From a virus (Duplodnaviria > Caudoviricetes), in the IMG/VR virus record IMGVR_UViG_3300028172_000069: DNA of 64,000 nucleotides; one strand, given 5' to 3'. The translations under genes were made by a program, and so were the position numbers. Numbering within the stretch: position 1 is the stretch's first letter; every line of letters starts with the position of its first letter. The notes beneath the pieces were generated by a model. It did not search any database and was not told where the DNA came from. It was given only the letters and a program-made list of their open reading frames with translations. Positions 1 through 64,000 of this stretch are shown in pieces.

Positions 1-569
1 TTCAGTCCGAAGACGTTCATCACGATTGTGCCGACGGCTTCTTTCTGGAGATCGAGCAACAACTTGCGGTATTCAAGTACGGTGTTTACGGTGTGGATTT
101 CCACGTCCAGTCCTTCCAGACGAGTTTTTAACTCGATCAGGCGTAGCGTTGCGAGCGCTGAACTGTCCGTGACGATGTAGGTCTTTGCCCACTTTTCGTT
201 GTAACTGCTGGCAGCCTTGAGGGCTACCGTGTTGAAGCTGTCTGCACCGATAAGCACCGAGCTGTACTTCGATGGGAAGCCAGTATCGAACTCAGGTTCA
301 CCGAGATAGAGAATCAAACTCGGCTTGCTGCGCTCGACAGCGGCTTTCAGTACGCGCTTCAAACTCTCCCTGGAGTACGCGGAAGTGTCGTAGGTAAACC
401 GACGGGCGTTGAACACGAAGATGTGAGGCTCGCGCTCGACTGCAAGGAGTTGGGCTACAATGGAGTTACCATACAGATCGTGAACCGTTGCGGACTGCAC
501 AACCAGTAGGCTTTGGGCATCTACCGTTAGGCAGTAAATTAGCGAGGCAAGTGCCCAGAGCCCTTTCAT
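1..569 (-). CDS. Partial (runs off window) exported protein with N-terminal signal peptide; resembles periplasmic/ABC substrate-binding fold
   Basis: Hand translation from ATG at 569 (MKGLWALASLIYCLTVDAQSLLVVQS...) stays open to position 1; hydrophobic N-terminus; alpha/beta pattern. Not in the ORF track because it is truncated. Confidence 0.6.
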   Translation of the reverse strand, partial: MKGLWALASLIYCLTVDAQSLLVVQSATVHDLYGNSIVAQLLAVEREPHIFVFNARRFTYDTSAYSRESLKRVLKAAVERSKPSLILYLGEPEFDTGFPSKYSSVLIGADSFNTVALKAASSYNEKWAKTYIVTDSSALATLRLIELKTRLEGLDVEIHTVNTVLEYRKLLLDLQKEAVGTIVMNVFGL

Positions 570-574
570 GGTGT

Positions 575-1402
575 TTACCTTATGCCAATGATCGCCGCAG
601 TGCCGGAGCGTGGAGCGGCGAATGTGATGCGGACATTGTTGCCGTCCAGAGGGATTTGCTCAGCGGGAATCATGTAATCCCCGTTGGGCAACGCGACTGC
701 GATGATGAGGTTCTCAGTACCTAGGTCGTGAGCGATCAGCCACTCCAGGTCCTCATCTTCCTGCGTGTGCAGAAACTTTGGAACACCGTCACCGCCGCCA
801 AGCTCAAGGGCTTTCACCTTGTTCTCAACGGTAGTTGTACGGGTACCCAGGGCACGCACCGAGTTGCGCACACTGGTAAGCTGTTGGTACACGGATGCTG
901 CGAGCGACTGAGCAGCGGACGTCAGCTTCTCAACGAACGAACGAGGCACGGCTTCATCAGCCGCGTAGTCCTCGCTTGTTCCAAGAGTGCGTGGGTACAC
1001 AGGCCCAGTGAAGCGGCCGCCAGTTGCATCGAATGCACCCAGGTCGAATGCCGTCAAGTCGTGCGTGTTGCCGATGTTGCGATTCAGTTCTTGGAAGTCC
1101 TGATCGCTAGGACGAGGCTCGTCCCACATCTGCGCGTTCCAGAAGTTGGACTCCGTTGCCGCAGTCCACGTATGCGTGTGGTTTGCACTCGCACCGCGGT
1201 TGACACGGCGCAGTGCCGTTGACGTACTCGGGTCGATCCAGATGAGGTCCAGTGGAGCCACGACTTCAATCGGCTCCACCTTGCTCACGATGATGTTGAT
1301 GCGGGTTTTGCTTGGCCCGTCTGTGGTAAGCAGCACGGGATTAGAGTCAGTCAGGCCTCGGACTTGCGCTGCCTGAATGAGTCTTGCAATCGGCAGGACC
1401 AT
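575..1402 (-). CDS. Tail/baseplate-associated structural protein
   Basis: ATG at 1402 with GAGG RBS; C-terminal FLHTQ..W.IAHDLG motif typical of phage tail-collar-like proteins; N-terminal domain paralogous to 40420-41064 and the N-terminus of 35832-40406. Confidence 0.65.
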   Translation of the reverse strand: MVLPIARLIQAAQVRGLTDSNPVLLTTDGPSKTRINIIVSKVEPIEVVAPLDLIWIDPSTSTALRRVNRGASANHTHTWTAATESNFWNAQMWDEPRPSDQDFQELNRNIGNTHDLTAFDLGAFDATGGRFTGPVYPRTLGTSEDYAADEAVPRSFVEKLTSAAQSLAASVYQQLTSVRNSVRALGTRTTTVENKVKALELGGGDGVPKFLHTQEDEDLEWLIAHDLGTENLIIAVALPNGDYMIPAEQIPLDGNNVRITFAAPRSGTAAIIGIR

Positions 1403-1433
1403 GGGATTCACCTCGATTTACACTGCGTCTAAA

Positions 1434-1880
1434 TTATCCACAATGGAGAGAGACGAGGTGGTCCCCGATCGCTGTCGCCACTTTCTTGGCATCCTCCTTG
1501 GAGAGTTCCACGAGCTTGAAGCCGCCGGGTACGTAGGCAATCGCACGGACTTGCTTGACGTTGCTGGCGAGGTCAAGCTGGAGTACCGCCAGAGCACTAG
1601 GCTCCAGCGAGTAGCACACATCGTTCACGACAAGGCCAGCAACGATCTGCGAGGCCACATCAGGGCGAACAGGCACGGGCTCCACATCATGCACGGACGT
1701 CTCATGGAGCTTCCCGTCGATGATCCGATAGCGATGTGGGCGTGCGCCAACTTCTTCCTTGGTGCTAATGTCCAGTTCGATCACATGCTCTGTGTCAGGC
1801 TTACCCGTCACAGGGTTGTGAAAGGCAAGAATCTCGCCAGACACGGGATCGTACTCCACGAGGTAAAACGGCATTTCCAT
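1434..1880 (-). CDS. Hypothetical protein, possible tail-fibre assembly factor
   Basis: 148-aa ORF directly downstream of a collagen-like fibre gene, tightly packed. Confidence 0.5.
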   Translation of the reverse strand: MEMPFYLVEYDPVSGEILAFHNPVTGKPDTEHVIELDISTKEEVGARPHRYRIIDGKLHETSVHDVEPVPVRPDVASQIVAGLVVNDVCYSLEPSALAVLQLDLASNVKQVRAIAYVPGGFKLVELSKEDAKKVATAIGDHLVSLHCG

Positions 1881-1891
1881 ACACCACCTCC

Positions 1892-2701
1892 TTAAGGAGC
1901 GTCGCTGCCAATGACGAAGTAGTAGAAGTCCCAGCCGGTGGCAGCCACAGGTTGAGTCCCGCCAGCACCATCGCTCTCTTGTGCAAGCAGCGAGGTGTCC
2001 ACGGAAAGCTCTGCGTTACCCTTGTTCACCCGATCAATCCGCACAGCGTTCTTGACGTTGCTCTTCGGGTTAATGAACTGGATGTGCATTGTCCGAGGCT
2101 TGTCGGTGATGAACGACTCTGGGAAGATCACGCGCTGGAAAAGCGCAGCCTCGGTCGACGTGAAGCGGCCCCAGCACTTCAAGCTGAGGTTGTCGAATCG
2201 CTCGTAGGCATCGACTTCACCCACGCCGAACGTTGGCGTCTTACCATCTTGCCCTGCTGGGCCAGTCGGACCGGTGGGACCCGTCGGGCCAGTAGCGCCC
2301 TGAACACCGGGACCACCACTCGAACCTGCAGGACCGGTTGCACCCTGAGGACCCGGATCACCTTTGGGGCCAACGCAACCCTGATCGCCGACACGGCCGT
2401 CTTTACCGTTACGACCGTTCGAGCCGGGTTTGCCTTGAGGGCCAGTGGGACCCGTAGGCCCCACTCCCACCGACTGCGTTGTAAGGAAGCCACGGATCAG
2501 CAGCGTACTGCGATCCGCGCGGTTGAGAACGAGTGAGCCCGTCTCCGAGTCATAATCACCGGAGACGATTGTGGTATCACCGTTCAGATTCTCGTCATCC
2601 TGAAGCTCCAGCTCATTGCCGTTGAACTTCACAATGTCGTTGGTATCACCCGTGCCCGGATCGAGCAGCGGCAATGGCACCCTGGTCAGTCTACCAGTCA
2701 T
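1892..2701 (-). CDS. Collagen-like tail fibre protein
   Basis: About 25 Gly-X-Y triplets (GPTGPTGPQG...); N-terminal module shared with three other collagen-like genes. Confidence 0.8.
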   Translation of the reverse strand: MTGRLTRVPLPLLDPGTGDTNDIVKFNGNELELQDDENLNGDTTIVSGDYDSETGSLVLNRADRSTLLIRGFLTTQSVGVGPTGPTGPQGKPGSNGRNGKDGRVGDQGCVGPKGDPGPQGATGPAGSSGGPGVQGATGPTGPTGPTGPAGQDGKTPTFGVGEVDAYERFDNLSLKCWGRFTSTEAALFQRVIFPESFITDKPRTMHIQFINPKSNVKNAVRIDRVNKGNAELSVDTSLLAQESDGAGGTQPVAATGWDFYYFVIGSDAP

Positions 2702-2708
2702 AGTCTTC

Positions 2709-2879
2709 TCACTTCACGTTGAGCCATTTGGTGTTGTCCGAGGAGCGCACCTTGGTGTTGAGCGGGTTCATCTGAATCCACGACTTGTTGTCGCTCGCCC
2801 TGACTTTCCAACCCAGCTTGTCAAAGTTTTGAATCCACGGGTCGCTAACGGACTGTCGAACACGGAGTCTGACTGCCAT
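2709..2879 (-). CDS. Small Trp-repeat protein (56 aa), paralog of the N-terminus of the adjacent 1216-aa adhesin
   Basis: ATG overlaps the upstream stop (TAATG at 2877-2881); repeats of (K/R)VR.xxN.xW. Confidence 0.7.
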   Translation of the reverse strand: MAVRLRVRQSVSDPWIQNFDKLGWKVRASDNKSWIQMNPLNTKVRSSDNTKWLNVK

Positions 2880-5800
2880 TATCCGATCTCCCCAATGCTG
2901 TTGGCTTGACCTTTCCAATCTGCTGCTTTGGTCAGGTACTGGACTTGGTTGTTGTAGCGCACGCTGAATCCAGCATAGCCAGGCGTACAGTTCGGGATGT
3001 TCTTGTATCGCAGGATCACGTTGCGAGTCCCCGCGCGTACATCCACAGTGAGTGTTGCCACGCCAATTGGACCAGAGCCCACCTTCTTACAGTCAATGTA
3101 CAACTCATAGTCATCGTCCGAGATAACGGTGATAACGTGCGAGCCGCTGTACGTGAACGGGATGAAGGCTTGCATCAGGTACATGACGTTGCCAGCAGCG
3201 CAATCGAAGTTTGGCTGCACGTGCAGGAGATTGCAGCCATCAGGACCACCAGCGCGCTCGAACACTTGCTCGCTTGGGTTCTGGTTGCAGATCGCGCTGT
3301 CGTCATCCATGATCGTGCCGAAGCCACCAGACTTGGTGATGTTACCCTTCGACGCATTGCCGATGGTCATGCCCACGGTGCGATCAGGTTGCTGCACGTC
3401 GTTACCGAAGACTGGGACACAGACCTGCTTGGAAGTCTCACCCGGTGCGAACGTCACGGTACCCGATGTTGGCTGATAGTCACGCTCCTCAACCTTGATG
3501 CGCAGTGCACCTTCACTACCGCCTGCAGGAATCTTCTCGCAGTGCAGACCATCCCACGCTTGGTGATCGCCCCACGCAGTAATCATGGCAGCTACGCTGA
3601 TAGCACTACGATCCACTGAGCCGTAGAACTCCATCCCGAACAGGTTAGCCAACTGGTTGGCACCAGACTCGAAGACGTAGTGGTCAGTGATGACAACAAG
3701 GCCACCACCGCGCTTAGCGTACTCGGCGAAGTTGGCTACCGAACCCTCCTTCAGGATACCTTCAGCCGCTACACCAGTTGCCGTCACCCGCGAACCCATG
3801 AAGATGATGGTGTCATACGTCAGGAGCTCAGCCAGTGGGATAGCACCCACAGAGTTCCACGCGTACACGTCTTTCATCACAGGCGTGAAGCCAGCAGCCG
3901 TGACAGTACCCGGCAAGCTGATACCGAACCCGTTGGGCTGACTGTCGAGCGTGTAGTTCCCACCAGTCGCGTTGTCGCAGGTAATCAACACCTTGCCTGT
4001 GCGATTGTTGGTGCGCGCAGTCCACTGGATCAAGTTCTTCAGGTAGGTGAATGCAGGTGGCAGACCAATGCCGGACACGAACACGGAGCTGAACGTGGCG
4101 TTTGCTTGCGACTGGGCACAGAAGCCCCAGCTGGTCTGGCCTGTGAATGCGCTCAGGTCAGCATCTGCACTCAGGTCCACTTCGATCTTGGTGCCAGAGT
4201 CCAGTGCAACCGAACCAAAGGGTGAGCAGTAGATCGTGATGATGTTGCAGTCACGCTCAACCCGCACACGGGTCTGCCCACGACCATTCCAGTTCCCGTT
4301 GCCGCCAGAAGTCTTCGTCGCGAGCACCTTAGTAGGTACACCGTTGACAAGCAGCGTCAGATTGAAGTTACCACTACCATAACCTCCCATGCCACCGGGT
4401 ACACGCGATGCAACCAGATGGTAGTTGTCAGCACCAACACGGGCGAACGCAGCTACCAAGCCGATCATATCGTCATCCGCCTCGCCAGACGACAGCGTGG
4501 CCTCAAACGTGTAGCTCATGTACGACAGCGGCGAACAGAACGAAATCATCTTGGAACTGTTCGTGGTCGACTGGATGTTCCCGCTCGACAACCGCCATGC
4601 AGTAGCTTGCGATGCAGCAGGGATTGTGGTAGGGTCCGAGTAATACTCGTCGCCTGCCGTCCGCCACCACGAGTCGAATACGGCCTGACCAGTAGGTGCA
4701 TCCTGCGGCGCCCTGTAGGCATTGTTGTAGAACTTGGGGAACCCGCCATCGAATGCTGCACGACCAACGCCACAGTCCGCGACTGCGATAAAGGGGTTGT
4801 TGAACTCGTCGTTCGCCAAAATCCGGCCTTGGCAGATGAAGGGCTTAGCAGTACCGCCACCAGATTGGTAATCGACAGTCACAGGCATGGACTGCGGCTT
4901 ATCCATAGTCACGGTCCAGCAGAGTTGGGCAGTCTCACCCTCCTTGCCTTCCTTGACAATCGGATCGTCGATGCTGATGTTTGGATCCTCATCACCCGGG
5001 CACGTATGCAGGAACGACCACGAGGTCTTACCGCTGCCAGTTACCCGAATCTGGATCTTCTGACCACCAGCGGGGTTGTAGTTGAAGTACAGCCAGTGAT
5101 CGCCAGTAACAGGCCCACCAGTCGTCGCAACCAACGTACCGCCTTGATAGACGTCCAGCTTATCGGGGATGTTGTACATCTGGTAACGCACACCCACCTT
5201 ACCAGCATTCGGACCCATATCGACATAGGTGTCAGTAACACCAGCACCACCAGACGTCACGGCGCTCTGATCCGAACACGGCCGTGGATCATCTTCACTA
5301 CCCTTCTCGCCCGGACAGGTGATCAGGTAAATCCACGAGGTCCCAGGGTCCCGTGCAGTGATGCGCACCATGACAAGCTGCGACTCGGTAGGCGAATAGT
5401 CAAACTTCACATGGCCTTCGCCTGCCACGTATCCGCCAGTAGACTTGAGCAACCGTCCGTCTTGGAATACTTCGAGCTTATCCGGCTGGTTCCACATCTG
5501 GTAGTGTATGTCTACCAAGCCAGCCTTATCACCCATGGCGTGATAGAACTCAAACGTTCCCAACCCGCCTTCTTTCTTCACCTCGAACGTACCGTGGCAT
5601 GGACGTGGATCAGTGATTTCACCGTCCGTATCGTCGTCACCCACGCACTTCATCTGGAGCGTCCACTTGCTGGCCTTAGTAGCCCTAACCCGGACAAACA
5701 CCAGTGGGTCGTTATTCACCGGCGTGAACACGAACTGCAATACGCCTTTGCCAGTACGCTGCCCACCAGTGCTCGCAATGACCTTGCCGCGGTAGTACAC

Positions 5801-6529
5801 ATCGACACTAACAGCACCAGCGTTCGCCATCCATGGCATACGCACCGCACCGCCTTCCTTGCCCATGTTCAGGTAGAACTCCCAGATACCCTTACCGCTA
5901 CCATTGATAGCACTTGGGCACTCGAATGGGCAATCAAACCCACCGGCGATCTTCGTACCGCAGTCCATGTCCGGACGGATAATGAGGACACCCTTCTCCT
6001 CACAGACACCCAGTCCGGGACGGTAGATACACGAGCCCTTGTCGCCCGCTCCATCCCCATCGCTATCTGGCAGATCATAGCCACCTGGATATGGTGCTCC
6101 TTCCTGCCATCCAGAGCCGCCTTGGCCGGATCCTTTATCCCCATTATTGTACCAAGGGCTGCCAGGACCGTTCAAACCGCCTCCTATTCCGCCCGACCCA
6201 GACCCAGGGTCCGTGCCGTTACCGCCCGCCCCTCCGTTGCCTCCGTTGCCACCTGTTCCACCGCCGGAGCCGTTACCACCACCTGAACCATTGCTACCCT
6301 TACCGTCCGGTGTGCCGCCGTACTCATCCTCAGTGTCACAACTGGCTAGGCCTTCCGCCTTGCAATCAATGTCCAGCCAATAGGTCTCAGCACCATGGCG
6401 AACCTTCATGCCCTGCGCAGGAGTGATGCGTGTCCAGCCTGTGTTGCTTGGATTGCGCACCCGCCATTCACTCTGGCAGATATCCAACCACTTGGTGTTG
6501 GCCGCATTCCTGATTCTTAGTCTACTCAT
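2879..6529 (-). CDS. Large tail fibre / receptor-binding adhesin (Gly-rich linker, three beta-sandwich repeats, split Calx-beta, lectin-like and GATase-like domains, PA14-like C-terminus)
   Basis: 1216 aa; three repeats with Y.M.N.PDKL.VYQ.G core; Calx-beta halves ISIDDPIVKEG...VTVDYQS and DYQPTSGTVTFAPGETSKQV; DDDMIGLV motif; ISDDDYELYID motif. Confidence 0.75.
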   Translation of the reverse strand: MSRLRIRNAANTKWLDICQSEWRVRNPSNTGWTRITPAQGMKVRHGAETYWLDIDCKAEGLASCDTEDEYGGTPDGKGSNGSGGGNGSGGGTGGNGGNGGAGGNGTDPGSGSGGIGGGLNGPGSPWYNNGDKGSGQGGSGWQEGAPYPGGYDLPDSDGDGAGDKGSCIYRPGLGVCEEKGVLIIRPDMDCGTKIAGGFDCPFECPSAINGSGKGIWEFYLNMGKEGGAVRMPWMANAGAVSVDVYYRGKVIASTGGQRTGKGVLQFVFTPVNNDPLVFVRVRATKASKWTLQMKCVGDDDTDGEITDPRPCHGTFEVKKEGGLGTFEFYHAMGDKAGLVDIHYQMWNQPDKLEVFQDGRLLKSTGGYVAGEGHVKFDYSPTESQLVMVRITARDPGTSWIYLITCPGEKGSEDDPRPCSDQSAVTSGGAGVTDTYVDMGPNAGKVGVRYQMYNIPDKLDVYQGGTLVATTGGPVTGDHWLYFNYNPAGGQKIQIRVTGSGKTSWSFLHTCPGDEDPNISIDDPIVKEGKEGETAQLCWTVTMDKPQSMPVTVDYQSGGGTAKPFICQGRILANDEFNNPFIAVADCGVGRAAFDGGFPKFYNNAYRAPQDAPTGQAVFDSWWRTAGDEYYSDPTTIPAASQATAWRLSSGNIQSTTNSSKMISFCSPLSYMSYTFEATLSSGEADDDMIGLVAAFARVGADNYHLVASRVPGGMGGYGSGNFNLTLLVNGVPTKVLATKTSGGNGNWNGRGQTRVRVERDCNIITIYCSPFGSVALDSGTKIEVDLSADADLSAFTGQTSWGFCAQSQANATFSSVFVSGIGLPPAFTYLKNLIQWTARTNNRTGKVLITCDNATGGNYTLDSQPNGFGISLPGTVTAAGFTPVMKDVYAWNSVGAIPLAELLTYDTIIFMGSRVTATGVAAEGILKEGSVANFAEYAKRGGGLVVITDHYVFESGANQLANLFGMEFYGSVDRSAISVAAMITAWGDHQAWDGLHCEKIPAGGSEGALRIKVEERDYQPTSGTVTFAPGETSKQVCVPVFGNDVQQPDRTVGMTIGNASKGNITKSGGFGTIMDDDSAICNQNPSEQVFERAGGPDGCNLLHVQPNFDCAAGNVMYLMQAFIPFTYSGSHVITVISDDDYELYIDCKKVGSGPIGVATLTVDVRAGTRNVILRYKNIPNCTPGYAGFSVRYNNQVQYLTKAADWKGQANSIGEIG

Positions 6530-6544
6530 TGGTAGAACTCCAAC

Positions 6545-7060
6545 TTATGGCTTGACCCACAGTGCCCCAGGGACAACGTGGACGGCAGCATCCAGCACTG
6601 GGTCAGCGGTCTGAATCCAGATTTGAACGACGCCATCCTTGCCATCAGGGCCAGTGGGTCCAGTTGCACCGTTAGGGCCTGTAGCCCCTGGGTTGCCTTG
6701 TTCGCCGCGAGGGCCTTGACGACCGGGAGGGCCAGCTGGGCCTTGGCAACCAGTGGCACCCTTCTCACCGTCAGTACCATTGAGACCATCACGGCCATCT
6801 TGACCTGCTGGGCCAGTGGGGCCTGCTTGGCCAACGCCCATGTCGCTGACAGTGGTGAACCCAGAGAGCTGGAGGCTTTCACCATTGCGCAGGACGAGCG
6901 TCAGGGTACCAGAGGTGGCGTCGTAGTTACCAGCCGTGATGCCGTAGTCGTTCTGGTTGAGGCTATCCTCTTCCACCACGACGTTGTTACCATCGAAGCG
7001 CACGTCACTACCAGAGCGACCTTTGGCATCGAGCAATTTGAGTGGAACGCGAGTCAGCAT
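6545..7060 (-). CDS. Collagen-like tail fibre protein
   Basis: Gly-X-Y run; shared N-module; C-terminal IQTADP...GALWVKP motif. Confidence 0.8.
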
Positions 7061-7072
7061 AAGGTCACCTTG

Positions 7073-7768
7073 TTATGGCCATGGAGTGCCGATGGGTGGG
7101 TCAGTCGCAGGAGGCGTTACAGTGCCGCCACCGCCGCCACCCGATGCAGGAGTTTCAGTGGCGCTTGGGTTAACCCAGAGCCAGCCAGCACCCACGTTAC
7201 CAGGGTCAGTAGTGGAGACGATGATATTCACGGTACCTGCAGGGCCAGGAGCACCCGGCTTACCCGTAGGACCTTGCTCACCTCTTGGACCAGTGGGGCC
7301 GATTGGACCTTGCGGGCCAGTGGGTCCGCGTTCACCCGGTGCACCCTTGGGACCTGGGCAACCACGAACGCCTTGCTGACCCATCATGCCATCGCGACCA
7401 TCAGGGCCGGTAGCACCAGTGGCGCCTTGTGGCCCCGCTGGACCTTGGCAACCCTCTTCGCCTTTCTCACCGTCCTTACCATCACGGCCGTCTTGGCCAT
7501 CTTTACCCGGCAAACCCTGAGGGCCTGTGGGACCAGCAGGGATGTTACCCGCTGTGGCAAAGCCATTGATACGAACGGTATCACCGTTGCTCATGGTGAG
7601 CGTCAGGATACCCAGCTGGGCATCGTAGTAGCCGCTGGAGACTTCACTGATATCCGACTCAAGCGGCGCACTGGCCTCAAGGTGTTCGTCCCTGACCACT
7701 ACTTCGGTCTGGTCTGATTCACCCGGGGCATAGATCAACGAACTGTGGATTCGAGTCAAGCCTGTCAT
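7073..7768 (-). CDS. Collagen-like tail fibre protein
   Basis: Long Gly-X-Y run; shared N-module; C-terminal VSTTDP..GWLWVNP motif. Confidence 0.8.
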
Positions 7769-7777
7769 GTTGAATCC

Positions 7778-9187
7778 TTATAGGTACTGCTGCACGGAGC
7801 TGTTGCCTGCCCAGTTGTCGTCAGTCTTGGATGAGGCAAACTCACCTTTGAGGCCGGCGTTCTTGGCATTCTTACCCGTGAAGTACAGCAGTTCGCCTGT
7901 GGAGGCGTTGTAGATTTTCAGGGCACACCACGTTGGGATGCGCGCTGCGTTGTTGAGGAAGCGCAGGCGAACCTCAGTGGGTTTGTCCAGTGTCTTCGTG
8001 ACTCGCGTGGTACCACCTGGGTAGTCCGTCTGGCTGATGATCGCACAGTTCAGGAACAAGGTGGAGGCAACGCCCGGTGGAGTAATCAACTCGAAGGTGT
8101 ACGCTGCACCAGCGGCCAGAGTACCACACATGACGACACTGTTTGGCCACCATGCAGTGTTTTGCCGTGCGAGTGGAAGTCCCGAGAGACCCAGTACACC
8201 GCCACCTGCATCGAAGTTGGCCCATGCAACATACCACGCAGTCGAGGTACCACCACACGAACTCTTCGGACTCTGGTTACCAAAGCTCGTACACAGGCTG
8301 ATGCGCGCAGATGCAGTAGGTGGAGGCGATGGGTTAGCTGGCGCTGATGTATCAGGAGCAGGCGTTGCTGGCGCAGTAGTTGCACCGCACAGCTTACCAG
8401 TCCAGCCACACGTTGGCGCAACTGCATCAACACCGTCATCGTCCAAGCCCATGATTGCGACTTCTGGATCAGAGGCAGCGGCTAGGCCAAAGGCAACACC
8501 CTTACCGAACTTGGCACCTTGTGCACCTTGAGCGCCAGTGTTCTCTTCATCGCAACTTGGTCCAGTGAGGCCACGAGCGCCTTCAAACCCGTTACGTCCC
8601 TGTGGACCCACGACACCACGATCGCCCGATGCACCCTCACAACCGTCTGGACCTTGCAAGCCCATGATGCCGGGATTACCTTCGACGCCTGGGTTACCAG
8701 TCTCACCCGGATCACCCTTCTCACCTTCGCAACCGGTAGCACCTTGAGCACCATCACGACCGAGACGTCCGTTCTTCCCATCTTTACCCGGATCGCCACG
8801 AGGACCTGTAGCACCATGACCCATCGCGTCTTGGCGCAGGAAGTTGAAGATGCGGTACTCTTCTTGGTTCTTCCGCACGAGGACAAGCGAACCCGTTTGT
8901 GGGTCGTAGCTCCACTCCTCGATAAGGCGCCCGTTCTCCAGCGTGCGATCACGGTAGTCGATGCTGTTGGACTCTTTGCGGAAGGCTTCCCTGCCATCCT
9001 GCCCAAACGTCTCGAACTGGTTGAGTTGTGGCTCAGTCAATGTCTGGCCAGTCATCAGGGCCTGAATCTCTTTCGAGTTCTTCACCCTGAGGTTTGTAAT
9101 CACAGGCGCACCGATGGGCACCCGGGATTGGTCTCCTAGGATAGACTTCCCAAGGAGTGGAGAGTCGGAAACACCTTTCACACTCAT
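7778..9187 (-). CDS. Collagen-like tail fibre protein with Pro/Ala linker and C-terminal PA14-like beta domain
   Basis: Gly-X-Y run with Cys; APATPAPDTSAPANPSPPP linker; Cys-rich beta-sandwich-like C-terminus. Confidence 0.75.
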   Translation of the reverse strand: MSVKGVSDSPLLGKSILGDQSRVPIGAPVITNLRVKNSKEIQALMTGQTLTEPQLNQFETFGQDGREAFRKESNSIDYRDRTLENGRLIEEWSYDPQTGSLVLVRKNQEEYRIFNFLRQDAMGHGATGPRGDPGKDGKNGRLGRDGAQGATGCEGEKGDPGETGNPGVEGNPGIMGLQGPDGCEGASGDRGVVGPQGRNGFEGARGLTGPSCDEENTGAQGAQGAKFGKGVAFGLAAASDPEVAIMGLDDDGVDAVAPTCGWTGKLCGATTAPATPAPDTSAPANPSPPPTASARISLCTSFGNQSPKSSCGGTSTAWYVAWANFDAGGGVLGLSGLPLARQNTAWWPNSVVMCGTLAAGAAYTFELITPPGVASTLFLNCAIISQTDYPGGTTRVTKTLDKPTEVRLRFLNNAARIPTWCALKIYNASTGELLYFTGKNAKNAGLKGEFASSKTDDNWAGNSSVQQYL

Positions 9188-9645
9188 AGTGCACCTAGTG
9201 TATGCGACAATGCCTCCAGTATGGTATCAACCTGTTCACAGGCTGTTGCTTGCCCCACCATGGAGGTGCTGTCGTGTTGAATGAATCGCAGCTTGTTGTG
9301 CCGTTCGTTAAGCTGCGCAAACGTCTTGCGCGTGTCCTCAACCGTTAACCAGCCAAGGACCTCATCGAAACAGGACTGCTCGCAAGCAACGCTGCGGTGC
9401 AGTTGGTTCAGATGCTGCTCAGACGGCAGCAGCTTGCCCACTTCGGTACGGATAATCTCCAGCGCCTTTGCCTTGTAGGAAATAAGCGATGGGCTGATCC
9501 GAACATTCACACCGGTGACTTCAATGTCCAGCATGCCAGGGTTGTCCTCCAGCATCCTGTATATGTCGTCACCAATGGGAATGGCGTCGTGTGGCGGCTG
9601 TGTGCTGCGTCCATAACTCCCATCGGGCATGACGTAGCAGATCAT
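9184..9645 (-). CDS. Hypothetical protein, possible tail-fibre assembly factor
   Basis: 153-aa ORF between baseplate/fibre genes; 4-nt overlap with the downstream gene. Confidence 0.5.
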   Translation of the reverse strand: MICYVMPDGSYGRSTQPPHDAIPIGDDIYRMLEDNPGMLDIEVTGVNVRISPSLISYKAKALEIIRTEVGKLLPSEQHLNQLHRSVACEQSCFDEVLGWLTVEDTRKTFAQLNERHNKLRFIQHDSTSMVGQATACEQVDTILEALSHTLGAL

Positions 9646-9652
9646 GGCTCAC

Positions 9653-11962
9653 CTATTTGGCAATCTTCGGCGTACCGATGATGTTGACGTTGACGTTCAG
9701 GAACGAACCGTACTGGCTCACGTTCGCGTTCTTCACCCGCATCTTCACCACAACGTCGATGTAGCCCGCTGGGTGGTTCTTGGTCACAATATCGTAGACC
9801 TGAGTGAGCGAGGCGTTGGAGTAGGCACGTTCGTTCTTGTCGCCACCAAGGGACGAGAAGCCAGCAGTACCAGTACCTGCAATCTGGCGACCGTAATCAG
9901 GCTCCTGACTCTTGGACGAACGGAAGCCAACCACGTACTCCATGATCTCCAAGCCTTCTTCCGTGACGAAGCCAGGGCCGAGTGCTGCTTGGAAGTCAGC
10001 GTGGACAGTCACCATCACGTCACTGGAGAGATTGACACGGTGCGTGAACAGAATCTCTTGGGCGTCCTTCTGGTTCCGAGTATCCGTGAACTTGAAGTTG
10101 GCCTCGGCATCAGTCAGTTGCTCACTGATGGTCGATTCGATCCGGTACACAGGGTGCGAACCACTGATACGGATACCCGAGCCAGCGATCAGCGATACGC
10201 CAGGCACAGGCAGGACAATCGGCTTGGCACCATGACGCAGGAGCTTCAAGGTACGACCAGTAAGCACTGCATCAATGACCACACCAGCAAGGTTGGTATT
10301 GCTACTGCCTTGTGCTGGCGCGTTGTCGTACAGGGTAATCTCGACACCCAGGCCTTTGCGAATCGGCCCAGTGAAGATCACCTTGTTGTCTACCAGAGTG
10401 TACTGGTTGCCATGGATGTGCGCACCAGACTGGGATACCTCGATGTACTCAACCGACTGCGGAGTGAACGGCAGTTCGAGGAAGTACGTGTCGTCACTGG
10501 TGATCGTGGCGATGGTCGAGATGGTGGTGCTGTAACCCTCGAAGTCTTCGATACGGAAGCTACGCAACTCCACGTCAACGCCAGCAGGGATCGGTGCTAC
10601 AAACTTGACCTCCTGCGTTGTGGCATCGTAGGTGAACGTGGTGAGCATCTGCCGGATACCGCGAATGTACGCCTTGATGTAGTTGGCGTCTTGCACGGGC
10701 TGGCTGATCTTGAAGTTCTGCGTGCTGCCATCACCCACCACATGGTCAACCTTGATCAACATGCGGCTGCCGTTCGACGGGATACGTGTGAACAGGCGCA
10801 GGTCAATTGGAATCTGGGCGGCAATTGCCTCCACAAACTCAATCTCGTTGCCGCTCATATCAAACGCATCACGGTGCTGGGTTACACCACCAAGCGCTGG
10901 CTGCAGGTAGTTGACGTTCTCGATTTCCAGATCGCCAAGGGCATAGCGTGCCTCGGTACCATCGCCTGTGTAGTTGATAGTGCTCATTACCAGCTTGGAA
11001 GGCGCACGGTACAGCGTGCTATTGATCCCACCAGACGACTTGGGTGGCGCCCAACGTGGGCATTCGTCATAACCACGAACGAGTACCCAGTCAGCAGGCA
11101 CACCATCCATGATCGGCGGGTAAGAGCACGCACCGCCTGCACCACCAGCACCTCCACGACGTCGCCATACAGCGATAGTCGATTGGGCATCGAGGCCAGT
11201 GACTGGCTGCGAGTCAGCTTCAACCAGCTTGGTACCCGACACACGGTAACGGCGCGACTTGCCTTGACCATTGCCGAGGACGACGTGGCCAATGACTATC
11301 TCGTTATCGTCGAGGTCGATTCCGCTGAGAGTAATCTCAGTAGCGCTGGCAGCCGTGGGCTTTCCGAAGAAGATACGATCATGGTCGCTAAATGCCCACT
11401 GGAAACCACCTGCACCAGAACGCATAGCCAGAACAGGAGTAGCACTGCCATCCGAGTTATACGTACCATCCAGTACCGTAACCGCATTGAACGAGCTTTC
11501 TCCAGGCGATTGCAGACGGAAGACGTTGGGCGTCGATGGAATGGACGAGTAGTCGCCAATGGTGACGTTGATAGTCGTCAGGTCACAACGGCTAGTTACC
11601 AGCAGGCAGTTGAAGCGAACCGTCTCACCCTTGATCAGGATGTAAGGCGTCTCGAAGACACAGCGCCCAAGCAGCGTACGGCTGCTCAGGTATACGCAGG
11701 TCTCACGGACTTCCGTGTCTTCCTTGATCAGGTAGCCCGGGATTTCAAAGACGAAGCGAGCGGTGTTCTTGGAGAGCACCTCCACGTGGTGGATGGTACC
11801 CTCGAAGAGGTTGTTGCCCAGAATGTCGACGGCATCAGTCTTGCTCGGGGACTGCGAGGAGTCCCCAAACTTGAAGAAGGTAGCGTCAACGAGCTGGCCG
11901 CCTGCCGACGCGTTGTTGATCGCCTGTAGGCCAACGTCGGAAAGAATCAGCACTTCGCTCAT
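9653..11962 (-). CDS. Baseplate/tail-fibre attachment protein (tail-collar-fibre-like N-terminus)
   Basis: N-terminal ILSDVGLQAINNA...FKFGD pattern; repeated (Y/V).GDG.T..F/Y modules; position after the wedge genes. Confidence 0.65.
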   Translation of the reverse strand: MSEVLILSDVGLQAINNASAGGQLVDATFFKFGDSSQSPSKTDAVDILGNNLFEGTIHHVEVLSKNTARFVFEIPGYLIKEDTEVRETCVYLSSRTLLGRCVFETPYILIKGETVRFNCLLVTSRCDLTTINVTIGDYSSIPSTPNVFRLQSPGESSFNAVTVLDGTYNSDGSATPVLAMRSGAGGFQWAFSDHDRIFFGKPTAASATEITLSGIDLDDNEIVIGHVVLGNGQGKSRRYRVSGTKLVEADSQPVTGLDAQSTIAVWRRRGGAGGAGGACSYPPIMDGVPADWVLVRGYDECPRWAPPKSSGGINSTLYRAPSKLVMSTINYTGDGTEARYALGDLEIENVNYLQPALGGVTQHRDAFDMSGNEIEFVEAIAAQIPIDLRLFTRIPSNGSRMLIKVDHVVGDGSTQNFKISQPVQDANYIKAYIRGIRQMLTTFTYDATTQEVKFVAPIPAGVDVELRSFRIEDFEGYSTTISTIATITSDDTYFLELPFTPQSVEYIEVSQSGAHIHGNQYTLVDNKVIFTGPIRKGLGVEITLYDNAPAQGSSNTNLAGVVIDAVLTGRTLKLLRHGAKPIVLPVPGVSLIAGSGIRISGSHPVYRIESTISEQLTDAEANFKFTDTRNQKDAQEILFTHRVNLSSDVMVTVHADFQAALGPGFVTEEGLEIMEYVVGFRSSKSQEPDYGRQIAGTGTAGFSSLGGDKNERAYSNASLTQVYDIVTKNHPAGYIDVVVKMRVKNANVSQYGSFLNVNVNIIGTPKIAK

Positions 11963-11965
11963 GGA

Positions 11966-12211
11966 TTAACCCTCGCAGTCGCTGATTGGCGTCGAGACCC
12001 GGCAGGTCGGGCAGTAGTACACCTGACCAGCAGGGATCATCGCTGTGCCCATGGCTTTACGGCACTTCGGGCAGTTGCCTTCGCTGGTGTTATCGACAGC
12101 CGCGACAGCAATCTCGGCATTCCCATTGGCGACAGCCGTGTGTTGCGCTGGCGCTTGTACTTCGGCGTGCGGGTTGTACACTTCACGGCCGGTGGTCATT
12201 TTTACTTTCAT
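11966..12211 (-). CDS. Small zinc-ribbon protein
   Basis: CPKC...YYCPTC pairs in an 81-aa ORF. Confidence 0.65.
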   Translation of the reverse strand: MKVKMTTGREVYNPHAEVQAPAQHTAVANGNAEIAVAAVDNTSEGNCPKCRKAMGTAMIPAGQVYYCPTCRVSTPISDCEG

Positions 12212-12220
12212 GGTAGTTCC

Positions 12221-15200
12221 TTAATTCCCGAAGGTTACTTCGAAGGTCATCGTGCCGTTGCCGTCAAAGTCGGAGCGATACAGATACCAGTTGGATGTTG
12301 TGCCGGACGCATCAGTGCGCGCGACAGTGATTGGACCGTACTGCTCACCTACAGAGCCATCATCAGGCCAGGACGCTCCGTCGAATCCGCCTTCAAAGTT
12401 GGAGGCTTGGTCAACGAACTTGGCGAGGCCGAGTGTCGCAGGGTAGCAGAAGTACATGTATTCGCCAGCGCCAGCAGTCAGCGTAAACTTCTGGCCAGAT
12501 GCCATTGTAGGCAAATGGTTGGTCAGCTTGTCTGCAATCGCAGGGTCGTTACGCACGCCAATCTGGGCCAAGCCGTAGATCGGGGTACTGTCTACCTCAG
12601 CAATCACGCTAATCTCCTTGGTCGCCGTGACAGTCTCGAACCCTTCCTTGTACGTGGCCTTCAGGATAAACTTGAACGCTTTGGAGGCGTCAATTACGTT
12701 CACCTGACCAGCGCCGTTGACAACTACGCGACCATCTGGGGAAACGATGCTCCACTCAGGCTGCACAGGATGCCCTTTGCCTGGTGTCTCAGTCTCACCA
12801 TTACGGAAGAGCTCCGACGTGTAGAGTTCCTGCTTGGCACCGTTGATTGTCTCAGGCCCGTAGATCGCCAGCGACTTCAACTGGTCCTCATCGCCGATGA
12901 TGTTGATGACCATCGAATCGACAAGGGTATAGGTGCCACACTGGTACGTCGAGGTGATCGTGGCAGTCGTGGACTTACCATTCACGGACCAGACGAAGCC
13001 AGCACTATCAATTGCAGCCACGAGAGGATCAGCGTCAATCGTCCAGTCACTACTCACCAATAGCTCATTCGCACACTCCTCGAACACGATGGCATGGGAG
13101 TACGAACCACGCTCGGTGACGTAGAAGGCGGCAGGTCCAATGATCCGGCTGCTCACAGGCTTGTCAGGCGAGTTGACGATACGTGGCGTTACGGTGATTT
13201 CAAACTCGGCAATCTCCTTGAAGTAGCGGGCAATCGCCGTGACCTTGGTGTCCTTTTCAACCACACGTCCTTGCAGCACGCCAGGCGATACAATGTCCGC
13301 CATTGGGTCTGGATCGTTCAATGGGTCAGCAGACTGCACGGTCCACTGTGGGCTCACCGTTTCAAGCAATCCATCAGAGTACACGGCGGTGCCAGTGAGC
13401 ACAATCCGTGCACCTTCCATGACCGTGTTAGGGCCACTGATAATCAAGCCCTGAATGATCCGTGTGTTCGGAATCAAGACAAGTGGCTTGCTCTGCACGT
13501 ATGCCTTACCACCCAGCCGGTATGTAGCAACAACCTCCACGATACCAACCAGTGGGTCCTCGAACGACAGCAACCCGTTGACGTCAATGGATGCCCATGC
13601 AGGATCACCCTTAATCGACCACGTGGGCGTGATTTCCACGTCACGGCCATTGGAGTAGTGTGCGTATGCAGTGAACTTGCCCAAGCTGCCTTCCCGGACG
13701 TTATCCGGGCCCATGACAAGGATGTTGTCCAATGTCACCGGTGTATTGATGGCTACGATCTGCTTGATGGCATCCCGCCCGTTGACGCGAGCACGCAACT
13801 GGAGATTGACCGGTGTGGAGCCAACAGAGCCCACCTCCAGGTACCCTCTTTCGTCAATATAGAAGCGATTTGTTGTCCAATCTGCATCCACTATGCCCGT
13901 AGAACCATCCGAGAATCGGGCGGACACAACGTAGCGATTCTTGGTGTTTTCCACCACTTGGTTTGGTCCAAGAATCTCCGTATGCACCACGCTAACCGTC
14001 CGGCGGAGGAAGGACACAGGCTTGGTTGCCGTGAGCTTGACACCCTTGTACTGGTGCGTGGCCTTGAAGGTAATGTCCAACTCGGCCAGTGTCTCGGTGA
14101 TGTAGGCCTCACCATCAGGTGTGATGTAGATGGCACCACAGCCGGGATCCCATGCACCCAGTACGCCCTTGTGCGTTCCATCCGAGTAATGCGCCACGAG
14201 GGTGTATTGCTTCACCTCGTTCTCGTAGAAGCTGTCAGGGCCGAGTATCTCAAGGTCCACAAGGTGAACATCAGGGTCCACGAAGATGGCCTGCACCTTC
14301 TTCACGGCGGTGAGCGTCTGCCCATCAGGGAGCTTGCACTCGGCGCTCAGGATCACCTCACCATCAGCGTCGATCTGGTACACATGGAGGTTGTTGCCCT
14401 GCATGTAACCCAGTGTGGAGCGCGTGGTGATCGTCAGGTCGTGGGTTTCATCACCGCCTGTGGTATGAGCTACCACTTGGTAGGTGCCAAACTCGTTCGC
14501 ACGGACACTGTCAGGGCCTTGAATCTCGATGGTCCTGATGTTGCTGGCGCTGTTCTTCACCTTGACGTTCAGGCTGGCGGACATACCCTCGTACTCGCCA
14601 TAGATCACCACGTCGGTATCAAAGCTGACGTTGCCAAAGGAGGCGAAGTCACCATTGAAGCCCACGAGGCCAGTGCGACTACTGTTCCATACACCCTTCA
14701 CACGGACTGTCTGCGTGAAGTAGGTGTCCACTGCTGGCGTAGCAGGAGTACCCGGAATCGCTGGAGTGCCTGGTGTTGCTGGCACTGCTGGCTGGTATGG
14801 GACTTCTGGCTTACCTGGTACAGCAGGCACAGCAGGTTGGTATGGAATCTCAGGCGTCGCAGGCTGATAAGGCACTGCTGGCTTACCTGCTTGATACGGG
14901 ATTTCTGGAACAGCAGCCTGATATGGGACCTCTGGCTTGGCTGCTTGGTACGGCACTTCAGGAGAGCCTGGGTTAGCCGGTACTTCTGGCTTGCCCGGGA
15001 CTGCCTCGTGGTAGATCGAGTAACTACCGTTCTGCGGGTTAGGCACTTGGAAGTCGTATGTAGCTGAACCAATGCCCGAGAAGTCGGTACGGTACAGGTA
15101 CCACGTGAGCGTCACACCATTGACTGTGCGCTCAATCTCAATAGGCCCGTATTCATCACCTACGTCCTGATCAGGCCACGATGCACCATCCCATCCACCT

Positions 15201-16423
15201 TCGAAGTTGGACACCTTGTCGGTGAACCGTGCTTCACCCATTGCCTTTGGATAGCACACATAGCCGTAGTCGTTCTCACCCGGCGCGTCGATGCTGAACT
15301 CCGAGTTCGGCTCAATCTCGGCGAAGGTGCTGATCGTGGCTTCCTGTGCGTTCCAACCAGCGACACCCATGAGAGGCTTGAACGTGCCTGTCTGGGTATA
15401 CGCATCTTGCGGTGGTACTGCTGGCTGATACGGCGTAGCAGGCACAGCGGGCTTGTACTGCACTTCTGGAACGGCTGCCTGATAAGGTACTTCAGGCACT
15501 GCTGGCTGGTACGGTATCTCTGGCACAGCAGGTTGCGCTTGCACCTCAGGCTTCGCAGGCTGGTACGGAATCTCAGGGCTGCCTGGAACAGCTGGGACAG
15601 CAGGCTGATATGGTACCTCGGGAATGTACGGCGTACCGGGAGTGCCTGGAATGTCAGGAGTACCCGGTGTGCCTTCACTGCCGTTGGCGAGCGTGATGAT
15701 TAGCTCAAACTCCTGCTCGCTGCCCTCGTATACCTCAGTTGGGCCAACGATCTTCACGTTCTCCACGTGCATTTCACCAACACCCACGTCGATGTAACGC
15801 TTGGGCTGCTTGACGATGCGCCCAGATAGGTGAAGGTTTGCACCCACGTCCACGTTGAAGAAGAAGCGCTCTACCACGATGTTCCATGGGGCGAACTCAT
15901 AGAACGCCTCGAGGAACCGGTCCTTGATGGTCTTCCCACGTGGGAGCAGCAACTTGTAGTCCTGTGGCAGGTACTGCATCCCCAGTTCGATGTGCGTGGT
16001 CTTGAACCAGTCACCACCATCTACCTGCAGTGGCCCGTAGGCTTGCGAGTAGAAGTCTTGGTAGTTCTCGGTGTACAGGCCAATCGCATCAACTGAACGA
16101 CCCAGGATGAACGCAATGGTATGCGGGTAGTCATTGGTACCAGAGCGCTCTGCGTAGATCGACAGCTGCGGAATCGCTTGGTTGAGCGTGGGGATGTTGT
16201 GCTTGATGAAGTCCTGTGGCAGGTCGAAGCCGATTTGCTTTAGGGTCTGCGTCACTACCCATGGGTCGATGACCTTGGTAATGTCACGGATGGTCTCAAG
16301 CTGGTAGATCGGATAGCGGATGCGGTCGTTCAGCACCTCGGCGTAGACGTCCACGAAGTCCTGAATCCACGGCTGCGCGTAGAAAATCTCAGGCTGCAGC
16401 CGCTCGAATGTGAGCTTGTCCAT
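12221..16423 (-). CDS. Baseplate wedge protein (gp7-like N-terminus) with about 8 Ig-like repeats and a Pro-rich stalked insertion
   Basis: Start reassigned to the ATG overlapping the upstream stop (TGATG at 16421-16425); repeats of I.GP..V.E....Y...A.YSDG; follows the gp6-like gene. Confidence 0.7.
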   Translation of the reverse strand: MDKLTFERLQPEIFYAQPWIQDFVDVYAEVLNDRIRYPIYQLETIRDITKVIDPWVVTQTLKQIGFDLPQDFIKHNIPTLNQAIPQLSIYAERSGTNDYPHTIAFILGRSVDAIGLYTENYQDFYSQAYGPLQVDGGDWFKTTHIELGMQYLPQDYKLLLPRGKTIKDRFLEAFYEFAPWNIVVERFFFNVDVGANLHLSGRIVKQPKRYIDVGVGEMHVENVKIVGPTEVYEGSEQEFELIITLANGSEGTPGTPDIPGTPGTPYIPEVPYQPAVPAVPGSPEIPYQPAKPEVQAQPAVPEIPYQPAVPEVPYQAAVPEVQYKPAVPATPYQPAVPPQDAYTQTGTFKPLMGVAGWNAQEATISTFAEIEPNSEFSIDAPGENDYGYVCYPKAMGEARFTDKVSNFEGGWDGASWPDQDVGDEYGPIEIERTVNGVTLTWYLYRTDFSGIGSATYDFQVPNPQNGSYSIYHEAVPGKPEVPANPGSPEVPYQAAKPEVPYQAAVPEIPYQAGKPAVPYQPATPEIPYQPAVPAVPGKPEVPYQPAVPATPGTPAIPGTPATPAVDTYFTQTVRVKGVWNSSRTGLVGFNGDFASFGNVSFDTDVVIYGEYEGMSASLNVKVKNSASNIRTIEIQGPDSVRANEFGTYQVVAHTTGGDETHDLTITTRSTLGYMQGNNLHVYQIDADGEVILSAECKLPDGQTLTAVKKVQAIFVDPDVHLVDLEILGPDSFYENEVKQYTLVAHYSDGTHKGVLGAWDPGCGAIYITPDGEAYITETLAELDITFKATHQYKGVKLTATKPVSFLRRTVSVVHTEILGPNQVVENTKNRYVVSARFSDGSTGIVDADWTTNRFYIDERGYLEVGSVGSTPVNLQLRARVNGRDAIKQIVAINTPVTLDNILVMGPDNVREGSLGKFTAYAHYSNGRDVEITPTWSIKGDPAWASIDVNGLLSFEDPLVGIVEVVATYRLGGKAYVQSKPLVLIPNTRIIQGLIISGPNTVMEGARIVLTGTAVYSDGLLETVSPQWTVQSADPLNDPDPMADIVSPGVLQGRVVEKDTKVTAIARYFKEIAEFEITVTPRIVNSPDKPVSSRIIGPAAFYVTERGSYSHAIVFEECANELLVSSDWTIDADPLVAAIDSAGFVWSVNGKSTTATITSTYQCGTYTLVDSMVINIIGDEDQLKSLAIYGPETINGAKQELYTSELFRNGETETPGKGHPVQPEWSIVSPDGRVVVNGAGQVNVIDASKAFKFILKATYKEGFETVTATKEISVIAEVDSTPIYGLAQIGVRNDPAIADKLTNHLPTMASGQKFTLTAGAGEYMYFCYPATLGLAKFVDQASNFEGGFDGASWPDDGSVGEQYGPITVARTDASGTTSNWYLYRSDFDGNGTMTFEVTFGN

Positions 16424-17886
16424 CAGTTGGCTCCAGAGATACCTGCGGTACGTTCGGTGTACACGATGTTGACTACTGGGCTGCCATCGAGCACGCAATA
16501 CATGGTGCGATCAGGCGGAATGATTTCCTCAGAAGGCGAGAGGATTTCAATGTAGTCCACACCTTGCAGACGGCAGGCGTTTTCAATGTCAGACTTGGAA
16601 AGGCGGCGACCCAAGATGCCGGGCTTACGCTGGAAGAGTTTCAGGATACGCTCGGTCACGAGGATGCGCATTTCGTCAATGTCCACATCCTTGTTGACTG
16701 CGAGCAGCACCTTGACGCCAACGTACATCTTCACTGGGTTCCAGCTCTGCATCTGGGCGAGTGCTTGGCAGCGATTGAGCAACCACTGTTCGAAGGCAGC
16801 CCATGCGGCAGACTTCGGATTCGGGTTGGCACCACCCCAGGTATCAGTGCTATCTGGGAGAATGCACACACGCAACACGTTCTGCCACTTGGGATCGTTG
16901 GGTGCAACGTCACGCTGGAAGAACAGTGAGCAGTCGGCAACGCCAGGGTAAGCCATGATGTGGGCGCGCACTTCGCTTGGGCTGATCGCCTTACGATTGG
17001 AGCGGAACATCACGGGTGCGAACAGCTTGTAGTACAGCGCAGACTTCTGATCGCCACCGCCAGCCACGTTGGAAGTGGTAAAACCCGAAATCTCGGGTTG
17101 GGAAGTCATGCGGATTCTGTCACCACTGATCCCGATGGCCGTAGAGCCTTTCGTGACCACGAAGCGAATCTTGAGCAGAGTACCTGCCGGCAGCTTGGAG
17201 CCGTAGTCGCCAGTGCCGAACATGAACGCCACGTCACCCGAACCAGTGGTGAACTCGTAGTACGCTTTGTCAGTCGGACCCAGTTCGTACAGTGCTTGGT
17301 CAGTCGAGTTCCAGACAGTGGCTTCACCCGAGACCTTGTCTTCTGTCCAGACAAGCATATCCATGTCGGCGACTACGAAGTTCGGAGTGGAGAGCACGAA
17401 CGTCTGGAGGGCTGCTGGGTCAAGCGTGTCCACGTCAAACTCTACGAGCTTCACTTCACCCTGGTAGAGCTGGACGTCCTCGATGGCAGTACCCGGAGCG
17501 ATCATCAATTGCTCACGGTTGAAATACTTCTCCGAGGAGTTCATGAACTCACTGTAGGCAGGGATGAACTTCACCGACTGCAGGTTGTTCTGCAGGTAGC
17601 AAGTCAAGCCAGCCGAGACCTTGCGCGCAATCTTCACACCGAGAGAGCGAGCGCCCTCGAAGATGGAGGAGTCACGCACGGCCGTCGAGAGGAAGGCCTC
17701 ACGCAGAGACACGTTGATGTAGTGCTGGTTGACTGTGGTTGCGCCAGAGGCAAGAGTGAGCAGCGTGGCCGAAACGTTCGTGGGCAGCAGGTCTTTCCAA
17801 GTGCCCTTTTCTGCGAGACGCCGCGCCAGCTCGTTGTAGATATCCTGTTCGTCAACGACGACCTTACTGATTGCTAGTTGAGCCAT
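16423..17886 (-). CDS. Baseplate wedge protein, T4 gp6/baseplate-J-like
   Basis: FLSTAVRDSSI...ARSLG, V.FGTGDYG..LPAG..L.IRFVVTKG, GGGDQ.S motifs; adjacent to gp25-like gene. Confidence 0.8.
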   Translation of the reverse strand: MAQLAISKVVVDEQDIYNELARRLAEKGTWKDLLPTNVSATLLTLASGATTVNQHYINVSLREAFLSTAVRDSSIFEGARSLGVKIARKVSAGLTCYLQNNLQSVKFIPAYSEFMNSSEKYFNREQLMIAPGTAIEDVQLYQGEVKLVEFDVDTLDPAALQTFVLSTPNFVVADMDMLVWTEDKVSGEATVWNSTDQALYELGPTDKAYYEFTTGSGDVAFMFGTGDYGSKLPAGTLLKIRFVVTKGSTAIGISGDRIRMTSQPEISGFTTSNVAGGGDQKSALYYKLFAPVMFRSNRKAISPSEVRAHIMAYPGVADCSLFFQRDVAPNDPKWQNVLRVCILPDSTDTWGGANPNPKSAAWAAFEQWLLNRCQALAQMQSWNPVKMYVGVKVLLAVNKDVDIDEMRILVTERILKLFQRKPGILGRRLSKSDIENACRLQGVDYIEILSPSEEIIPPDRTMYCVLDGSPVVNIVYTERTAGISGAN

Positions 17887-17894
17887 GACTGTTC

Positions 17895-18299
17895 CTATGC
17901 GGCATTCTGCTTGTTGAGGGCAAACTGGAACAGCACAGGCTTGCCGTCCAAGTTAGGTGCCGTGTAGTACACCTCGACACCGTACGCTTGCAAGGTGTAG
18001 TTCGGGTATACGTTGACCTTCGTGATCGTCACACGGAGCTCGTCGTTACGACTGAGCAGCGTTCGGATTTCCGTACGGATACGCGACGCCGTCATATCGT
18101 CCATGGGTTCAAACAGGTACGCTGGGATGTTCGACCCGTAGCGAATCCGGAACCACTTGGAGCGAATGGGTGTGGTGATGATCAGGAAGATGTTTTGGTT
18201 GATGGAGTCTTCGTTGTACACCAGCTCCTTGTTGGAGTGGGTGCCGACATACAGGTTGATGTCGGAATAGATCGGGCTGTCTCTGTAATCCGCCATCAT
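17895..18299 (-). CDS. Baseplate wedge subunit, gp25-like
   Basis: SINQNIFLIITTPIRSKWFRIRYGSNIPAYLFEPMD matches the gp25/GPW pattern. Confidence 0.85.
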   Translation of the reverse strand: MMADYRDSPIYSDINLYVGTHSNKELVYNEDSINQNIFLIITTPIRSKWFRIRYGSNIPAYLFEPMDDMTASRIRTEIRTLLSRNDELRVTITKVNVYPNYTLQAYGVEVYYTAPNLDGKPVLFQFALNKQNAA

Positions 18300-18625
18300 C
18301 AGTTACCACTGTAGGTAGTGAATGAGCCGTTGGACGACATATCGCCGCAGCTCAATGGATCGCCATTCCTGTGTGTTGCCAACTGATCCGTGTAGGTGAT
18401 GCGGGCACCTACAATAACGCCAGGGCTGTGACACCCTTTCGATGGGCAGCAGTGTGGCACGTACTTGTCAGACACACGTACTTCCGCGATCTGGTCGGTG
18501 AACACCGTCATGGATGCCGATGCTGGAACTGTCGGGCCAAAGCAACCATGACCCGTACTCGCATCAGTGCCGAGACGAATGTTGCGCTGGCCCTTGAGAG
18601 CGAACACCAGTTCAAGATTGCTCAT
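18299..18625 (-). CDS. PAAR-like spike tip protein (T4 gp5.4-like)
   Basis: TGHGCFGP...RVSD...PHCC...H...RNGDPLSCG; GAGG RBS before ATG 18625. Confidence 0.85.
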   Translation of the reverse strand: MSNLELVFALKGQRNIRLGTDASTGHGCFGPTVPASASMTVFTDQIAEVRVSDKYVPHCCPSKGCHSPGVIVGARITYTDQLATHRNGDPLSCGDMSSNGSFTTYSGN

Positions 18626-18708
18626 GGGACACCTCATATTCGATTGGTGATAAATTACTGAGGAACACCGGGATTACTGTAAACCAACCATGTCTGCCAC
18701 TAATAGGG

Positions 18709-19347
18709 ATGTACACGAACATGCTGCAGGAAGTCATCAAACCACGTCCATGGATTGAATGCAGCCAGCGAAAGCCCAAGAAAGAAGGCTGGTATGCAGT
18801 CCAAGACTACACCGTAGAGGGTGAATACTACATGGATGCCTATTGGCACCAGGGCTCGTGGTGGAAGTTTGGACGCTACGCCAATATGCTCAACGTCCGT
18901 ATCGAAATGCGTGACGTACAGCGCTGGCGCTTCATGGGCGAGATTGCTCGCGAGGATATTCGACGGCAGTGTGCCAATGCCATCATCCCACGCGATCCAT
19001 TCCAGCGAGTTCAGGTAGGGTTCCTGCGCAAGCTGTGGTTGCTGTACGTCATGGACAAGAACAAGCTAACCCAGAAAGAACTGGCGAAGGAGCTTGGGAC
19101 AACTGGAAAGAACATCGGCAGGATCATTGATGGCGTCACGCTCTTGGGTGTGGAGTTCGCCACCGATCGGCTGGAGCGTTTATACGTCCTGAACTGGGGC
19201 GCCATCAGCCAACAATGGGTACACGAAAATGCGGAAGCTATTGCATTGGCTATCCAAGAAACTCTGGGGATGCACGGTAACGAGCTTGCTGAGTCTCGGG
19301 ATTTTCAAGCACTTACCAGACAAGACACGGCACTCGATGCTGGCTAA
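18709..19347 (+). CDS. Putative transcriptional regulator: DUF551-like N-terminus plus C-terminal HTH
   Basis: WIECSQRKP motif; LTQKELAKELGTTGKNIGRII helix-turn-helix; first gene of the plus-strand island. Confidence 0.55.
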   Translation: MYTNMLQEVIKPRPWIECSQRKPKKEGWYAVQDYTVEGEYYMDAYWHQGSWWKFGRYANMLNVRIEMRDVQRWRFMGEIAREDIRRQCANAIIPRDPFQRVQVGFLRKLWLLYVMDKNKLTQKELAKELGTTGKNIGRIIDGVTLLGVEFATDRLERLYVLNWGAISQQWVHENAEAIALAIQETLGMHGNELAESRDFQALTRQDTALDAG

Positions 19348-19427
19348 GTGCGGCTACAACGTTCTGGACAACACCGAGTTAAACGAACTACTGAAAATGG
19401 CGACTGCCAAATCAAAGGAGATAAGCG

Positions 19428-20597
19428 ATGCGCAAACTTCCCAGCGGTAACATGATGCCAATTGCTCTCAACGGTGAGCATGGCTATCTGACCGTAGCCG
19501 AGTATCTGCTCGAACGCGGCGCAATCAAGGCTGACCGTACTGGCACTGGCACCTACTCGCGCTTCGGTGTGGTGAACGTCGAGTATGACCTGCTGGCCGA
19601 CGATGGCTGCGCTACCGTGATGCTGCCCTCTACCAAGAACGTGTTTTGGGATAAGGCAGTCGTCGAACTGATCTGGATGCTCAGCGGCTCCAATCGCCTG
19701 AAGTTCCTGATCGACAACAAGGTCGCCTTCTGGAACAACTGGGTGAAGCCAGGTACCGAAGTATTCGGTCGTATGCTGGAGCAGGGCGAGCGCTTCCGTA
19801 TGCTCAAGGGCAGCCAGTGGGATGAAATGCAGGCTGCATCCGAAGGGTACAACGATGATGCCGTGCGCCTCGAAGCTCAGGAAGCACTGTTCAAGAAGTT
19901 CGGCATTCCCCAGTACCAGATTCTCGACGGTGACCTGGGCCCTGTGTATGGCGTGCAGTGGCGTCACTGGGAAGACCTGCGTCTGATCGACCCGAGCGTC
20001 ATGTACAACGGCAACGCAGCATGGGAGCAGTACGGCAAGCGCGGCTTTGTCCACATGGGCACCGCTGATGATGGTCGCCTGATGATCCGCCGCGAGATTG
20101 ACCAGATCGCACGTCTGGAGAAAGCCATCAAGGAGCGTGACGATAGCGCTGCACGGCGCAACGTGCTGTCGGCGTGGAACGTCGCGTATCTGGAAGACAT
20201 GGCACTGCCGCCTTGCCACACTCTCGCTCAGTGGGGTATCGAGCGCGATGCGACTGGCGAGCTGGTGCTGCATTGCAAGCTCTACCAACGCTCTGGTGAC
20301 TGGTTCCTGGGCGTGCCGTACAACGTCGCGTTCTACTCCATCTTCACCCACATGCTCTGCGCGATCTACGGGCTCAAGGCAGGCAAGCTGTTCCACACCG
20401 TCGGTGATGCGCACGTCTACAGCAACCACGTTGACCAAGTGCGTGAGCAACTGGCGACGCCAATCAACGAAGCATCCCAGCCGCGCGTCATCATTGAACG
20501 CCGCAGCTACTCCTCCATTCTGGACTTCAAGGTCGAAGACATTACCATCGACGGCTATGTTCCAGGCAAAGTAATCAACGCACCGGTGGCCGTATGA
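19428..20597 (+). CDS. thyA: Thymidylate synthase
   Basis: DRTGTGT, DLGPVYGVQWR, LPPCH (catalytic Cys), YQRSGD..LGVPYN, GDAHVYSNH; AAGGAG RBS; extra insertion before DLGPVYG. Confidence 0.97.
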   Translation: MRKLPSGNMMPIALNGEHGYLTVAEYLLERGAIKADRTGTGTYSRFGVVNVEYDLLADDGCATVMLPSTKNVFWDKAVVELIWMLSGSNRLKFLIDNKVAFWNNWVKPGTEVFGRMLEQGERFRMLKGSQWDEMQAASEGYNDDAVRLEAQEALFKKFGIPQYQILDGDLGPVYGVQWRHWEDLRLIDPSVMYNGNAAWEQYGKRGFVHMGTADDGRLMIRREIDQIARLEKAIKERDDSAARRNVLSAWNVAYLEDMALPPCHTLAQWGIERDATGELVLHCKLYQRSGDWFLGVPYNVAFYSIFTHMLCAIYGLKAGKLFHTVGDAHVYSNHVDQVREQLATPINEASQPRVIIERRSYSSILDFKVEDITIDGYVPGKVINAPVAV

Positions 20598-21340
20598 CTC
20601 TCGATCATTTTATCGCTCGTGGTAACTACAACTACCTGCGCTGGGGCTACGTCGCACTGGACGAAGAGGTGCACCGTGCGCTCACCGAGATGGGCGACCA
20701 GGGCTTTGTGTTTGAGGACGAGAAGCACGAAAGCCAAGAAGTGCAGATGGCACTCGGCGGCAGTACCTACAAGATCATGGCGTTCAACCCTGTAGCGCGT
20801 CACGTACCAGGACCAAGACACGAGACACAGCCGAAGCGCGTATGGCTCATGGGTGCAAGTGCTCTGGAAGAATTGCGCACGCGACCAAACTCGAATGCTA
20901 TCGCGCACCTGTACGACCCGGGTAAGGACGTCACCTACAGTGACAGCCGTATCAAGGGCATGCTGAACAAGGCGCCGATCTATCTGGACGCTCGCGTACC
21001 GCCTACTACCATGGCCATGCTGTACCTCTACGAGGACGAGGTGATCTACAACATCGCCACGCGCATCTGGACAGAAGCAGCCACGCTCACCCTGCCGAAG
21101 TATCAGTCGCGCAAGATCGTCAAGGGTGCCAAGATCATCAGCATTGTCGACCTGATCGGTGACTGCGGTCTGGAGCTCAATCTGGAAGGCGATCAGAAGG
21201 TGGCGATCAGCCGTGATTGGTACGTGAAGCACTCGGCTGCATCTGGCGGCTACTATGTGATCTACGACGATGGCTATACCTCGTGGTCTCCTGCCGAGGC
21301 CTTTGAGAACGGCTACGTCAAACTCAACGGAGAACTGTGA
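20594..21340 (+). CDS. Hypothetical protein with C-terminal GGYYVIYDDGYTSWSP..AFE..Y domain
   Basis: Overlaps the thyA stop (ATGA); the C-terminal motif is a recognisable conserved phage domain of unknown function. Confidence 0.6.
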   Translation: MTLDHFIARGNYNYLRWGYVALDEEVHRALTEMGDQGFVFEDEKHESQEVQMALGGSTYKIMAFNPVARHVPGPRHETQPKRVWLMGASALEELRTRPNSNAIAHLYDPGKDVTYSDSRIKGMLNKAPIYLDARVPPTTMAMLYLYEDEVIYNIATRIWTEAATLTLPKYQSRKIVKGAKIISIVDLIGDCGLELNLEGDQKVAISRDWYVKHSAASGGYYVIYDDGYTSWSPAEAFENGYVKLNGEL

Positions 21341-21597
21341 TGGCAGAAGGAGAACGCGTGTTTGCAGTGTGCCATGAGAAGAAGCAAATCATGGCAATAG
21401 GGCACACGTCATGGGCGTCGATGGAGTTGCCAGTGAAAGAGCGCCTGGAGATTTACGCACCTGGGCGTGACGCGGGCAAGGACCAGTACAACTTCATCCT
21501 GCAGCAGTTCGGTAACGTGGATGCCCTGATCGTAGAAAGCGAAGCGCTGGCGCTCAACTACAAGCGGGTGCCTGGCTATTGGGGAGGTGTGTCGTGA
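21340..21597 (+). CDS. Hypothetical protein
   Basis: TGATG coupling with the upstream gene; GGAG RBS. Confidence 0.55.
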   Translation: MAEGERVFAVCHEKKQIMAIGHTSWASMELPVKERLEIYAPGRDAGKDQYNFILQQFGNVDALIVESEALALNYKRVPGYWGGVS

Positions 21598-22286
21598 TTA
21601 CCTATCTGGTCGATGAAAACAACCCGCCTCCGTTGTGGTCTGGCGTCGCGTACTGGGAGCGCAGCAACGATCCGTTCCATGCCGATGCGTTCAAAGGCCT
21701 GGAGGTCAACGGCAAGAACACGTTGATCGTCACCACTGACAAGGACGCGAAGCTTTCTGAGGGTAAGCGCAAAAGTGGCTGGATGGCTATCGAGTGGACG
21801 GAGAACCCAGTGGGCTTCGTTGGCGACGGTACCGAAGTCACTGAGACGACCAAGACGCAGTACGTCATCCATGAGCTAGGTCCGAACGCGTGGAAGATCG
21901 CTGAGCCGCAAGCTGTGGACTTCGTGACAGCGCGCTGGTACCCTCGGTACTTCTACTATCTGGAAGGCCATGTGTATGACTTCGATACGCTGCGCCGCGT
22001 TGCACACGACAAGGACACGGCGTACATCGTCATGGACAACGAGGTGTATGCGAAGCTGCGTGAGGATTTGGAGAAGGTACTGATCCTTGAGCCGAACAGT
22101 ACGCAGGAGACGCCGAAGTTTGCTGGCAAGCCACTGTTCGTGGAGCCGCCTGCAGACGTGCGTGGGAATAGTCGTGGGATGGAGTTGCCTGGGAAGTTCG
22201 CTGCTGGCAGGATACGCAAAACGCGTCGGCCAAATGTGGGAAGTCTCAGCGAGTTCCTGAACGAAGAAGGGAAAGACGCGCGATAA
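21594..22286 (+). CDS. Hypothetical protein
   Basis: GTG start overlapping the upstream stop with GGAGG RBS; ends just before the bidirectional terminator. Confidence 0.6.
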   Translation: MITYLVDENNPPPLWSGVAYWERSNDPFHADAFKGLEVNGKNTLIVTTDKDAKLSEGKRKSGWMAIEWTENPVGFVGDGTEVTETTKTQYVIHELGPNAWKIAEPQAVDFVTARWYPRYFYYLEGHVYDFDTLRRVAHDKDTAYIVMDNEVYAKLREDLEKVLILEPNSTQETPKFAGKPLFVEPPADVRGNSRGMELPGKFAAGRIRKTRRPNVGSLSEFLNEEGKDAR

Positions 22287-22288
22287 AC

Positions 22289-22327
22289 AAAAAGGCCACC
22301 TGCTCCTGAGAGTAAGTGGCCTTTTTT
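22289..22327. terminator. Bidirectional Rho-independent terminator
   Basis: AAAAAGGCCAC-loop-GTGGCCTTTTTT between convergent genes. Confidence 0.85.
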
Positions 22328-22671
22328 CATTCTAGCAGTTCGGCATTGGCGCGTTCCAGCTTGCGCACATGCTCCAACCACTCTGGCGTCATCAACACGA
22401 ACGTGTAACCACGTGGATCGCGATACGTCCGACCCTCCGCTTTTGCCTCAGCGACTTCGTGTGCGCTACAGGCTGTCGCATTAATTACCACACCACCTTC
22501 CTTGAGCAACTGCGAGAGCAGCATGGTCTCAGTGGTGATCGGTACCGTACCCAATGCAGGCAACACAACTGGCCCGTTCACAAGGTTCGTGCACGGTGGG
22601 TTCTGATAACACGGGACTGGCTTACCGCACGCACATGGGTAGTCATGGCGTACTACGGGGATTGCTTCCAT
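22327..22671 (-). CDS. Hypothetical protein
   Basis: 114-aa ORF, GAGG RBS, last gene before the terminator. Confidence 0.55.
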   Translation of the reverse strand: MEAIPVVRHDYPCACGKPVPCYQNPPCTNLVNGPVVLPALGTVPITTETMLLSQLLKEGGVVINATACSAHEVAEAKAEGRTYRDPRGYTFVLMTPEWLEHVRKLERANAELLE

Positions 22672-22679
22672 AACTCACC

Positions 22680-22913
22680 TCAGGTTCGTTGCATTCGACT
22701 GATCCAATTGATCTTGGTCACGCGCACCTTGCCGGGCGTGTGATCTGTCTCGGAGATTTTCCCTTCTTCGCGATTACGTCGCTTGGCCTTGAGCAGCGCT
22801 TTGACCTTTGCTTTTGGCAGTCTGACGTACGGCTCCTCGAGTTCATCGACGCGCTGCCCGTTGTGCTCATAGCGCCCATCGCTTAGGTCAAAGTCGATTC
22901 TAGCCATTTGCAA
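22680..22913 (-). CDS. Small basic hypothetical protein
   Basis: 77-aa ORF filling the gap between neighbours. Confidence 0.5.
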   Translation of the reverse strand: MQMARIDFDLSDGRYEHNGQRVDELEEPYVRLPKAKVKALLKAKRRNREEGKISETDHTPGKVRVTKINWISRMQRT

Positions 22914-23346
22914 AGCTCACTGTGAAGGTGCCGCCACGACTACCAGGCCAGTCGGTGCGATACAGGTTGTACTTGTGACCCTGATACATGACTTCGACAG
23001 GGCCAGTAGTGTCTGCCATGTCATCGAGAGGCCACGAAGCGCCATCCCAACCACCGACGAGTCCACCAGCATCACGGAACGTCACAGCACCGTACTCGAC
23101 AGGCGCCATGTAGTAGAAGAAACCATCGTCAGGCGCTGCGGGTAGAGTGAACGACGGGTACTGCTGTGCGTTCTCATGCACCTCGCTGAGGGCTTGAGTC
23201 AGCATCTGCTCGTTGGTGTAGCTTTCCAGAGCACCCAAGCCGAAGCGAGGCGGCAGTTGCGTCTCGATTGGAATGATCGGCTTGGGTGGTCGATAAGGTG
23301 ATGCACACAACATGCTCATGGCAATGTCCTCAGTCGTCCTGATCAC
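22900..23346 (-). CDS. Stand-alone copy of the GGWDGASWP domain found in tail proteins
   Basis: FYYMAPVEYGAVTFRD..GLVGGWDGASWP...GPVEV...LYRTDW..GGTFTVSF aligns with domains in 12221-16423 (twice) and 35832-40406; start codon uncertain. Confidence 0.65.
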   Translation of the reverse strand: MIRTTEDIAMSMLCASPYRPPKPIIPIETQLPPRFGLGALESYTNEQMLTQALSEVHENAQQYPSFTLPAAPDDGFFYYMAPVEYGAVTFRDAGGLVGGWDGASWPLDDMADTTGPVEVMYQGHKYNLYRTDWPGSRGGTFTVSFANG

Positions 23347-23887
23347 CGACGCTGAAATTTTTCAGCATGATCTGGACAGGGTTACGCGCCAGGCGCTTGT
23401 TGACGAATTCGATCCGTGCCTTCATGGCGTCGTCTACAGGCACTTCGTCGCTCAGGGTAATGTGCGGGCTGTACGGGATGAACGTGTGCTCGGCACCCAG
23501 TTGCTGGCAGCGTGCGTTGAGCGAGATAACGGACTCACTCACCAGCTTCAGGACGATGTACGTCTTGCCGTTGTGGCCAACCCACGACTCGACAGCGTTG
23601 ACCAGCGCCGAGAACTGGTTGTCCTTATAGGCCTGCACAACGTCCAGCACTTCTGGCAGCGGCGCAGTAGCAGCCACTTTGGAGTAGACGACGGTGCAAT
23701 GCAGCGCATGTTCGTCTGGGCTCAGCTCCAGTTCGTCTGCCAGTTTCAGGATGGCGTCCACGTACTCTGGTACCACATCAACGGCAGAGTACAGCCCGTT
23801 GGTGCCGGTGTAGGGTACGAAGATCAGCTTGTTGGCAGCCTCTGCCACATTGTCATCGTGGGCTTTCATGCTCATGGTGATTTTCAT
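23330..23887 (-). CDS. acb1: 2H phosphoesterase, Acb1/T4 gp57B-like anti-CBASS nuclease candidate
   Basis: Two HxT motifs: LHCTVVYSK and YSPHITL, with spacing and context as in T4 gp57B/Acb1. Confidence 0.75.
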   Translation of the reverse strand: MKITMSMKAHDDNVAEAANKLIFVPYTGTNGLYSAVDVVPEYVDAILKLADELELSPDEHALHCTVVYSKVAATAPLPEVLDVVQAYKDNQFSALVNAVESWVGHNGKTYIVLKLVSESVISLNARCQQLGAEHTFIPYSPHITLSDEVPVDDAMKARIEFVNKRLARNPVQIMLKNFSVGDQDD

Positions 23888-24288
23888 TCCGTGACCTTTT
23901 TGAAGTTGATCGGGTCAAGGGGCACCAGCAGCCAAGTTTGCTCGATCTTCTCCAAGCCGGCGCGTGACGGATGCGGGTCGTGAAACAACTCACCATTCCG
24001 CATCACCACCATGTGCTTGCATCCGCGAGCCGACGAACCACTAGCCAGATACGTGGCTTCCATGATTCGTTCGCGTTCTTGACGCACCACCCAATAACCC
24101 TGCGAGAAGCAGAAGTTCTCGAAGTTACGCCAGTAGCGATACGACGGCTCTGGGTCATCTTCGTTGTAGAAACGCGGGACGTCGGAGAGCGGGATGCCAA
24201 AGAGCGTAGCGCACGCAGCTTCGGCACAGTTCCCACCACCGATGGTTCCCGGTACGTAGAAGGTTGTCTGGTCTACGAGACGGTTCAC
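23884..24288 (-). CDS. Hypothetical protein with papain-like Cys/His/Asp arrangement
   Basis: GNCAEAACATLFGIPL...KHMVV...LFHDPHP. Confidence 0.5.
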   Translation of the reverse strand: MNRLVDQTTFYVPGTIGGGNCAEAACATLFGIPLSDVPRFYNEDDPEPSYRYWRNFENFCFSQGYWVVRQERERIMEATYLASGSSARGCKHMVVMRNGELFHDPHPSRAGLEKIEQTWLLVPLDPINFKKVTE

Positions 24289-24289
24289 G

Positions 24290-24709
24290 TTACACTCCGT
24301 TCAGGAATGCGGCCACGTCTTCCAGACTATCGCACGTTTTGGCACAATGCTCGTCGATCATTCGACGCACCTGTTGCAGCGATTTCCACTGAGCTTCGGA
24401 GAACTCAGCACCGTCATCCGAGCGCAAGGCACAGAACACGGTCTTGGAGGAGCGTTTGATGCTGTCGCACACGACCTCTGCGATACTGAACACGCCCGTC
24501 ATCTTTGGAGTGATAACGTACAGGTTGTAGTCGCAGATTTCACGCTGGCGGCGTTCCTCCTCCATACACTCTGGAGTCCAGTTGGGGACCACAGGGTTGA
24601 AGAAGTCGATGTTCAACATCGGAATCAAACGCTCGCGCCATGTGCTATCGTTACAGGTACCGCCGAGGAAAACTTTCATTGCACGCCTCAGTGAGATAGT
24701 CAGTTTCAT
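24290..24709 (-). CDS. Nucleoside 2-deoxyribosyltransferase-like protein
   Basis: KVFLGGTCNDSTWR...FFNPVV.NW...E....CDY.LYVITP...GVFSIAE pattern. Confidence 0.75.
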   Translation of the reverse strand: MKLTISLRRAMKVFLGGTCNDSTWRERLIPMLNIDFFNPVVPNWTPECMEEERRQREICDYNLYVITPKMTGVFSIAEVVCDSIKRSSKTVFCALRSDDGAEFSEAQWKSLQQVRRMIDEHCAKTCDSLEDVAAFLNGV

Positions 24710-24716
24710 GGTCGCC

Positions 24717-25457
24717 TCAGAGTTTCGACAAGTCCCAGATCACGTCGGACTGCGCAGCTACATACGCAGGGTCGAGAACTACGGACGTTTCAAAGCCCAC
24801 CAGGCCTTCGCACATGCGATAAGCCAGACGCCCATCAGGCAGCTGGTAGGTCGGACGACGTGGACGGGTGTGTACACATGGTGCACCGATACCCTTACCG
24901 ACACGTGCGCCACAGACTGGGCAGGTGTAGGACGAGTAGTACATGCCCATGGAGTAGGTGTTGATTTCACCACTCAGGAGCTTGTTCACCAGGTACGAGT
25001 CCTTGGTGCGGTCGAAGCCCATGAGTTTCACCAGCTTCGCAAACTTCTTGTTGCGTGGCAGTGGGCGCAGGTACGTGTCGAAGATCACGCCCTTGGCTTT
25101 GGTGATATCCTTGTTGTCGTGCTCGACGTGAGTAGGCTTGCCCACCCAGGTACGATACGCCATCTGGCCGAACTCAGGGTTGAACGCGGTCAGCTCCTTG
25201 AACGACGCACTGTCACCGTTGGTGTTTGGCACCGAGGTAACGATTGAGGGCAGCGCCACGATGATGTAGTCGCGGATATCCTCACTGATGCGATAGTGCG
25301 GTGCTGCCTGTTTCAGCCAGATGTTGGCGTCGAGAACGCGAGCGTCACCGCCAGCTTGTTGCGCGTCCAGCTCAAGGCCTTGCTTGGTCTGAGCAACACG
25401 GTGCATTTCCGTAGGCGCCAAACCCAGCGAGAAGCTGGTACTTACCATGTGTGTCAT
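24717..25457 (-). CDS. Prohead (capsid maturation) serine protease with Zn-finger insert
   Basis: N.NGD, GKPTHVEH, SMG, CPVC...C.H...C, FETSVVLDPA motifs of the phage prohead protease family. Confidence 0.75.
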   Translation of the reverse strand: MTHMVSTSFSLGLAPTEMHRVAQTKQGLELDAQQAGGDARVLDANIWLKQAAPHYRISEDIRDYIIVALPSIVTSVPNTNGDSASFKELTAFNPEFGQMAYRTWVGKPTHVEHDNKDITKAKGVIFDTYLRPLPRNKKFAKLVKLMGFDRTKDSYLVNKLLSGEINTYSMGMYYSSYTCPVCGARVGKGIGAPCVHTRPRRPTYQLPDGRLAYRMCEGLVGFETSVVLDPAYVAAQSDVIWDLSKL

Positions 25458-25801
25458 CGGTCGCCCCTTTGGACTACGTGCTTAACCCACGACCGCGCTT
25501 CTTTCATGGTCATGGGTTGTGGGTTAATGAGAAACGGCTGTCCGCCTGCGAGTGTGACGTGAGGGCGCAGTCTCTCACCTTCATCGTCCTCGTCCACATG
25601 CGGGAAGTCGAACGGATCAAACTCACCGCCGTGCACCTTAGCCGTCCAGATGCGCAGCGAGTGACTATGATCGGTTGACGGCTCTTCCCGAGTGCTGATC
25701 GTTGCGATCTGCTTGTCACCCAGGAGAACGTGCCAGGTCTTGCGTAGCGCAATCGGCTTACGCATTTCCGCTTTATCGCAGCGGTAACGGATTCGCTCCA
25801 T
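25454..25801 (-). CDS. Hypothetical protein
   Basis: 115-aa ORF with GGAGG RBS; 4-nt overlap with the protease gene. Confidence 0.55.
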   Translation of the reverse strand: MERIRYRCDKAEMRKPIALRKTWHVLLGDKQIATISTREEPSTDHSHSLRIWTAKVHGGEFDPFDFPHVDEDDEGERLRPHVTLAGGQPFLINPQPMTMKEARSWVKHVVQRGDR

Positions 25802-25854
25802 ATAGCCTCCGTTATACGAGGGCAGTTGCGAGGATCAGAGTGATTTGCATGGAG

Positions 25855-27309
25855 TCACCAGTTGAGGAAAGATACGTGGTAGAGACCGTGGTCTTCGTTC
25901 ATTCCAACCGCAACAATCGTGCGATTAGGACCCGATGTGTAGAAGAGATAGGTCTCTTCACCTGGGTCGGTTACGTGGTCTCGCTCACGCAAGATACCTT
26001 GGGAACTCAATGCCTTCTCGAAGGTAGTTGCGAGTGTCTTCAGGTCCACGCTGCTGTGTCCGTAGAAGCTCTTGCCGGGAATACCTTTCGGACGTTCACC
26101 GACAATTGGCAGTGCTGCGTTGAACACTGTGCCGTAAACGTCCACGTGAGAAGATGCGATGGCACTGAACATCTCCTTCGATTGGGCGTGCAGGTCGTCC
26201 ATATCCATGTTGCGTAGGTAGCTCTGGGTTTGCGTGATGATTTCGTTGACTGTCTGGTAGTTCTGCTCTTCAGGAGTCATGTTACCATCAGCCGCGGTCG
26301 ATGCGATGCCTTTGAAGTCTTCCCAGGTATCGAGCAGGCCGCGTGCAACGATCATCCCAAGTGGGCCAGCGCCGAGTGCAAGCATCGTGACACCAGCACC
26401 TAAGATGGCAGCTTTGACAACGAAGCCCAGCACGGCTTTACCATCGCGCTGTTTCTTCTTGTCCTTGTGACCCTTGCCGCCTTTCTTATCCTTCTTGCCC
26501 TTCTTCTTTTTCTTCTTGGACTTCTTGTCTTCCTCCTCGTCCTCTTCTTCCTCATCAGCGTCGTCGCTAAGTTCAGGGTCGTTGGCCTTGTCACCTTCGG
26601 TGATGGGCTTGCCATCAGCGTCGAACTCTGGCTGGCCGTCAGAGTCTACTGCTTGGCGATCAGGGTCAGTCTCCTTATCGCCTTCGCTGCGGTTGTCGTC
26701 GTCGTGCGTGGATGCGGCGTCACCTTGCATCAGATCGCGTACAGCACTCAGGCCACGATCGAACAGGTGTGGCTTGTCTTTCGCCTTGGCATCGACCACG
26801 TCGTGAATCTCGTCGCGGTTCTCGTCGATGTTGTTGGCACCGCGCTTCAAGTGCTCTGGCTTGATGTTCTCCAGAGCCTTCACGGACTCGCGATTGATAA
26901 CGCCAGCGCCGTCATCGGTGAGAATCTTGCGCTGCTTATCGACCTCTGCCATGTTCTCCTTGGAGCGCTTGGTGCGATCCTTGCGAGACTCTTTGGTGCT
27001 GATCTTGGTATCCTGCACACGACCCTTGCCGCCTTTGAAGCGAGGCTTGTGACGGCTCTTTGGGTAGCGTTCATCGTACTTGGCTTTCGCCTTATCGCTG
27101 AGGCCGTCGTACTCAGTCCGCGTCAGGCGACGCTGCTTGACTGGCTCGGTGTGCCCCTTCTTTACCGTCTTGCCCTTGAGCAGGAACCGGTGCTTGCTCT
27201 TGGGATACTTCTCCAGATACTTCTTCTGGCCCGACGTCCCCAGTCTCAGGAAGTCGTCCTTGTTCAGGCGCTTCTGCGGCGCTGCTAGCGATAGGCTGAC
27301 GAGGAGCAT
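25855..27309 (-). CDS. Charged, probable internal virion protein with a hydrophobic segment
   Basis: Two KY.E(K/R)YPKS.H repeats, poly-acidic then poly-Lys tract, hydrophobic stretch AVLGFVVKAAILGAGVTMLALGAGPLGMIV; start codon inferred. Confidence 0.6.
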   Translation of the reverse strand: MLLVSLSLAAPQKRLNKDDFLRLGTSGQKKYLEKYPKSKHRFLLKGKTVKKGHTEPVKQRRLTRTEYDGLSDKAKAKYDERYPKSRHKPRFKGGKGRVQDTKISTKESRKDRTKRSKENMAEVDKQRKILTDDGAGVINRESVKALENIKPEHLKRGANNIDENRDEIHDVVDAKAKDKPHLFDRGLSAVRDLMQGDAASTHDDDNRSEGDKETDPDRQAVDSDGQPEFDADGKPITEGDKANDPELSDDADEEEEDEEEDKKSKKKKKKGKKDKKGGKGHKDKKKQRDGKAVLGFVVKAAILGAGVTMLALGAGPLGMIVARGLLDTWEDFKGIASTAADGNMTPEEQNYQTVNEIITQTQSYLRNMDMDDLHAQSKEMFSAIASSHVDVYGTVFNAALPIVGERPKGIPGKSFYGHSSVDLKTLATTFEKALSSQGILRERDHVTDPGEETYLFYTSGPNRTIVAVGMNEDHGLYHVSFLNW

Positions 27310-28390
27310 TTTGGAATCCCATGATTGTGGCAATATCGTTCGCCAGGCGGCCGTCGATCTTGGGCGCCAGCTTCATTGCGTGTTGAATGTTTTCTTTGGC
27401 CCGGGTCATCTGACCAAGAGAGAAGTAGCAGACGGCGAGCAGGTGATACGGCCAGTGCTGGTAGTATTCATCCCGATGGATCATGCTCACCTGAGGCTGA
27501 GTCTCGACGCGCAGGGCATTACGGAGCATGCCAATGCAAGGCTCGTATTGGCCACACTGGAAGTACAAGAAGGCGAGCGCACAGAAAGGCTCACGGGCGC
27601 TTGGGAACTCGGCGATTGCGCGATAATGCCACGCTTCGCATTCGTTGAGCGCTTCTTCCAGTTGACCATCCATGGCGAAGTAGCACTGGGCGATGTACAG
27701 CGCAGACTCAGAGCGGAACGGACCATGGGTTTCGATTTCGATGTGCTTCTTGAGCCACATGATCGCGTCGAAGTATTGACCCTGGTACATGAACTCACGG
27801 CCGAGATACTGGACCATGCGTGCGTCGTCTGGATTCTCCTCGACACCCTTTTGCAGGAGTTCAAGGTAGGACGAACGCGGCTTGTCGTTGTCTGGCTCAT
27901 GGAACACGTCGATCGGAAGTTCCTTGTACGTGTAGTTCTCGTAGCAAGCGAGGAGCTCATGCACTGGATACTTCCAGTAGAAACCGTGGCGCGTGTGGAT
28001 TGCTTCGCGCAGATAGGAGACGATGGGCTTGCGCGCTTCATCGTATTGGAAGACCAGACGCACCGCGTACATGTGGTGCGAACGGTTGGAGATCAGTTCC
28101 TTGATCTTGGTAATGCTTCCCGGCTCCATGACCTCGTCAAGGTCAATGAACATGCAGTAATCCACATCCATGCTGACGAGGTTCATGGCGGAGTTACGCG
28201 CCGTGTCGAATCGGAAGGGTTCAAATGCCATGGAGCTGACTTTGACGCCCAGCGACTTGAGGGCCTGCTGGGTACCATCTGTCGAGCCCGTGTCCAGCAC
28301 AACGATTTCGTCAGCGTCCTTGACGCCTTCAAACCAGCGAGAGACGTGCTTGGCTTCGTTCTTTGCAATTGCGTATACGGCGAGTTTCAT
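27113..28390 (-). CDS. GT2-family glycosyltransferase with C-terminal TPR repeats
   Basis: AIAKNEAKHV, VVLDTGSTDGT, FDTARN, FIDLDE (DxD), followed by TPR-like helices (PDDARMVQYLGREF, PSAREPFCALA). Confidence 0.85.
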   Translation of the reverse strand: MKLAVYAIAKNEAKHVSRWFEGVKDADEIVVLDTGSTDGTQQALKSLGVKVSSMAFEPFRFDTARNSAMNLVSMDVDYCMFIDLDEVMEPGSITKIKELISNRSHHMYAVRLVFQYDEARKPIVSYLREAIHTRHGFYWKYPVHELLACYENYTYKELPIDVFHEPDNDKPRSSYLELLQKGVEENPDDARMVQYLGREFMYQGQYFDAIMWLKKHIEIETHGPFRSESALYIAQCYFAMDGQLEEALNECEAWHYRAIAEFPSAREPFCALAFLYFQCGQYEPCIGMLRNALRVETQPQVSMIHRDEYYQHWPYHLLAVCYFSLGQMTRAKENIQHAMKLAPKIDGRLANDIATIMGFQNAPRQPIASSAAEAPEQGRLPETGDVGPEEVSGEVSQEQAPVPAQGQDGKEGAHRASQAASPDAD

Positions 28391-28449
28391 TCGGGTAACT
28401 CCGGGTTAGCTTCTCATGGAGATAGCAGTTGTCGATTAACGAGGCGCTT

Positions 28450-29115
28450 TCAGCTTGTTTTGCGGACAGGCTTGCTGTTACGCAAGCTCGTCTGAGCACT
28501 CTTGAGTGAGGTCTCCAATTTGGCTAGCGACGCTTCCAGTTCTCTGCGTGCGCGCGGTGTCTTAGCGTCGCTGATTTGGCGTTTTGTGATTGCGATTTGG
28601 TTTGCTAGTTTGCGAATGTTGCGGCGCAAGAATGGGCGACCTGCACCACCTTGCGTTGCGCGGGATGCTTTCTCGCTGCGCTGTACCGTGGCGCTATCGC
28701 CTGCACGTGGTGTCTTCTGGTTGCGCGGAAGGTGACGCTTGGAGTGATCGGCTTTTGCTTGCTGGGCTTTGGTAAGCTGCTCAGTCGCACGCTCCAGTTT
28801 GGCGTTCAAAGGAGTAGACAATTCACCCTTAAGCGCTTTGATGACTTCGCGTACGGATTTGATCTTGCCTCGCACGGTTTCGATGCGGGCTTTTGTTGCC
28901 TGCGGTGTGACAGCACGACGAGTGCCATTACCTTTCAGCTTGGCCAACGTTTCTTTCAACGTGTCCAGCTTTTTGTTCTGGCTTGCGATCTTGGTCGCAA
29001 TGGAAACGTCTTTCTTGAGTTCCTTGACGCGCTCTTGGTGCTCTTTCAGGTTCGCCGGCTTTGCAGCAGCAACGGACTCGAAGCTATCGTCCGCGCGAAT
29101 GATGATCTTGCCCAT
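28450..29115 (-). CDS. Highly basic leader-family protein 1
   Basis: Starts MGKIIIRADDSFESVAA; Lys/Arg/Ala-rich coiled coil. Confidence 0.75.
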   Translation of the reverse strand: MGKIIIRADDSFESVAAAKPANLKEHQERVKELKKDVSIATKIASQNKKLDTLKETLAKLKGNGTRRAVTPQATKARIETVRGKIKSVREVIKALKGELSTPLNAKLERATEQLTKAQQAKADHSKRHLPRNQKTPRAGDSATVQRSEKASRATQGGAGRPFLRRNIRKLANQIAITKRQISDAKTPRARRELEASLAKLETSLKSAQTSLRNSKPVRKTS

Positions 29116-29142
29116 GATGGGTTCCTTATGGACAGGTAGTGA

Positions 29143-30129
29143 TTAACGCGAATCGCGCAGACCGAGCTTCACATCGCGACCGTATTCGGCAGCTTTGCGT
29201 TTGTCGGAATCCACTTGCTTGCGGTGTACGCGCGTGGCGGCCTTCTTGCTGCGCTCGTTGGCAGCCTCGTCTTTTGCACGCTGCGCAGCCGATGGCTTCA
29301 TTTTGGTCAGTGCAATGCGAGTGGAGTTGTAGGACTTCTCCAGAGCTTTGAGCTCCTTGGCCGCCATGTTTTTCGACTCGGTAGTGCGCGCATTGGCAAC
29401 CTTGCGCTTGGCCGCTTCTACAGCCCGACCGATCTGGTTGAAGCGCGTCATCAGCTCTTTGCGCTCACGATCATAGTCGGCCGACGGTGCAGCAGGCGTT
29501 GCCTTGGTGGCTTTCTTCTTCTCGAACAGGTGACCGCTGTAGACCAGGTCAGGTGCCTTGCCAGCTTCGAGTTTGCGAACGTCACGCTTGGCGCTGCGAA
29601 TGCGATGGATCAAGTCATCTTCATCGCCTTTGCCCGCTTCGTTTGCGCGCTCCAGAGACGTGATATGCTTCTGCAAGGTGCGGATGGAAGCGTCTTTGTT
29701 CTTGAGGACGTCTTTGCGCATGACGTCACGGCCAGCGGCGTGTTCCTTGGACGCAGTACGGACAGTGGTACTGTGCTCTTTCTGCGCTTCTTTGGCATGC
29801 GCCAGCTTCTGCGCTACTTCGTCCGGATCAGTGTGGCGCTGGTTCGACAGCTTGCCTTTGAGAGCGCGCACTTGCTCTTTGGCATCAGCCACGGCTTGCT
29901 TCGCCTTGTCGCGCTTGGCGATGTTACCGGCAACCTTCGGAGCGTGCTTGAGTTTCGCCAGCGTATCGCGTGCCTTTTCTTCGGCGGTGCGTTGCTTCTT
30001 GATATCCTTGGCGATCTTCAAGTCTTTGGTAAGATTGGTGACGTGCTGCTTGTGCTCGTGGGTGGAGTTTGGTGCGCGTGCTGCAACAGCCTCGAAGGAG
30101 TCGTCCGCGCGAATGATGATCTTGCCCAT
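29143..30129 (-). CDS. Highly basic leader-family protein 2
   Basis: Starts MGKIIIRADDSFEAVAA; Lys/Ala-rich. Confidence 0.75.
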   Translation of the reverse strand: MGKIIIRADDSFEAVAARAPNSTHEHKQHVTNLTKDLKIAKDIKKQRTAEEKARDTLAKLKHAPKVAGNIAKRDKAKQAVADAKEQVRALKGKLSNQRHTDPDEVAQKLAHAKEAQKEHSTTVRTASKEHAAGRDVMRKDVLKNKDASIRTLQKHITSLERANEAGKGDEDDLIHRIRSAKRDVRKLEAGKAPDLVYSGHLFEKKKATKATPAAPSADYDRERKELMTRFNQIGRAVEAAKRKVANARTTESKNMAAKELKALEKSYNSTRIALTKMKPSAAQRAKDEAANERSKKAATRVHRKQVDSDKRKAAEYGRDVKLGLRDSR

Positions 30130-30185
30130 GCTGTGCTATTCCTTGGTCTTGTGGAAAGCGGCCCGTTGCGAGCCGCTATCTGGCC

Positions 30186-31283
30186 TTACTTCTGCTTGAT
30201 CTTGCCTTCGAGGCGAATGATCTTGGCATTCAGGCTTTGCAGTTGAATGCTCAGCTTACCGTACAGCGGACCCTGACCTTTGGCTGCGGTGACACGCTTG
30301 CGCAATTCTTTGGCCTCAGCCTTGGCTTTCTCCAACATGCGTTCCAGCTTGGCGCGCGCTTCTGGCGTGGTGCCCATGCTCTTGGTCTTCGGAGTAGGAA
30401 CAGCAACCGGCTTGACAGGCTTCACTTGCTTGACGCGACGACCGTTGACTTCGGCTGGCAGCTTCGGCTTACCTTCGGCTGTAGCACCCTTACGCAGTTC
30501 ACGCAGCGCACCGCGCAGCTTCGCCAGGTCGGCTTGCATGTGCGGCTTTTTGGTAGGAGTGGCGTTCGCCAGCTCTTTCTTGAGCGCGTAGATTTTGGTC
30601 AGGGTGTTCTTGATCGCAGTGGCGTTCTTGTCGTCTTTGTGAGTCAGCACCTTCGCTGGCTTCTTGGTAGACGCGGTCGGCTTGACTACTGGCTTTGGCG
30701 CAGGCTTGAGTGCCTGAGCTTCGTGCTTGTCGAGGGTCACCTTGACGGTGTGCTTCAACTTGCCAGAGGCGGTCTTGGCTTGCTGCGCGAACTTGGCAGC
30801 AGGATCTTTCGGAGTGCGTGGAATCTTCGCACCAGCACCACCGATGCCGGGACCACCGATGTTCACTTTCGGCTGCTTGGGCGCCAAGGCTTCTTTGGCC
30901 TTGCGTACCTTGGCACGCTCTTTGGCATCAGCTTCCTGTTGAGTCAGGCGGGCGATACGGTCTTCGTGCTTGGCGATCTGCCCTTCAAGCTTGGTGATCT
31001 GGCGTTGCATCCCGAGCACTGTGTCCTTTGTGGACAGTGCGTGCTTCTGGCGCTCGGCGCTGATCTTGCTGCGAATGGATTCTTTCTGACTTGGCGGTAC
31101 GTGCTGCAGGCGCAGCTTGAGCGCAGCAATGCGCTTCAACGGCTCGACTTTCTTTTTGCGTTCTTTGATACCAGTCTGAGTGGACTTGATGAGAGTCTTG
31201 TACGCCTTGATCTTGGACGCGTAGGTATCTTGCATCGCGATGGCCTCGAAGGAGCCGTCGGCGCGAATGGTGAGAAGTGCCAT
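30186..31283 (-). CDS. Highly basic leader-family protein 3
   Basis: Start reassigned to ATG 31283 (AAGGAG RBS): MALLTIRADGSFEAIAM; Lys/Pro/Ala-rich, histone-H1-like composition. Confidence 0.75.
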   Translation of the reverse strand: MALLTIRADGSFEAIAMQDTYASKIKAYKTLIKSTQTGIKERKKKVEPLKRIAALKLRLQHVPPSQKESIRSKISAERQKHALSTKDTVLGMQRQITKLEGQIAKHEDRIARLTQQEADAKERAKVRKAKEALAPKQPKVNIGGPGIGGAGAKIPRTPKDPAAKFAQQAKTASGKLKHTVKVTLDKHEAQALKPAPKPVVKPTASTKKPAKVLTHKDDKNATAIKNTLTKIYALKKELANATPTKKPHMQADLAKLRGALRELRKGATAEGKPKLPAEVNGRRVKQVKPVKPVAVPTPKTKSMGTTPEARAKLERMLEKAKAEAKELRKRVTAAKGQGPLYGKLSIQLQSLNAKIIRLEGKIKQK

Positions 31284-31293
31284 GAATAACTCC

Positions 31294-31713
31294 TTAGATT
31301 TTCTTAAGGCGGGAGAGGCCTTTGCGGATACCATCGACGTACTGCTGAGCGTTACGGACTTCGCGAGCTGCGTCGTCGTGTGCTGCTTCATCGGCACTGT
31401 CAGGCATTTTGGCGAGGCGGGCGCGAGCAACCTTGAGCTTCTCCAGGCCGATGGCCAGATCACGCTTCAAGTGCTGGACGGCTTTCGAGTCAGTGGTGAC
31501 CAAAGCTTTCTTGTCGTGCGTGTTGTCGTAACCGTTCAGCAGCTCCATGAGCCGCGGGTAACCACGCACACCCTTTGGACGAAGACCCTCCGAGTGGAGA
31601 ATCTCCGTCGCATGTTTGTAGTACGGGTGCTTCTGAATCGTCTTCCAGTCCGGATCGTCGTCGGACGCAACGGCCTTGAAGCTATCGTCAGCACCAATGA
31701 GAATCTTGGCCAT
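31294..31713 (-). CDS. Leader-family protein 4
   Basis: Starts MAKILIGADDSFKAVAS; ATG overlaps the ligase stop (TAATG). Confidence 0.7.
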   Translation of the reverse strand: MAKILIGADDSFKAVASDDDPDWKTIQKHPYYKHATEILHSEGLRPKGVRGYPRLMELLNGYDNTHDKKALVTTDSKAVQHLKRDLAIGLEKLKVARARLAKMPDSADEAAHDDAAREVRNAQQYVDGIRKGLSRLKKI

Positions 31714-33641
31714 TAGGGCACCTTGTACTTGGTTCTGAACTTGTCGACGGACATGACCGGGATATCGTTGTCCTTGGCGTATTCCGTCTTGTTGTTGGAT
31801 ACGTACTCGTCTTTCACAATGAGTAAATTAGCAGATTTGGCACTGGATGCCATCTTTCCACCATTCGCCACGATCCATTCAGCCAGTTCTTTATCGCGCA
31901 CAGAGGTGAACAGGACAGCCATGTTGCGCATTGCGTGGCCAGTGATACGGGTCTGCTTGGGCTGCACAACCTTGACGTCCAGCTTCTTCAGGAACAGGCG
32001 GAATTTGGGCATCACCTTCGCTGCGGTGACAGCCAATTCCTTGAAGCCCTTGACGCGCTGAATCTCCTCGATCATGCGCTTCTCACTCCAGTCCGCATAG
32101 ACGATACCTGGGAGGGCTTTGAACAGATCACTCAGGCGAGACTCACCGAACTTATCACCGAAGAGCACACTGCCTGCGCCGAGCTTGGCGAGTGTTGCAT
32201 TCTTGGCAAGACTGTTACGGATGTTGCGCTCCAGCGTCACGGCTTTGGAGTGACCGAAACGAGGAATCTCCTCGAAGTCGGCTGCCGTGGCGTTGATGAT
32301 CTTCTTGATCGTGGTGAAGCCATTGTCGATCAGAATGTCGATGGTGCCACGCTTCAATCCATCCACTTCAAGGGCCGTGAAGAAGTTGAGCAGCGACTTG
32401 GCTTTACGGTCGTCACCGCCTTCAACAGCGTAATAATGCACACCATCAGACTCGAACGCGACACTTGGCTGTGCAGGCTTCTTGGCGGCCTTGACAACTT
32501 CCACGATGTACGGAATCACGTCACCAGAGCGCACGCAACGAATGATTGCACCCTTGTTGATCGGGCGTGGCTCGTATGGAATCTTGGAGTCTTTGAGTTT
32601 CGACGTGTAGCCGTGCTCGATGTAGAACCCGTTGTGCCCAGTGAAGTGCTCGACCATGACTCCGCCAATGCGAGTTGGCTTGATCAGGATGCGTGGTGCC
32701 AAGCGACCATAGCGCGACTCGTTGAACTCGACGTCCAGCACAGGTACTTCCACAGCAGCTTCCAGATCGTTGATCTTGAAGGCGAAGGAATGTGTTGGAT
32801 ACTTACCGACAACGGTGTACGAGCGGTCTTGTGCAACCACGATGCCGTCGATTGCACGCTTGGCGCGAGTGCGACGGATGTTCAGGAGATTCGTGAGGAT
32901 GGTCTCGTTGAGTTTCGGGTAGACCTTGTGTGGTACTACGTCGAAGCCCAGAGCTTTGAGGTATGCGAACTGCTTGGAGGGTGCAACGCGAGCATTTGGA
33001 CCAGCCATGATTTCGTGCGCAATGCACTTGACCTTGGTGATCGCAGTCGTCGGTTGGTTACGGTTGAGCAGGCCACCAGCGCCGTTACGCGGGTTGTCGT
33101 ACTCGCCACCGTTCTCCTTGTTGAAATGTCGATTGAAGGTCTGCTCACTCATGGTGAACTCGACACGCACAATCAGGTCTTTCGGCTTGACGCGATGCGG
33201 CACTTTCAACGCCGGGATTACTCCAGACGAATCAGTGCCGATCTTACCGTCACCGCGCTGTACTGCCTTCACCAGCACATGGTTTTCATACACCAACTGC
33301 AGGCTGATGCCGTCTTCCTTGTCGCTGACAACGAATGGGCCTTTTTCCAAGAACGCCAAAAGCCCGGACGAGCCGGGCTTGAGTTTGCTAAGACTACCCA
33401 TGGCAACGGCCAGCTTAGTGCGGCGCGCTACATGAGTGGATTTGGAGCCGACGCGAGCATACGGCTTCTTGGCGCGTTCGTCGTGAACATCGCGCAGGGT
33501 GTCGTACACTTTGTCGCCTACGCTTGGCTTGTTCTGGTCGTGGTACTCGTAGTCGAACTTTTGGAGGAGCTTACGCAACTCGCCCAGAGTCATACCCTGG
33601 GCTGCTGCTCTTGGATTCCGTTTGATCTGCGCGAGGTTCAT
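31713..33641 (-). CDS. ligA: NAD-dependent DNA ligase
   Basis: Ia domain (YH.....SVGDKVYD), motif I KEDG, NPRNGAGG, IDGIVV, OB fold (GRLAP), HhH (GFGHSKA-type), C-terminal BRCT; no Cys4 zinc finger seen. Confidence 0.95.
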   Translation of the reverse strand: MNLAQIKRNPRAAAQGMTLGELRKLLQKFDYEYHDQNKPSVGDKVYDTLRDVHDERAKKPYARVGSKSTHVARRTKLAVAMGSLSKLKPGSSGLLAFLEKGPFVVSDKEDGISLQLVYENHVLVKAVQRGDGKIGTDSSGVIPALKVPHRVKPKDLIVRVEFTMSEQTFNRHFNKENGGEYDNPRNGAGGLLNRNQPTTAITKVKCIAHEIMAGPNARVAPSKQFAYLKALGFDVVPHKVYPKLNETILTNLLNIRRTRAKRAIDGIVVAQDRSYTVVGKYPTHSFAFKINDLEAAVEVPVLDVEFNESRYGRLAPRILIKPTRIGGVMVEHFTGHNGFYIEHGYTSKLKDSKIPYEPRPINKGAIIRCVRSGDVIPYIVEVVKAAKKPAQPSVAFESDGVHYYAVEGGDDRKAKSLLNFFTALEVDGLKRGTIDILIDNGFTTIKKIINATAADFEEIPRFGHSKAVTLERNIRNSLAKNATLAKLGAGSVLFGDKFGESRLSDLFKALPGIVYADWSEKRMIEEIQRVKGFKELAVTAAKVMPKFRLFLKKLDVKVVQPKQTRITGHAMRNMAVLFTSVRDKELAEWIVANGGKMASSAKSANLLIVKDEYVSNNKTEYAKDNDIPVMSVDKFRTKYKVP

Positions 33642-33650
33642 GTGGACTCA

Positions 33651-34841
33651 CTAATCGTGAATGGATGCGGTGGTGAACTTCTTGTTCTTTACAGCTCCAT
33701 TGAAGGCTCGTTTGCCTGCCGCCAACTCCGATTTGGTGGCTTCGCCTTTCACCGATACAGATTTGTAGTTCGCCATATCGACGCCGTCTGCGAGGCGCAA
33801 CTTGCGCACATCCTTCTTCGCTACCGAGTACAGCGCAAACTCGGTGTAGCCTTCGTGCTTTGTGGCATCGACTACAACGAACTCGTTGCTCGGGCGCTTG
33901 GCAGACTGCACGATGGCACCAACTTTCAGCACTTGGCTAGGCTGGTGACCCTTCGGCACTTCAGGCTCGTCCAGAGGAATCTCGTGGATGTCCTCATCGT
34001 CCTCGATTTCATCGTCGTCAATGTCGTGATTGCTGACAAGGTCATCGTGGATATCGCGCTTGATGCGACTTGGCGACTTCGGTGAGATAGCTTCACGTGG
34101 AGCAACCGCAGTTTCCTTGGGCTTGCGAATGCGCGTCTGCTTGGGCTGACCAGCTTTCAGATCGGCGAGAATCACCAAACCCTTCTGCTGTTTGCTCGTT
34201 GGCAGAATGCGTGCACCAGATACAAGCTCCATGTAGGTCTCGTGACTGATGTTGACACGCTGCTCGTTCGGCAGGATAACGAACCCGCCACGGGCTTTGG
34301 TCATGTAACGCAGACCGATGATATCGCCTTCTTGGGTCGTGTACTTGCTACGGCCCTGTTTCAGCGACTTGACTTTGGCACCAGCATGGATGACTTTGCG
34401 CCACTGATAGTTGGCACGGTCATACATGGTGTTTTCCCTGATCGTGCCCGTAGGTTTGAACAGGTCGTCAGTCTGCTTGTCGGAGCTGACCTTGTCACTG
34501 ATGGTCACCTTCTTCACGCGCTTCTGCCCATCGAGAAGCTGGTTGTGCTCAGGCGTTTTGCCTTTGTACTTCACCAGCTTCTTGATGATCTTGTTGATCT
34601 GGGCTTCAGGCACGTTACGGAAGAGGACGTGCAGTGCGTGACCCAGGACAACTTGGTAGTTACCTGCGCCTGAGCCACGAGTCGCTTGCTTCATGCCGAC
34701 CAGCTCGCCCGGACGCACCACGAGAGGGTGCTTCTGGTTGAATTCCTTGTCGGCGCCGAGCTTGACTGATCGGTCACCCTCGAAGGTGTACCAAGTCAGC
34801 GTCGCCAGGTCTTTTACCTTAGCTTCGGCTGTCCACTGCAT
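33651..34841 (-). CDS. Hypothetical multi-domain protein (SH3-like beta modules, acidic linker)
   Basis: 396-aa ORF, tightly packed between neighbours. Confidence 0.55.
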   Translation of the reverse strand: MQWTAEAKVKDLATLTWYTFEGDRSVKLGADKEFNQKHPLVVRPGELVGMKQATRGSGAGNYQVVLGHALHVLFRNVPEAQINKIIKKLVKYKGKTPEHNQLLDGQKRVKKVTISDKVSSDKQTDDLFKPTGTIRENTMYDRANYQWRKVIHAGAKVKSLKQGRSKYTTQEGDIIGLRYMTKARGGFVILPNEQRVNISHETYMELVSGARILPTSKQQKGLVILADLKAGQPKQTRIRKPKETAVAPREAISPKSPSRIKRDIHDDLVSNHDIDDDEIEDDEDIHEIPLDEPEVPKGHQPSQVLKVGAIVQSAKRPSNEFVVVDATKHEGYTEFALYSVAKKDVRKLRLADGVDMANYKSVSVKGEATKSELAAGKRAFNGAVKNKKFTTASIHD

Positions 34842-34845
34842 TACA

Positions 34846-35778
34846 TTACTCCATCGGAAGTACAGTCATCTGGAGCGCAACTGCGGCGTGTGCTTGGCCC
34901 GCGTTGGTGATCCGGACATACACCTTGTTGTCACCACCGCTGTTTGCCGACCAGAAGCCGTAGCGACGCGAGACAACTTCACCACCATCTTCAAAGGTGG
35001 TGATGCCGTCGTCTTCCAGCTTGAGGTTACTGGAGGTGAAGGTGTACGGGTTGGTGTCGCTGTACGCTGGGCTGCTGTGCAACTCGACAGTAATGTCGGG
35101 CTGATCCACAGAGAGCTTGAGGATCATCAGCGTTGGGCTAGGCACCTGAATGGTGTTTTGCACGCTGGCGCCTTGACCGACGTTCAGGTAGGTAGAGTTG
35201 AGTACGGAGCGCGCACGCTTACCGCCTGCAGCTTCGCCCCACTTGGCATTACCGTCTTCGCCAACAACAAGCGCAGAGCCTTCGTCAACACCTTCGGTAG
35301 ATGGCAAGCCACTGACCTTGGCCCATACAGCAGCGCCTTCGGCATTGCGAACAATCGCATCACCCGTGGTACCGCCAGCTGGTAGGCCGTCGATCCACTC
35401 ACTGCCGTTTTCACCAACAGCGAGCACCTTACCTTTTTCAACGCCTTCCATCTCTGGCACAAGGCGCAGTTCGTCGATGGAGACCTCGAATTCTTCGCTG
35501 ATGGCCAGCGGAGCTTTGAAGTCGAAGCCAACATACTTGCGGGCGTCAAACTTCTTCCAGGCATCAGCACCCGCTAGGGTTGTACCTGGGATTTCGTACA
35601 GGGTGTTGTCCTCGCGAACGTAGACAAGCATACCCTGCTTTCGTGCTGCTGTTTTGATGGCATCGCGCTCGGCTACGGTTGCGACTGAGCGATAGCCACC
35701 CTTCTGATACACGTCTTCGAGAATATACGGGATACCCGCACTCGAAGGGATGAAAAAGCCGGAGGCATAAAGTGGCAT
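34846..35778 (-). CDS. Tail-associated structural protein
   Basis: N-terminal GGYRSVATVAERDAI...RKQGMLVYV motif common in phage tail proteins; three short LP...G..L.V...G..W repeats; GGAG RBS before ATG 35778. Confidence 0.6.
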   Translation of the reverse strand: MPLYASGFFIPSSAGIPYILEDVYQKGGYRSVATVAERDAIKTAARKQGMLVYVREDNTLYEIPGTTLAGADAWKKFDARKYVGFDFKAPLAISEEFEVSIDELRLVPEMEGVEKGKVLAVGENGSEWIDGLPAGGTTGDAIVRNAEGAAVWAKVSGLPSTEGVDEGSALVVGEDGNAKWGEAAGGKRARSVLNSTYLNVGQGASVQNTIQVPSPTLMILKLSVDQPDITVELHSSPAYSDTNPYTFTSSNLKLEDDGITTFEDGGEVVSRRYGFWSANSGGDNKVYVRITNAGQAHAAVALQMTVLPME

Positions 35779-35794
35779 AGCGAACTCCAAGTAA

Positions 35795-35814
35795 GAGGGA
35801 CCCGAAGGCCCCTC
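35795..35814 (-). terminator. Hairpin with UUCG tetraloop, probable weak terminator
   Basis: Minus strand GAGGGGCC-TTCG-GGTCCCTC followed by TTACTT, after the Ig-repeat gene. Confidence 0.55.
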
Positions 35815-35831
35815 CTGTGATGGTTAACCTA

Positions 35832-38800
35832 TCAAGCGTAAGTAACCTTGAAGGTGACCGCACCCAGGCTATCCCAGTCCGTACGGTACACCAGCCACTG
35901 CTGAGGACCGTTGCCATCGTGGCAATCGTAGGTGACTTCGATTGGGTCGTAGTTGTCGCCAACTTCGCCCTCTGGCGTCCACTGAATACCGCCAAAGCCG
36001 CCCGGTACGTTGATCGCTTGATCGGTGAAGGTCGCACGGCCCAGCGACTTCAAGTGCATGAAGTAGCCATACTGTGCATCGCCGATGTTGATGTTGAACG
36101 TCTCGCCCGAAGTACCCAGCGGCAGGACGTTGGTCATCACCTTGTCACCGAAGTCCTGAATGCCAGACCAGCGAGTGTACGGGATGTTGTACGTCTCGTT
36201 CGTGCCAGTCTTGCCGCCAGTGAAGTCAGTGTCGGAGAACATCGCTACGCCGAAGCGTGGACGATTGTTGCCCGAGACAACGGCTGCTTTCACTGTCAGG
36301 TTCGCAGTTGCCTGCTTGCTCACGCCAGCTGCGGTGTAGTTGAAGGTCAGCACAGTCGCAGTATCCGAAGACACGTTGGCCGCGTTGAAATCACCTTTGG
36401 TCGACTGCGAGAACGAACCGGCCGAAGCAACGCTGGTGCTGTATGTGGCAGTGCTGGTCACATCCTGAGTCGTGGAATCAGTGAAGTTCGCAGTTACCAC
36501 ATACTTGCCAGTGGCGCCCGATGCCAACTGAGTCGGACCCGATACAGTGATCGAAGCCAGCTCAACTGCTTTCTTACCAGTGACCGTCTTATCGGCGGCT
36601 ACGGTGATACCAGCTGCGGTGTAAGTCGCGTGCAGCGGGATTGCAGTGTCAGCACTCAGGTGCTTGACAGCCAGCGTACCATCAGTCGCCAGAGTTGCCA
36701 CAGTGGAGCTGGCAGTTGTCGACCAGGTGGCCAGTACGTCAGAGACGCTGCCGTCAGTCATGGTTACCTTGGCCGAGTAGGTACCGCTGCTATCGCTGTT
36801 CACGGTAGCTGGACCGTTGATAGCGAGCGACGACGGTACTGGTACAACGACGAGCGACACAGACTTCGTGCCGTTGACGGTGCGACCGAACTCGGTATAG
36901 GCGACCTTCACCGTGATGTTGCGGGTAGTGCCACCAGGCTTCTGGTTCGGAGTGAACACGCCAGATGCGTTGATGCTGCCGATTGGATCGCTAGGCGTGG
37001 TGCCTTCAACAGCCCAGGTACCAACTACATCAGCGCTGGTACCGTCAAGGTACGTTACCTTGGCGAGATACTGCGCGCTACCTGCACCGTTCGCAGCGGA
37101 CGAATTCACAGAGTTCGGGCCGGTGATCGCGATGGACGCTGGATAGTTCGTCACGTCATGCACAGCGATGGTCTTCGTCGCGGTAACCGTCACGCCGTCC
37201 AGCGTATACTTGCCAGTCAGGATGGTGTTGATGTTGGTACCCGACTTGTTCTCTTTGGCAGTGAACAGGCCGTTCGCGTCTATGGTACCAGCAGTGCTGG
37301 TGTTGCTCGACAGCCACTCGGTAGCTGGCATCACGACAGTGGTCTGGTCTTCGAAGGTGACGCGCAGTTCGTACTGCTCGGTCTTCAAGGAGTCCACCAC
37401 GGCACCACCGGTGATGCTTGCGCTCACTGGATAAACGGTCTTGTCGCGGACAGTCACGTTCTTCTCAGCGCTCACGGTGATACCAGACGCGGTGTACGAC
37501 GCGCTTACCTTGGTGCTATCATCAGCCTTCAGGTTTGCGTTGGTCGCCAGTGCACCAGTCGTTGGGTTGATGACACCAACAGAGGTCTTCGAGGAAGCCC
37601 AGTCGATTACACCTACCAGCGAGCTGGTACCGTCGGTGAACGTCACGCGCAGCACGTAGTTGCCAGTGTCACCTTCGTCGAGGAAGTCAGGACCTTCTAC
37701 GACAGCCGAAACTGGGTAGTTGGTCGAGTCAGTCACGGTAACGTCCAGCTCGGCACCTACAGTCTTGCCAGCCGCCGTATACGACGCAGTGATCTTGGTC
37801 ACCTTGTTGCCAGTGGTGTCCAGACCGTTCAGCACACCAGTGTTGGCACCGATGGTCGCAGTCGAGATAACCGACGACTTCCAGTTGGTGACTGGCACGA
37901 TGGCCTTGGTCGCATCGGTGAAGGTCACTTCCAGCTGATACGTCTGGCTGGTGTTCTCAGGCAGAGAGTTCGGACCCAGGATACGCGCACTGCTTGGGTA
38001 AACAGTGGTGTCCATGATGGTGATAGTCTTCGCCGAAGCGGTGACAGTCTTGCCATCGAGGGTGTACGACGCGGTCAGCGACGCTGGGGTGTTGACGTCC
38101 ACGTTTGCAGGCGCAGTTACGCGACCCGAAGTGTTGACGCTGGCACCGTTGCCGCCAGTGATCGCCCAGTTACCCGAACGGTTCGAAGTGGTACCATCAG
38201 CAAAGGTAACTGCCAGAGTGTAGTCAGCAGTCGAGCCTTCGTTGATAGTCGCCTGGCCGTTGATGACGGCGCTCACCGGGTAGTTGGTGATATCGCGGAC
38301 GGTAAGCAGCATGTCCGCAGTCACGGTGCGGCCGTACTTGCTCCACGACGCGGCCACAGTAGTGGTACCGTTCGCTTGCAGGTTGACAGCAGCAGTCACC
38401 AGGCCGTTTGCAGCACCGATCGTTGCAGCACCGCTGTTGGTCGAGGTCCAGTTGGTCACTGGCTCGTTCACCTTGGTGCCATCGAGGTAAGTAACCTCGA
38501 ACGTCAGGGTCTGCGTGGTGTTCTCGTTCATCTGGGCGTTGCCCACGACGCGAGCGCTCACCGGGTAGTTGGTGATATCCTTGATCGTGACTTCCAGCTC
38601 GGCGGTTACAGTCTGGCCGAAGGCGGAGTACGATGCAGAGACCTTACCCTTGGTGTCTTGCTGCACGTCGGTAGCTGCGACCAGCTGACCGGTGTTCTTG
38701 TTGATCGTACCCATCGCAGGGTTGGACAGAGCCCAGTTGCTGACGGTGACAACGTTGGTGGTGCCGTTGCTGAACGAAACACGGAACTGGTACTGCGTCA

Positions 38801-40406
38801 CGGTGTTTTCGTTGATTGCCGCCGAGCCGAGGATCACTGCGCTACGTGGGTAGACAGTGGTGTCCTTGACCAGAATCTGACGGCTGCCGTTGACGGTACG
38901 ACCTTCCAGGGTGTACGAAGCGGACAGCGTGGTAGCCTTGTCCTCGAACAGGTTGTTCGGTGCCTCGAAGACGCCGCTGGACGGGTTGATGGTGCCAGCT
39001 TCTTCGTCGCTCGAACGCCAGTCGGTGACTGCAACGTCCTTCTGGGTGCCGTTGGTGAACGTCACGCGCAGAGTGAAGTTGGTCGAGGTACCTTCGTCTA
39101 CTTCTGCAGGACCAACGATCACAGCCGACGAAGGGTAGATGGTGGTGTCGATGCAGCGCACGGTCAGGTTCGCGTCCTTGGTCACGCCGTTGAAAGCGTA
39201 GGTCGCAGCGATGGTCGTGGTCTGATCGGTAGTCAGCTCGCCAACTTCAAGCACACCAGTCTTGCTGTTGAACGTGCCAGCGCCAGGGTTGGACGAGGTG
39301 AAGGTGGTTGGAGTAACACCGGCGCTGGTGCCGTCGTCGAAGTGCGCGATGACCGAGTAGGTCGCAATCGAGTTCTCTTCCAGCTCGTTGACACCCACCA
39401 GTTCGATGCTGGTGAGCACCAGTTTGATGGTCTTGTCGACGATGGTGATATCCACGTACTTCACGCGCAGCTGGCCACTTTCAGGATGAGTCCAGCGCAC
39501 CTCGATGCGCAGCACTTGGTCCTCGTCAATGTCCAGCGACTGGAAGATACCAGTCTGGTTGCTGATGGAGCCGTACGCACCGTTACCGATGACAGCCCAC
39601 GAACCTTGCACGTTGTTCAGCACGCTACCGTCGCTGAACTTCGCATTCGCCTTGAAGGTGAACGGTACGGTCTCGTCCAGCGTGTTGCCTTCTGGGCCAA
39701 CGATTTCCAGTTCGTCGAAGGTTGGACCGTCGTAAACGAGGTCAGCCTTGACTGGGCGACGCCACTCACCGATCCACTCACCGTCTTTAGCACCTGGGCC
39801 AGTGATGGTCAGCACTTCGCCTGGCTTCGGCGTGTTGCTGGTACCAACTTTGGCGAGCCAGGAGTTGACGCCCGTTGCGCCGCGAATCATGGTGATCGGC
39901 AGCTTCGGGTGAGTGTGTGGAAGGGGATCACGCGCATCGCTCATACGCGGATCGTTACCGCCGACAACCACAGGGCTGTCTTGATCGGGCGTATATTCAC
40001 GGTTCAGGATTACGAGGCCACGAACGTCGAGAGTCGCAGCACCTACCTGCGGAACGTCTACTTCACCGAGGTTGAAGCCGCTACTGAAATCCCAATATTG
40101 CTGCTCTGCGATCAGGTCCTCGAAGGTGTCGAGTTCCTGCCAGGTGTTACGGAAGCCCACGGAAGGCAGCGCCGAAGTACGACGCAGGACCTTACCATAG
40201 GAAGCGCTGTCTGGATCAACGACGATCCAGCTGACGTTGAACGGCAGGGTGACGTTGTTGGGTTCCATGAAGGCAACCACAACAATCATGTTCTCACCAT
40301 TGCCGAGCGGCAACTGCACGGGGATTGGGTTCTCCCGTGCAAGGTTGCGGTAGTCAGCGAGCGCCACGGTCTGAGCTACAAACTCAGCGAGTGTTGGCGT
40401 TGGCAT
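35832..40406 (-). CDS. Large tail protein with about 12 Ig-like repeats
   Basis: 1524 aa; repeats of T.YP.SA.I.G...(V/L).E......L.VTF.DGT; shared N-terminal domain; C-terminal GGFGG/GGWDG-type domain. Confidence 0.8.
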   Translation of the reverse strand: MPTPTLAEFVAQTVALADYRNLARENPIPVQLPLGNGENMIVVVAFMEPNNVTLPFNVSWIVVDPDSASYGKVLRRTSALPSVGFRNTWQELDTFEDLIAEQQYWDFSSGFNLGEVDVPQVGAATLDVRGLVILNREYTPDQDSPVVVGGNDPRMSDARDPLPHTHPKLPITMIRGATGVNSWLAKVGTSNTPKPGEVLTITGPGAKDGEWIGEWRRPVKADLVYDGPTFDELEIVGPEGNTLDETVPFTFKANAKFSDGSVLNNVQGSWAVIGNGAYGSISNQTGIFQSLDIDEDQVLRIEVRWTHPESGQLRVKYVDITIVDKTIKLVLTSIELVGVNELEENSIATYSVIAHFDDGTSAGVTPTTFTSSNPGAGTFNSKTGVLEVGELTTDQTTTIAATYAFNGVTKDANLTVRCIDTTIYPSSAVIVGPAEVDEGTSTNFTLRVTFTNGTQKDVAVTDWRSSDEEAGTINPSSGVFEAPNNLFEDKATTLSASYTLEGRTVNGSRQILVKDTTVYPRSAVILGSAAINENTVTQYQFRVSFSNGTTNVVTVSNWALSNPAMGTINKNTGQLVAATDVQQDTKGKVSASYSAFGQTVTAELEVTIKDITNYPVSARVVGNAQMNENTTQTLTFEVTYLDGTKVNEPVTNWTSTNSGAATIGAANGLVTAAVNLQANGTTTVAASWSKYGRTVTADMLLTVRDITNYPVSAVINGQATINEGSTADYTLAVTFADGTTSNRSGNWAITGGNGASVNTSGRVTAPANVDVNTPASLTASYTLDGKTVTASAKTITIMDTTVYPSSARILGPNSLPENTSQTYQLEVTFTDATKAIVPVTNWKSSVISTATIGANTGVLNGLDTTGNKVTKITASYTAAGKTVGAELDVTVTDSTNYPVSAVVEGPDFLDEGDTGNYVLRVTFTDGTSSLVGVIDWASSKTSVGVINPTTGALATNANLKADDSTKVSASYTASGITVSAEKNVTVRDKTVYPVSASITGGAVVDSLKTEQYELRVTFEDQTTVVMPATEWLSSNTSTAGTIDANGLFTAKENKSGTNINTILTGKYTLDGVTVTATKTIAVHDVTNYPASIAITGPNSVNSSAANGAGSAQYLAKVTYLDGTSADVVGTWAVEGTTPSDPIGSINASGVFTPNQKPGGTTRNITVKVAYTEFGRTVNGTKSVSLVVVPVPSSLAINGPATVNSDSSGTYSAKVTMTDGSVSDVLATWSTTASSTVATLATDGTLAVKHLSADTAIPLHATYTAAGITVAADKTVTGKKAVELASITVSGPTQLASGATGKYVVTANFTDSTTQDVTSTATYSTSVASAGSFSQSTKGDFNAANVSSDTATVLTFNYTAAGVSKQATANLTVKAAVVSGNNRPRFGVAMFSDTDFTGGKTGTNETYNIPYTRWSGIQDFGDKVMTNVLPLGTSGETFNINIGDAQYGYFMHLKSLGRATFTDQAINVPGGFGGIQWTPEGEVGDNYDPIEVTYDCHDGNGPQQWLVYRTDWDSLGAVTFKVTYA

Positions 40407-40419
40407 AGATGATCTCCGA

Positions 40420-41064
40420 TCAGTTCTGGATGTCCGAAGTGGTCAGCTTGCGCCACCGGGCAGTAGTCGCGCTATCTGCAACCAAGGCGGCGCCCGGAAC
40501 TGGCTGTTCACTACCCGAGACAGTCACGACGCCATTGGCAGTCTTGATCTGGGTAGCTGGCACTTCTTCGTGGGTGTGCGCTTTCGGCGTACGGGCATCG
40601 GAGAGACGCGGGTCACCTTCAGCCACGGCCACAGGGTTGCTCGATACCTGTGGAGCATACGACAGGCGAGCGACGCCCATGATCGAAGTGCTGGCGGCAG
40701 GCACCGGGTTCTGCGTGGTCAGCAGCGCGGTATCGGCGTCATCGTAGAACTGGGTGACGAACACCTCGTCGTAGGTCTCGATGATTTCCCAGGTATGATC
40801 CCGGCCGGTGACCGTGTCAGCTTCCTTGGAGACGCGACGCAGAGCCTTGCGGTAGTTCAGGCTCAGCGGGTCGAAGTCGATCCAAGTCACGTTCAGAGGC
40901 AGCACGAGGGTGCTTGGCTCTTTCTGCGCGCACGCGATCACGGTCACGGTACGGTTGGTTGGATGCGAGAGGCGCACAACGATTGGGTTGAGTGCGTCCA
41001 GGTTCTGGAGATTGGCGGCACTCTGCAGGTCGTCAATCAGAGTTTCCAGGCGTTTTTCAGACAT
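40420..41064 (-). CDS. Tail protein, paralog of the N-terminus of 35832-40406
   Basis: LPLNVTWIDFDP...KALRR; DPRLSDARTP..HTH..PAT motif shared with the downstream gene. Confidence 0.7.
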   Translation of the reverse strand: MSEKRLETLIDDLQSAANLQNLDALNPIVVRLSHPTNRTVTVIACAQKEPSTLVLPLNVTWIDFDPLSLNYRKALRRVSKEADTVTGRDHTWEIIETYDEVFVTQFYDDADTALLTTQNPVPAASTSIMGVARLSYAPQVSSNPVAVAEGDPRLSDARTPKAHTHEEVPATQIKTANGVVTVSGSEQPVPGAALVADSATTARWRKLTTSDIQN

Positions 41065-41075
41065 TGCAATGCCCC

Positions 41076-42719
41076 TTAGTTTTCGTCGAAGTACGTGCCA
41101 GTCGGCATGATGTGCGAGGTGAGGTGGACGCGCTTGGCTGGGATCACTGGATCGAGGTACACGTCCAGCATCAGGTCACCATTGGCAATGTCGGCTGCAA
41201 CGTTGTTGCGGCTGTCACACACGGCCTCGAAATCATACAGACCCCGACCTTGTTTGATCGGACGCAGGAAGTCGCCACAGATGTTCACCAGCGACAAGCG
41301 AGTGTAGCTGTCGTTGGGGTTGAAGTTCTCAACGGTGCACGCCGAAGCAATCGACTTCTTGACGTAGTTGACCAGACGGCGGACGTTGATGTTGGAGAAC
41401 GCAGACGCGAACGCTTGCAGAGTCTCCTGGCCCATGATGACGTAGCCACGACCCGGGATGTTGCGAATCGGGTTGATGTGGGCAGCATCGAGAGCGTCAC
41501 GCGCACCTTGGTTGTACTTGGTACGGATGCCGGTGATCTTGATGGTGCCGCGTGCCAGACCAGCAGGGGCGAACCACACCGCACGTTGGTGATCGGTGTA
41601 GGCCATCGCAGCGCACACATGACCAGACGGCGGAATGAAGATGTACTTGTCGTTGTACGTGTCGCGGATTTGCACGAACGGCGCGTACAGGGCTGCGTAG
41701 CTGCTGTCCACGTTGAGCGTGTTCACGGAGTAGTTCACGGCACGTGCCGCTTCGTATTCCTTGTCCGGCACGTCGAGCACCGCCAAGCAGTCAGCACGGT
41801 TCTCGGAAATGCTGACCATCTTGCGCTGGATCGCTGGAATGGTGTAGCCAGCGTTGCACAGGATGTTGACGTCCACGATTTCCGCGTCGGCGAACTCTTC
41901 CCAGGCCGCGATGATCTGCGCGTCAGTTGGGCGAGTACCGTCGCTACCGCCTTTGATGAACTCGAACGCTTCCTTCTTGATCTTCACAGGACCGCAGAAG
42001 GAGTTGTGCTTGACACGGATGTACTTCGAGGACAGGTTGATCGCATCCTCGATGAACATCTGGTTGCCGTTGCCGTCCAGCTCGTATTTCCGGGAGACGT
42101 AGAAGCTCTCCACAGGACGGCTGTTGGCGTTCTTGTAGTTCAGGTAGACGTCCACGTAGAACTTGTACGGATCGTAGTGGCGCTCGTCGCTGATGTCCAC
42201 ACCTGCTGGGCATGCCGGACGAATCTTGATGCTCAGTTGGTCGTTCCACTCGCCTGGGTTGGACGCAACGAAGTATGCAAGGATGCGCTCAACGCCAGCC
42301 TGGTCGGCGGTGAAACCGAGATTGTTCAGGGGATCGTACACGCCCAGAGGAGTGTTGCCACCATCGTCGAACACGGTGACGCGAATCTCAGGGATGTTCT
42401 GAGCCGGGTCATCCACCGTGAAGTATGCACCGGCGGTGAGAGCGTCTTTATTGACGACCCGCAGGAACTTCAGGCGTTTGGTTTGACCCAGGGCTTGGGC
42501 GGCACAGTACAGCGCGAAGCCGTACTTCTGGGCATTGGGTTGCCCAAAGTTGGAACGCAGGTCTTCGTTGTCAAACACATCGGTGATAACACCGACAGGC
42601 CCGATGGACGCTTCACCTACGACGCCGACGATCGAAGTCGCTGCGGCGGTTGCACGGGTGGACATATCCGTTTCGATCGGATACACACCAGCGCTTGGAT
42701 GCACTGCTTTACTGACCAT
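41076..42719 (-). CDS. Contractile tail sheath protein
   Basis: GVYPIETDMS...GVVGEASIGP; PPSGHVCA; VWFAPAG.ARG; INPIR..PGRG.VIMGQET; INVRRL. Confidence 0.95.
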   Translation of the reverse strand: MVSKAVHPSAGVYPIETDMSTRATAAATSIVGVVGEASIGPVGVITDVFDNEDLRSNFGQPNAQKYGFALYCAAQALGQTKRLKFLRVVNKDALTAGAYFTVDDPAQNIPEIRVTVFDDGGNTPLGVYDPLNNLGFTADQAGVERILAYFVASNPGEWNDQLSIKIRPACPAGVDISDERHYDPYKFYVDVYLNYKNANSRPVESFYVSRKYELDGNGNQMFIEDAINLSSKYIRVKHNSFCGPVKIKKEAFEFIKGGSDGTRPTDAQIIAAWEEFADAEIVDVNILCNAGYTIPAIQRKMVSISENRADCLAVLDVPDKEYEAARAVNYSVNTLNVDSSYAALYAPFVQIRDTYNDKYIFIPPSGHVCAAMAYTDHQRAVWFAPAGLARGTIKITGIRTKYNQGARDALDAAHINPIRNIPGRGYVIMGQETLQAFASAFSNINVRRLVNYVKKSIASACTVENFNPNDSYTRLSLVNICGDFLRPIKQGRGLYDFEAVCDSRNNVAADIANGDLMLDVYLDPVIPAKRVHLTSHIMPTGTYFDEN

Positions 42720-42727
42720 GTTAGGTC

Positions 42728-42845
42728 TCCGTCAACAGTTTCTGAATATAGTTGGTATGGAAACACAGGACAACCGTCTATGGTACTTGGCCACGTGACT
42801 GACATTGTACGCTGTAAATTAGCACACCGTATTCAGGTTGACGGA
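42728..42845 (-). promoter_or_regulatory. Long rod-like 5' leader hairpin that pairs the sheath RBS and contains a candidate late promoter
   Basis: Nested inverted repeats on the minus strand: UCCGUCAAC/GUUGACGGA, CUGAAUA/UAUUCAG, GGUGUG/CAUACC, UACAG/CUGUG, ACAAUGUC/GAC(G)GUUGU; TAATTTA at 42815-42821. Confidence 0.7.
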
Positions 42846-42849
42846 AACG

Positions 42850-42871
42850 AAAAACGGGGCACTAGGCCCCG
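42850..42871 (-). terminator. Rho-independent terminator ending the replication operon
   Basis: CGGGGC-CTAGT-GCCCCG-TTTTT; the loop contains the stop codon of the J-domain gene. Confidence 0.85.
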
Positions 42872-43611
42872 AGTTTTTGCTTCAAGCGAACGATATAGTC
42901 GTCCACGAATGTTTTGAATGCCACCTTGGCATCGTATTGGCGCTTCTGGACATGGAACTGGAGAACCGTGTAGAGCTTGTGCATGGCAGTTGCCTGCATG
43001 TCCAGCGTCAGGTTACGGTGCTTCTCCTCAACAACATGGCGCATATCCTTGGAGAGTTTCTCCTCTTCACCCCGAACGTACAGCGCACGGATGTAGGCGG
43101 TCTCCAGATCGTATGGGTCCTTCCGAGCGTAGGCATCCTGGGCCATGTTTAGGATTTCGCGCAGCTTGGCAGTCTCCGTGTAGGAGAATCGCTTGCACTT
43201 ATCTGGATGGCACATCTGGCATAGGCGTCGGTAAGTCGCACGGATGTTCTCCGTCTTAAACTTCTCCAGACGCTCCTGCCGATTCTTCTCTATCCGTGCC
43301 TGCATGGCCTCATCAATCTCGGCCTGTGCCAGTTCCTGCGCTTCCAGCTCTTTACGCAAGGCATCGGCGTCTTCACGGAGTTCGTGGCTCAGGTCGATCA
43401 CACCACTTACTGGAACCACTGCACCGCCGATCGTACCGTGCTTAGGTGCGGACTGTTCGTCCACCATCTGCGCAGTGATGGCTCGGTTCAGGTCGTCGAT
43501 GACTGCTGCTTCGACTGGGTAGTGTGGAAGGTAAATGGCATACACCCTTTCCATTCCACGTTGGGCAGAGTTGATCTGCTCAACCATTTCGTCGATTTCG
43601 TCTAGTAACAT
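42862..43611 (-). CDS. J-domain (DnaJ-like) co-chaperone
   Basis: IRATYRRLCQMCHPDKC: helix II plus HPD motif; coiled-coil flanks. Confidence 0.8.
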   Translation of the reverse strand: MLLDEIDEMVEQINSAQRGMERVYAIYLPHYPVEAAVIDDLNRAITAQMVDEQSAPKHGTIGGAVVPVSGVIDLSHELREDADALRKELEAQELAQAEIDEAMQARIEKNRQERLEKFKTENIRATYRRLCQMCHPDKCKRFSYTETAKLREILNMAQDAYARKDPYDLETAYIRALYVRGEEEKLSKDMRHVVEEKHRNLTLDMQATAMHKLYTVLQFHVQKRQYDAKVAFKTFVDDYIVRLKQKLGA

Positions 43612-44391
43612 TTAAATGTCCAAGATCGAGGCCTTCTGCTCAGCACTGAGGTAGAAGGCGTATTTGAGAGGTAAGCGCACGCGCTCGGCGAAAAAGGTGA
43701 CTGGGTCGATGCCGTTTACCACGACGATCTTCGGGATGTTGTTGAACTTCTCCAGCAAGTCCCGCAGCTTCTCCAGTTTGGTACGGCTGCTGTCAACACC
43801 AACGTTGGTGATGACCAGCATACTCATGTTCTCGGGTTCGCGTGCATCGCGCAGTGAATCCCACTGGTTGCCCATGAGCGGGTGCCAGAGTGGATATGCA
43901 CGACCACGGTGAACACCCTTCATCTGCGCGTCAATCGCACGGTTCATGAAGTTGGCTGCAAGCACCTTGGCGCGCACGTCGCTCGGGTAACTGCCAATTG
44001 CCATCGTGTAGTTGCCGTGCAGAGGATTGTCCAGCACCTTCTGGATGCCGTTGATCTGCTTCTTCACGCTGATGGATCGCAGAACGAAACCTTCAGGTAA
44101 CCACGTGATCGAACTCGGTGCCAACTCGATCTGGTTATTCTTCACCAGGTTCTCGATGTTGCGCACGACTGGCTTGATCCTTATCAGCGCTTCCTCAACT
44201 TGGAACGGAGAGCGAGCGAGGCTAAACGCATGACCATCGACGCCGCGCGACTTCAAGAGGTTCTGACGTTGCGTGTCGAACTTGAAGTCCATCCTGATAT
44301 CGGATTCGGACGTTGGTGTAGCTCGCTTGGAGGGCGGCAGCTCTGCTTGCAGATCGCTGTCCAAGTTCTTTAAGAAATCTTTTCTGGACAT
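43612..44391 (-). CDS. DnaC/IstB-like AAA+ fold protein with degenerate Walker motifs
   Basis: Strand/helix order MAIGS..(no GKT)...MLVITNVG...KLRDLL...PKIVVVN resembles DnaC; GAGG RBS. Confidence 0.45.
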   Translation of the reverse strand: MSRKDFLKNLDSDLQAELPPSKRATPTSESDIRMDFKFDTQRQNLLKSRGVDGHAFSLARSPFQVEEALIRIKPVVRNIENLVKNNQIELAPSSITWLPEGFVLRSISVKKQINGIQKVLDNPLHGNYTMAIGSYPSDVRAKVLAANFMNRAIDAQMKGVHRGRAYPLWHPLMGNQWDSLRDAREPENMSMLVITNVGVDSSRTKLEKLRDLLEKFNNIPKIVVVNGIDPVTFFAERVRLPLKYAFYLSAEQKASILDI

Positions 44392-44905
44392 AGTCCTCGG
44401 ACCTTATGACGTGTAGTTCGTGTGCGTCCAACAACGCATCCAATTTGGCGTCGTTTATGTTAGCAGGACGCACAGGGCAGTAGACTATCTCAGGTCTGTT
44501 TACAGTACGCTCAAATTCGGACAACGTCATTACGGTCAGTGCGTGTCCGTTGAGATAGGTGGCGAGTGCCTTCCGACCACTAGGTGTTTCGCAAATGAAC
44601 ACGCAATCACGCGCTCGGCTAAGTGCATCCCGCACCATGTATTGCCAAACGCGCGTGTGCGATGCCCACTCTTGCATGAAGCCACTGAGGACAGAAAGTT
44701 CAGCACGAAGATCGAACTTGGCGGGCAAACCACCTAGGGCCATGAACCCGCCGTAGCGATACTCGAAGAACTCACGACCCGAAAGGTCTTCCTCCAAACT
44801 TGGAACGGACGGCTTTGGTGTCTTCCATGAAGGCTTGCTCACCTCCGCCACCGTGCCCACTCCTTCGACTATTGTGTTTGTCCATAAGTATGATGGCGCG
44901 CTCAT
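44222..44905 (-). CDS. Hypothetical protein (both boundaries uncertain; long overlaps with neighbours)
   Basis: Only long minus-strand frame covering 44392-44771; may start at the ATG of MALGG. Confidence 0.4.
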   Translation of the reverse strand: MSAPSYLWTNTIVEGVGTVAEVSKPSWKTPKPSVPSLEEDLSGREFFEYRYGGFMALGGLPAKFDLRAELSVLSGFMQEWASHTRVWQYMVRDALSRARDCVFICETPSGRKALATYLNGHALTVMTLSEFERTVNRPEIVYCPVRPANINDAKLDALLDAHELHVIRSEDYVQKRFLKELGQRSASRAAALQASYTNVRIRYQDGLQVRHATSEPLEVARRRWSCV

Positions 44906-46373
44906 GGGCTACTTCCGTAGGCTTGTGTTTGAATTCCATGCACTGCTTGTAGGTTGACACAAAGCAACCAAGCGGCATTCCAATGTGCTCGTCCACAAAG
45001 AGTCGAATACCTGGTGGACGCTTGCCTTCAAACGGAGTCAGGATACGCGAACTCTCCTGCTTCCAGTTGGGCTTGTTGTTGATTGGCATGACGCAGTAGA
45101 TCATCGACCAACGAGGCACGTTCAGACCGCGCTGCATCAGAGAGCGGATGCCGATTACCACACGCACCTTACCAGACTTCGCATCGTCCAGTACGGCTTT
45201 GCGTCGAGTAATGTCTGCCTTGTTCTTCGCACCACCAGTGAACCCGTCAGCCACTTTCTTGCCGTACTGGTCGTTAATCATCTTGACCAAGTCCCAGACG
45301 TGCTCTTTGCGATACACTGGGATCAGCAGGTTGTGGCCTTTCTCCAAGTCCTTGAGCACCCAGTCAACGATGAACTGGTTGCGCTTCTTGTGGTTTGTCA
45401 GGAACGACACGCAACGGGTGAAGCCTGCACGACCCTTGTAGGCAGCTTTGGTCTTCACGAAGTCCATTGGGTGGACAAACACTTGAGCCTGCAACTGGTC
45501 ACGTTCAATCAGTGCAGTCACAGGCCCGACGATCTGCTCCACGATCTTGTACTTGCCGTCCTTGCGATCATCGGTACCGGTTGCACCAATGCGGATGCGC
45601 TGACGGAGCTCGTTCAAGGTCTTGGAATATTCACTCGCACCGGAGCTGTGCACCTCGTCAATGAACACCAGACCAAAGTTCTTGTTCAGGAGCTTGAGCA
45701 GCTTCTTGCCCTTGTCGCTCAGGAACGTCTGGTAGGTGCAGACGATAATCTCGAAGTCCTCGAAGTCCTGCGGCTTCTTGCCAAAGCCGTAGAGTTTCTT
45801 CTTGTACTTCTCCTGCAGATCAGGCAGGTTGGTGAACTCGGTGATGTGGTCGACGAACTGCTCCAGAAACTCTTTCTGGTCAGCAATCACGGCAATACGA
45901 TACTTGTACTGCGTGATGCCAGTGTACAGCATGGTCGGCGTCTTACCAGAACGCGGTGGTGCCTTGAGAACACCGTATCCGTGCTTCTTCAAGAGCTTGA
46001 TCGCAGGCTCCTGATAGTCGTACGGTTTGAAGCCGACCATCTTGACGTTATAACGACGTTTAGCCCGGGTCCGTAGGTCACGAACGCCGAGCTCCTTCAA
46101 ATCTAGGCCAAAGACCTTTGCGATGTTCTTGCGATCACCCAACGGGAAGCCGAAGTACTCGGTGTCACCTTTGATTTCACGGTTGACCGTTACCGATTTG
46201 CCCTTGTAGGCTTCGCACTTGTTGCAGATGTAGTTGTGGCGCTCAGGACGATTTTCACAGCGTCGGCAAGCGGATTCCTCGTAGAACCGATGGATGTAGC
46301 GCTTCTTTACTTCACGCTCGTCCACCAAATGCGATGGCACGAACATCCGTTCGCGGACAATGATTTCGCCCAT
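44772..46373 (-). CDS. Superfamily II DNA helicase (UvsW-like)
   Basis: Motif I APPRSGKT, II DEVH, III ATGT, V GLNVP, VI QESSRI. Confidence 0.9.
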   Translation of the reverse strand: MGEIIVRERMFVPSHLVDEREVKKRYIHRFYEESACRRCENRPERHNYICNKCEAYKGKSVTVNREIKGDTEYFGFPLGDRKNIAKVFGLDLKELGVRDLRTRAKRRYNVKMVGFKPYDYQEPAIKLLKKHGYGVLKAPPRSGKTPTMLYTGITQYKYRIAVIADQKEFLEQFVDHITEFTNLPDLQEKYKKKLYGFGKKPQDFEDFEIIVCTYQTFLSDKGKKLLKLLNKNFGLVFIDEVHSSGASEYSKTLNELRQRIRIGATGTDDRKDGKYKIVEQIVGPVTALIERDQLQAQVFVHPMDFVKTKAAYKGRAGFTRCVSFLTNHKKRNQFIVDWVLKDLEKGHNLLIPVYRKEHVWDLVKMINDQYGKKVADGFTGGAKNKADITRRKAVLDDAKSGKVRVVIGIRSLMQRGLNVPRWSMIYCVMPINNKPNWKQESSRILTPFEGKRPPGIRLFVDEHIGMPLGCFVSTYKQCMEFKHKPTEVAHERAIILMDKHNSRRSGHGGGGEQAFMEDTKAVRSKFGGRPFGS

Positions 46374-46909
46374 TACAGACTCTCTGGTTTGCCCAGCAGC
46401 TTGATCGCCTCGATAACATCACGGAAGCGGTAGCTCGCCTTGTCAATATCCTCAACGAGGTACTCGGCGTGCTTTTTCAACTGCTCGACCTTGTGAATGT
46501 AACGGAAGAACGGACGCAGTACGTTCTCCATGAATTGGCGCCTCTCCTCTTTGGAGCTGCGGCCTGTGGTGATTCTCCCACCGTACTCCAACATCAGGTA
46601 GTCACGCAAATTATTCAGCGTGTCCTGGAAGTCACCGGTGATTGCCAAGCAGGACATGAGAATCTCTGCGCAACGGCTACGACAACTGGTGTCGTGGGTC
46701 ATTGCGTCGATCACGTCTTTGGTGAAGCGCTTACTCTTCCGATTCAGGCTGCGCGTCAGGCGCATCTTGTGCATCGAGTTGAGTTCGTCGTGCAGGTCAT
46801 CGAAGGCCAGTTTCAGATTTGGGTTCTTCTCGACGGCTGCACGGAAGCGCTTGTACTTCTCGTCACGCTTTACAAGTTTCCGAACGTGCTCCAGATCAAC
46901 CTTATTCAT
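46373..46909 (-). CDS. Helical hypothetical protein (possible recombination mediator)
   Basis: Start reassigned to ATG 46909 (TAATG coupling, GGGAGG RBS); adjacent to the helicase. Confidence 0.55.
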   Translation of the reverse strand: MNKVDLEHVRKLVKRDEKYKRFRAAVEKNPNLKLAFDDLHDELNSMHKMRLTRSLNRKSKRFTKDVIDAMTHDTSCRSRCAEILMSCLAITGDFQDTLNNLRDYLMLEYGGRITTGRSSKEERRQFMENVLRPFFRYIHKVEQLKKHAEYLVEDIDKASYRFRDVIEAIKLLGKPESL

Positions 46910-47346
46910 TAACCCTCCCGCACCAGATAGGCTGAATCTTCTTGCCCTGCGATCAGCGTCAGCAAGCATCCACTGCTTGACTTGAAGAACAGGAGTTTGG
47001 TTTTGTCGTTGCTGATGGTCAAGGTCTCAAAGTCATACTTCTCCCTGACGTTGCAACGGACGATCATGCGGTTGTCCACAATCTCCAGCTTGGACTCGTC
47101 GACCACAAATAGGTGCCCGTATACGGTACCGCGTCGGTTGACGAAGTTGTACATGGTGCAGAACCGATTGAGCACCACGGGATTCTTGTGGTCGATCAGA
47201 AGTAAGGTCTGCACCACTGGGCGAAAGAACACGGCGGCGTGGTAGCCATCGTGCGCAGTGCCCAGCTTGACAAACTCGTTGATGCTTTTGCTGGTGATTT
47301 CGACTTCATCCGCAAGACTGAAAATCAGGCTCACGTCATTCGTCAT
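46909..47346 (-). CDS. Hypothetical protein
   Basis: ATG overlapping the end of the clamp gene; fills the operon. Confidence 0.5.
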   Translation of the reverse strand: MTNDVSLIFSLADEVEITSKSINEFVKLGTAHDGYHAAVFFRPVVQTLLLIDHKNPVVLNRFCTMYNFVNRRGTVYGHLFVVDESKLEIVDNRMIVRCNVREKYDFETLTISNDKTKLLFFKSSSGCLLTLIAGQEDSAYLVREG

Positions 47347-48484
47347 AGAAGGTCCCAAGCTGGGTCAACTGCACACCCTTAGCGGGCTGAGTGACGATGC
47401 AGAAGGTCGAGGTCGCACCTTTGTTGCGCGCCTTGAACAGGTTCATCGGCACTTCGTCGTCCTTGATCTTGTCGAACAAGTCCTTGAGGATGCGCGGGTC
47501 GACGTGAATGGTACGTGGGTCACCTTTGATCTGCGCCTTGCACGCATCCTCGACGCTGCCGCTCTTGGTGAGCATCTTCATCTTGATGCCCTTGTCCTTG
47601 AACTGCATTGCCATCTTGGTATCTTCGGTGACGATGGCGAACATATTGTCCACGGCCTTGAGCGATTCCGGGTTGAACGTCACGGTCATGGACGGTGCTG
47701 GCAGCGACTTCAGGAACTCGGCCACCATGCTGAACTTGAACTCGTCTTCCTGAATCTCAGGTACCGACACAACGTAGTCGTCACCACGGATGCACAACTG
47801 GCTACCGTTGAGACTGATCTTCGGCTCACTGTCGCCGATGAAACGGTCCAGCATGTTGAACGTGCGAGTTGGAATTGCGAAGCGCAGCGTCACGTCAGAC
47901 TTCACTTTCGCCTTGTATTGGCTCAGGTGGAAGTTGTCTGCGGACTCGATCACCACACCCTTCTCGGAGACCTTGACGAACGAAAGGATAATGTCGTCGG
48001 TGTAGAAGTTGGTGAGCGATGCGGCTTTGATACCTTCGCGGATCGCCTTGATAACTTCACGGCTGAGCTTCTTGGACTTCGGCGGATTGAACACGTCCTT
48101 CAGGCGAACAATGTCGGCATCGTCGAGCAGTTGCAGTTCGGTAGTCGCTCGATACTTGCCCTTGAGCGCTTGCACGATCAACTCGGCTTTGTCACCACTG
48201 ATCGACAGGCCGTCACGATTCTTGATCAGGCCCTGCACTTTCGCGGGCTCGAAGATGAACGCGCCGTTCTTGCCGCCAGCAGACTTGCCGACGCAGACGC
48301 ACGCGAACGCATCTGGGGTAATACCTACGATGTAAGCCTTGCCATCACTGACCAGCATCGCATGGCGTCGCTCGGTATCGAGACAGTCCACGAAGGACGT
48401 GATGCTCACTACCTTTTGGATCGCTTGCTGCAACTCTTTGGCCTGAGCCTCGAATTGCAGATTCGGAGATTGGGAGATTTTCAT
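47336..48484 (-). CDS. DNA polymerase sliding clamp, beta-subunit-like
   Basis: 382 aa, about the length of a three-domain DnaN; repeated beta-alpha-beta pattern (IESADNFHLS, FAIPTRTF, VTFNPESL, IHVDPRILKD); in the PolA operon. Confidence 0.65.
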   Translation of the reverse strand: MKISQSPNLQFEAQAKELQQAIQKVVSITSFVDCLDTERRHAMLVSDGKAYIVGITPDAFACVCVGKSAGGKNGAFIFEPAKVQGLIKNRDGLSISGDKAELIVQALKGKYRATTELQLLDDADIVRLKDVFNPPKSKKLSREVIKAIREGIKAASLTNFYTDDIILSFVKVSEKGVVIESADNFHLSQYKAKVKSDVTLRFAIPTRTFNMLDRFIGDSEPKISLNGSQLCIRGDDYVVSVPEIQEDEFKFSMVAEFLKSLPAPSMTVTFNPESLKAVDNMFAIVTEDTKMAMQFKDKGIKMKMLTKSGSVEDACKAQIKGDPRTIHVDPRILKDLFDKIKDDEVPMNLFKARNKGATSTFCIVTQPAKGVQLTQLGTFYDE

Positions 48485-48492
48485 ACCTGTCC

Positions 48493-48879
48493 TTACTGTA
48501 GCAGCACGCTAGGCATTACGGTCGTACACTTGACGCCCTTGGGTGTAATGTCAGCGTATAGGATAATGACTTCGCCGAGTTGCATACCCACGGAAATATC
48601 ATGGCCGTCCAGTGCATCGCGCACATGGTGCATCAGCATATGCTTTACACTCACGGCGGCGTGGCGCAGAACATCAACCTGTTCCATACTCTGGCACAGG
48701 TCAATGAATCGCTGTTGATAGCGAGCTTGCCAGTCGCGCATGGTTCCGTTTTCGATCTGGTCTTGCGCAGTGCGATCACCCGAGCGACGAATCCGGTGCA
48801 TCAAGGCTTCGCTGAACTTCACCTCGATCCGCAAATCCCGGTATGTCGGCGGAGGAGAAAGAGCGCCGAATATGCCCAT
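48493..48879 (-). CDS. Hypothetical protein
   Basis: 128 aa with GGAG RBS. Confidence 0.55.
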   Translation of the reverse strand: MGIFGALSPPPTYRDLRIEVKFSEALMHRIRRSGDRTAQDQIENGTMRDWQARYQQRFIDLCQSMEQVDVLRHAAVSVKHMLMHHVRDALDGHDISVGMQLGEVIILYADITPKGVKCTTVMPSVLLQ

Positions 48880-49105
48880 CGACTGTCTCCGTTTGAATGA
48901 TCAGGCGCTGACCCGAAGAAGCCAGCAGCCCGTTGATAAGTCCGAGCGCATTGAGCATGCCCGTGTCAGGACCAACCATCATCACTTCGATATCGGTTGT
49001 CGCTCCCACCAGCGGACTGATGGGAGTGTTGACAGCAAACAAGTCAAACACGCGCGGGTCAAGCGTTGCTGCCTCATTGAGCAGCTCCAGCGCGTGTTGT
49101 ATCAT
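48776..49105 (-). CDS. Hypothetical protein
   Basis: ATGA coupling to the PolA stop with GGAGG RBS; overlaps the next gene by 104 nt. Confidence 0.5.
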   Translation of the reverse strand: MIQHALELLNEAATLDPRVFDLFAVNTPISPLVGATTDIEVMMVGPDTGMLNALGLINGLLASSGQRLIIQTETVDGHIRRSFSSADIPGFADRGEVQRSLDAPDSSLG

Positions 49106-52100
49106 GCAGCCTCCTTAAGGGACTTCTTCTTTTTCTTCTCGGCAGGCTTGGCGACCAGCTTCTCCATCAGAGACTTCGACTTCTTCTTGTCGATCACCTC
49201 GTCGGTAGTGCGTGGGTCCTTCTTCATGCCTTCCATCTTCATGCCAGTGTTCCAGGCTTGCTTCTTCGCCCAGTCAGGCATATCGACATACTGCTTGGAC
49301 ATGATTTGCTTGAATACGGCATCGACGTCCACATCGTACTTGAACTCGTCGCGCTGCTGCTTGAGCGCTTGGTAGATCAGGTTCTCGATACTTCCATCGT
49401 CTTCCTTCTTCTCGCCTTTCTTGTCCACTGGCTTCTTGCCTGCCACGTTGTCCTTGAAATCAGGATCGGCAGACTTGAGGCTGTAGTCCCAACCAGCGCA
49501 GTCGCGGATGTTCGCACCAATCTCGAAGTCAATCTCCAGCGGCACGAGGAACTTCATGCCATGGCGTTTCTCCATGACGTCCATCACACCGTAGGTAAGA
49601 CCGTGTTCGATAATACGGATCGCGTTCCACACGTCTTCATAAGCAACCGAGAACTCAAGGGAGTCGTGTACCGAGTTGGTCATGTAGAAGTCTGGGTAGT
49701 GCTTGGTCTCTTTGTAGTGCTTCCAGCGCAGTTGCTCAATCAGGCGAGCACCAGACACGAGGAAGTCAGAACCCATGCCCTGAATCGGCGAGTTCACTGC
49801 ACGACGACCAGTAGCCGCGTACACACCATCAAACGACTTGGCATCTTTCGGAATCAGGAACGCCCACAGGTTACGACGGCGACCCAGAGGAGACTCGACG
49901 AACAACTGGTCGGCAGCCTTCTTCTTGATCTTGTCGAACCAACCAGCACCAACTGGGAAGCGTTTGAAGAACGCCTTGATCAGTGCCTTAATCGCTTCGA
50001 CCGTCTGGCCAGTAGACTTCGCAGAACCTTCAACACCCTGCTGGTAGATCAGACCGAAGACTACCTGCTTAACGCTGTTACGCTTCGGCTTGTCAACGTC
50101 GTTGATATCCATGCCGAAGAAGTACGCGGCGTTGATACGGTGGACGTCACCTTCCATCGCGATCTTGTGCGCAAGCTCAGGCGTCGGGAACAGCTTGTAC
50201 TGGTTACGCATACGCAAGCCGTGCCAGAACAGGTCAGCTACTTCCTTGTCACCAGTGATGATCGACCAACCACGAACTTCGTGAGCCGCATAGTCGATCT
50301 TTAGGATCAGACGGCCCTTGTCCGCAATGAACAATCGCTTGATGAACTTACCAAGGTCGGCACGTCCCGGGAACATCTTCTTGATGAACTCGGTAATGTC
50401 GTTTCGACTTGGCAACTGGTGGAGCGACGGCTTCTTCGCAGAAGTACGGCCCGTCACAACGTCACGGAAGTTGAAGAACGGTCGGATGCAGGAGTCGAAC
50501 CGCATATCAGGGTCGGAACCCCATTGCTTCACGAACGCCTTGACGTAGCTGTTGAAGATTTTCTTGATCTTCTGGAGCTCGTTATACAGCGCGACCTCTG
50601 GGACGTCCGCATACTTCTTCTGGAAGTCCTTGTCGACGGCGCCTTGACCGTTCTTGCCGACAGACGTGGGTTTCAACTTGAGCACGTCGAACATCATCAT
50701 GTTCAAGTGCGCTTTCTTCGCCACGTTGAAAATCTTCATCTTGGTCTTGCCCCAGATACCTTTCGCTGGCGCGCCGGTATTCTTCTGGAGTCGGTTGTTG
50801 GTCTTCTCGGCACCTGCCGTTTCTTCCAACGCCTTGATGACTGCCTCGCGATGCTGGATGATCGGACTGTCGTTCGACTTGAGGTAGAACAACCAGTTGA
50901 TATCCGTCTTACATCCGTTGGTCTCCAGACAGGAGAACACGTGGAGCATATCGCTGATCTGCTCGCGCACGATGGACTTGAACTTGCGATAGCCAAAGTC
51001 CTTCGCACGCTGTATCTGCAGGCGACGAATGTGGATCAGGGTGATAACGTCCAGCGCACAGTAGTTCAGGAGCGGCTTGTCCAAGTCCACGGTTTCAATC
51101 GTGGCACGCTTGTCCTTACCGAAGTCCGACTCGTAGTACGCATGGCACCCGTACTGCATGGTGATGTTCAACAAGGTGTAGTAGGTGTTGCCGTACGAGT
51201 TCATGATCTTCATGTTCTCGTCCAGACCAAACTCACCTGCGAACACGTCCCACACGGCATTCTTGAAATGCCGCACACCCAGGTCAACGCGAATCCGATT
51301 CAGGTCGAACACGGCGTTGGCGTAGATGTGTTCCTTGTTCTTGTTGCGATGCTCGAAGTAGGCCTTGAGCTTCTTCTTGATGTACTTCAATTCCTCAGGC
51401 AGCCAAGGACTGTCCTTGTGCCCGATAGGAACGATGTACGCCGCATGTTCATCGACTGCGAACTGGATAGTCAGCATTCGGTTCACGATGCGGTTCAGGT
51501 TCTTGGTCTCTGTGTCGATTGCGACAACAGGCGCGTCGTACAGAGTCTCCATCATCTTGTCAAACTTCTCGATGGAGTCAACCAGTCGAGTCTTGAACTC
51601 CAGCTTCGGCATTTCGTATCGAAGCTTGCCGTACAGCGCGTTCATAATGTTGCGTGCCACGTACCCGGCTAGGTACATTGGCTCACCCTTACCTGTGGCA
51701 CCCACCAACGTGTTCAGGCTGAACGAACTGACGTGCTTGTACTTGTGCGTCTTGCCACCAGACTTGGCCTTCGTCTTGATTGGCACACCGTAGAAGTGCT
51801 CCCAGTGAATGCCTTTCTTGTCGCGGAACTTGCTGATGTATTCCCCATTGAGCGCACGCAGCGGGTCCATACCAAACGTCATCACAACGTCAGGCTTGTA
51901 CTCGGTGATGATGTGGTTGATGCGCTCGGTAAACTCCTGCTTGGCTTCTGTGCGGAATTGCTCAGGCATGCCAGCAGTCTTGAAAGCGTTGTAACTCACA
52001 GCCAGCCAGTTGCACTCGGAGAGTTTGACCTCAGAGTGATAGTGGCGTTCGACCACGGCGATCAGGTTGTCAAACAACTGACCAGTGGCACCAGACAGCA

Positions 52101-52272
52101 TCCGACCAGAGCGTAGGTCTTCGGTCGGCACATAATCGAGCACGAACAGGATTTTCCTCTTCGCGTTCTTCTTGGAAGATTTGGCGAGCCGGACATACCC
52201 ATAGTTGTTCTCGACTCTACGGAACTTCTTGGAGTATGTATAGTCCAACTCGACGTGATCGCACTTCGGCAT
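49102..52272 (-). CDS. polA: Family A DNA polymerase with N-terminal UDG-like domain and 3'-5' exonuclease
   Basis: ExoI VAIDTET; motif A KIDYAAHEVR; motif B RNSVKQVVFGLIY; motif C VHDS; N-terminal ILFVLDY.P...G..LSGATG...YKPDVVMTFG. Confidence 0.95.
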   Translation of the reverse strand: MPKCDHVELDYTYSKKFRRVENNYGYVRLAKSSKKNAKRKILFVLDYVPTEDLRSGRMLSGATGQLFDNLIAVVERHYHSEVKLSECNWLAVSYNAFKTAGMPEQFRTEAKQEFTERINHIITEYKPDVVMTFGMDPLRALNGEYISKFRDKKGIHWEHFYGVPIKTKAKSGGKTHKYKHVSSFSLNTLVGATGKGEPMYLAGYVARNIMNALYGKLRYEMPKLEFKTRLVDSIEKFDKMMETLYDAPVVAIDTETKNLNRIVNRMLTIQFAVDEHAAYIVPIGHKDSPWLPEELKYIKKKLKAYFEHRNKNKEHIYANAVFDLNRIRVDLGVRHFKNAVWDVFAGEFGLDENMKIMNSYGNTYYTLLNITMQYGCHAYYESDFGKDKRATIETVDLDKPLLNYCALDVITLIHIRRLQIQRAKDFGYRKFKSIVREQISDMLHVFSCLETNGCKTDINWLFYLKSNDSPIIQHREAVIKALEETAGAEKTNNRLQKNTGAPAKGIWGKTKMKIFNVAKKAHLNMMMFDVLKLKPTSVGKNGQGAVDKDFQKKYADVPEVALYNELQKIKKIFNSYVKAFVKQWGSDPDMRFDSCIRPFFNFRDVVTGRTSAKKPSLHQLPSRNDITEFIKKMFPGRADLGKFIKRLFIADKGRLILKIDYAAHEVRGWSIITGDKEVADLFWHGLRMRNQYKLFPTPELAHKIAMEGDVHRINAAYFFGMDINDVDKPKRNSVKQVVFGLIYQQGVEGSAKSTGQTVEAIKALIKAFFKRFPVGAGWFDKIKKKAADQLFVESPLGRRRNLWAFLIPKDAKSFDGVYAATGRRAVNSPIQGMGSDFLVSGARLIEQLRWKHYKETKHYPDFYMTNSVHDSLEFSVAYEDVWNAIRIIEHGLTYGVMDVMEKRHGMKFLVPLEIDFEIGANIRDCAGWDYSLKSADPDFKDNVAGKKPVDKKGEKKEDDGSIENLIYQALKQQRDEFKYDVDVDAVFKQIMSKQYVDMPDWAKKQAWNTGMKMEGMKKDPRTTDEVIDKKKSKSLMEKLVAKPAEKKKKKSLKEAA

Positions 52273-52320
52273 TGTCACGGACCTCTAGTCAAAGACTATG
52301 GTGTGTTTACAGTTCCAAAG

Positions 52321-52345
52321 AAAAAGGCGACCCGAAGGCCGCCTT
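52321..52345 (-). terminator. Rho-independent terminator (UUCG loop)
   Basis: AAGGCGGCC-TTCG-GGTCGCCTT-TTT on the minus strand. Confidence 0.9.
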
Positions 52346-52349
52346 GGTG

Positions 52350-52853
52350 CTAGAAAACTCCAGCGAGTTTGGCGTAGCGCGTGAGTAACGCACTCTGCTC
52401 CTCGTAGGTTGCGAACAGCACATGGCGACGATTCAAGGTCACGATGTGGTCATGCGCAAGTTTCTTGGAGCCGCCAACGTTGGTGTAGTAGTGCCAGTTG
52501 AGCGCTTTCAGGTGAGTCAGTGGAACACCCTCTGCGTCCTCGGTCACGACATGGAACGTGTAGCCGTCGTGGGTGAAGAAGCCACTGAACCCATCCGTCG
52601 GCTGAGTCATCAGCGTCGAGATATAGGCCAGAGCGAATTCAGGGTCCGTGAAGACTTGCACCTTGACGCGCAGTCCGTCGAACTGCTGTGGGTGCTCACC
52701 TCCAAACTCACCACTGCCGAAACCAAAGTAACCGAGGAAGTCGAACGTGTTGTCACCGAAGTGAGGCTTCTCGTCGGTACGGCAGAACAGGTAACGTCGC
52801 GTGGCACCCCGGAGTCTGAATGCTGCATAGGTCAACTCAGCAGGGTGTTTCAC
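52350..52853 (-). CDS. Hypothetical protein
   Basis: 167-aa ORF with GTG start abutting the upstream stop. Confidence 0.55.
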   Translation of the reverse strand: MKHPAELTYAAFRLRGATRRYLFCRTDEKPHFGDNTFDFLGYFGFGSGEFGGEHPQQFDGLRVKVQVFTDPEFALAYISTLMTQPTDGFSGFFTHDGYTFHVVTEDAEGVPLTHLKALNWHYYTNVGGSKKLAHDHIVTLNRRHVLFATYEEQSALLTRYAKLAGVF

Positions 52854-53363
52854 TTAGCCGTTCCTTTTGTTCTTGTCGTGGTTACCCTCGTTGGTTTCGA
52901 GGACCTGGGCACGCGCTGTCTTCGACTGCACAGTGTCTTCGCGCTGTGGACTGTCGGTGACAAGGCGCTCTTCCTTGACCGTGGTCTTGTCGTTCACGTC
53001 GGCAGTAGGCTGCGGCGTTTGGACTTGACCAGCGGTCTTGGCAACTTCTGCCTGCGCACGGGCTTGCGAGGCTTCGATGCGCTTGGTGTGGTCTGCCATG
53101 ATTTCTTTCGCCTTCTCAGCGTCGAGCGAGCGATGGCCGATCAAACCCTTGGCCTGATAGACCCAGTTCTTCGGCAACTTGTCGCGCTCACCGAAAGGCA
53201 GGCCGCCGTTCGGGTACGCAGGCAGGAACGACACATCGGCCTCGAAGTCTTTCTTGGCTTGGATGGTGGCGGCGCTCCAGATACCGTCGATGTTACCCTT
53301 GTAGTAGCCGAGATGGAACAGCACCAGCTGCTGCGCCATCATCTTCTCTTTGGTGATTTGCAT
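52854..53363 (-). CDS. Peptidoglycan-binding domain protein
   Basis: QQLVLFHLGYYKGNIDGIWSAATIQAKKDFE = PG_binding_1 signature; low-complexity C-terminus. Confidence 0.75.
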   Translation of the reverse strand: MQITKEKMMAQQLVLFHLGYYKGNIDGIWSAATIQAKKDFEADVSFLPAYPNGGLPFGERDKLPKNWVYQAKGLIGHRSLDAEKAKEIMADHTKRIEASQARAQAEVAKTAGQVQTPQPTADVNDKTTVKEERLVTDSPQREDTVQSKTARAQVLETNEGNHDKNKRNG

Positions 53364-53407
53364 TGCACTCTCCTCAAGAGTCAGGGGACCGAAGTCCCCG
53401 TTCTCAG

Positions 53408-56400
53408 TTAGTTGCGTTTCTTGGCAGCGCGGAACTTGATTTCCGCAATCTCTGCCTTGAGCACGTCAGGCTCGGCAATGTTGATGCCCGCCGCTTTCAG
53501 CTCCTTGACCTTGGCATTCAAGTCAGCCTTGTTGGCAGGGAAGTACATCAGTGCGCCCGGAGACAGCTGCCATTTGGTCGCTGCACCTTCGATTGCTTTA
53601 CCAATGTGCTTCTTGATGATCGGCGAAGTAGCAACGTCGACCACCAGCATCACCTTGTCTTCCATGAAGAACGGATAGATGCGGACCTCTTTGCGATCCT
53701 TAACCATCTGCTTGCGCGTGGCGAAGAAGTGCGGCAGCTCATGCTGCGAAGCCAGCTCCATCTGATACAGACCACGTCGACCTTTAGCGAACGTTTTGAA
53801 GAACGCATCCAGTCGGTCGATCGTCTGATCGCTCAGGTGGAAGTTGTCCTCGATGTAGTCCATCACCTTGTTCGCCTGATCACGACGCTTCACGGTGATG
53901 AACGCATACTCGCCGATTTCCTTGAACTTGAACTTCTTCAACGCCTTGGTGTAATCCAAGTCGTCAGTCTCAAGCGTCAGGAAGCCGTGGTAATATGCCG
54001 GGGCCAACTTCAACGGAGTATCTTCCGTCTCCTCATCCTCACGACGTACGGTCGTAGGAATCTTCATGCCAGGGTCATACTTCACACCCTGATTGACAGG
54101 CTTGCCTTCCTTGATGTTGCGCGAACGTTTCTCGCCAGCGTCAATGGAGCGCACGCGAACGTTGGCTTGGCGCGTCTCACGCTTGTTGCGACGTGCCTCT
54201 TTCGCAGCTTCCTTCTGGTCCAGGAGTTCCTGATCCTTCGCTGCACGCTCTGCACGGGCAATGTCCGCTTTACGATAAGCCAGGCTCACCGCGAAGTTTT
54301 GCTCGATTGCCTTCTTGCTGATGACAGTCGGTGCGTAGACAATACCCATGTCGTTGAAGGTAACCAGCTCGCCAGTTTCCTTGAGCTTGATCTGCAGGCT
54401 GGAGATCGGGCGATCCTTGTTGACCACGCCTTCTTTCGCAGTGCCGACGTAGCGGACCTTGACCGAGACAACCATGCCGTTGCCCATGTCAGTAATCATC
54501 GGCTGACCGACGAGCGACTGTGGGTTGTCAACGTACGGCTGACCTTCTGGATCGCGCAGCAGCTTCGACAGCGGCAGCGGTTTCCAACCATTCGGGTCCT
54601 TGATGTTTTGCGCGGACACGAACGGGGTCTTGATCTGCGCACTGCCCTCGATGACCGGAGTCTGAGGAACAGGCAGCATTTCGGCAGGCTGAGTCACGCG
54701 CATTTCGTGGAACTCGGCACGCATGATGCCGTTGAGTTGCGCGTAGCTGTTCACGTACTTCTGGAAGTCATGCAAGGAAGGACGTTCCTGCAGCACGTTG
54801 GTGATCGACAGACTCACCTCAGGCAGCGCGTTCTTACCAAGCACGTCGTTGTACAGCGGGTTCTCGGCCTCGTCGAAGCGGGTCTTGTTGAAGACCTTAG
54901 CGATCAGACGTGCCTGCTTCGGTACTTCCATGGTGTTGTCAGCGAGCACCCAGTCGAGGAACACGACTTCGCGGTAAATCTCACCTTCAGCAGCGCCCTT
55001 AGGATCAGGACGGAAGATACGCGATGCAGACTGGTCGAGTTCACCTGGACCCCACGGCGATTCAACACGAATCAGGCGCGATGCGATCTGAAGGTTGTGG
55101 CCTTCGGACATGCCCATTTCGTTCGCAATGAGAATCTTCACCTTCGGGTCAGACTTGAAGGCGTTCAGGTTGCCCCACTTGTCCACTTCCTTACCCGTGA
55201 ACTTGACAGCCATTGCCTTGTACTTCTCAGGCAGCGCGTCGTATACAGCATTCACCGAGTTGGTGTAGCGGCAGAAGATGATAACCTTACCAGGCGGCTC
55301 CTTCTTCCAGATATCGTTGTTGTCCTCAGGGCGTTTGCCCATGGTGTCGCGAGGCAGCAACGCACGACGGTACGACGACTGATCCTGCTTACGAGCCAGG
55401 TACAGGTCACCCTTACGCGCAACGAGTTGGTACTCGGTGTAGATAACACCCGGGTCCCACTCAGGCGGATTGAAGTGATCTTTGACAATGCCAGCGATCA
55501 CGTTCGCCTTACGCGAGGTGTACTTCTTGATGCCGTACGCACCGAAGATTTTGGGGAACGCAGGGTCTTGCTCGGGCGCGATAATCAGCCGCTCGATACG
55601 TTGCAGGTACGCCTTGACAAGATCGGCGTCCAGCATGCCGAGTTCGTCTTCGTCGCCCAGCTCCATGTCCTGCGAGCGTTCGCCGTCTTCGGACGATTCC
55701 CCGTCGTCACCGTCATCATCATCGTCTTCGTCTTCATCAGCCGAACGAGTACGCTTCTTGGCGGCGGCCACGAGTTTTTGCAGTTCCTCCACAGACTCGT
55801 CAACAACGAGGTCATAGAGTTGGCGATGCAGTTCGCCTTTACGTTGCTCGTCAGCTGGATCGGTGTCCACATGGAACTTGACAGCGTGGAACTCTTCGAT
55901 CGGAGAAGGCAACATGAACGCCCACTCTTTCTTCTTCTTGGTGACAACTGCGGCGTAGCGCGACAGACGTTGCCGTGCGCGTTGCGGCGTGTTCACCTTC
56001 CACAGCTGGACAGAATCGTCACCCAGCGTCAGTGTCTCTTCCAAGGCCTCGGCCAAGTTCGAGCCAGCCAGCTCACCTTTACGGAAGATGTGCGGCGAGT
56101 ACAGCGCTACCTGGCCTTCAATGTCAGTGACACGGTCAGCAATCAGGGTACCGGTGGCGATACGCAGGTAGTCGATGAACGAAGCTGTGGTCAACTGCTT
56201 GACGACCTTGTGCTTCGCAGTCTTCTGCCCTTTCAGCTTGTGGCTTTCGTCGATGATGACGTAGTTGAACTTGAAGGCCTTGATGAACTCCAGGTTGGTG
56301 CCAACGTCGATCACGGCGTTACCGATAACCACCGACATCTTGTTGTTGCGCAGGAAGTTGAAACCTGCAACGCAGATGGTGTTCGGTGGCGCAGTCGCGA

Positions 56401-59350
56401 TGATTTCCTGCAGGCGGTCAGCACCCCAACGGTTGAAGATCGCACCGTTGATCGGGATCATGTTCCACGTGTCACCAGCGAACTGGCGCATGTCGTCACA
56501 CCAGTTGAGGATCAGACCGTCTGGGCAGAGCACCAGTGGCTTGACCTTCTTGTTGATGGACTGCAGGTCCTTGATGATACAGGCCATGTCGCCCAAACCA
56601 ATCGAGGTCTTACCGCCACCAGGCGCAATGTCGAGCACAGCAAACTTCGGCGGCTCTTTCTTACGCAGGAAGCGGTGAGTGTCCAGCTGGTGTGGGAACA
56701 CGGAGAACTTTTCGGTCGAGCCAGCGAAGTGAATGTCTTCCACACCGACGCTAGTGTCGCGCTCAATCGACTTGATGCCTTCTTCGGCTTCTGCCTCGAT
56801 GGCCTCGTAGTTCTGCGCGTACTTGCCGAAGACAATAGCAATCGGCTTGACCTTGTCGAGGATGGTGCCCGAGTTAGGACGTAGCGCAGTGCGCTTGACC
56901 ATCTTCGGAGTTTGACCTTCCTCGGCAATGTTTTCTTCGGTCACCATCGACTTCTCACCAGAGGTGAGTTGCTCAACGGTCAGCGAGTTGATGCCGTCCA
57001 GAATCTGCTTGAGGACGTTACCACCGATGAAGTTGAACAGGCGAGCGAAGTGATGCGCGGGGCTACGATCTGGAACGAAGTAGTCTTCGTGATCCGCGAT
57101 CTGTTCGTTCGTGGTGAAGTAGTCCATGTCGGCACCACCACTCTCACGCACGTCGTTGTATACCCACGAACCAGACTTGCCACTACACGCGTCGGTGGTA
57201 CGAGAAATCAGCTCTTGGAGAAGCTCGATATCCTTGTCCTGATTGCGGCCAGCGCCCTTGATTTCACCCGCCTCGCTCAGCAGACCTTTGTAGATACGGT
57301 CTTGGCGACGTGGGGTTTCCTCGTCGAGCTTCTGAATGCCCAGGTCGTTGAACGCTCTGGTAATCAGTTCCTGCAGGCCCGGCACTTCGTTCTTGTACGC
57401 GTGGAAGAAGTACGTCAGGAAAATGTCGTGGAACAGGCTATCCTTGATGAAACGGCCTGGTTCACCCGAGCTGCCGTAGTAGAAGCTCGGAGGGTTTTCC
57501 ATACCCAGCGGATCGGCGTGGGTCATGAGAGCCAATGCGTCGGCGAACGACTTCTGCATCGGCGCTTCGCCTTCCTTGGCCATGTTGTAGCCGAGGTAGT
57601 CAGCGATGGTCAACGCATCAGGTTTCACTGCACCGATCTGCTGGCGGCAACGCACGATGCCAGGACGACCAGAAGCGTACACACGGAGACCGTAGTCCCA
57701 GTCGTAGCTCAGCAGGCTGTCTTCAAAGCCGATCAGCTTCTTCCAGTTCTCCTGCACTTCCTGATAGACGTTGTACGGGATACCGTAACGCGCCAACTTG
57801 TCGTACGGTTCGCTGAACAGGCTGGAGCTGATGCCGTACTGCGCAGCGATCTTGCCCACTTCGTTACCCAGGCGTTCGAACTCCTGGATGCCAGTAACCT
57901 TGGAGCGATCAGCGGCAGTCGGCAGGTAGGCCAGGGTACCATCAGGTGCAACGTACAGACCGTCTTCGTTCGCACGGGTCGACTCAACGGACATACCGCT
58001 GGCCTTACGAGCGTCGGTGACAGCAGCCATCTTCGACACTGGCAGGACGTAGCGCGGGATGTTGCGAATCTTCATCCGGCCGTCGGTCAGGGCGTTCTTG
58101 GCAGACGTGCCCTTCTTGCGCAGGTACTGGGAAGCCCAGATGCTGAACCAGTTGTCGAAGGTGGTGTAATTGAGCTGCTCCGACTTCTCGGTTTGCGTGA
58201 TGAACGCGGCAGTCGGCTTGTCGAAGGTAAAGGTGATAGTCGAACCCACCTTACGGTTGAGCAGCGACGCCTCTTCGGTGACGTTGTCCTGCACACGCTT
58301 CTTGAGCAGGGTCTCCGAGTTGAGCAACTCTTCTGGCGGGTTGGTTGCCAGCAGGTCGCTGTACTCTTTCGACAGTGCTTCACCAGCCATGCTCTCCGCA
58401 TGCAACACCAGAGTCAGGCGGCAGAAGCGCTCGGCGAAGGTCTTGCCATCGCTACCGAAGGTGATGTTGTCGAAGAAGTTGACACCCAGATCAACACCCA
58501 GTTCCTTCTCAAGGATGGACTGGAGTTCGGTGAAGTCAAAGTACAGCGGCAGGTTGACGCGCTGCGGCTCGAACGATGCGTACTCTGCACTGGCGCCGAA
58601 CAGGGTAGCCAAGATACCACGCGCGGCCTTGATGACAGCCAGCGAGGTGTTGGTGCTGTACGACTGGAGCTTGTTCGAGTCGTAGCCCATCTGGGTACGG
58701 TTCGATTCCAGGTAGTCGCCATAGCCCAGGTCCGAGCACATCAGGATGGAGTCGTGCGTCGAGCGCAGCAGGTTGACGTCCACACCGCCAGCGTACGTGG
58801 TCGAAGGAGTCACCGAGTGCTTGTTGCCAGCCATCATCGCGCCAATGAGCGAGTACATCGACGCGGTCAGTGGGCTGGAGCCGTCAGCTTCGGTCTGCAG
58901 GATTTCACGGAAGCGGATAGCGTCAGCCGCCATTTCCTGAATGCGTGCAGTCCACTGAGGCTTGTTGCTTTCCATGGCGAACAGCGTGCGGCCGTTCTCC
59001 AGCAGGCGACGCATGAACGTGAACAGGACGTTCAGGCTGTTGGTGACCTCGGAGAGTTCTTTGAACAACTCCAGGATCGACGCGCGGCTCTTCCGGAAGA
59101 AGAATGCGTTGAAAGCCGAGTACAGCTTCGGTTCGAGGCTGACTGGTTGCAGCGACTTGATAAGCTGCGTGGAACCGACGTTGGAAAGCGACACCATGTT
59201 CGCTTCAAAGTCGGAATCTGGGGTTGACGCCAGCACCTTGTACATCTCGGCCAGTTCACTACGGAACTCACCTTCTCTCGCTTCGGCCTGCTGGGCATTC
59301 GCGAGGTCAATCGCCGCAGAAATGCGGTTCAATTCAAATGTGGAACCCAT
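53408..59350 (-). CDS. Giant SNF2-like SF2 ATPase/helicase (about 1980 aa)
   Basis: Start reassigned to ATG 59350 (GAGG RBS); HQ Q-motif, LDIAPGGGKT, IIDESH, IATGT, KVIIFC, SEGHNLQ, QSASRIFR; long unassigned N-terminus. Confidence 0.8.
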   Translation of the reverse strand: MGSTFELNRISAAIDLANAQQAEAREGEFRSELAEMYKVLASTPDSDFEANMVSLSNVGSTQLIKSLQPVSLEPKLYSAFNAFFFRKSRASILELFKELSEVTNSLNVLFTFMRRLLENGRTLFAMESNKPQWTARIQEMAADAIRFREILQTEADGSSPLTASMYSLIGAMMAGNKHSVTPSTTYAGGVDVNLLRSTHDSILMCSDLGYGDYLESNRTQMGYDSNKLQSYSTNTSLAVIKAARGILATLFGASAEYASFEPQRVNLPLYFDFTELQSILEKELGVDLGVNFFDNITFGSDGKTFAERFCRLTLVLHAESMAGEALSKEYSDLLATNPPEELLNSETLLKKRVQDNVTEEASLLNRKVGSTITFTFDKPTAAFITQTEKSEQLNYTTFDNWFSIWASQYLRKKGTSAKNALTDGRMKIRNIPRYVLPVSKMAAVTDARKASGMSVESTRANEDGLYVAPDGTLAYLPTAADRSKVTGIQEFERLGNEVGKIAAQYGISSSLFSEPYDKLARYGIPYNVYQEVQENWKKLIGFEDSLLSYDWDYGLRVYASGRPGIVRCRQQIGAVKPDALTIADYLGYNMAKEGEAPMQKSFADALALMTHADPLGMENPPSFYYGSSGEPGRFIKDSLFHDIFLTYFFHAYKNEVPGLQELITRAFNDLGIQKLDEETPRRQDRIYKGLLSEAGEIKGAGRNQDKDIELLQELISRTTDACSGKSGSWVYNDVRESGGADMDYFTTNEQIADHEDYFVPDRSPAHHFARLFNFIGGNVLKQILDGINSLTVEQLTSGEKSMVTEENIAEEGQTPKMVKRTALRPNSGTILDKVKPIAIVFGKYAQNYEAIEAEAEEGIKSIERDTSVGVEDIHFAGSTEKFSVFPHQLDTHRFLRKKEPPKFAVLDIAPGGGKTSIGLGDMACIIKDLQSINKKVKPLVLCPDGLILNWCDDMRQFAGDTWNMIPINGAIFNRWGADRLQEIIATAPPNTICVAGFNFLRNNKMSVVIGNAVIDVGTNLEFIKAFKFNYVIIDESHKLKGQKTAKHKVVKQLTTASFIDYLRIATGTLIADRVTDIEGQVALYSPHIFRKGELAGSNLAEALEETLTLGDDSVQLWKVNTPQRARQRLSRYAAVVTKKKKEWAFMLPSPIEEFHAVKFHVDTDPADEQRKGELHRQLYDLVVDESVEELQKLVAAAKKRTRSADEDEDDDDDGDDGESSEDGERSQDMELGDEDELGMLDADLVKAYLQRIERLIIAPEQDPAFPKIFGAYGIKKYTSRKANVIAGIVKDHFNPPEWDPGVIYTEYQLVARKGDLYLARKQDQSSYRRALLPRDTMGKRPEDNNDIWKKEPPGKVIIFCRYTNSVNAVYDALPEKYKAMAVKFTGKEVDKWGNLNAFKSDPKVKILIANEMGMSEGHNLQIASRLIRVESPWGPGELDQSASRIFRPDPKGAAEGEIYREVVFLDWVLADNTMEVPKQARLIAKVFNKTRFDEAENPLYNDVLGKNALPEVSLSITNVLQERPSLHDFQKYVNSYAQLNGIMRAEFHEMRVTQPAEMLPVPQTPVIEGSAQIKTPFVSAQNIKDPNGWKPLPLSKLLRDPEGQPYVDNPQSLVGQPMITDMGNGMVVSVKVRYVGTAKEGVVNKDRPISSLQIKLKETGELVTFNDMGIVYAPTVISKKAIEQNFAVSLAYRKADIARAERAAKDQELLDQKEAAKEARRNKRETRQANVRVRSIDAGEKRSRNIKEGKPVNQGVKYDPGMKIPTTVRREDEETEDTPLKLAPAYYHGFLTLETDDLDYTKALKKFKFKEIGEYAFITVKRRDQANKVMDYIEDNFHLSDQTIDRLDAFFKTFAKGRRGLYQMELASQHELPHFFATRKQMVKDRKEVRIYPFFMEDKVMLVVDVATSPIIKKHIGKAIEGAATKWQLSPGALMYFPANKADLNAKVKELKAAGINIAEPDVLKAEIAEIKFRAAKKRN

Positions 59351-59357
59351 GATAACC

Positions 59358-59744
59358 TCACGCTTTATGCCCACGGGAGTCGAGGATGGCTTGCCAGTAC
59401 GGCGGCACTGGTTGCGTCTGCTCGCCTGCAATCACGATCAGCACCTGCACGATGGACAGCCGAGTGATCGGCTTGAACTGCGCGAAGTATTTGCTATCGT
59501 AGGCGATGAACAGGTCAGTAACCCGCTCTTTGTGCAGCTGGTCGTACACCTGCTTCTTGAACGCGGTGACTTCACCATCGCTCGGCAGATTGTCCTCGGA
59601 AGGCATGCGCTCGTACAGTAGGTCTTGCTGCGCCGTAGCCAGAGCCTTGCTCAGCGTGTCCACGATCTTGATTGCGTCTGCGCTCTTGGCGTCGGCCGCC
59701 AAGTCCGTCAGAGCTTTCTGGACTTTATCAAGTGCTTCGCTCAT
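59358..59744 (-). CDS. Hypothetical protein
   Basis: ATGA coupling with the upstream stop. Confidence 0.55.
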   Translation of the reverse strand: MSEALDKVQKALTDLAADAKSADAIKIVDTLSKALATAQQDLLYERMPSEDNLPSDGEVTAFKKQVYDQLHKERVTDLFIAYDSKYFAQFKPITRLSIVQVLIVIAGEQTQPVPPYWQAILDSRGHKA

Positions 59745-60424
59745 GCGAAAACTCCCATCATTGATTTTCGCCAAAGTCCTTTTAGAGCAACGTCTAGGCG
59801 TTGGTAAAGAGGCACAATGACACCAAACTTCGCTTCATACTTGATGATCAGGTCTTTCTCGGTGCGTGCCATGAGCACACGTAAGTCCGGCGACTCAAAG
59901 GCAATGAAGAAGTCGCGATCCTTCATCGTCTGGAGCTTAGGAAACTTGCGCTTGTCACCGTTGGGCATGGTAGCCATCAGTTGAATGGGCATGTCCTTGT
60001 ACAGCAAACCTTGGGTACGCTGAATCAGGTACTTCAGGTCGAAACGCTGCGGCCGTAAAACGACTGTACCCACAAACGTGGGTTCAAAAGCGGCGCAGAT
60101 GCTTGCAGCTTCCGACAGCAAGATAGACTGCTGATGGGAGCGCACGCGCATGTGGTCAAGAATGTTGGTCTTACGCAGGAAGCCACGCAACAAACCCGAT
60201 GGCTTACGCACGTCCACGAAGTCGGTGACCTTGTTCGCGAGCCGTGTTCGTGCACCTGCCTGGTTGATGAGGATTCGGAAGCACTCTGGAACAGCCTTGT
60301 CCGAGTTAGAGTACACTCGAAGTTGGGAGACTGCCTTCATGTTCAAGAATGCGTCCCAAACAGGACGATAATCCTCAGTTACGTCCTTTGGAAACTCGAC
60401 GTCTTTCACGATTTTTAGCTTCAT
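59741..60424 (-). CDS. Hypothetical protein
   Basis: Start inferred at MKLKIV; coherent reading frame. Confidence 0.55.
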   Translation of the reverse strand: MKLKIVKDVEFPKDVTEDYRPVWDAFLNMKAVSQLRVYSNSDKAVPECFRILINQAGARTRLANKVTDFVDVRKPSGLLRGFLRKTNILDHMRVRSHQQSILLSEAASICAAFEPTFVGTVVLRPQRFDLKYLIQRTQGLLYKDMPIQLMATMPNGDKRKFPKLQTMKDRDFFIAFESPDLRVLMARTEKDLIIKYEAKFGVIVPLYQRLDVALKGLWRKSMMGVFA

Positions 60425-60749
60425 GGAGGATGAGGTTCTTGGCAGCTTTGTGGCTTGGACGTGCAGCATGGCAGTACGGACACAAGGCTCTCAAGTTGTA
60501 GAAGGCAGTCTGACCGCCTTTCGACACCTCGATGATGTGGTCAACCTGCAACCCGTACTCGGACTCAGGCCGACTGCACTTCTGGCACTTGTGTCCGGCA
60601 CGCCGTTTCACTTCTGCGCAGATAGCGGCCCAGGTCCAACGATCACCATATGACTGCTCCTTGGTGCGACGTATCTTCGCCACGGTGCTTGCTTTCTTCG
60701 GCCCCGAGGTGATACGCGCTTTCGATTTGTGGACCTTAGGCCGCTTCAT
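60375..60749 (-). CDS. HNH endonuclease
   Basis: CQKC...VDHIIEVSKGG....NLRALCPYCH. Confidence 0.9.
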   Translation of the reverse strand: MKRPKVHKSKARITSGPKKASTVAKIRRTKEQSYGDRWTWAAICAEVKRRAGHKCQKCSRPESEYGLQVDHIIEVSKGGQTAFYNLRALCPYCHAARPSHKAAKNLILHEAKNRERRRVSKGRN

Positions 60750-61606
60750 GTGAGTACCGTCCGTACACGCTCAAGCATGGCTTGGTAGCCCAATTGAATC
60801 TTGTCTGACTCGTCTTTACAGAGTCCTTTGAGGCTGGCGATCAACTGCTCTTGCTGGTCACGGCTCTTAACTGTGGCCTTGATGTTGGTGTGCATCTGGT
60901 AGAACAGGTGAACGAACGATTGGCCGACGAGCGTCAGGAAGGAGCCGTATGCACGGTTCTCCAGTTCCAGAATCTGCTGGCTCACGTCTTTCGCACTACG
61001 GATGTCCGCAATCACCTCTCGCATCTGCGAATACAGCGTGCTGAGTGCGTACACGTCCCGACCGTTAGGGTTGTCCAGCATCTTGTCCTCAAAGAGGCCG
61101 ATGATGGTCTGCAGGTTCTCGAACATTTCACGGTACTGCGAGTCAAACTCATCCGTGTTCTTGTCGAGTGGAACCATTGCGAATTCTTTGTCCAGCTTCT
61201 CCTTGCGCTTCACCATCTTGGTGACTTGGCGCATGGTTGCGTCGCCATCGACAGCGCGGATTTTCTTCTCCCGTACCCGTTTCTTCTTGGGCTCCTTGGG
61301 AACAGCTTCACCGTCTGCCTTTTTCTTCTTGTGAGAACGCTTTGGCTTCTCCGCAATGGCGAGGTCAAGGTCATCCTCAGGCTTTTTCTTCTTGTGCGAA
61401 CGTTTCTTCTTCGGAGCTTCTTCGGCATCAGCAACGAGCTTGGCTACGCGCTCCTTCTTGGCATCAGCCGAGGTGCGTTTCTTCTTACCCGTCTTGGCGC
61501 CACGTCGAGCATCGTCTGGAACGTCGCGATTTACAAAGCGTCCACGTTCGTCCACGTCGCCAGAGACGTCAAATTTAGAGTCTTTCGATCTTTTTGGCAT
61601 ACGCAT
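60746..61606 (-). CDS. Lys-rich DNA-binding protein with helical C-domain (possible terminase small subunit)
   Basis: Repeated KRSHKKKK motifs; helical C-terminus; adjacent to HNH. The function call is weak. Confidence 0.45.
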   Translation of the reverse strand: MRMPKRSKDSKFDVSGDVDERGRFVNRDVPDDARRGAKTGKKKRTSADAKKERVAKLVADAEEAPKKKRSHKKKKPEDDLDLAIAEKPKRSHKKKKADGEAVPKEPKKKRVREKKIRAVDGDATMRQVTKMVKRKEKLDKEFAMVPLDKNTDEFDSQYREMFENLQTIIGLFEDKMLDNPNGRDVYALSTLYSQMREVIADIRSAKDVSQQILELENRAYGSFLTLVGQSFVHLFYQMHTNIKATVKSRDQQEQLIASLKGLCKDESDKIQLGYQAMLERVRTVLT

Positions 61607-61611
61607 GACCT

Positions 61612-61638
61612 AAAAAGGGGAACCCGGAGGCTCCCCTT
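61612..61638 (-). terminator. Rho-independent terminator
   Basis: AAGGGGAGCC-TCCG-GGTTCCCCTT-TTT on the minus strand. Confidence 0.8.
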
Positions 61639-61658
61639 GACCGCTAGGAAGCCACTGA

Positions 61659-62522
61659 TTAACGAACGTGGCTGGTGAAGCGAGCCCAGAACTTCTCGAA
61701 GTATTCCGGACGGCGAATGAACATCTTGCGGTAGTATTCGCGGATGCGCTCGATGCTCAGGCTACCAGCAGCCACGGCCTCGAACTCGGCAGTCTCGTCG
61801 GCTTCGATATCGGCAGCTTTGACGCAGGCAACGACCAAATTGCGGTCGATCTGCTCCATGTCGTTTTCACGGTCAACAACCAGCAGCACGCTGGCAGTCG
61901 ATTCTTCGGTCTCGTACACAGAGGCCAGAGCGAAGCCCATGGTGACGCGGCCGTCGTGGTTGACGTAGGTGATCAGGTCACCGCCTTCGACTTCGTTACG
62001 CGCGGTGCCGAGATTGGCAGTCGCCACGGAAGTTTCACGTTCCCAGGTGGTGGACGAGGCGACGCACTGCATCAGACCCTTCATGACTTCCAGATCATCG
62101 CCGGCGTGCGACTTGATCAGGATTTCGCCAGCGTCGGTCTTCTTCGCGCTCCAGAGACGCTCCTCGGAATCGAGGTACATGTTGGATGCGATGGACTCGA
62201 ACTGGTCACGGTTTTCGTCGGAGAGCACGATGCGCTCTTGCAGCAGACCAACAACACCTTCGATGGTCTTGGTGGTGCCGTCAGACGCTACGGTGACGAA
62301 GGTGCCTTCGATCGGAGACAGCTTGCCGTTCAGCTTGCGTACGGCGGCTGCGATATCGGTAGCACTGGCAGTAGCCAGAATGGTGCCGGTGATGCGAGCG
62401 AACTTGTTACCAGCGCAGGCAGTAGCGCGACGCAGGTTGAGTTCAGGGCCGCCTTTGCGGACAGTGCGAATTGCTGCGGTGACATTGTTGCGGGCGTGTT
62501 TATGTGCGGACATGGTGGACAT
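61659..62522 (-). CDS. Probable head/core protein
   Basis: 287 aa, Ala-rich; contains FESIAS and FEAVAA motifs matching the leader family; GGAG RBS. Confidence 0.5.
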   Translation of the reverse strand: MSTMSAHKHARNNVTAAIRTVRKGGPELNLRRATACAGNKFARITGTILATASATDIAAAVRKLNGKLSPIEGTFVTVASDGTTKTIEGVVGLLQERIVLSDENRDQFESIASNMYLDSEERLWSAKKTDAGEILIKSHAGDDLEVMKGLMQCVASSTTWERETSVATANLGTARNEVEGGDLITYVNHDGRVTMGFALASVYETEESTASVLLVVDRENDMEQIDRNLVVACVKAADIEADETAEFEAVAAGSLSIERIREYYRKMFIRRPEYFEKFWARFTSHVR

Positions 62523-62534
62523 TGGCTGTCTCCG

Positions 62535-62984
62535 TTAGTCGAGGGTGTAGACCGTTTTATTGGCCGAGTTTTTCGTTGCACGCAGCTTCTGCCGACGTGG
62601 CTTCACGCCAGCATCAGCGAGGCCAACGTGTACCCAGCTACCGAACTCTTGAATGACCTGATCGAATTCCAGATCAGAGTCGCGGATAGCCACGTACAAC
62701 TGCTCAACGGTCATGCCCGGCACGCGGATATCAGCGGCCAGAGCTTTCGAGTGGCTGGAGGTACTGACACCGCCAACCATACGATTCAGTGCATCACCGC
62801 GGTAACCCGAGGTGATATCAATGCGCTTCAACTGCATGGAATCGCGCAGCTTCTGCAGGAACTCTGCGAGGCGTTGGATGTTCGGCAGCAGCGCCTTGGG
62901 CACGGTGTTGTCGAGCCCATGTTGAGTAGCGGTATCCGAACGCTCGAACTCAGCGAGCTTGAAGTTGGGAGTGAGTTGCGACAT
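62535..62984 (-). CDS. Peptidase M15A (Zn D,D/L,D-peptidase), endolysin or virion cell-wall hydrolase
   Basis: LTPNFKLAEF, ITSGYR...N..VGG...S.H....AADI, WVHVG; start at ATG 62984 with AAGGAG RBS. Confidence 0.9.
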   Translation of the reverse strand: MSQLTPNFKLAEFERSDTATQHGLDNTVPKALLPNIQRLAEFLQKLRDSMQLKRIDITSGYRGDALNRMVGGVSTSSHSKALAADIRVPGMTVEQLYVAIRDSDLEFDQVIQEFGSWVHVGLADAGVKPRRQKLRATKNSANKTVYTLD

Positions 62985-63003
62985 TGGCTGTCTCTCCTTG
63001 AAA

Positions 63004-64000
63004 TTACGTGACATTGCGCAGCCACGACGTGTTGCGACCATAGCCGAACTTCGTGGTAGGTGCGTTGATAACAGACAGGCGACCCAGTTGGCGGCTGCCG
63101 TCGATGAACTGTCCACCTTGCGAACCATCACCAGAGTTGACGCCAGCGCGGGCGAGCAGCTTCTTGGCAGGCTTCACATGGTTGTCGAGGGCAGATTCGA
63201 TACGACCCAGAGCAGACTCAATCGCAGGCGTACGGTCCACGTTCAAGCTCACGGTCTGACCCGAGAAGTCGAACGCCATTGCACCTTCTGCTTGAAGCTG
63301 TGCGCCAAGCGCGTAGTAGGCGCTGCACTGCAACCAACCGTCGAAGATCAGGCCCTGCATGTTCGTGCCTGTGAAGGACGTCAATTGTGGCGGGAACGAG
63401 TTAAACAGGTTCAGGCCACGGGCGAGATACTCCAGCAGGTCGCTCTGCGTGTAGTCCAGCTCAGGGATCACGTTGCTCAGGCGCGCCTTGTTGATGTACT
63501 GCTCCAACGATGCGCAACCCACGAGAATCTGAGGTGTGATGACCCAGACCTTGAAGGTGTACATGGTCGGCGTGAACGCTTTGAGCGGCGTGTGTTCGAC
63601 AGTCAGCAGCAACGGCTCCAGCTTCGGCAGACCAGCAGCGTTCGGCAAGCGTACCATCGTGCGATTGGAGAAGCACTCCATCGCTACGCCAGCGTTATCC
63701 CAAGGCAGGTTGACCATGAGTGGCTGGTTGTTGCGGTACAGGCTGAAGGTGAGCATATCACCAGCGACTGCAGGTTGTGCTGGCGTACCCTTGCGTGGGT
63801 TTGCTTCGACCTTCTTCTTACCCTTGTTGAATGCGAACGGGAGCGCCACGTTCAAGCTGGAACCATCACCGTAGAGCACGACGATATCACCAGTGCGCTC
63901 TTCGGAATCGGGGCTGACCTGAATGCCATGAGTGATGCGGTACGACTCACCGTCGTTACCCTTCATGATCCAGACAGCTTTGAGCTCCACTACATCAGTG
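63004..64000 (-). CDS. Partial (5' end outside window) neck/head-completion-like structural protein
   Basis: Frame stays open to the window edge; YLARGLNLFN..PP and FDFSGQTVSLNVD patterns recall head-tail adaptor proteins. Confidence 0.45.
   Translation of the reverse strand, partial: TDVVELKAVWIMKGNDGESYRITHGIQVSPDSEERTGDIVVLYGDGSSLNVALPFAFNKGKKKVEANPRKGTPAQPAVAGDMLTFSLYRNNQPLMVNLPWDNAGVAMECFSNRTMVRLPNAAGLPKLEPLLLTVEHTPLKAFTPTMYTFKVWVITPQILVGCASLEQYINKARLSNVIPELDYTQSDLLEYLARGLNLFNSFPPQLTSFTGTNMQGLIFDGWLQCSAYYALGAQLQAEGAMAFDFSGQTVSLNVDRTPAIESALGRIESALDNHVKPAKKLLARAGVNSGDGSQGGQFIDGSRQLGRLSVINAPTTKFGYGRNTSWLRNVT

Follow-up and report, generated by a model that had tools for sequence, protein, structure and literature searches.

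Four consecutive genes of a jumbo phage encode proteins that begin with nearly the same 13-17 residues, and the question raised by this locus is what such a common start is for. The window, the whole stretch of DNA analyzed here, is 64,000 nt long and belongs to a phage related to jumbo phage PaBG (genus Baikalvirus). The sequence-only reading had proposed a portable leader that loads a family of DNA-binding cargo proteins into the phage head. We lean towards an explanation, built from sequence comparisons, in which the cluster would encode a leader-tagged protein family that is made late, enters the prohead and is trimmed by the prohead protease.

Four basic proteins with a common start

The four genes (P1 to P4, Table 1) do follow one another on the minus strand with the quoted starts, the coordinates and length of P3 being those obtained from an ATG within the listed GTG open reading frame. 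Their leaders have the consensus M-x-K-I-x-I-x-x-D-[DG]-[ST]-F-E-[AS]-V-A-A, and the near-identity claimed for the P1 and P2 leaders in DNA amounts to 87% over 54 nt. The proteins are basic, as described, with pI values of 9.4-11.2 and a Lys plus Arg content of 19-24%.

Table 1. Features of the leader-bearing cluster and its surroundings, in window positions
Feature	Position	Strand	Length	Remarks
P1	28450-29115	(-)	221 aa	Leader MGKIIIRADDSFESVAA
P2	29143-30129	(-)	328 aa	Leader MGKIIIRADDSFEAVAA; paralog of P1
P3	30186-31283	(-)	365 aa	Leader MALLTIRADGSFEAIAM; ortholog of PaBG gp220
P4	31294-31713	(-)	139 aa	Leader MAKILIGADDSFKAVAS; Lys, not Glu, at position 13
TAATTTA promoter-like word	31824..31830	(-)		Within the 3'-terminal part of the NAD-ligase gene; P4 starts 111 nt downstream
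Prohead (head-maturation) protease	24717-25457	(-)		PHROG 18299, E 6e-104; presumed processing enzyme
Two head-module genes	25454..27309	(-)	115 aa and about 484 aa	Between cluster and protease
Hypervariable cassette	28430..29501	(-)		C-terminal third of P2 and all of P1

The claim that the bodies are otherwise dissimilar holds for P4, whose likeness to P1-P3 is confined to the leader, but fails for P1 and P2 (38% identity over the first 125 aa, E 7e-21) and for P1, P2 and P3 together, which are alignable and have motifs in common. Nor did the description of the bodies as H1-like stand, as a Pfam scan found neither an H1 nor any other domain in P1-P4, and none of the four bears the signature of a linker histone H1 or histone-like family; the resemblance is purely compositional and lies in K/A/P-rich stretches of P3, the body of which is K/A/P-rich and helical. 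Pfam and PHROG scans of the four proteins returned only sub-threshold noise (NPV_P10, phrog_7303), with no homology to T4 internal proteins or phiKZ_IP (PF12699). In an AlphaFold2 model of P1 the body forms helical hairpins (pLDDT 85-95) and residues 1-20 are unstructured (pLDDT about 50); the Atlas model of P4 is likewise a helical hairpin. Searching the P1 model against BFVD and PDB with Foldseek gave generic helical matches only, all with E > 0.01, an Atlas structure search with P4 gave generic coiled coils only, and a near-DNA search of phage records gave no match.

A six-frame translation of the whole 102.9-kb contig contains exactly four copies of the leader. A leader HMM run at E<0.1 against the six-frame contig and the complete PaBG genome found no copy beyond the cluster, and a leader profile matched only the three cluster genes in the complete genome of relative G001, so that the search suggested by the sequence-only reading confines the leader to this cluster. 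A degenerate leader DNA pattern matched 10 stretches across IMG/VR, five from Baikalvirus relatives and five at about chance expectation; one of the latter is the N-terminus of an HK97-type (S78) protease. Leader-bearing proteins form about 20 clusters at 50% identity, all from PaBG-like phages and all basic and helical, with 28 distinct leader variants on basic proteins, and none of 29 profile hits joins the leader to an unrelated fold or enzyme. The idea of a portable leader on dissimilar cargo is weakened by this, every carrier found being of the same basic helical kind.

A cleavage-type motif in leaders and head proteins

From the leaders alone we derived the motif E[AS][VILT][AS][AMSG], with the cut placed after E. 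Using gene sets from our own ORF caller, and with a motif definition that postdates our sight of the capsid-protein sequence, we found 18 matches in PaBG versus 7.5±2.7 in shuffles and 18 in G001 versus 7.2±2.5. Twelve of the 18 PaBG matches fall in gp79-gp83 and the portal, which together hold 3.1% of residues (binomial p 1e-14); composition-preserving shuffles of this head set gave 0.47 expected matches and a maximum of 4 in 2000. Scaffold-like gp82 of PaBG has seven sites versus 0.28 expected, its orthologs have 2-6 sites, several of them positionally conserved (4-7 in two complete relatives), and the portal N-terminus has one. Reversing the motif, or replacing E with D or with Q/K/R, left zero matches in the head set.

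The site predicted in the PaBG capsid protein, SAREE|AVAAAE, would reduce it from 40,167 Da to 32,133 Da, a 20.0% loss that agrees with the published loss of about 20% (PMC7412058). The residues after Glu co-vary between capsid protein and leaders, reading AVAA in PaBG and ATAA in G001. P1, P2 and P3 have exactly one cleavage-type site each, at E13, and none in their bodies. Judged by this motif, a prohead-protease site after Glu13 is very probable in each of P1-P3, and from such a site we infer both cleavage at E13 and a location inside the prohead. The S/A/G-x-E rule invoked by the sequence-only reading fits as S-F-E, but what is conserved here seems to be specificity for the P' side (A-V-A-A).

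Cleavage would not be universal in the family. The P4 of this phage, with Lys at the cut position, would escape it, as would be expected of other family members with Q or M at position 13 and of PaBG gp219, whose leader is degenerate and has lost the motif; P4 has Glu at this position in relatives L008 and G001. The start of PaBG gp83, MLIKINLLEAVAAKA, was considered as a short leader and rejected as a homolog, orthologs in L028 and L029 being without it; gp83 is a virion protein and still has a cleavage-type site. The N-termini of the capsid protein and gp82 (MVLKDGSPIEDL and RGIVVAGNSLE) were also set aside as leaders, as they are conserved fold elements in which the Glu is not conserved, and N-terminal enrichment was not significant.

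The prohead protease lies 3.0 kb downstream of the cluster, as the sequence-only reading had placed it, and is 77% identical to the PaBG protease. Among 48,161 PDB chains, the best structural match to its poor model (pLDDT 60) is T4 gp21 (5jbl_A; Z 4.2, rmsd 3.7 Å, 103 residues), followed by a match at Z 2.8; the protease has no Pfam match, and a PDB sequence search with its profile gave zinc-finger noise only. Together with the PHROG match, this makes the enzyme a putative gp21-like protease. A complex prediction combining the protease alignment with the family's first 45 residues scored 0.01, without controls, and speaks neither for nor against an interaction. Between cluster and protease stand a glycosyltransferase gene and the two head-module genes, both without the cleavage-type motif. 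In distant relatives L033-L035, homologs of these two genes and of the protease are directly upstream of gp82, gp81 and the capsid protein gene, and the cluster is missing from more distant relatives that retain the same protease.

Late expression is suggested by the TAATTTA word, which occurs five times in the window, always on the minus (coding) strand, versus 0.78 expected. At the cluster, GCTAATTTA is conserved in 8/8 relatives despite variable flanking synonymous sites and uses the rare Leu codon TTA (26/2433 Leu codons). In PaBG and G001 the word also stands 5-150 nt upstream of sheath, gp82-like and other structural genes, in keeping with the candidate late promoter that the sequence-only reading had placed ahead of the cluster. 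A sigma-70 and intrinsic-terminator scan of the coding strand from 24.5 to 36 kb found nothing, and the T4 late box TATAAATA is absent.

The same neighborhood could be read differently. The shared N-terminus may be a docking or oligomerization peptide of cytoplasmic DNA-coating or nucleoid-organizing proteins, perhaps working with the adjacent ligase, in which case the likeness to a protease site would be incidental. We regard this as unlikely, though it has several points in its favor: the P4 ATG overlaps the stop of the NAD-ligase gene (TAATG) in all relatives, indicating translational coupling; the proteins combine a helical fold with strong basicity; either K or Q is accepted at position 13 of P4-type leaders; and gp219-222 are missing from the PaBG virion table (PMC7412058), for which MALDI of 14 Coomassie bands, a shallow method, was used. 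Mature gp220, at a computed 31.9 kDa, would co-migrate with the mature capsid protein at 32.1 kDa and could therefore hide in that table. Against a docking role, the motif derived from the leaders shows specificity for Glu and for head proteins, P1-P3 each have their single site at a fixed position, and a conserved late-type promoter word of the cluster's own lies within the ligase gene, so that the timing of the cluster need not follow that of the ligase. P4 orthologs are 86-99% identical in close relatives.

P1 and P2 bodies are hypervariable cassettes

DNA homology to relative L006 breaks across the C-terminal third of P2 and all of P1, with flanks 93-98% identical. Identity between counterparts is only 46% for P1 in near-identical strains and 62% for P2 in strains with 99-100% identical flanking genes, and the cluster holds from one to four copies among phages whose head genes are 99-100% identical. 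In L022, a single gene joins the P2 upstream region and leader to a P1-type body. Leader-based swapping of cassettes would make both copy number (1-4) and sequence vary among otherwise near-identical phages.

This variability bears on whether the proteins could be assembly factors, that is, auxiliary proteins of the scaffold or core that determine head size or organize the core, are trimmed by the protease and are then lost or retained, with no delivery to the host. Scaffolding proteins typically have the helical-hairpin, coiled-coil architecture seen here, P1-P3 carry a cleavage-type site, and the cluster is near the protease and head-module genes. We nevertheless find such a role quite improbable: from phage to phage P1 and P2 each differ by 40-55% and vary in copy number next to near-invariant head genes, unlike essential structural parts; the cluster is missing in relatives with the same head module; and the likely scaffold gp82, with 4-7 sites, would be degraded, while one-site P1-P3 would stay whole.

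The amino acids of the leader are far more stable than its nucleotides. Position 11 uses the Ser codons agc, agt, tcc, tcg and tct, from both Ser codon families, and the codons for Asp, Phe, Glu and Ile vary as well, while all 13 P1-P3-type proteins compared have M1, I6, D9, S11 and E13. The leader is under selection at the protein level, its residues being kept through many synonymous changes. It is accordingly very hard to credit that the common start is a mere remnant of tandem duplication and gene conversion, held by DNA-level or translation-initiation constraints with no role as a protein signal: P1-P3 are indeed paralogs, leader variants do change in concert within genomes (RADDSF, FSDDSF, LDGTF), which indicates gene conversion, and recombination at leaders explains the copy-number changes, but the DNA upstream of the leaders is not conserved and the leader persists over about 20 clusters at 50% identity and survives on P4, whose body has diverged beyond recognition.

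In the explanation we favor, that of a prohead-entering and protease-trimmed family, P1-P3, and P4 in modified form, would be one fast-evolving basic alpha-helical family of PaBG-like jumbo phages that is made late and then enters the prohead. Residues 1-12 (M-x-K-I-x-I-x-x-D-[DG]-[ST]-F) would act as a flexible address peptide, although prohead targeting by these residues is conjecture, and residues 13-17 (E|[AS]-V-A-A) would be recognized by the gp21-like protease, which would cut after Glu13. Cleavage would leave basic proteins of 23-38 kDa and pI 10-11 with the DNA in the head, functionally like T4 internal proteins; their binding to DNA or ejection is likewise conjectural. Bodies, above all those of P1 and P2, may be exchanged as cassettes with identical leaders as recombination points, and the pattern of variability would fit cargo that acts in the host after ejection, or cargo that needs charge only.

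More speculatively, and only as a possibility, the locus may be a diversity-generating internal-protein system. Hypervariable helical proteins that coat DNA would be loaded into the head by a 13-residue targeting propeptide with its own cleavage code, E|A-V-A-A, the identical leaders would double as sites for shuffling cassettes between phages, and cargo injected along with the incoming 260-kb genome would protect or organize that genome against host defenses. The tag might then be usable for foreign proteins in a Pseudomonas phage.

Significance and known systems

PaBG grows on P. aeruginosa PAO1, and the T4 capsid-targeting sequence (CTS) has already been used to package chosen proteins into phage heads. 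If the favored explanation is true, a tractable phage gains a predicted capsid-targeting tag, which could serve to bring selected proteins into phage heads, together with a predicted prohead-protease cleavage code and maturation sites in capsid, portal and scaffold-like proteins. It would also supply a candidate set of ejected proteins, whose rapid turnover would point to an arms-race role, and would demonstrate leader-mediated cassette exchange. The principle of leader plus variable cargo, known from T4 and phiKZ, would extend to a third, unrelated jumbo-phage lineage; since the principle itself is already known, the locus is of value for its new lineage and for the concrete predictions it allows.

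In T4, IPI, IPII and IPIII have a short shared N-terminal CTS and are processed by prohead protease gp21 (PMC3012670). The leader described here is new in sequence and resembles the T4 internal-protein system in kind, being short, N-terminal and common to several otherwise divergent small proteins. In both systems several small proteins, most of them basic, have a brief N-terminal peptide of 10-20 aa in common; the cut after Glu by a gp21-type protease in T4 is predicted for the leader here; and in both the bodies are highly diverse among related phages and the leader alone is conserved (PMC3012670; PMC5694885). Unlike the T4 system, the cluster resembles neither the T4 CTS nor the internal proteins in sequence and matches no family in PHROG or Pfam, its bodies are long helical hairpins from a single paralog family that is diverging, rather than unrelated folds, and its apparent site specificity is on the P' side (E|A-V-A-A). 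Its genes are also tandem and recombine through the leader, and packaging and ejection are putative.

SPN3US gp53 and gp54 have identical N-terminal 15 residues that hold A-x-E-12 and S-x-E-15, and in phiKZ gp93 a cut falls at SLE-13 (PMC5694885), as far from the N-terminus as E13 is here. These proteins belong to the head ejection or inner-body paralog family A (PF12699: SPN3US gp53/gp54; phiKZ gp93, 94, 95, 162 and 163), which likewise consists of jumbo-phage paralogs of variable copy number. However, P1-P4 have no PF12699 match, the propeptides of that family exceed 100 residues and undergo further cuts, in contrast to the single predicted cut and 13-residue propeptide here, and the lineage here is PaBG-like with no phiKZ-type head. 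T4 core proteins gp22, gp67 and gp68 are comparable as helical substrates of the protease whose genes lie close to its own, but they are conserved and cut into small fragments, whereas P1-P3 are one-site, hypervariable and apparently dispensable. The role of a multiply-cut scaffold fits PaBG gp82 better than P1-P3.

The leader cluster and its neighbourhood

Within an IMG/VR viral contig of 102.9 kb, the window covers bases 13005-77004. The prohead protease encoded there shares 77% identity with its counterpart in the Pseudomonas jumbo phage PaBG (genus Baikalvirus), and PaBG genes 215-226 follow the same order; the same P1 protein is also present on a 265 kb contig in public assemblies. The four consecutive leader-bearing genes proposed by the sequence-only reading are real, running P4-P3-P2-P1 on the minus strand, with P4 translationally coupled to the NAD-ligase gene upstream. 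The protease has no sequence match in Pfam or PDB, and the top structural match of its modest AlphaFold2 model (pLDDT 60) was T4 gp21 (Z 4.2 versus 2.8 for the next, 48,161 chains). Directly upstream of the genes for gp82 (a scaffold-like PaBG protein), gp81 and the capsid protein, distant relatives carry the protease gene together with the two genes that precede it.

Coordinates of window features
Feature	Position	Strand	Remarks
P4	31294-31713	-	common leader at start
P3	30186-31283	-	common leader at start
P2	29143-30129	-	common leader at start
P1	28450-29115	-	common leader at start
Prohead protease	24717-25457		PHROG 18299, head maturation protease
TAATTTA	535-541	-	word count
TAATTTA	1430-1436	-	word count
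TAATTTA	18651-18657	-	word count
TAATTTA	31824-31830	-	word count
TAATTTA	42815-42821	-	word count
Glycosyltransferase	27113-28390	-	GT2, TPR repeats
484-aa protein	25855-27333	-	start MLLVSLSLAA
P3/P2 hairpin	30135-30180	-	gcggc-tcgcaacgg-gccgc, then tttcc
PaBG_00197 ortholog	61659-62522	-	287 aa

The suggestion of a late promoter before the cluster gained support as a candidate. TAATTTA occurs five times in the window compared to 0.78 expected, always on the coding strand. One copy falls within the ligase gene, 111 nt ahead of P4; all eight relatives keep it, and it includes the rare TTA codon. Sheath, gp82-like and other structural genes are preceded by this word as well, and in PaBG (14 copies) and the complete relative genome G001 (17 copies) most occurrences are 5-150 nt ahead of a gene, in many cases a structural one. 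We regard TAATTTA as a candidate late-promoter core of the PaBG-like phage group.

The glycosyltransferase gene separates the leader cluster from the head module, and about 200 nt of its low-complexity 3' end are shared with the beginning of the following gene. This following gene encodes the 484-aa protein, in which K-rich, acidic and hydrophobic segments occur along with a conserved YPKSKHRF motif. The GC-rich hairpin between P3 and P2, left uncalled by a simple terminator scan, could act as a weak terminator or as a site of RNA processing.

A cleavage-type motif in leaders and head proteins

The leader's second half very probably serves the prohead protease as a substrate site. A pattern taken from the leaders alone, E[AS][VILT][AS][AMSG], was fixed after the capsid-protein sequence had been seen and was searched in gene sets from our own ORF caller; it matched 18 times in each of two complete genomes, compared to 7.5±2.7 (PaBG) and 7.2±2.5 (G001) in composition-preserving shuffles. 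Twelve of the 18 PaBG matches fell in gp79-gp83 and the portal, which hold 3.1% of residues (binomial p 1e-14); shuffling these proteins gave 0.47 expected matches and a maximum of 4 in 2000 shuffles. Reversing the motif, or replacing E with D or Q/K/R, gave no matches in the head sets of either genome.

Seven sites (0.28 expected) occur in gp82, an acidic protein of 643 aa whose gene is separated from the downstream capsid gene only by that of gp81; its orthologs have 5, 4, 6, 2 and 2, several at conserved positions. This multi-site pattern is as expected for a chopped-up scaffold, and gp82 is probably a scaffolding or core protein degraded by the protease. It is annotated as "60S ribosomal-like protein L2-A" (PaBG 52918-54849), with orthologs of about 650 aa in the related sequences L028, L029 and L033-L035.

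Cutting at the match in the PaBG capsid protein, SAREE/AVAAAE (slash, predicted cut), would take the protein from 40,167 Da to a mature mass of 32,133 Da, a decrease of 20.0%; the published loss is about 20% (PMC7412058). The portal has an N-terminal site at a conserved position (E42 in PaBG, E45 in G001), and capsid protein and leaders change together in the residues that follow Glu (AVAA in PaBG, ATAA in G001). P1, P2 and P3 each contain exactly one site, at residue 13, with no cleavage-type site in their bodies or in neighbouring genes. From these patterns we infer, with good support, cleavage at E13 by the prohead protease. Because the leader holds a likely protease site and the protease of T4-type systems works within the assembled prohead (PMC5694885), P1-P3 would be placed inside the prohead.

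Two other proteins carry such sites. The window's ortholog of PaBG_00197, a PaBG gene near the head-to-tail joining gene, has three (FE/SIAS, EE/STAS and FE/AVAAGS, the last conserved in PaBG; shuffles expect 0.08, p about 2e-4) and may be another prohead-protease substrate. PaBG_00299 (PaBG 245221-246123), a 300-aa hypothetical protein, starts MKRTHASLLSSAE/SLAAKFKQRYPN, with the site at residue 13 as in the leaders and, following it, a YP-x-S motif shared with the 484-aa head-module protein.

A diverging family in hypervariable cassettes

Six-frame translation of the whole contig yielded only four leader motifs. The leader HMM search proposed earlier matched cluster genes only, in the contig and complete PaBG, and a profile search of G001 (277.6-kb) matched only its three cluster genes. 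Across relatives the leader protein is kept while codons vary (Ser11 in both codon families; Asp, Phe, Glu and Ile codons differ), with M1, I6, D9, S11 and E13 invariant in 13 P1-P3-type proteins, and variants shift in concert per genome (RADDSF in the window phage, FSDDSF in relatives L006/L007, LDGTF in G001). A profile search of 1.84 billion representatives found the leader at residue 1 in about 20 clusters. Because all of these are basic (pI 10-11.3) and helical (139-426 aa), with no other fold among them, the leader marks a single diverging family; its use as a tag on unrelated cargo is not demonstrated.

P1-P4 are likewise basic (pI 9.4-11.2, K+R 19-24%), and the AlphaFold2 model of P1 shows confident helical hairpins behind an unstructured leader (pLDDT about 50). 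The statement that the genes share only the leader holds for P4 but is overstated for the others, since P1 and P2 share 38% identity across 125 residues and P1-P3 are alignable with common motifs; the cargo genes are paralogs. Glu occupies position 13 in 23 of 28 leader variants; the other variants, among them P4 of the window, have K, Q or M there. P4 could be an uncleaved family member or serve another role.

In comparison with two strains that are 99-100% identical in the flanking genes (KMPT protein, ligase, P4, glycosyltransferase, 484-aa and 115-aa proteins, protease), P3 retains 96-98% identity, P2 62% and P1 46%; DNA homology is lost between 29501 and 28430, returning just past the P1 stop. 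Among relatives, leader genes number 4, 4, 3, 3, 3 and 2; in PaBG one leader is intact and one degenerate, and the cluster is missing from more distantly related phages that share the ligase-glycosyltransferase-protease order. In relative L022, one gene carries the P2 upstream region and leader in front of a P1-type body, a sign of recombination through leaders. In relative L008, the place of the P1/P2 cassettes behind the P3-type gene is taken by a 65-aa ChaB-like ORF (13642-13839) and a 168-aa ORF, and the slot therefore accepts unrelated genes.

Virion data and known systems

In the PaBG virion analysis, 14 Coomassie bands were identified and gp219-222, encoded at the cluster locus, are unlisted. 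This is weak evidence of absence, because mature gp220 (the P3 ortholog), predicted at 31,898 Da, would co-migrate with the mature capsid protein. Capsid targeting and delivery of the putative cargo proteins are plausible. The best explanation as a whole, to which we give slightly better than even chances, is that these are late basic helical proteins that enter the head by a leader acting as both address peptide and protease site, and whose cassettes are swapped.

One of the two closest functional precedents is the set of T4 internal proteins, diverse cargo in which only the capsid-targeting sequence, removed by gp21, is conserved (PMC3012670). The phiKZ/SPN3US ejection-protein paralogs are the other: the first 15 residues, holding A-x-E-12 and S-x-E-15, are identical in SPN3US gp53 and gp54, and cleavage of phiKZ gp93 occurs at SLE-13 (PMC5694885). 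P1-P4 have no detectable homology to either family. This kind of system is thus already known; new here are the leader sequence, the apparently P'-side cleavage code, the tandem hypervariable helical cargo and the phage lineage. In the more distant relative L034, the protease gene is directly preceded by a 191-aa K/A/P-rich ORF (2673-3248) in which KISLDLNGYESDSAEAL comes after an internal Met; this ORF may be remotely analogous to the leader family.

Follow-up and report, generated by a model that had tools for sequence, protein, structure and literature searches.

The closest described systems come from phage T4 and its relatives, in which the genes e (lysozyme), soc, 49 and I-TevI, and also segB and Aeh1 mobE, carry hairpins that sequester the ribosome-binding site (RBS) and contain a late promoter (PMC3014915, PMC2988022). 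In these cases the long early or middle RNA folds the Shine-Dalgarno sequence (SD), the AUG or both into a helix. A -10-only late promoter is located in the DNA of the 5' strand of that helix, and the late RNA, which does not contain this strand, is translated (PMC3014915, PMC2988022). The arrangement is kept in phages related to T4 (PMC3014915, PMC2988022). A first-pass annotation of the DNA analysed here had named e, soc and 49 as the precedent for an element upstream of a tail sheath gene, and the literature describes these genes as it had claimed.

The present locus resembles the T4 cases in that the SD is predicted to lie in a stable helix with a candidate promoter in its 5' strand, both of them predictions from the sequence. 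The differences between the two are considerable. The locus belongs to an unrelated family, the PaBG/Lu11 jumbo phages, and its promoter word is TAATTTA, where the T4 late consensus is TATAAATA. With a span of about 110 nt, the closing helix takes in the promoter and a long leader, whereas the T4 hairpins are compact and local; a terminator tail provides the basis for the 5' arm here, and the targets are tail sheath genes. Because the TAATTTA site does not match TATAAATA, which is read by gp55/gp33, the element would work like the T4 cases without being part of the T4 late regulon. The sequence comparisons and predicted folds suggest that the tail sheath gene of this PaBG-like jumbo phage is probably subject to a translational lock that depends on transcript length.

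The window, that is, the whole stretch of 64,000 nt that was analysed, corresponds to positions 13005-77004 of a 103-kb virus record (G000) and has about 75% DNA identity with the Pseudomonas jumbo phage PaBG. A scan of genome contigs for relatives returned one distant relative only. The local genes of the window are on the minus strand. Located 5' of the sheath gene are a 249-aa ORF that matches DnaJ weakly (42862-43611), a piece of a DNA polymerase gene and a gene for a UvsW-like helicase, and the order of the sheath and upstream genes matches PaBG gp276-gp273. This shared gene neighbourhood places the element where a replication operon gives way to a virion gene. The upstream replication genes are co-directional with the sheath gene and a terminator stands between them, through which some read-through is predicted. 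The UAG stop codon of the 249-aa ORF falls in the terminator loop, and the terminator tail TTTTTCGTTTCC recurs behind other terminators of this phage family. A terminator in this position, directly 5' of the element, should by itself limit read-through. The features of the locus, and the closing helices found in related leaders, are collected in Table 1.

Table 1. Positions of the terminator, hairpin and sheath gene in the window, followed by the closing helices of related leaders.
Feature	Position	Strand	Sequence or remark
Intrinsic terminator hairpin, 6 G-C pairs, 5-nt loop	42855..42871	minus	CGGGGCCUAGUGCCCCG + UUUUU
Terminator U-tract	42849-42854	minus	directly 3' of the terminator hairpin
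Anti-SD 5' arm of H1	42837..42848	minus	GUUUCCGUCAAC; first half is the generic terminator tail
5' arms of H2 (CUGAAUA) and H3 (GGUGUG)	42823..42836	minus	upstream of the promoter; H2 variable, co-adapted
TAATTTA, candidate -10-only phage (late) promoter	42815..42821	minus	predicted start at about 42808-42810
Inner hairpin	42770..42815	minus	H4 5' arm ACAG; H5 ACAAU:GUUGU; H6 GUC:GAC; H7 GUGG:CCAU; apex
CA-rich leader motif, conserved	42749..42760	minus	CCAUACCAACUA; partner of GGUGUG in the long RNA
3' arms of H2 (UAUUCAG) and H1 (GUUGACGGAGAC)	42725..42748	minus	5-nt bulge AAACU; SD GGAG at 42727-42730
Tail sheath gene, 547 aa	41076..42719	minus	AUG 42717-42719; Pfam Phage_sheath_1/1C, PHROG 23
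L068 closing helix			GUUUCCGU:ACGGAGAC
L071 closing helix			CUCUAAAGUUUCUU:AAGAAACUUUGGAG
L076 closing helix			CCUAUUC:GAAUAGG
L074 closing helix			GAAAACA:UGUUUUC plus CUUUU:AAAGG
L073 closing helix			CAUAACUUAAU:GGUUAAGUUAUG
Lu11 closing helix			CCCCUUUAUG:CAUACAAGGGG; z -4.9
PaBG second sheath paralog (gp093) closing helix			CCUGUCG:CGACAGG

On the minus (mRNA) strand an irregular hairpin, referred to here as the rod, extends from G42848 to C42725 (42725-42848, 124 nt) and begins 6 nt 3' of the intrinsic terminator. Folding predictions assign -41.5 kcal/mol to the rod alone (z -3.72) and -52.9 kcal/mol (z -4.16) to the 155-nt stretch of rod plus terminator (42717-42871), for which none of 200 dinucleotide shuffles folded as well. 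The long irregular hairpin that the first-pass annotation had seen right behind the terminator is thereby borne out. Its dimensions needed revision: the 118 nt first claimed (42728-42845) are part of a real but longer structure, and in place of five to six helices the fold gives about seven to eight helical segments, in which about 45 pairs form a near-coaxial stack with internal loops. The basal helix H1 does pair the SD, as had been claimed, with 12 bp rather than 9 bp and with all four bases of GGAG rather than GGA only. The half of its anti-SD arm that is generic U-rich terminator tail pairs easily with purine-rich SDs. The sheath AUG lies 7 nt beyond GGAG and is unpaired in the rod fold, while TAATTTA is found in the 5' arm between H3 and H4, both positions agreeing with the original description. 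Helices H5-H7 are predicted to form the 5' end of the short RNA that would start at this word. When the rod is embedded in 531 nt of read-through RNA, probabilities of 0.74-1.0 are predicted for the inner nine pairs of H1, and the probabilities of being unpaired for the SD bases GGAG in this long RNA are 0.00, 0.07, 0.26 and 0.00, respectively. The corresponding values for the short RNA of the window are 0.40, 0.42, 0.83 and 0.01.

The full rod is confined to the PaBG subclade, which consists of the window, L065, PaBG, L077, L079, L066, L005 and L041; in the relatives of the window the rod has a predicted energy of -38 to -45 kcal/mol. In all eight members the fold of the sense strand is favoured over that of the antisense strand by 4-15 kcal/mol, and each rod contains 4-7 G.U pairs. 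This strand asymmetry and the G.U pairs indicate a structure of RNA rather than of DNA. In this subclade the interval from terminator to promoter is extended by 20-35 nt, and the added stretch pairs with the CA-rich motif of the leader, zipping the two ends together. The length of the rod may be explained in this way, because a lock at this position must enclose the promoter and a leader of about 100 nt, with the inner helices joining both ends. Opening of the SD is predicted to cost 6-12 kcal/mol in the long RNA of seven of the eight members and 2.5-5 kcal/mol in the short RNA, the start of which was assumed to be 7 nt 3' of TAATTTA. The short RNAs fold no better than their shuffles (z about 0). 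Some closure of their SD remains, with a predicted opening cost of 4-6 kcal/mol, because an internal GUUUCC...CAAC can pair with it.

Column-wise covariation within the subclade is weak. More specifically, on a MAFFT alignment scored against the minimum free energy structure of the window, 84.1% of cells are paired compared with 82.1% when shuffled (10/500), the covariation score is matched by 41 of 500 shuffles, and 20 of the 45 pairs never vary. A large part of the rod does not vary, which explains the weak signal. In L066, L077 and L079, H1 has mismatches on its inner side that no second change compensates. By eye, the variable parts of the rod change together. They are the stretch that separates the terminator from the promoter, the partner of this stretch before GAAAC, the apex and the ACAG:CUGU helix. 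An RNAalifold analysis of four sequences was spoiled by the misaligned, indel-rich 5' arm. Energy-based swap tests, in which pre-promoter segments are exchanged among leaders and native pairs are compared with the resulting chimeras, were used in place of MAFFT column covariation and RNAalifold. Across six subclade lineages the native interaction energies sum to -104.9 kcal/mol compared with a permutation mean of -91.7; the native arrangement is equalled or bettered by 3 of 720 permutations and by none of 265 derangements. Covariation across related phages, the check that the first-pass annotation had proposed, is therefore weak by columns in the subclade, whereas the swap tests favour the native pairs.

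The more distant lineages, outside the subclade, have no rod, and a short spacer separates their terminator from the promoter. In most of them, complementarity to the SD region is found in bases that directly precede or overlap TAATTTA, and the sequences that form this closing helix are unrelated (Table 1). Among 16 lineages the native interaction sum is -178 compared with -102 +/- 12 for permuted partners, and the cost of opening the region from SD to AUG is 163 compared with 109 +/- 8; for both measures 0 of 100,000 permutations are as good. The result holds with one representative per group (p = 2-4e-4 and 2-6e-5 for the two measures) and without the PaBG clade (p = 1.8e-3 and 4e-4). For 12 independent leaders, including Lu11 and the second sheath gene, none of 300,000 permutations matches the native set. 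In seven of these leaders the native partner takes first place out of 12, and in another two it takes second or third. The opening-cost and swap tests found no specific lock in L067, L069 and L075, and perhaps none in L070. The evidence from swaps across the wide family, as drawn from these predicted pairings, is stronger than that from the subclade.

The distribution of TAATTTA is informative about its likely function. The word is unchanged in the sheath-1 leaders examined (n = 19), apart from one lineage with TAATTTG; these comprise 18 metagenomic or PaBG-clade leaders and Lu11, with sheath identities from 100% to 47%. TAATTT(A/G) is the sole invariant word of the 19 leaders, located 69-102 nt 5' of the AUG and nearly always just behind a terminator, and TAATTTA is also found 5' of the second sheath gene of PaBG. 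In G000 there are seven copies where 1.7 are expected, all seven on the coding strand and six of them outside ORF calls, and PaBG has 14 copies compared with none of the reversed word. When placed against the PaBG annotation, all 14 are co-oriented with the local genes and 11 lie 31-102 nt before a start codon, the genes behind them including both sheath paralogs, the PAAR/baseplate operon and the gene that opens the lysis region. Three of the 14 copies are in divergent spacers (gp156/gp157, gp249/gp248 and gp297/gp296), where no co-directional RNA arrives from upstream, an observation that favours a promoter over an RNA processing site. A search for a -35 consensus at 22 TAATTTA sites found none, the common sequence being only (g)(c)TAATTTA(c/a)(t), in which the flanks are weak; the 12-mer GTGCTAATTTAC shows no enrichment as a repeat (5 matches, 2.1 expected), and only the heptamer recurs. 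Judged by this genomic behaviour, TAATTTA is very probably a -10-only phage promoter. PaBG encodes a sigma70-family factor of its own, the sigma-like product of gene 118 (PMC7412058). A host-type promoter in the 3' arm, TTGTCC-17-TATATT, was considered and rejected, its spacing and -10 hexamer being unconserved in PaBG, L005, L068 and L069.

The lock does not extend to every gene that follows this word. Among 12 PaBG genes behind TAATTTA, a specific lock is limited to sheath 1, sheath 2 and gp089, whose native partners rank first, and the lock as a general rule for PaBG TAATTTA promoters was rejected (overall p = 0.04; 0.14 without sheath 1). All three of these genes lie directly behind a terminator, suggesting that the lock occurs where co-directional transcription can enter from upstream. 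Thus, it appears to be present not at every TAATTTA promoter but where upstream RNA can run in.

The rod, its conservation, the co-adaptation of the pre-promoter segments with the SD region and the promoter-like behaviour of TAATTTA are all evident in the sequences and their predicted folds, and from these we infer the start site, the temporal class of the long and short RNAs and the effect on translation. In the proposed mechanism, RNA from the upstream replication operon that escapes the terminator would carry the segment 42823-42848. This segment would pair with the leader such that the 12-bp helix closes over the SD, and with the SD inside that helix ribosomes would be unable to start on the read-through RNA. 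Later, RNA polymerase would be directed to TAATTTA, probably by a phage sigma factor, and would start near 42808-42810, a position taken from the location of the motif and situated inside the hairpin. The short RNA so produced would not contain the 5' arms of H1-H4, its SD would be far more open and sheath protein would be made. The T4-like switch that the first-pass annotation had suggested, with the RBS locked in the long RNA, is supported in silico by the SD-locking fold, by the genome-wide behaviour of TAATTTA and by the co-variation of pre-promoter segment and SD across lineages.

Other explanations of the rod can be weighed against the same observations. RNase III-type sites are known from the intercistronic R sites of T7 and from the lambda N leader, and such a site requires about two turns of uninterrupted or coaxial double-stranded RNA. 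The rod could be a site for a double-strand-specific nuclease of this type, at which a cut would either destroy the read-through RNA or free the SD; this function could coexist with the lock. Like the T7 and lambda examples, the rod is a long, irregular intercistronic hairpin beside an RBS in a polycistronic phage RNA, and its long helix stack would suit such an enzyme. It differs from them in that it has an invariant promoter word inside and in that its relatives shrink to a short SD-closing helix: Lu11, L068, L071, L073, L076 and PaBG sheath 2 keep only 7-14 bp, which is short for RNase III, and the features that are preserved are TAATTTA and the pairing of the SD. A nuclease site is an unlikely reading of the element.

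Still less likely is that transcription does not start at TAATTTA here and that the sheath mRNA proper, arising by read-through or from a farther promoter, has the whole rod as its 5' leader, which would serve as a translational operator that is opened by a protein, by temperature or by ribosome standby. The unusual length of the leader (69-102 nt), the CA-rich motif conserved beyond what pairing demands and the partial closure that persists in the short RNA speak for such an operator. However, the 6 nt between terminator and rod leave no room for another promoter, a highly expressed virion gene would have to rely on terminator leakage, and at its other sites, divergent spacers among them, the invariant TAATTTA acts like a promoter element. 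An inverted repeat that acts as DNA, as an operator-like pair of arms or as an extrudable structure around the promoter, is very improbable: the arm sequences differ in every lineage and so provide no shared protein site, the 3' arm always coincides with the SD region of the mRNA, and the G.U pairs and sense-strand stability noted above point to RNA. Equally improbable is a functionless, chance complementarity of U-rich terminator tails with purine-rich SDs, for although GUUUCC is a generic terminator tail in the family and some lineages have no lock, the swap tests reject it and many closing helices, among them GUCAAC:GUUGAC, CCUAUUC:GAAUAGG and CAUAACUUAAU:GGUUAAGUUAUG, fall outside the U-tail.

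Leaders as far apart as those of the window and Lu11 share the CA-rich motif CCAU(A/U)CCAAC(U/C)A, a conservation that pairing does not explain. The leader copy is the only non-coding one in G000, where CCAACTA elsewhere represents coding Thr-Asn-Tyr codons. The terminator-tail anti-SD arm, in turn, is seen in both sheath paralogs and in gp089. A speculative and rather doubtful extension of the lock would be a two-layer switch, in which a family-wide terminator-tail anti-SD arm serves virion genes right behind earlier operons and the motif CCAU(A/U)CCAACUA, masked in the long RNA, docks a translational activator or enhancer.

The first-pass annotation had considered the rod far longer than a switch requires and had suggested that it may also be a processed small RNA or a protein-binding element. 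The results do not support this suggestion. As described above, relatives reduce the rod to a single closing helix. A scan of 41000-45000 with Rfam 15, at E values up to 10, gave no match at the element (42700-42900), and no 3' boundary of a separate small RNA was found within it. A hairpin stands at the beginning of the short RNA in 11 of 18 leaders, and its stability is ordinary (mean z -0.6), so that no stabilising role is claimed for a 5'-terminal hairpin; nor does the inner hairpin of the rod, taken by itself, have unusual stability. A leader peptide encoded by a 62-aa ORF from AUG 42805 was also rejected, the ORF being without an SD, changed in frame in PaBG and without an AUG in L077. 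Twenty soil metatranscriptome runs carry the stretch as identical contigs of 22-79 kb at word depths of 900-3200, for which carry-over of DNA is a possible source. Contigs of this size carry no start, end or strand information.

To our knowledge, gene regulation in the PaBG/Lu11 jumbo phage group is essentially undescribed. The present analysis provides these phages with a candidate late promoter word, TAATTTA, and with what would be a post-transcriptional safeguard against sheath synthesis from read-through RNA. Polysheaths form by self-assembly of sheath proteins such as T4 gp18, and given this property early or unbalanced synthesis of sheath is plausibly harmful. PaBG (host PAO1) and Lu11 (host P. 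putida) are cultured, and the prediction is therefore directly testable. The T4 solution, a promoter nested in a hairpin that closes the RBS, would on the evidence of these sequences have arisen in an unrelated lineage, where co-variation maintains it in eight or more independent leaders.

The leader of gp093, the second sheath paralog (sheath 2) of the Pseudomonas phage PaBG, is arranged like the element preceding the sheath gene of the window, only on a smaller scale. Its terminator is followed by CCUGUCG, which immediately precedes TAATTTA (the candidate -10-only late promoter), then by a small hairpin and CGACAGGAG. When native pairs of pre-promoter segment and leader were scored against pairs permuted among lineages, the native partner of the gp093 leader ranked first.

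The CA-rich motif CCAUACCAACUA of the window sheath leader, its sole non-coding copy within the 103-kb virus record (G000), is conserved across the window, Lu11 and a further collected locus (L074), with its pairing partner altered or missing. The motif may enhance translation or serve as a binding site.

Intrinsic terminators of the PaBG-like phage family share the extended tail TTTTTCGTTTC(C/T). At one terminator/gene junction of G000 the Shine-Dalgarno sequence and AUG of the next gene lie at most 12 nt after the terminator (…CTCCCTTTTTCGTTTCCACGGAGCCGCCCATG) and TAATTTA is absent; this junction is of another type than those bearing TAATTTA.

Coordinates of the features discussed
Feature	Location	Strand	Locus
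gp093 leader, lock layout in miniature	PaBG NC_022096.1 64866-64960	minus	L080
Lu11 sheath leader with predicted lock	NC_017972.1, 827-961 of locus		L084
CA-rich leader motif	window 42749-42760	minus	
Terminators with tail TTTTTCGTTTC(C/T)	G000 6920, 55847 (window 42843), 80254 (window 67250); PaBG before gp089 and gp294		
Terminator/gene junction without TAATTTA	G000 6860-6960, outside window	minus	
TAATTTA overlapping gp206 stop	PaBG NC_022096.1 234907-235279	minus	
gp233 start region	PaBG NC_022096.1 205235-205269; window 535-541 (-)		
Antisense shadow ORF pair (example)	window 35817-40412 (+) over 35832-40406 (-)		

Two points concern the annotation of PaBG. The TAATTTA at the gp206 stop points into 370 nt lacking any annotated gene, which may represent an unannotated small gene or RNA. 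The annotated gp233 start lies 28 nt upstream of the conserved GCTAATTTAC, and the true start may therefore be further downstream. Within the window, very long antisense "shadow" ORFs face real genes at many sites besides the tabulated example; real frames exhibit GC3 of ~0.7 and GC1 of ~0.55, and the shadow ORFs the reversed pattern.

The phage stretch at window 40500-45000 is present in 20 soil "metatranscriptome" libraries (2018-2019) as identical 22-79-kb contigs with a word depth of ~900-3200; these contigs could reflect abundant phage or DNA carry-over and permit no inference on transcription.

In the sheath leader of Lu11, a terminator is followed by CCCCUUUAUG immediately 5' of UAAUUUA and by CAUACAAGGGG covering the Shine-Dalgarno sequence, and the leader folds at -38.3 kcal/mol (z -4.9). 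Lu11 is a cultured phage in which the predicted lock is open to testing.
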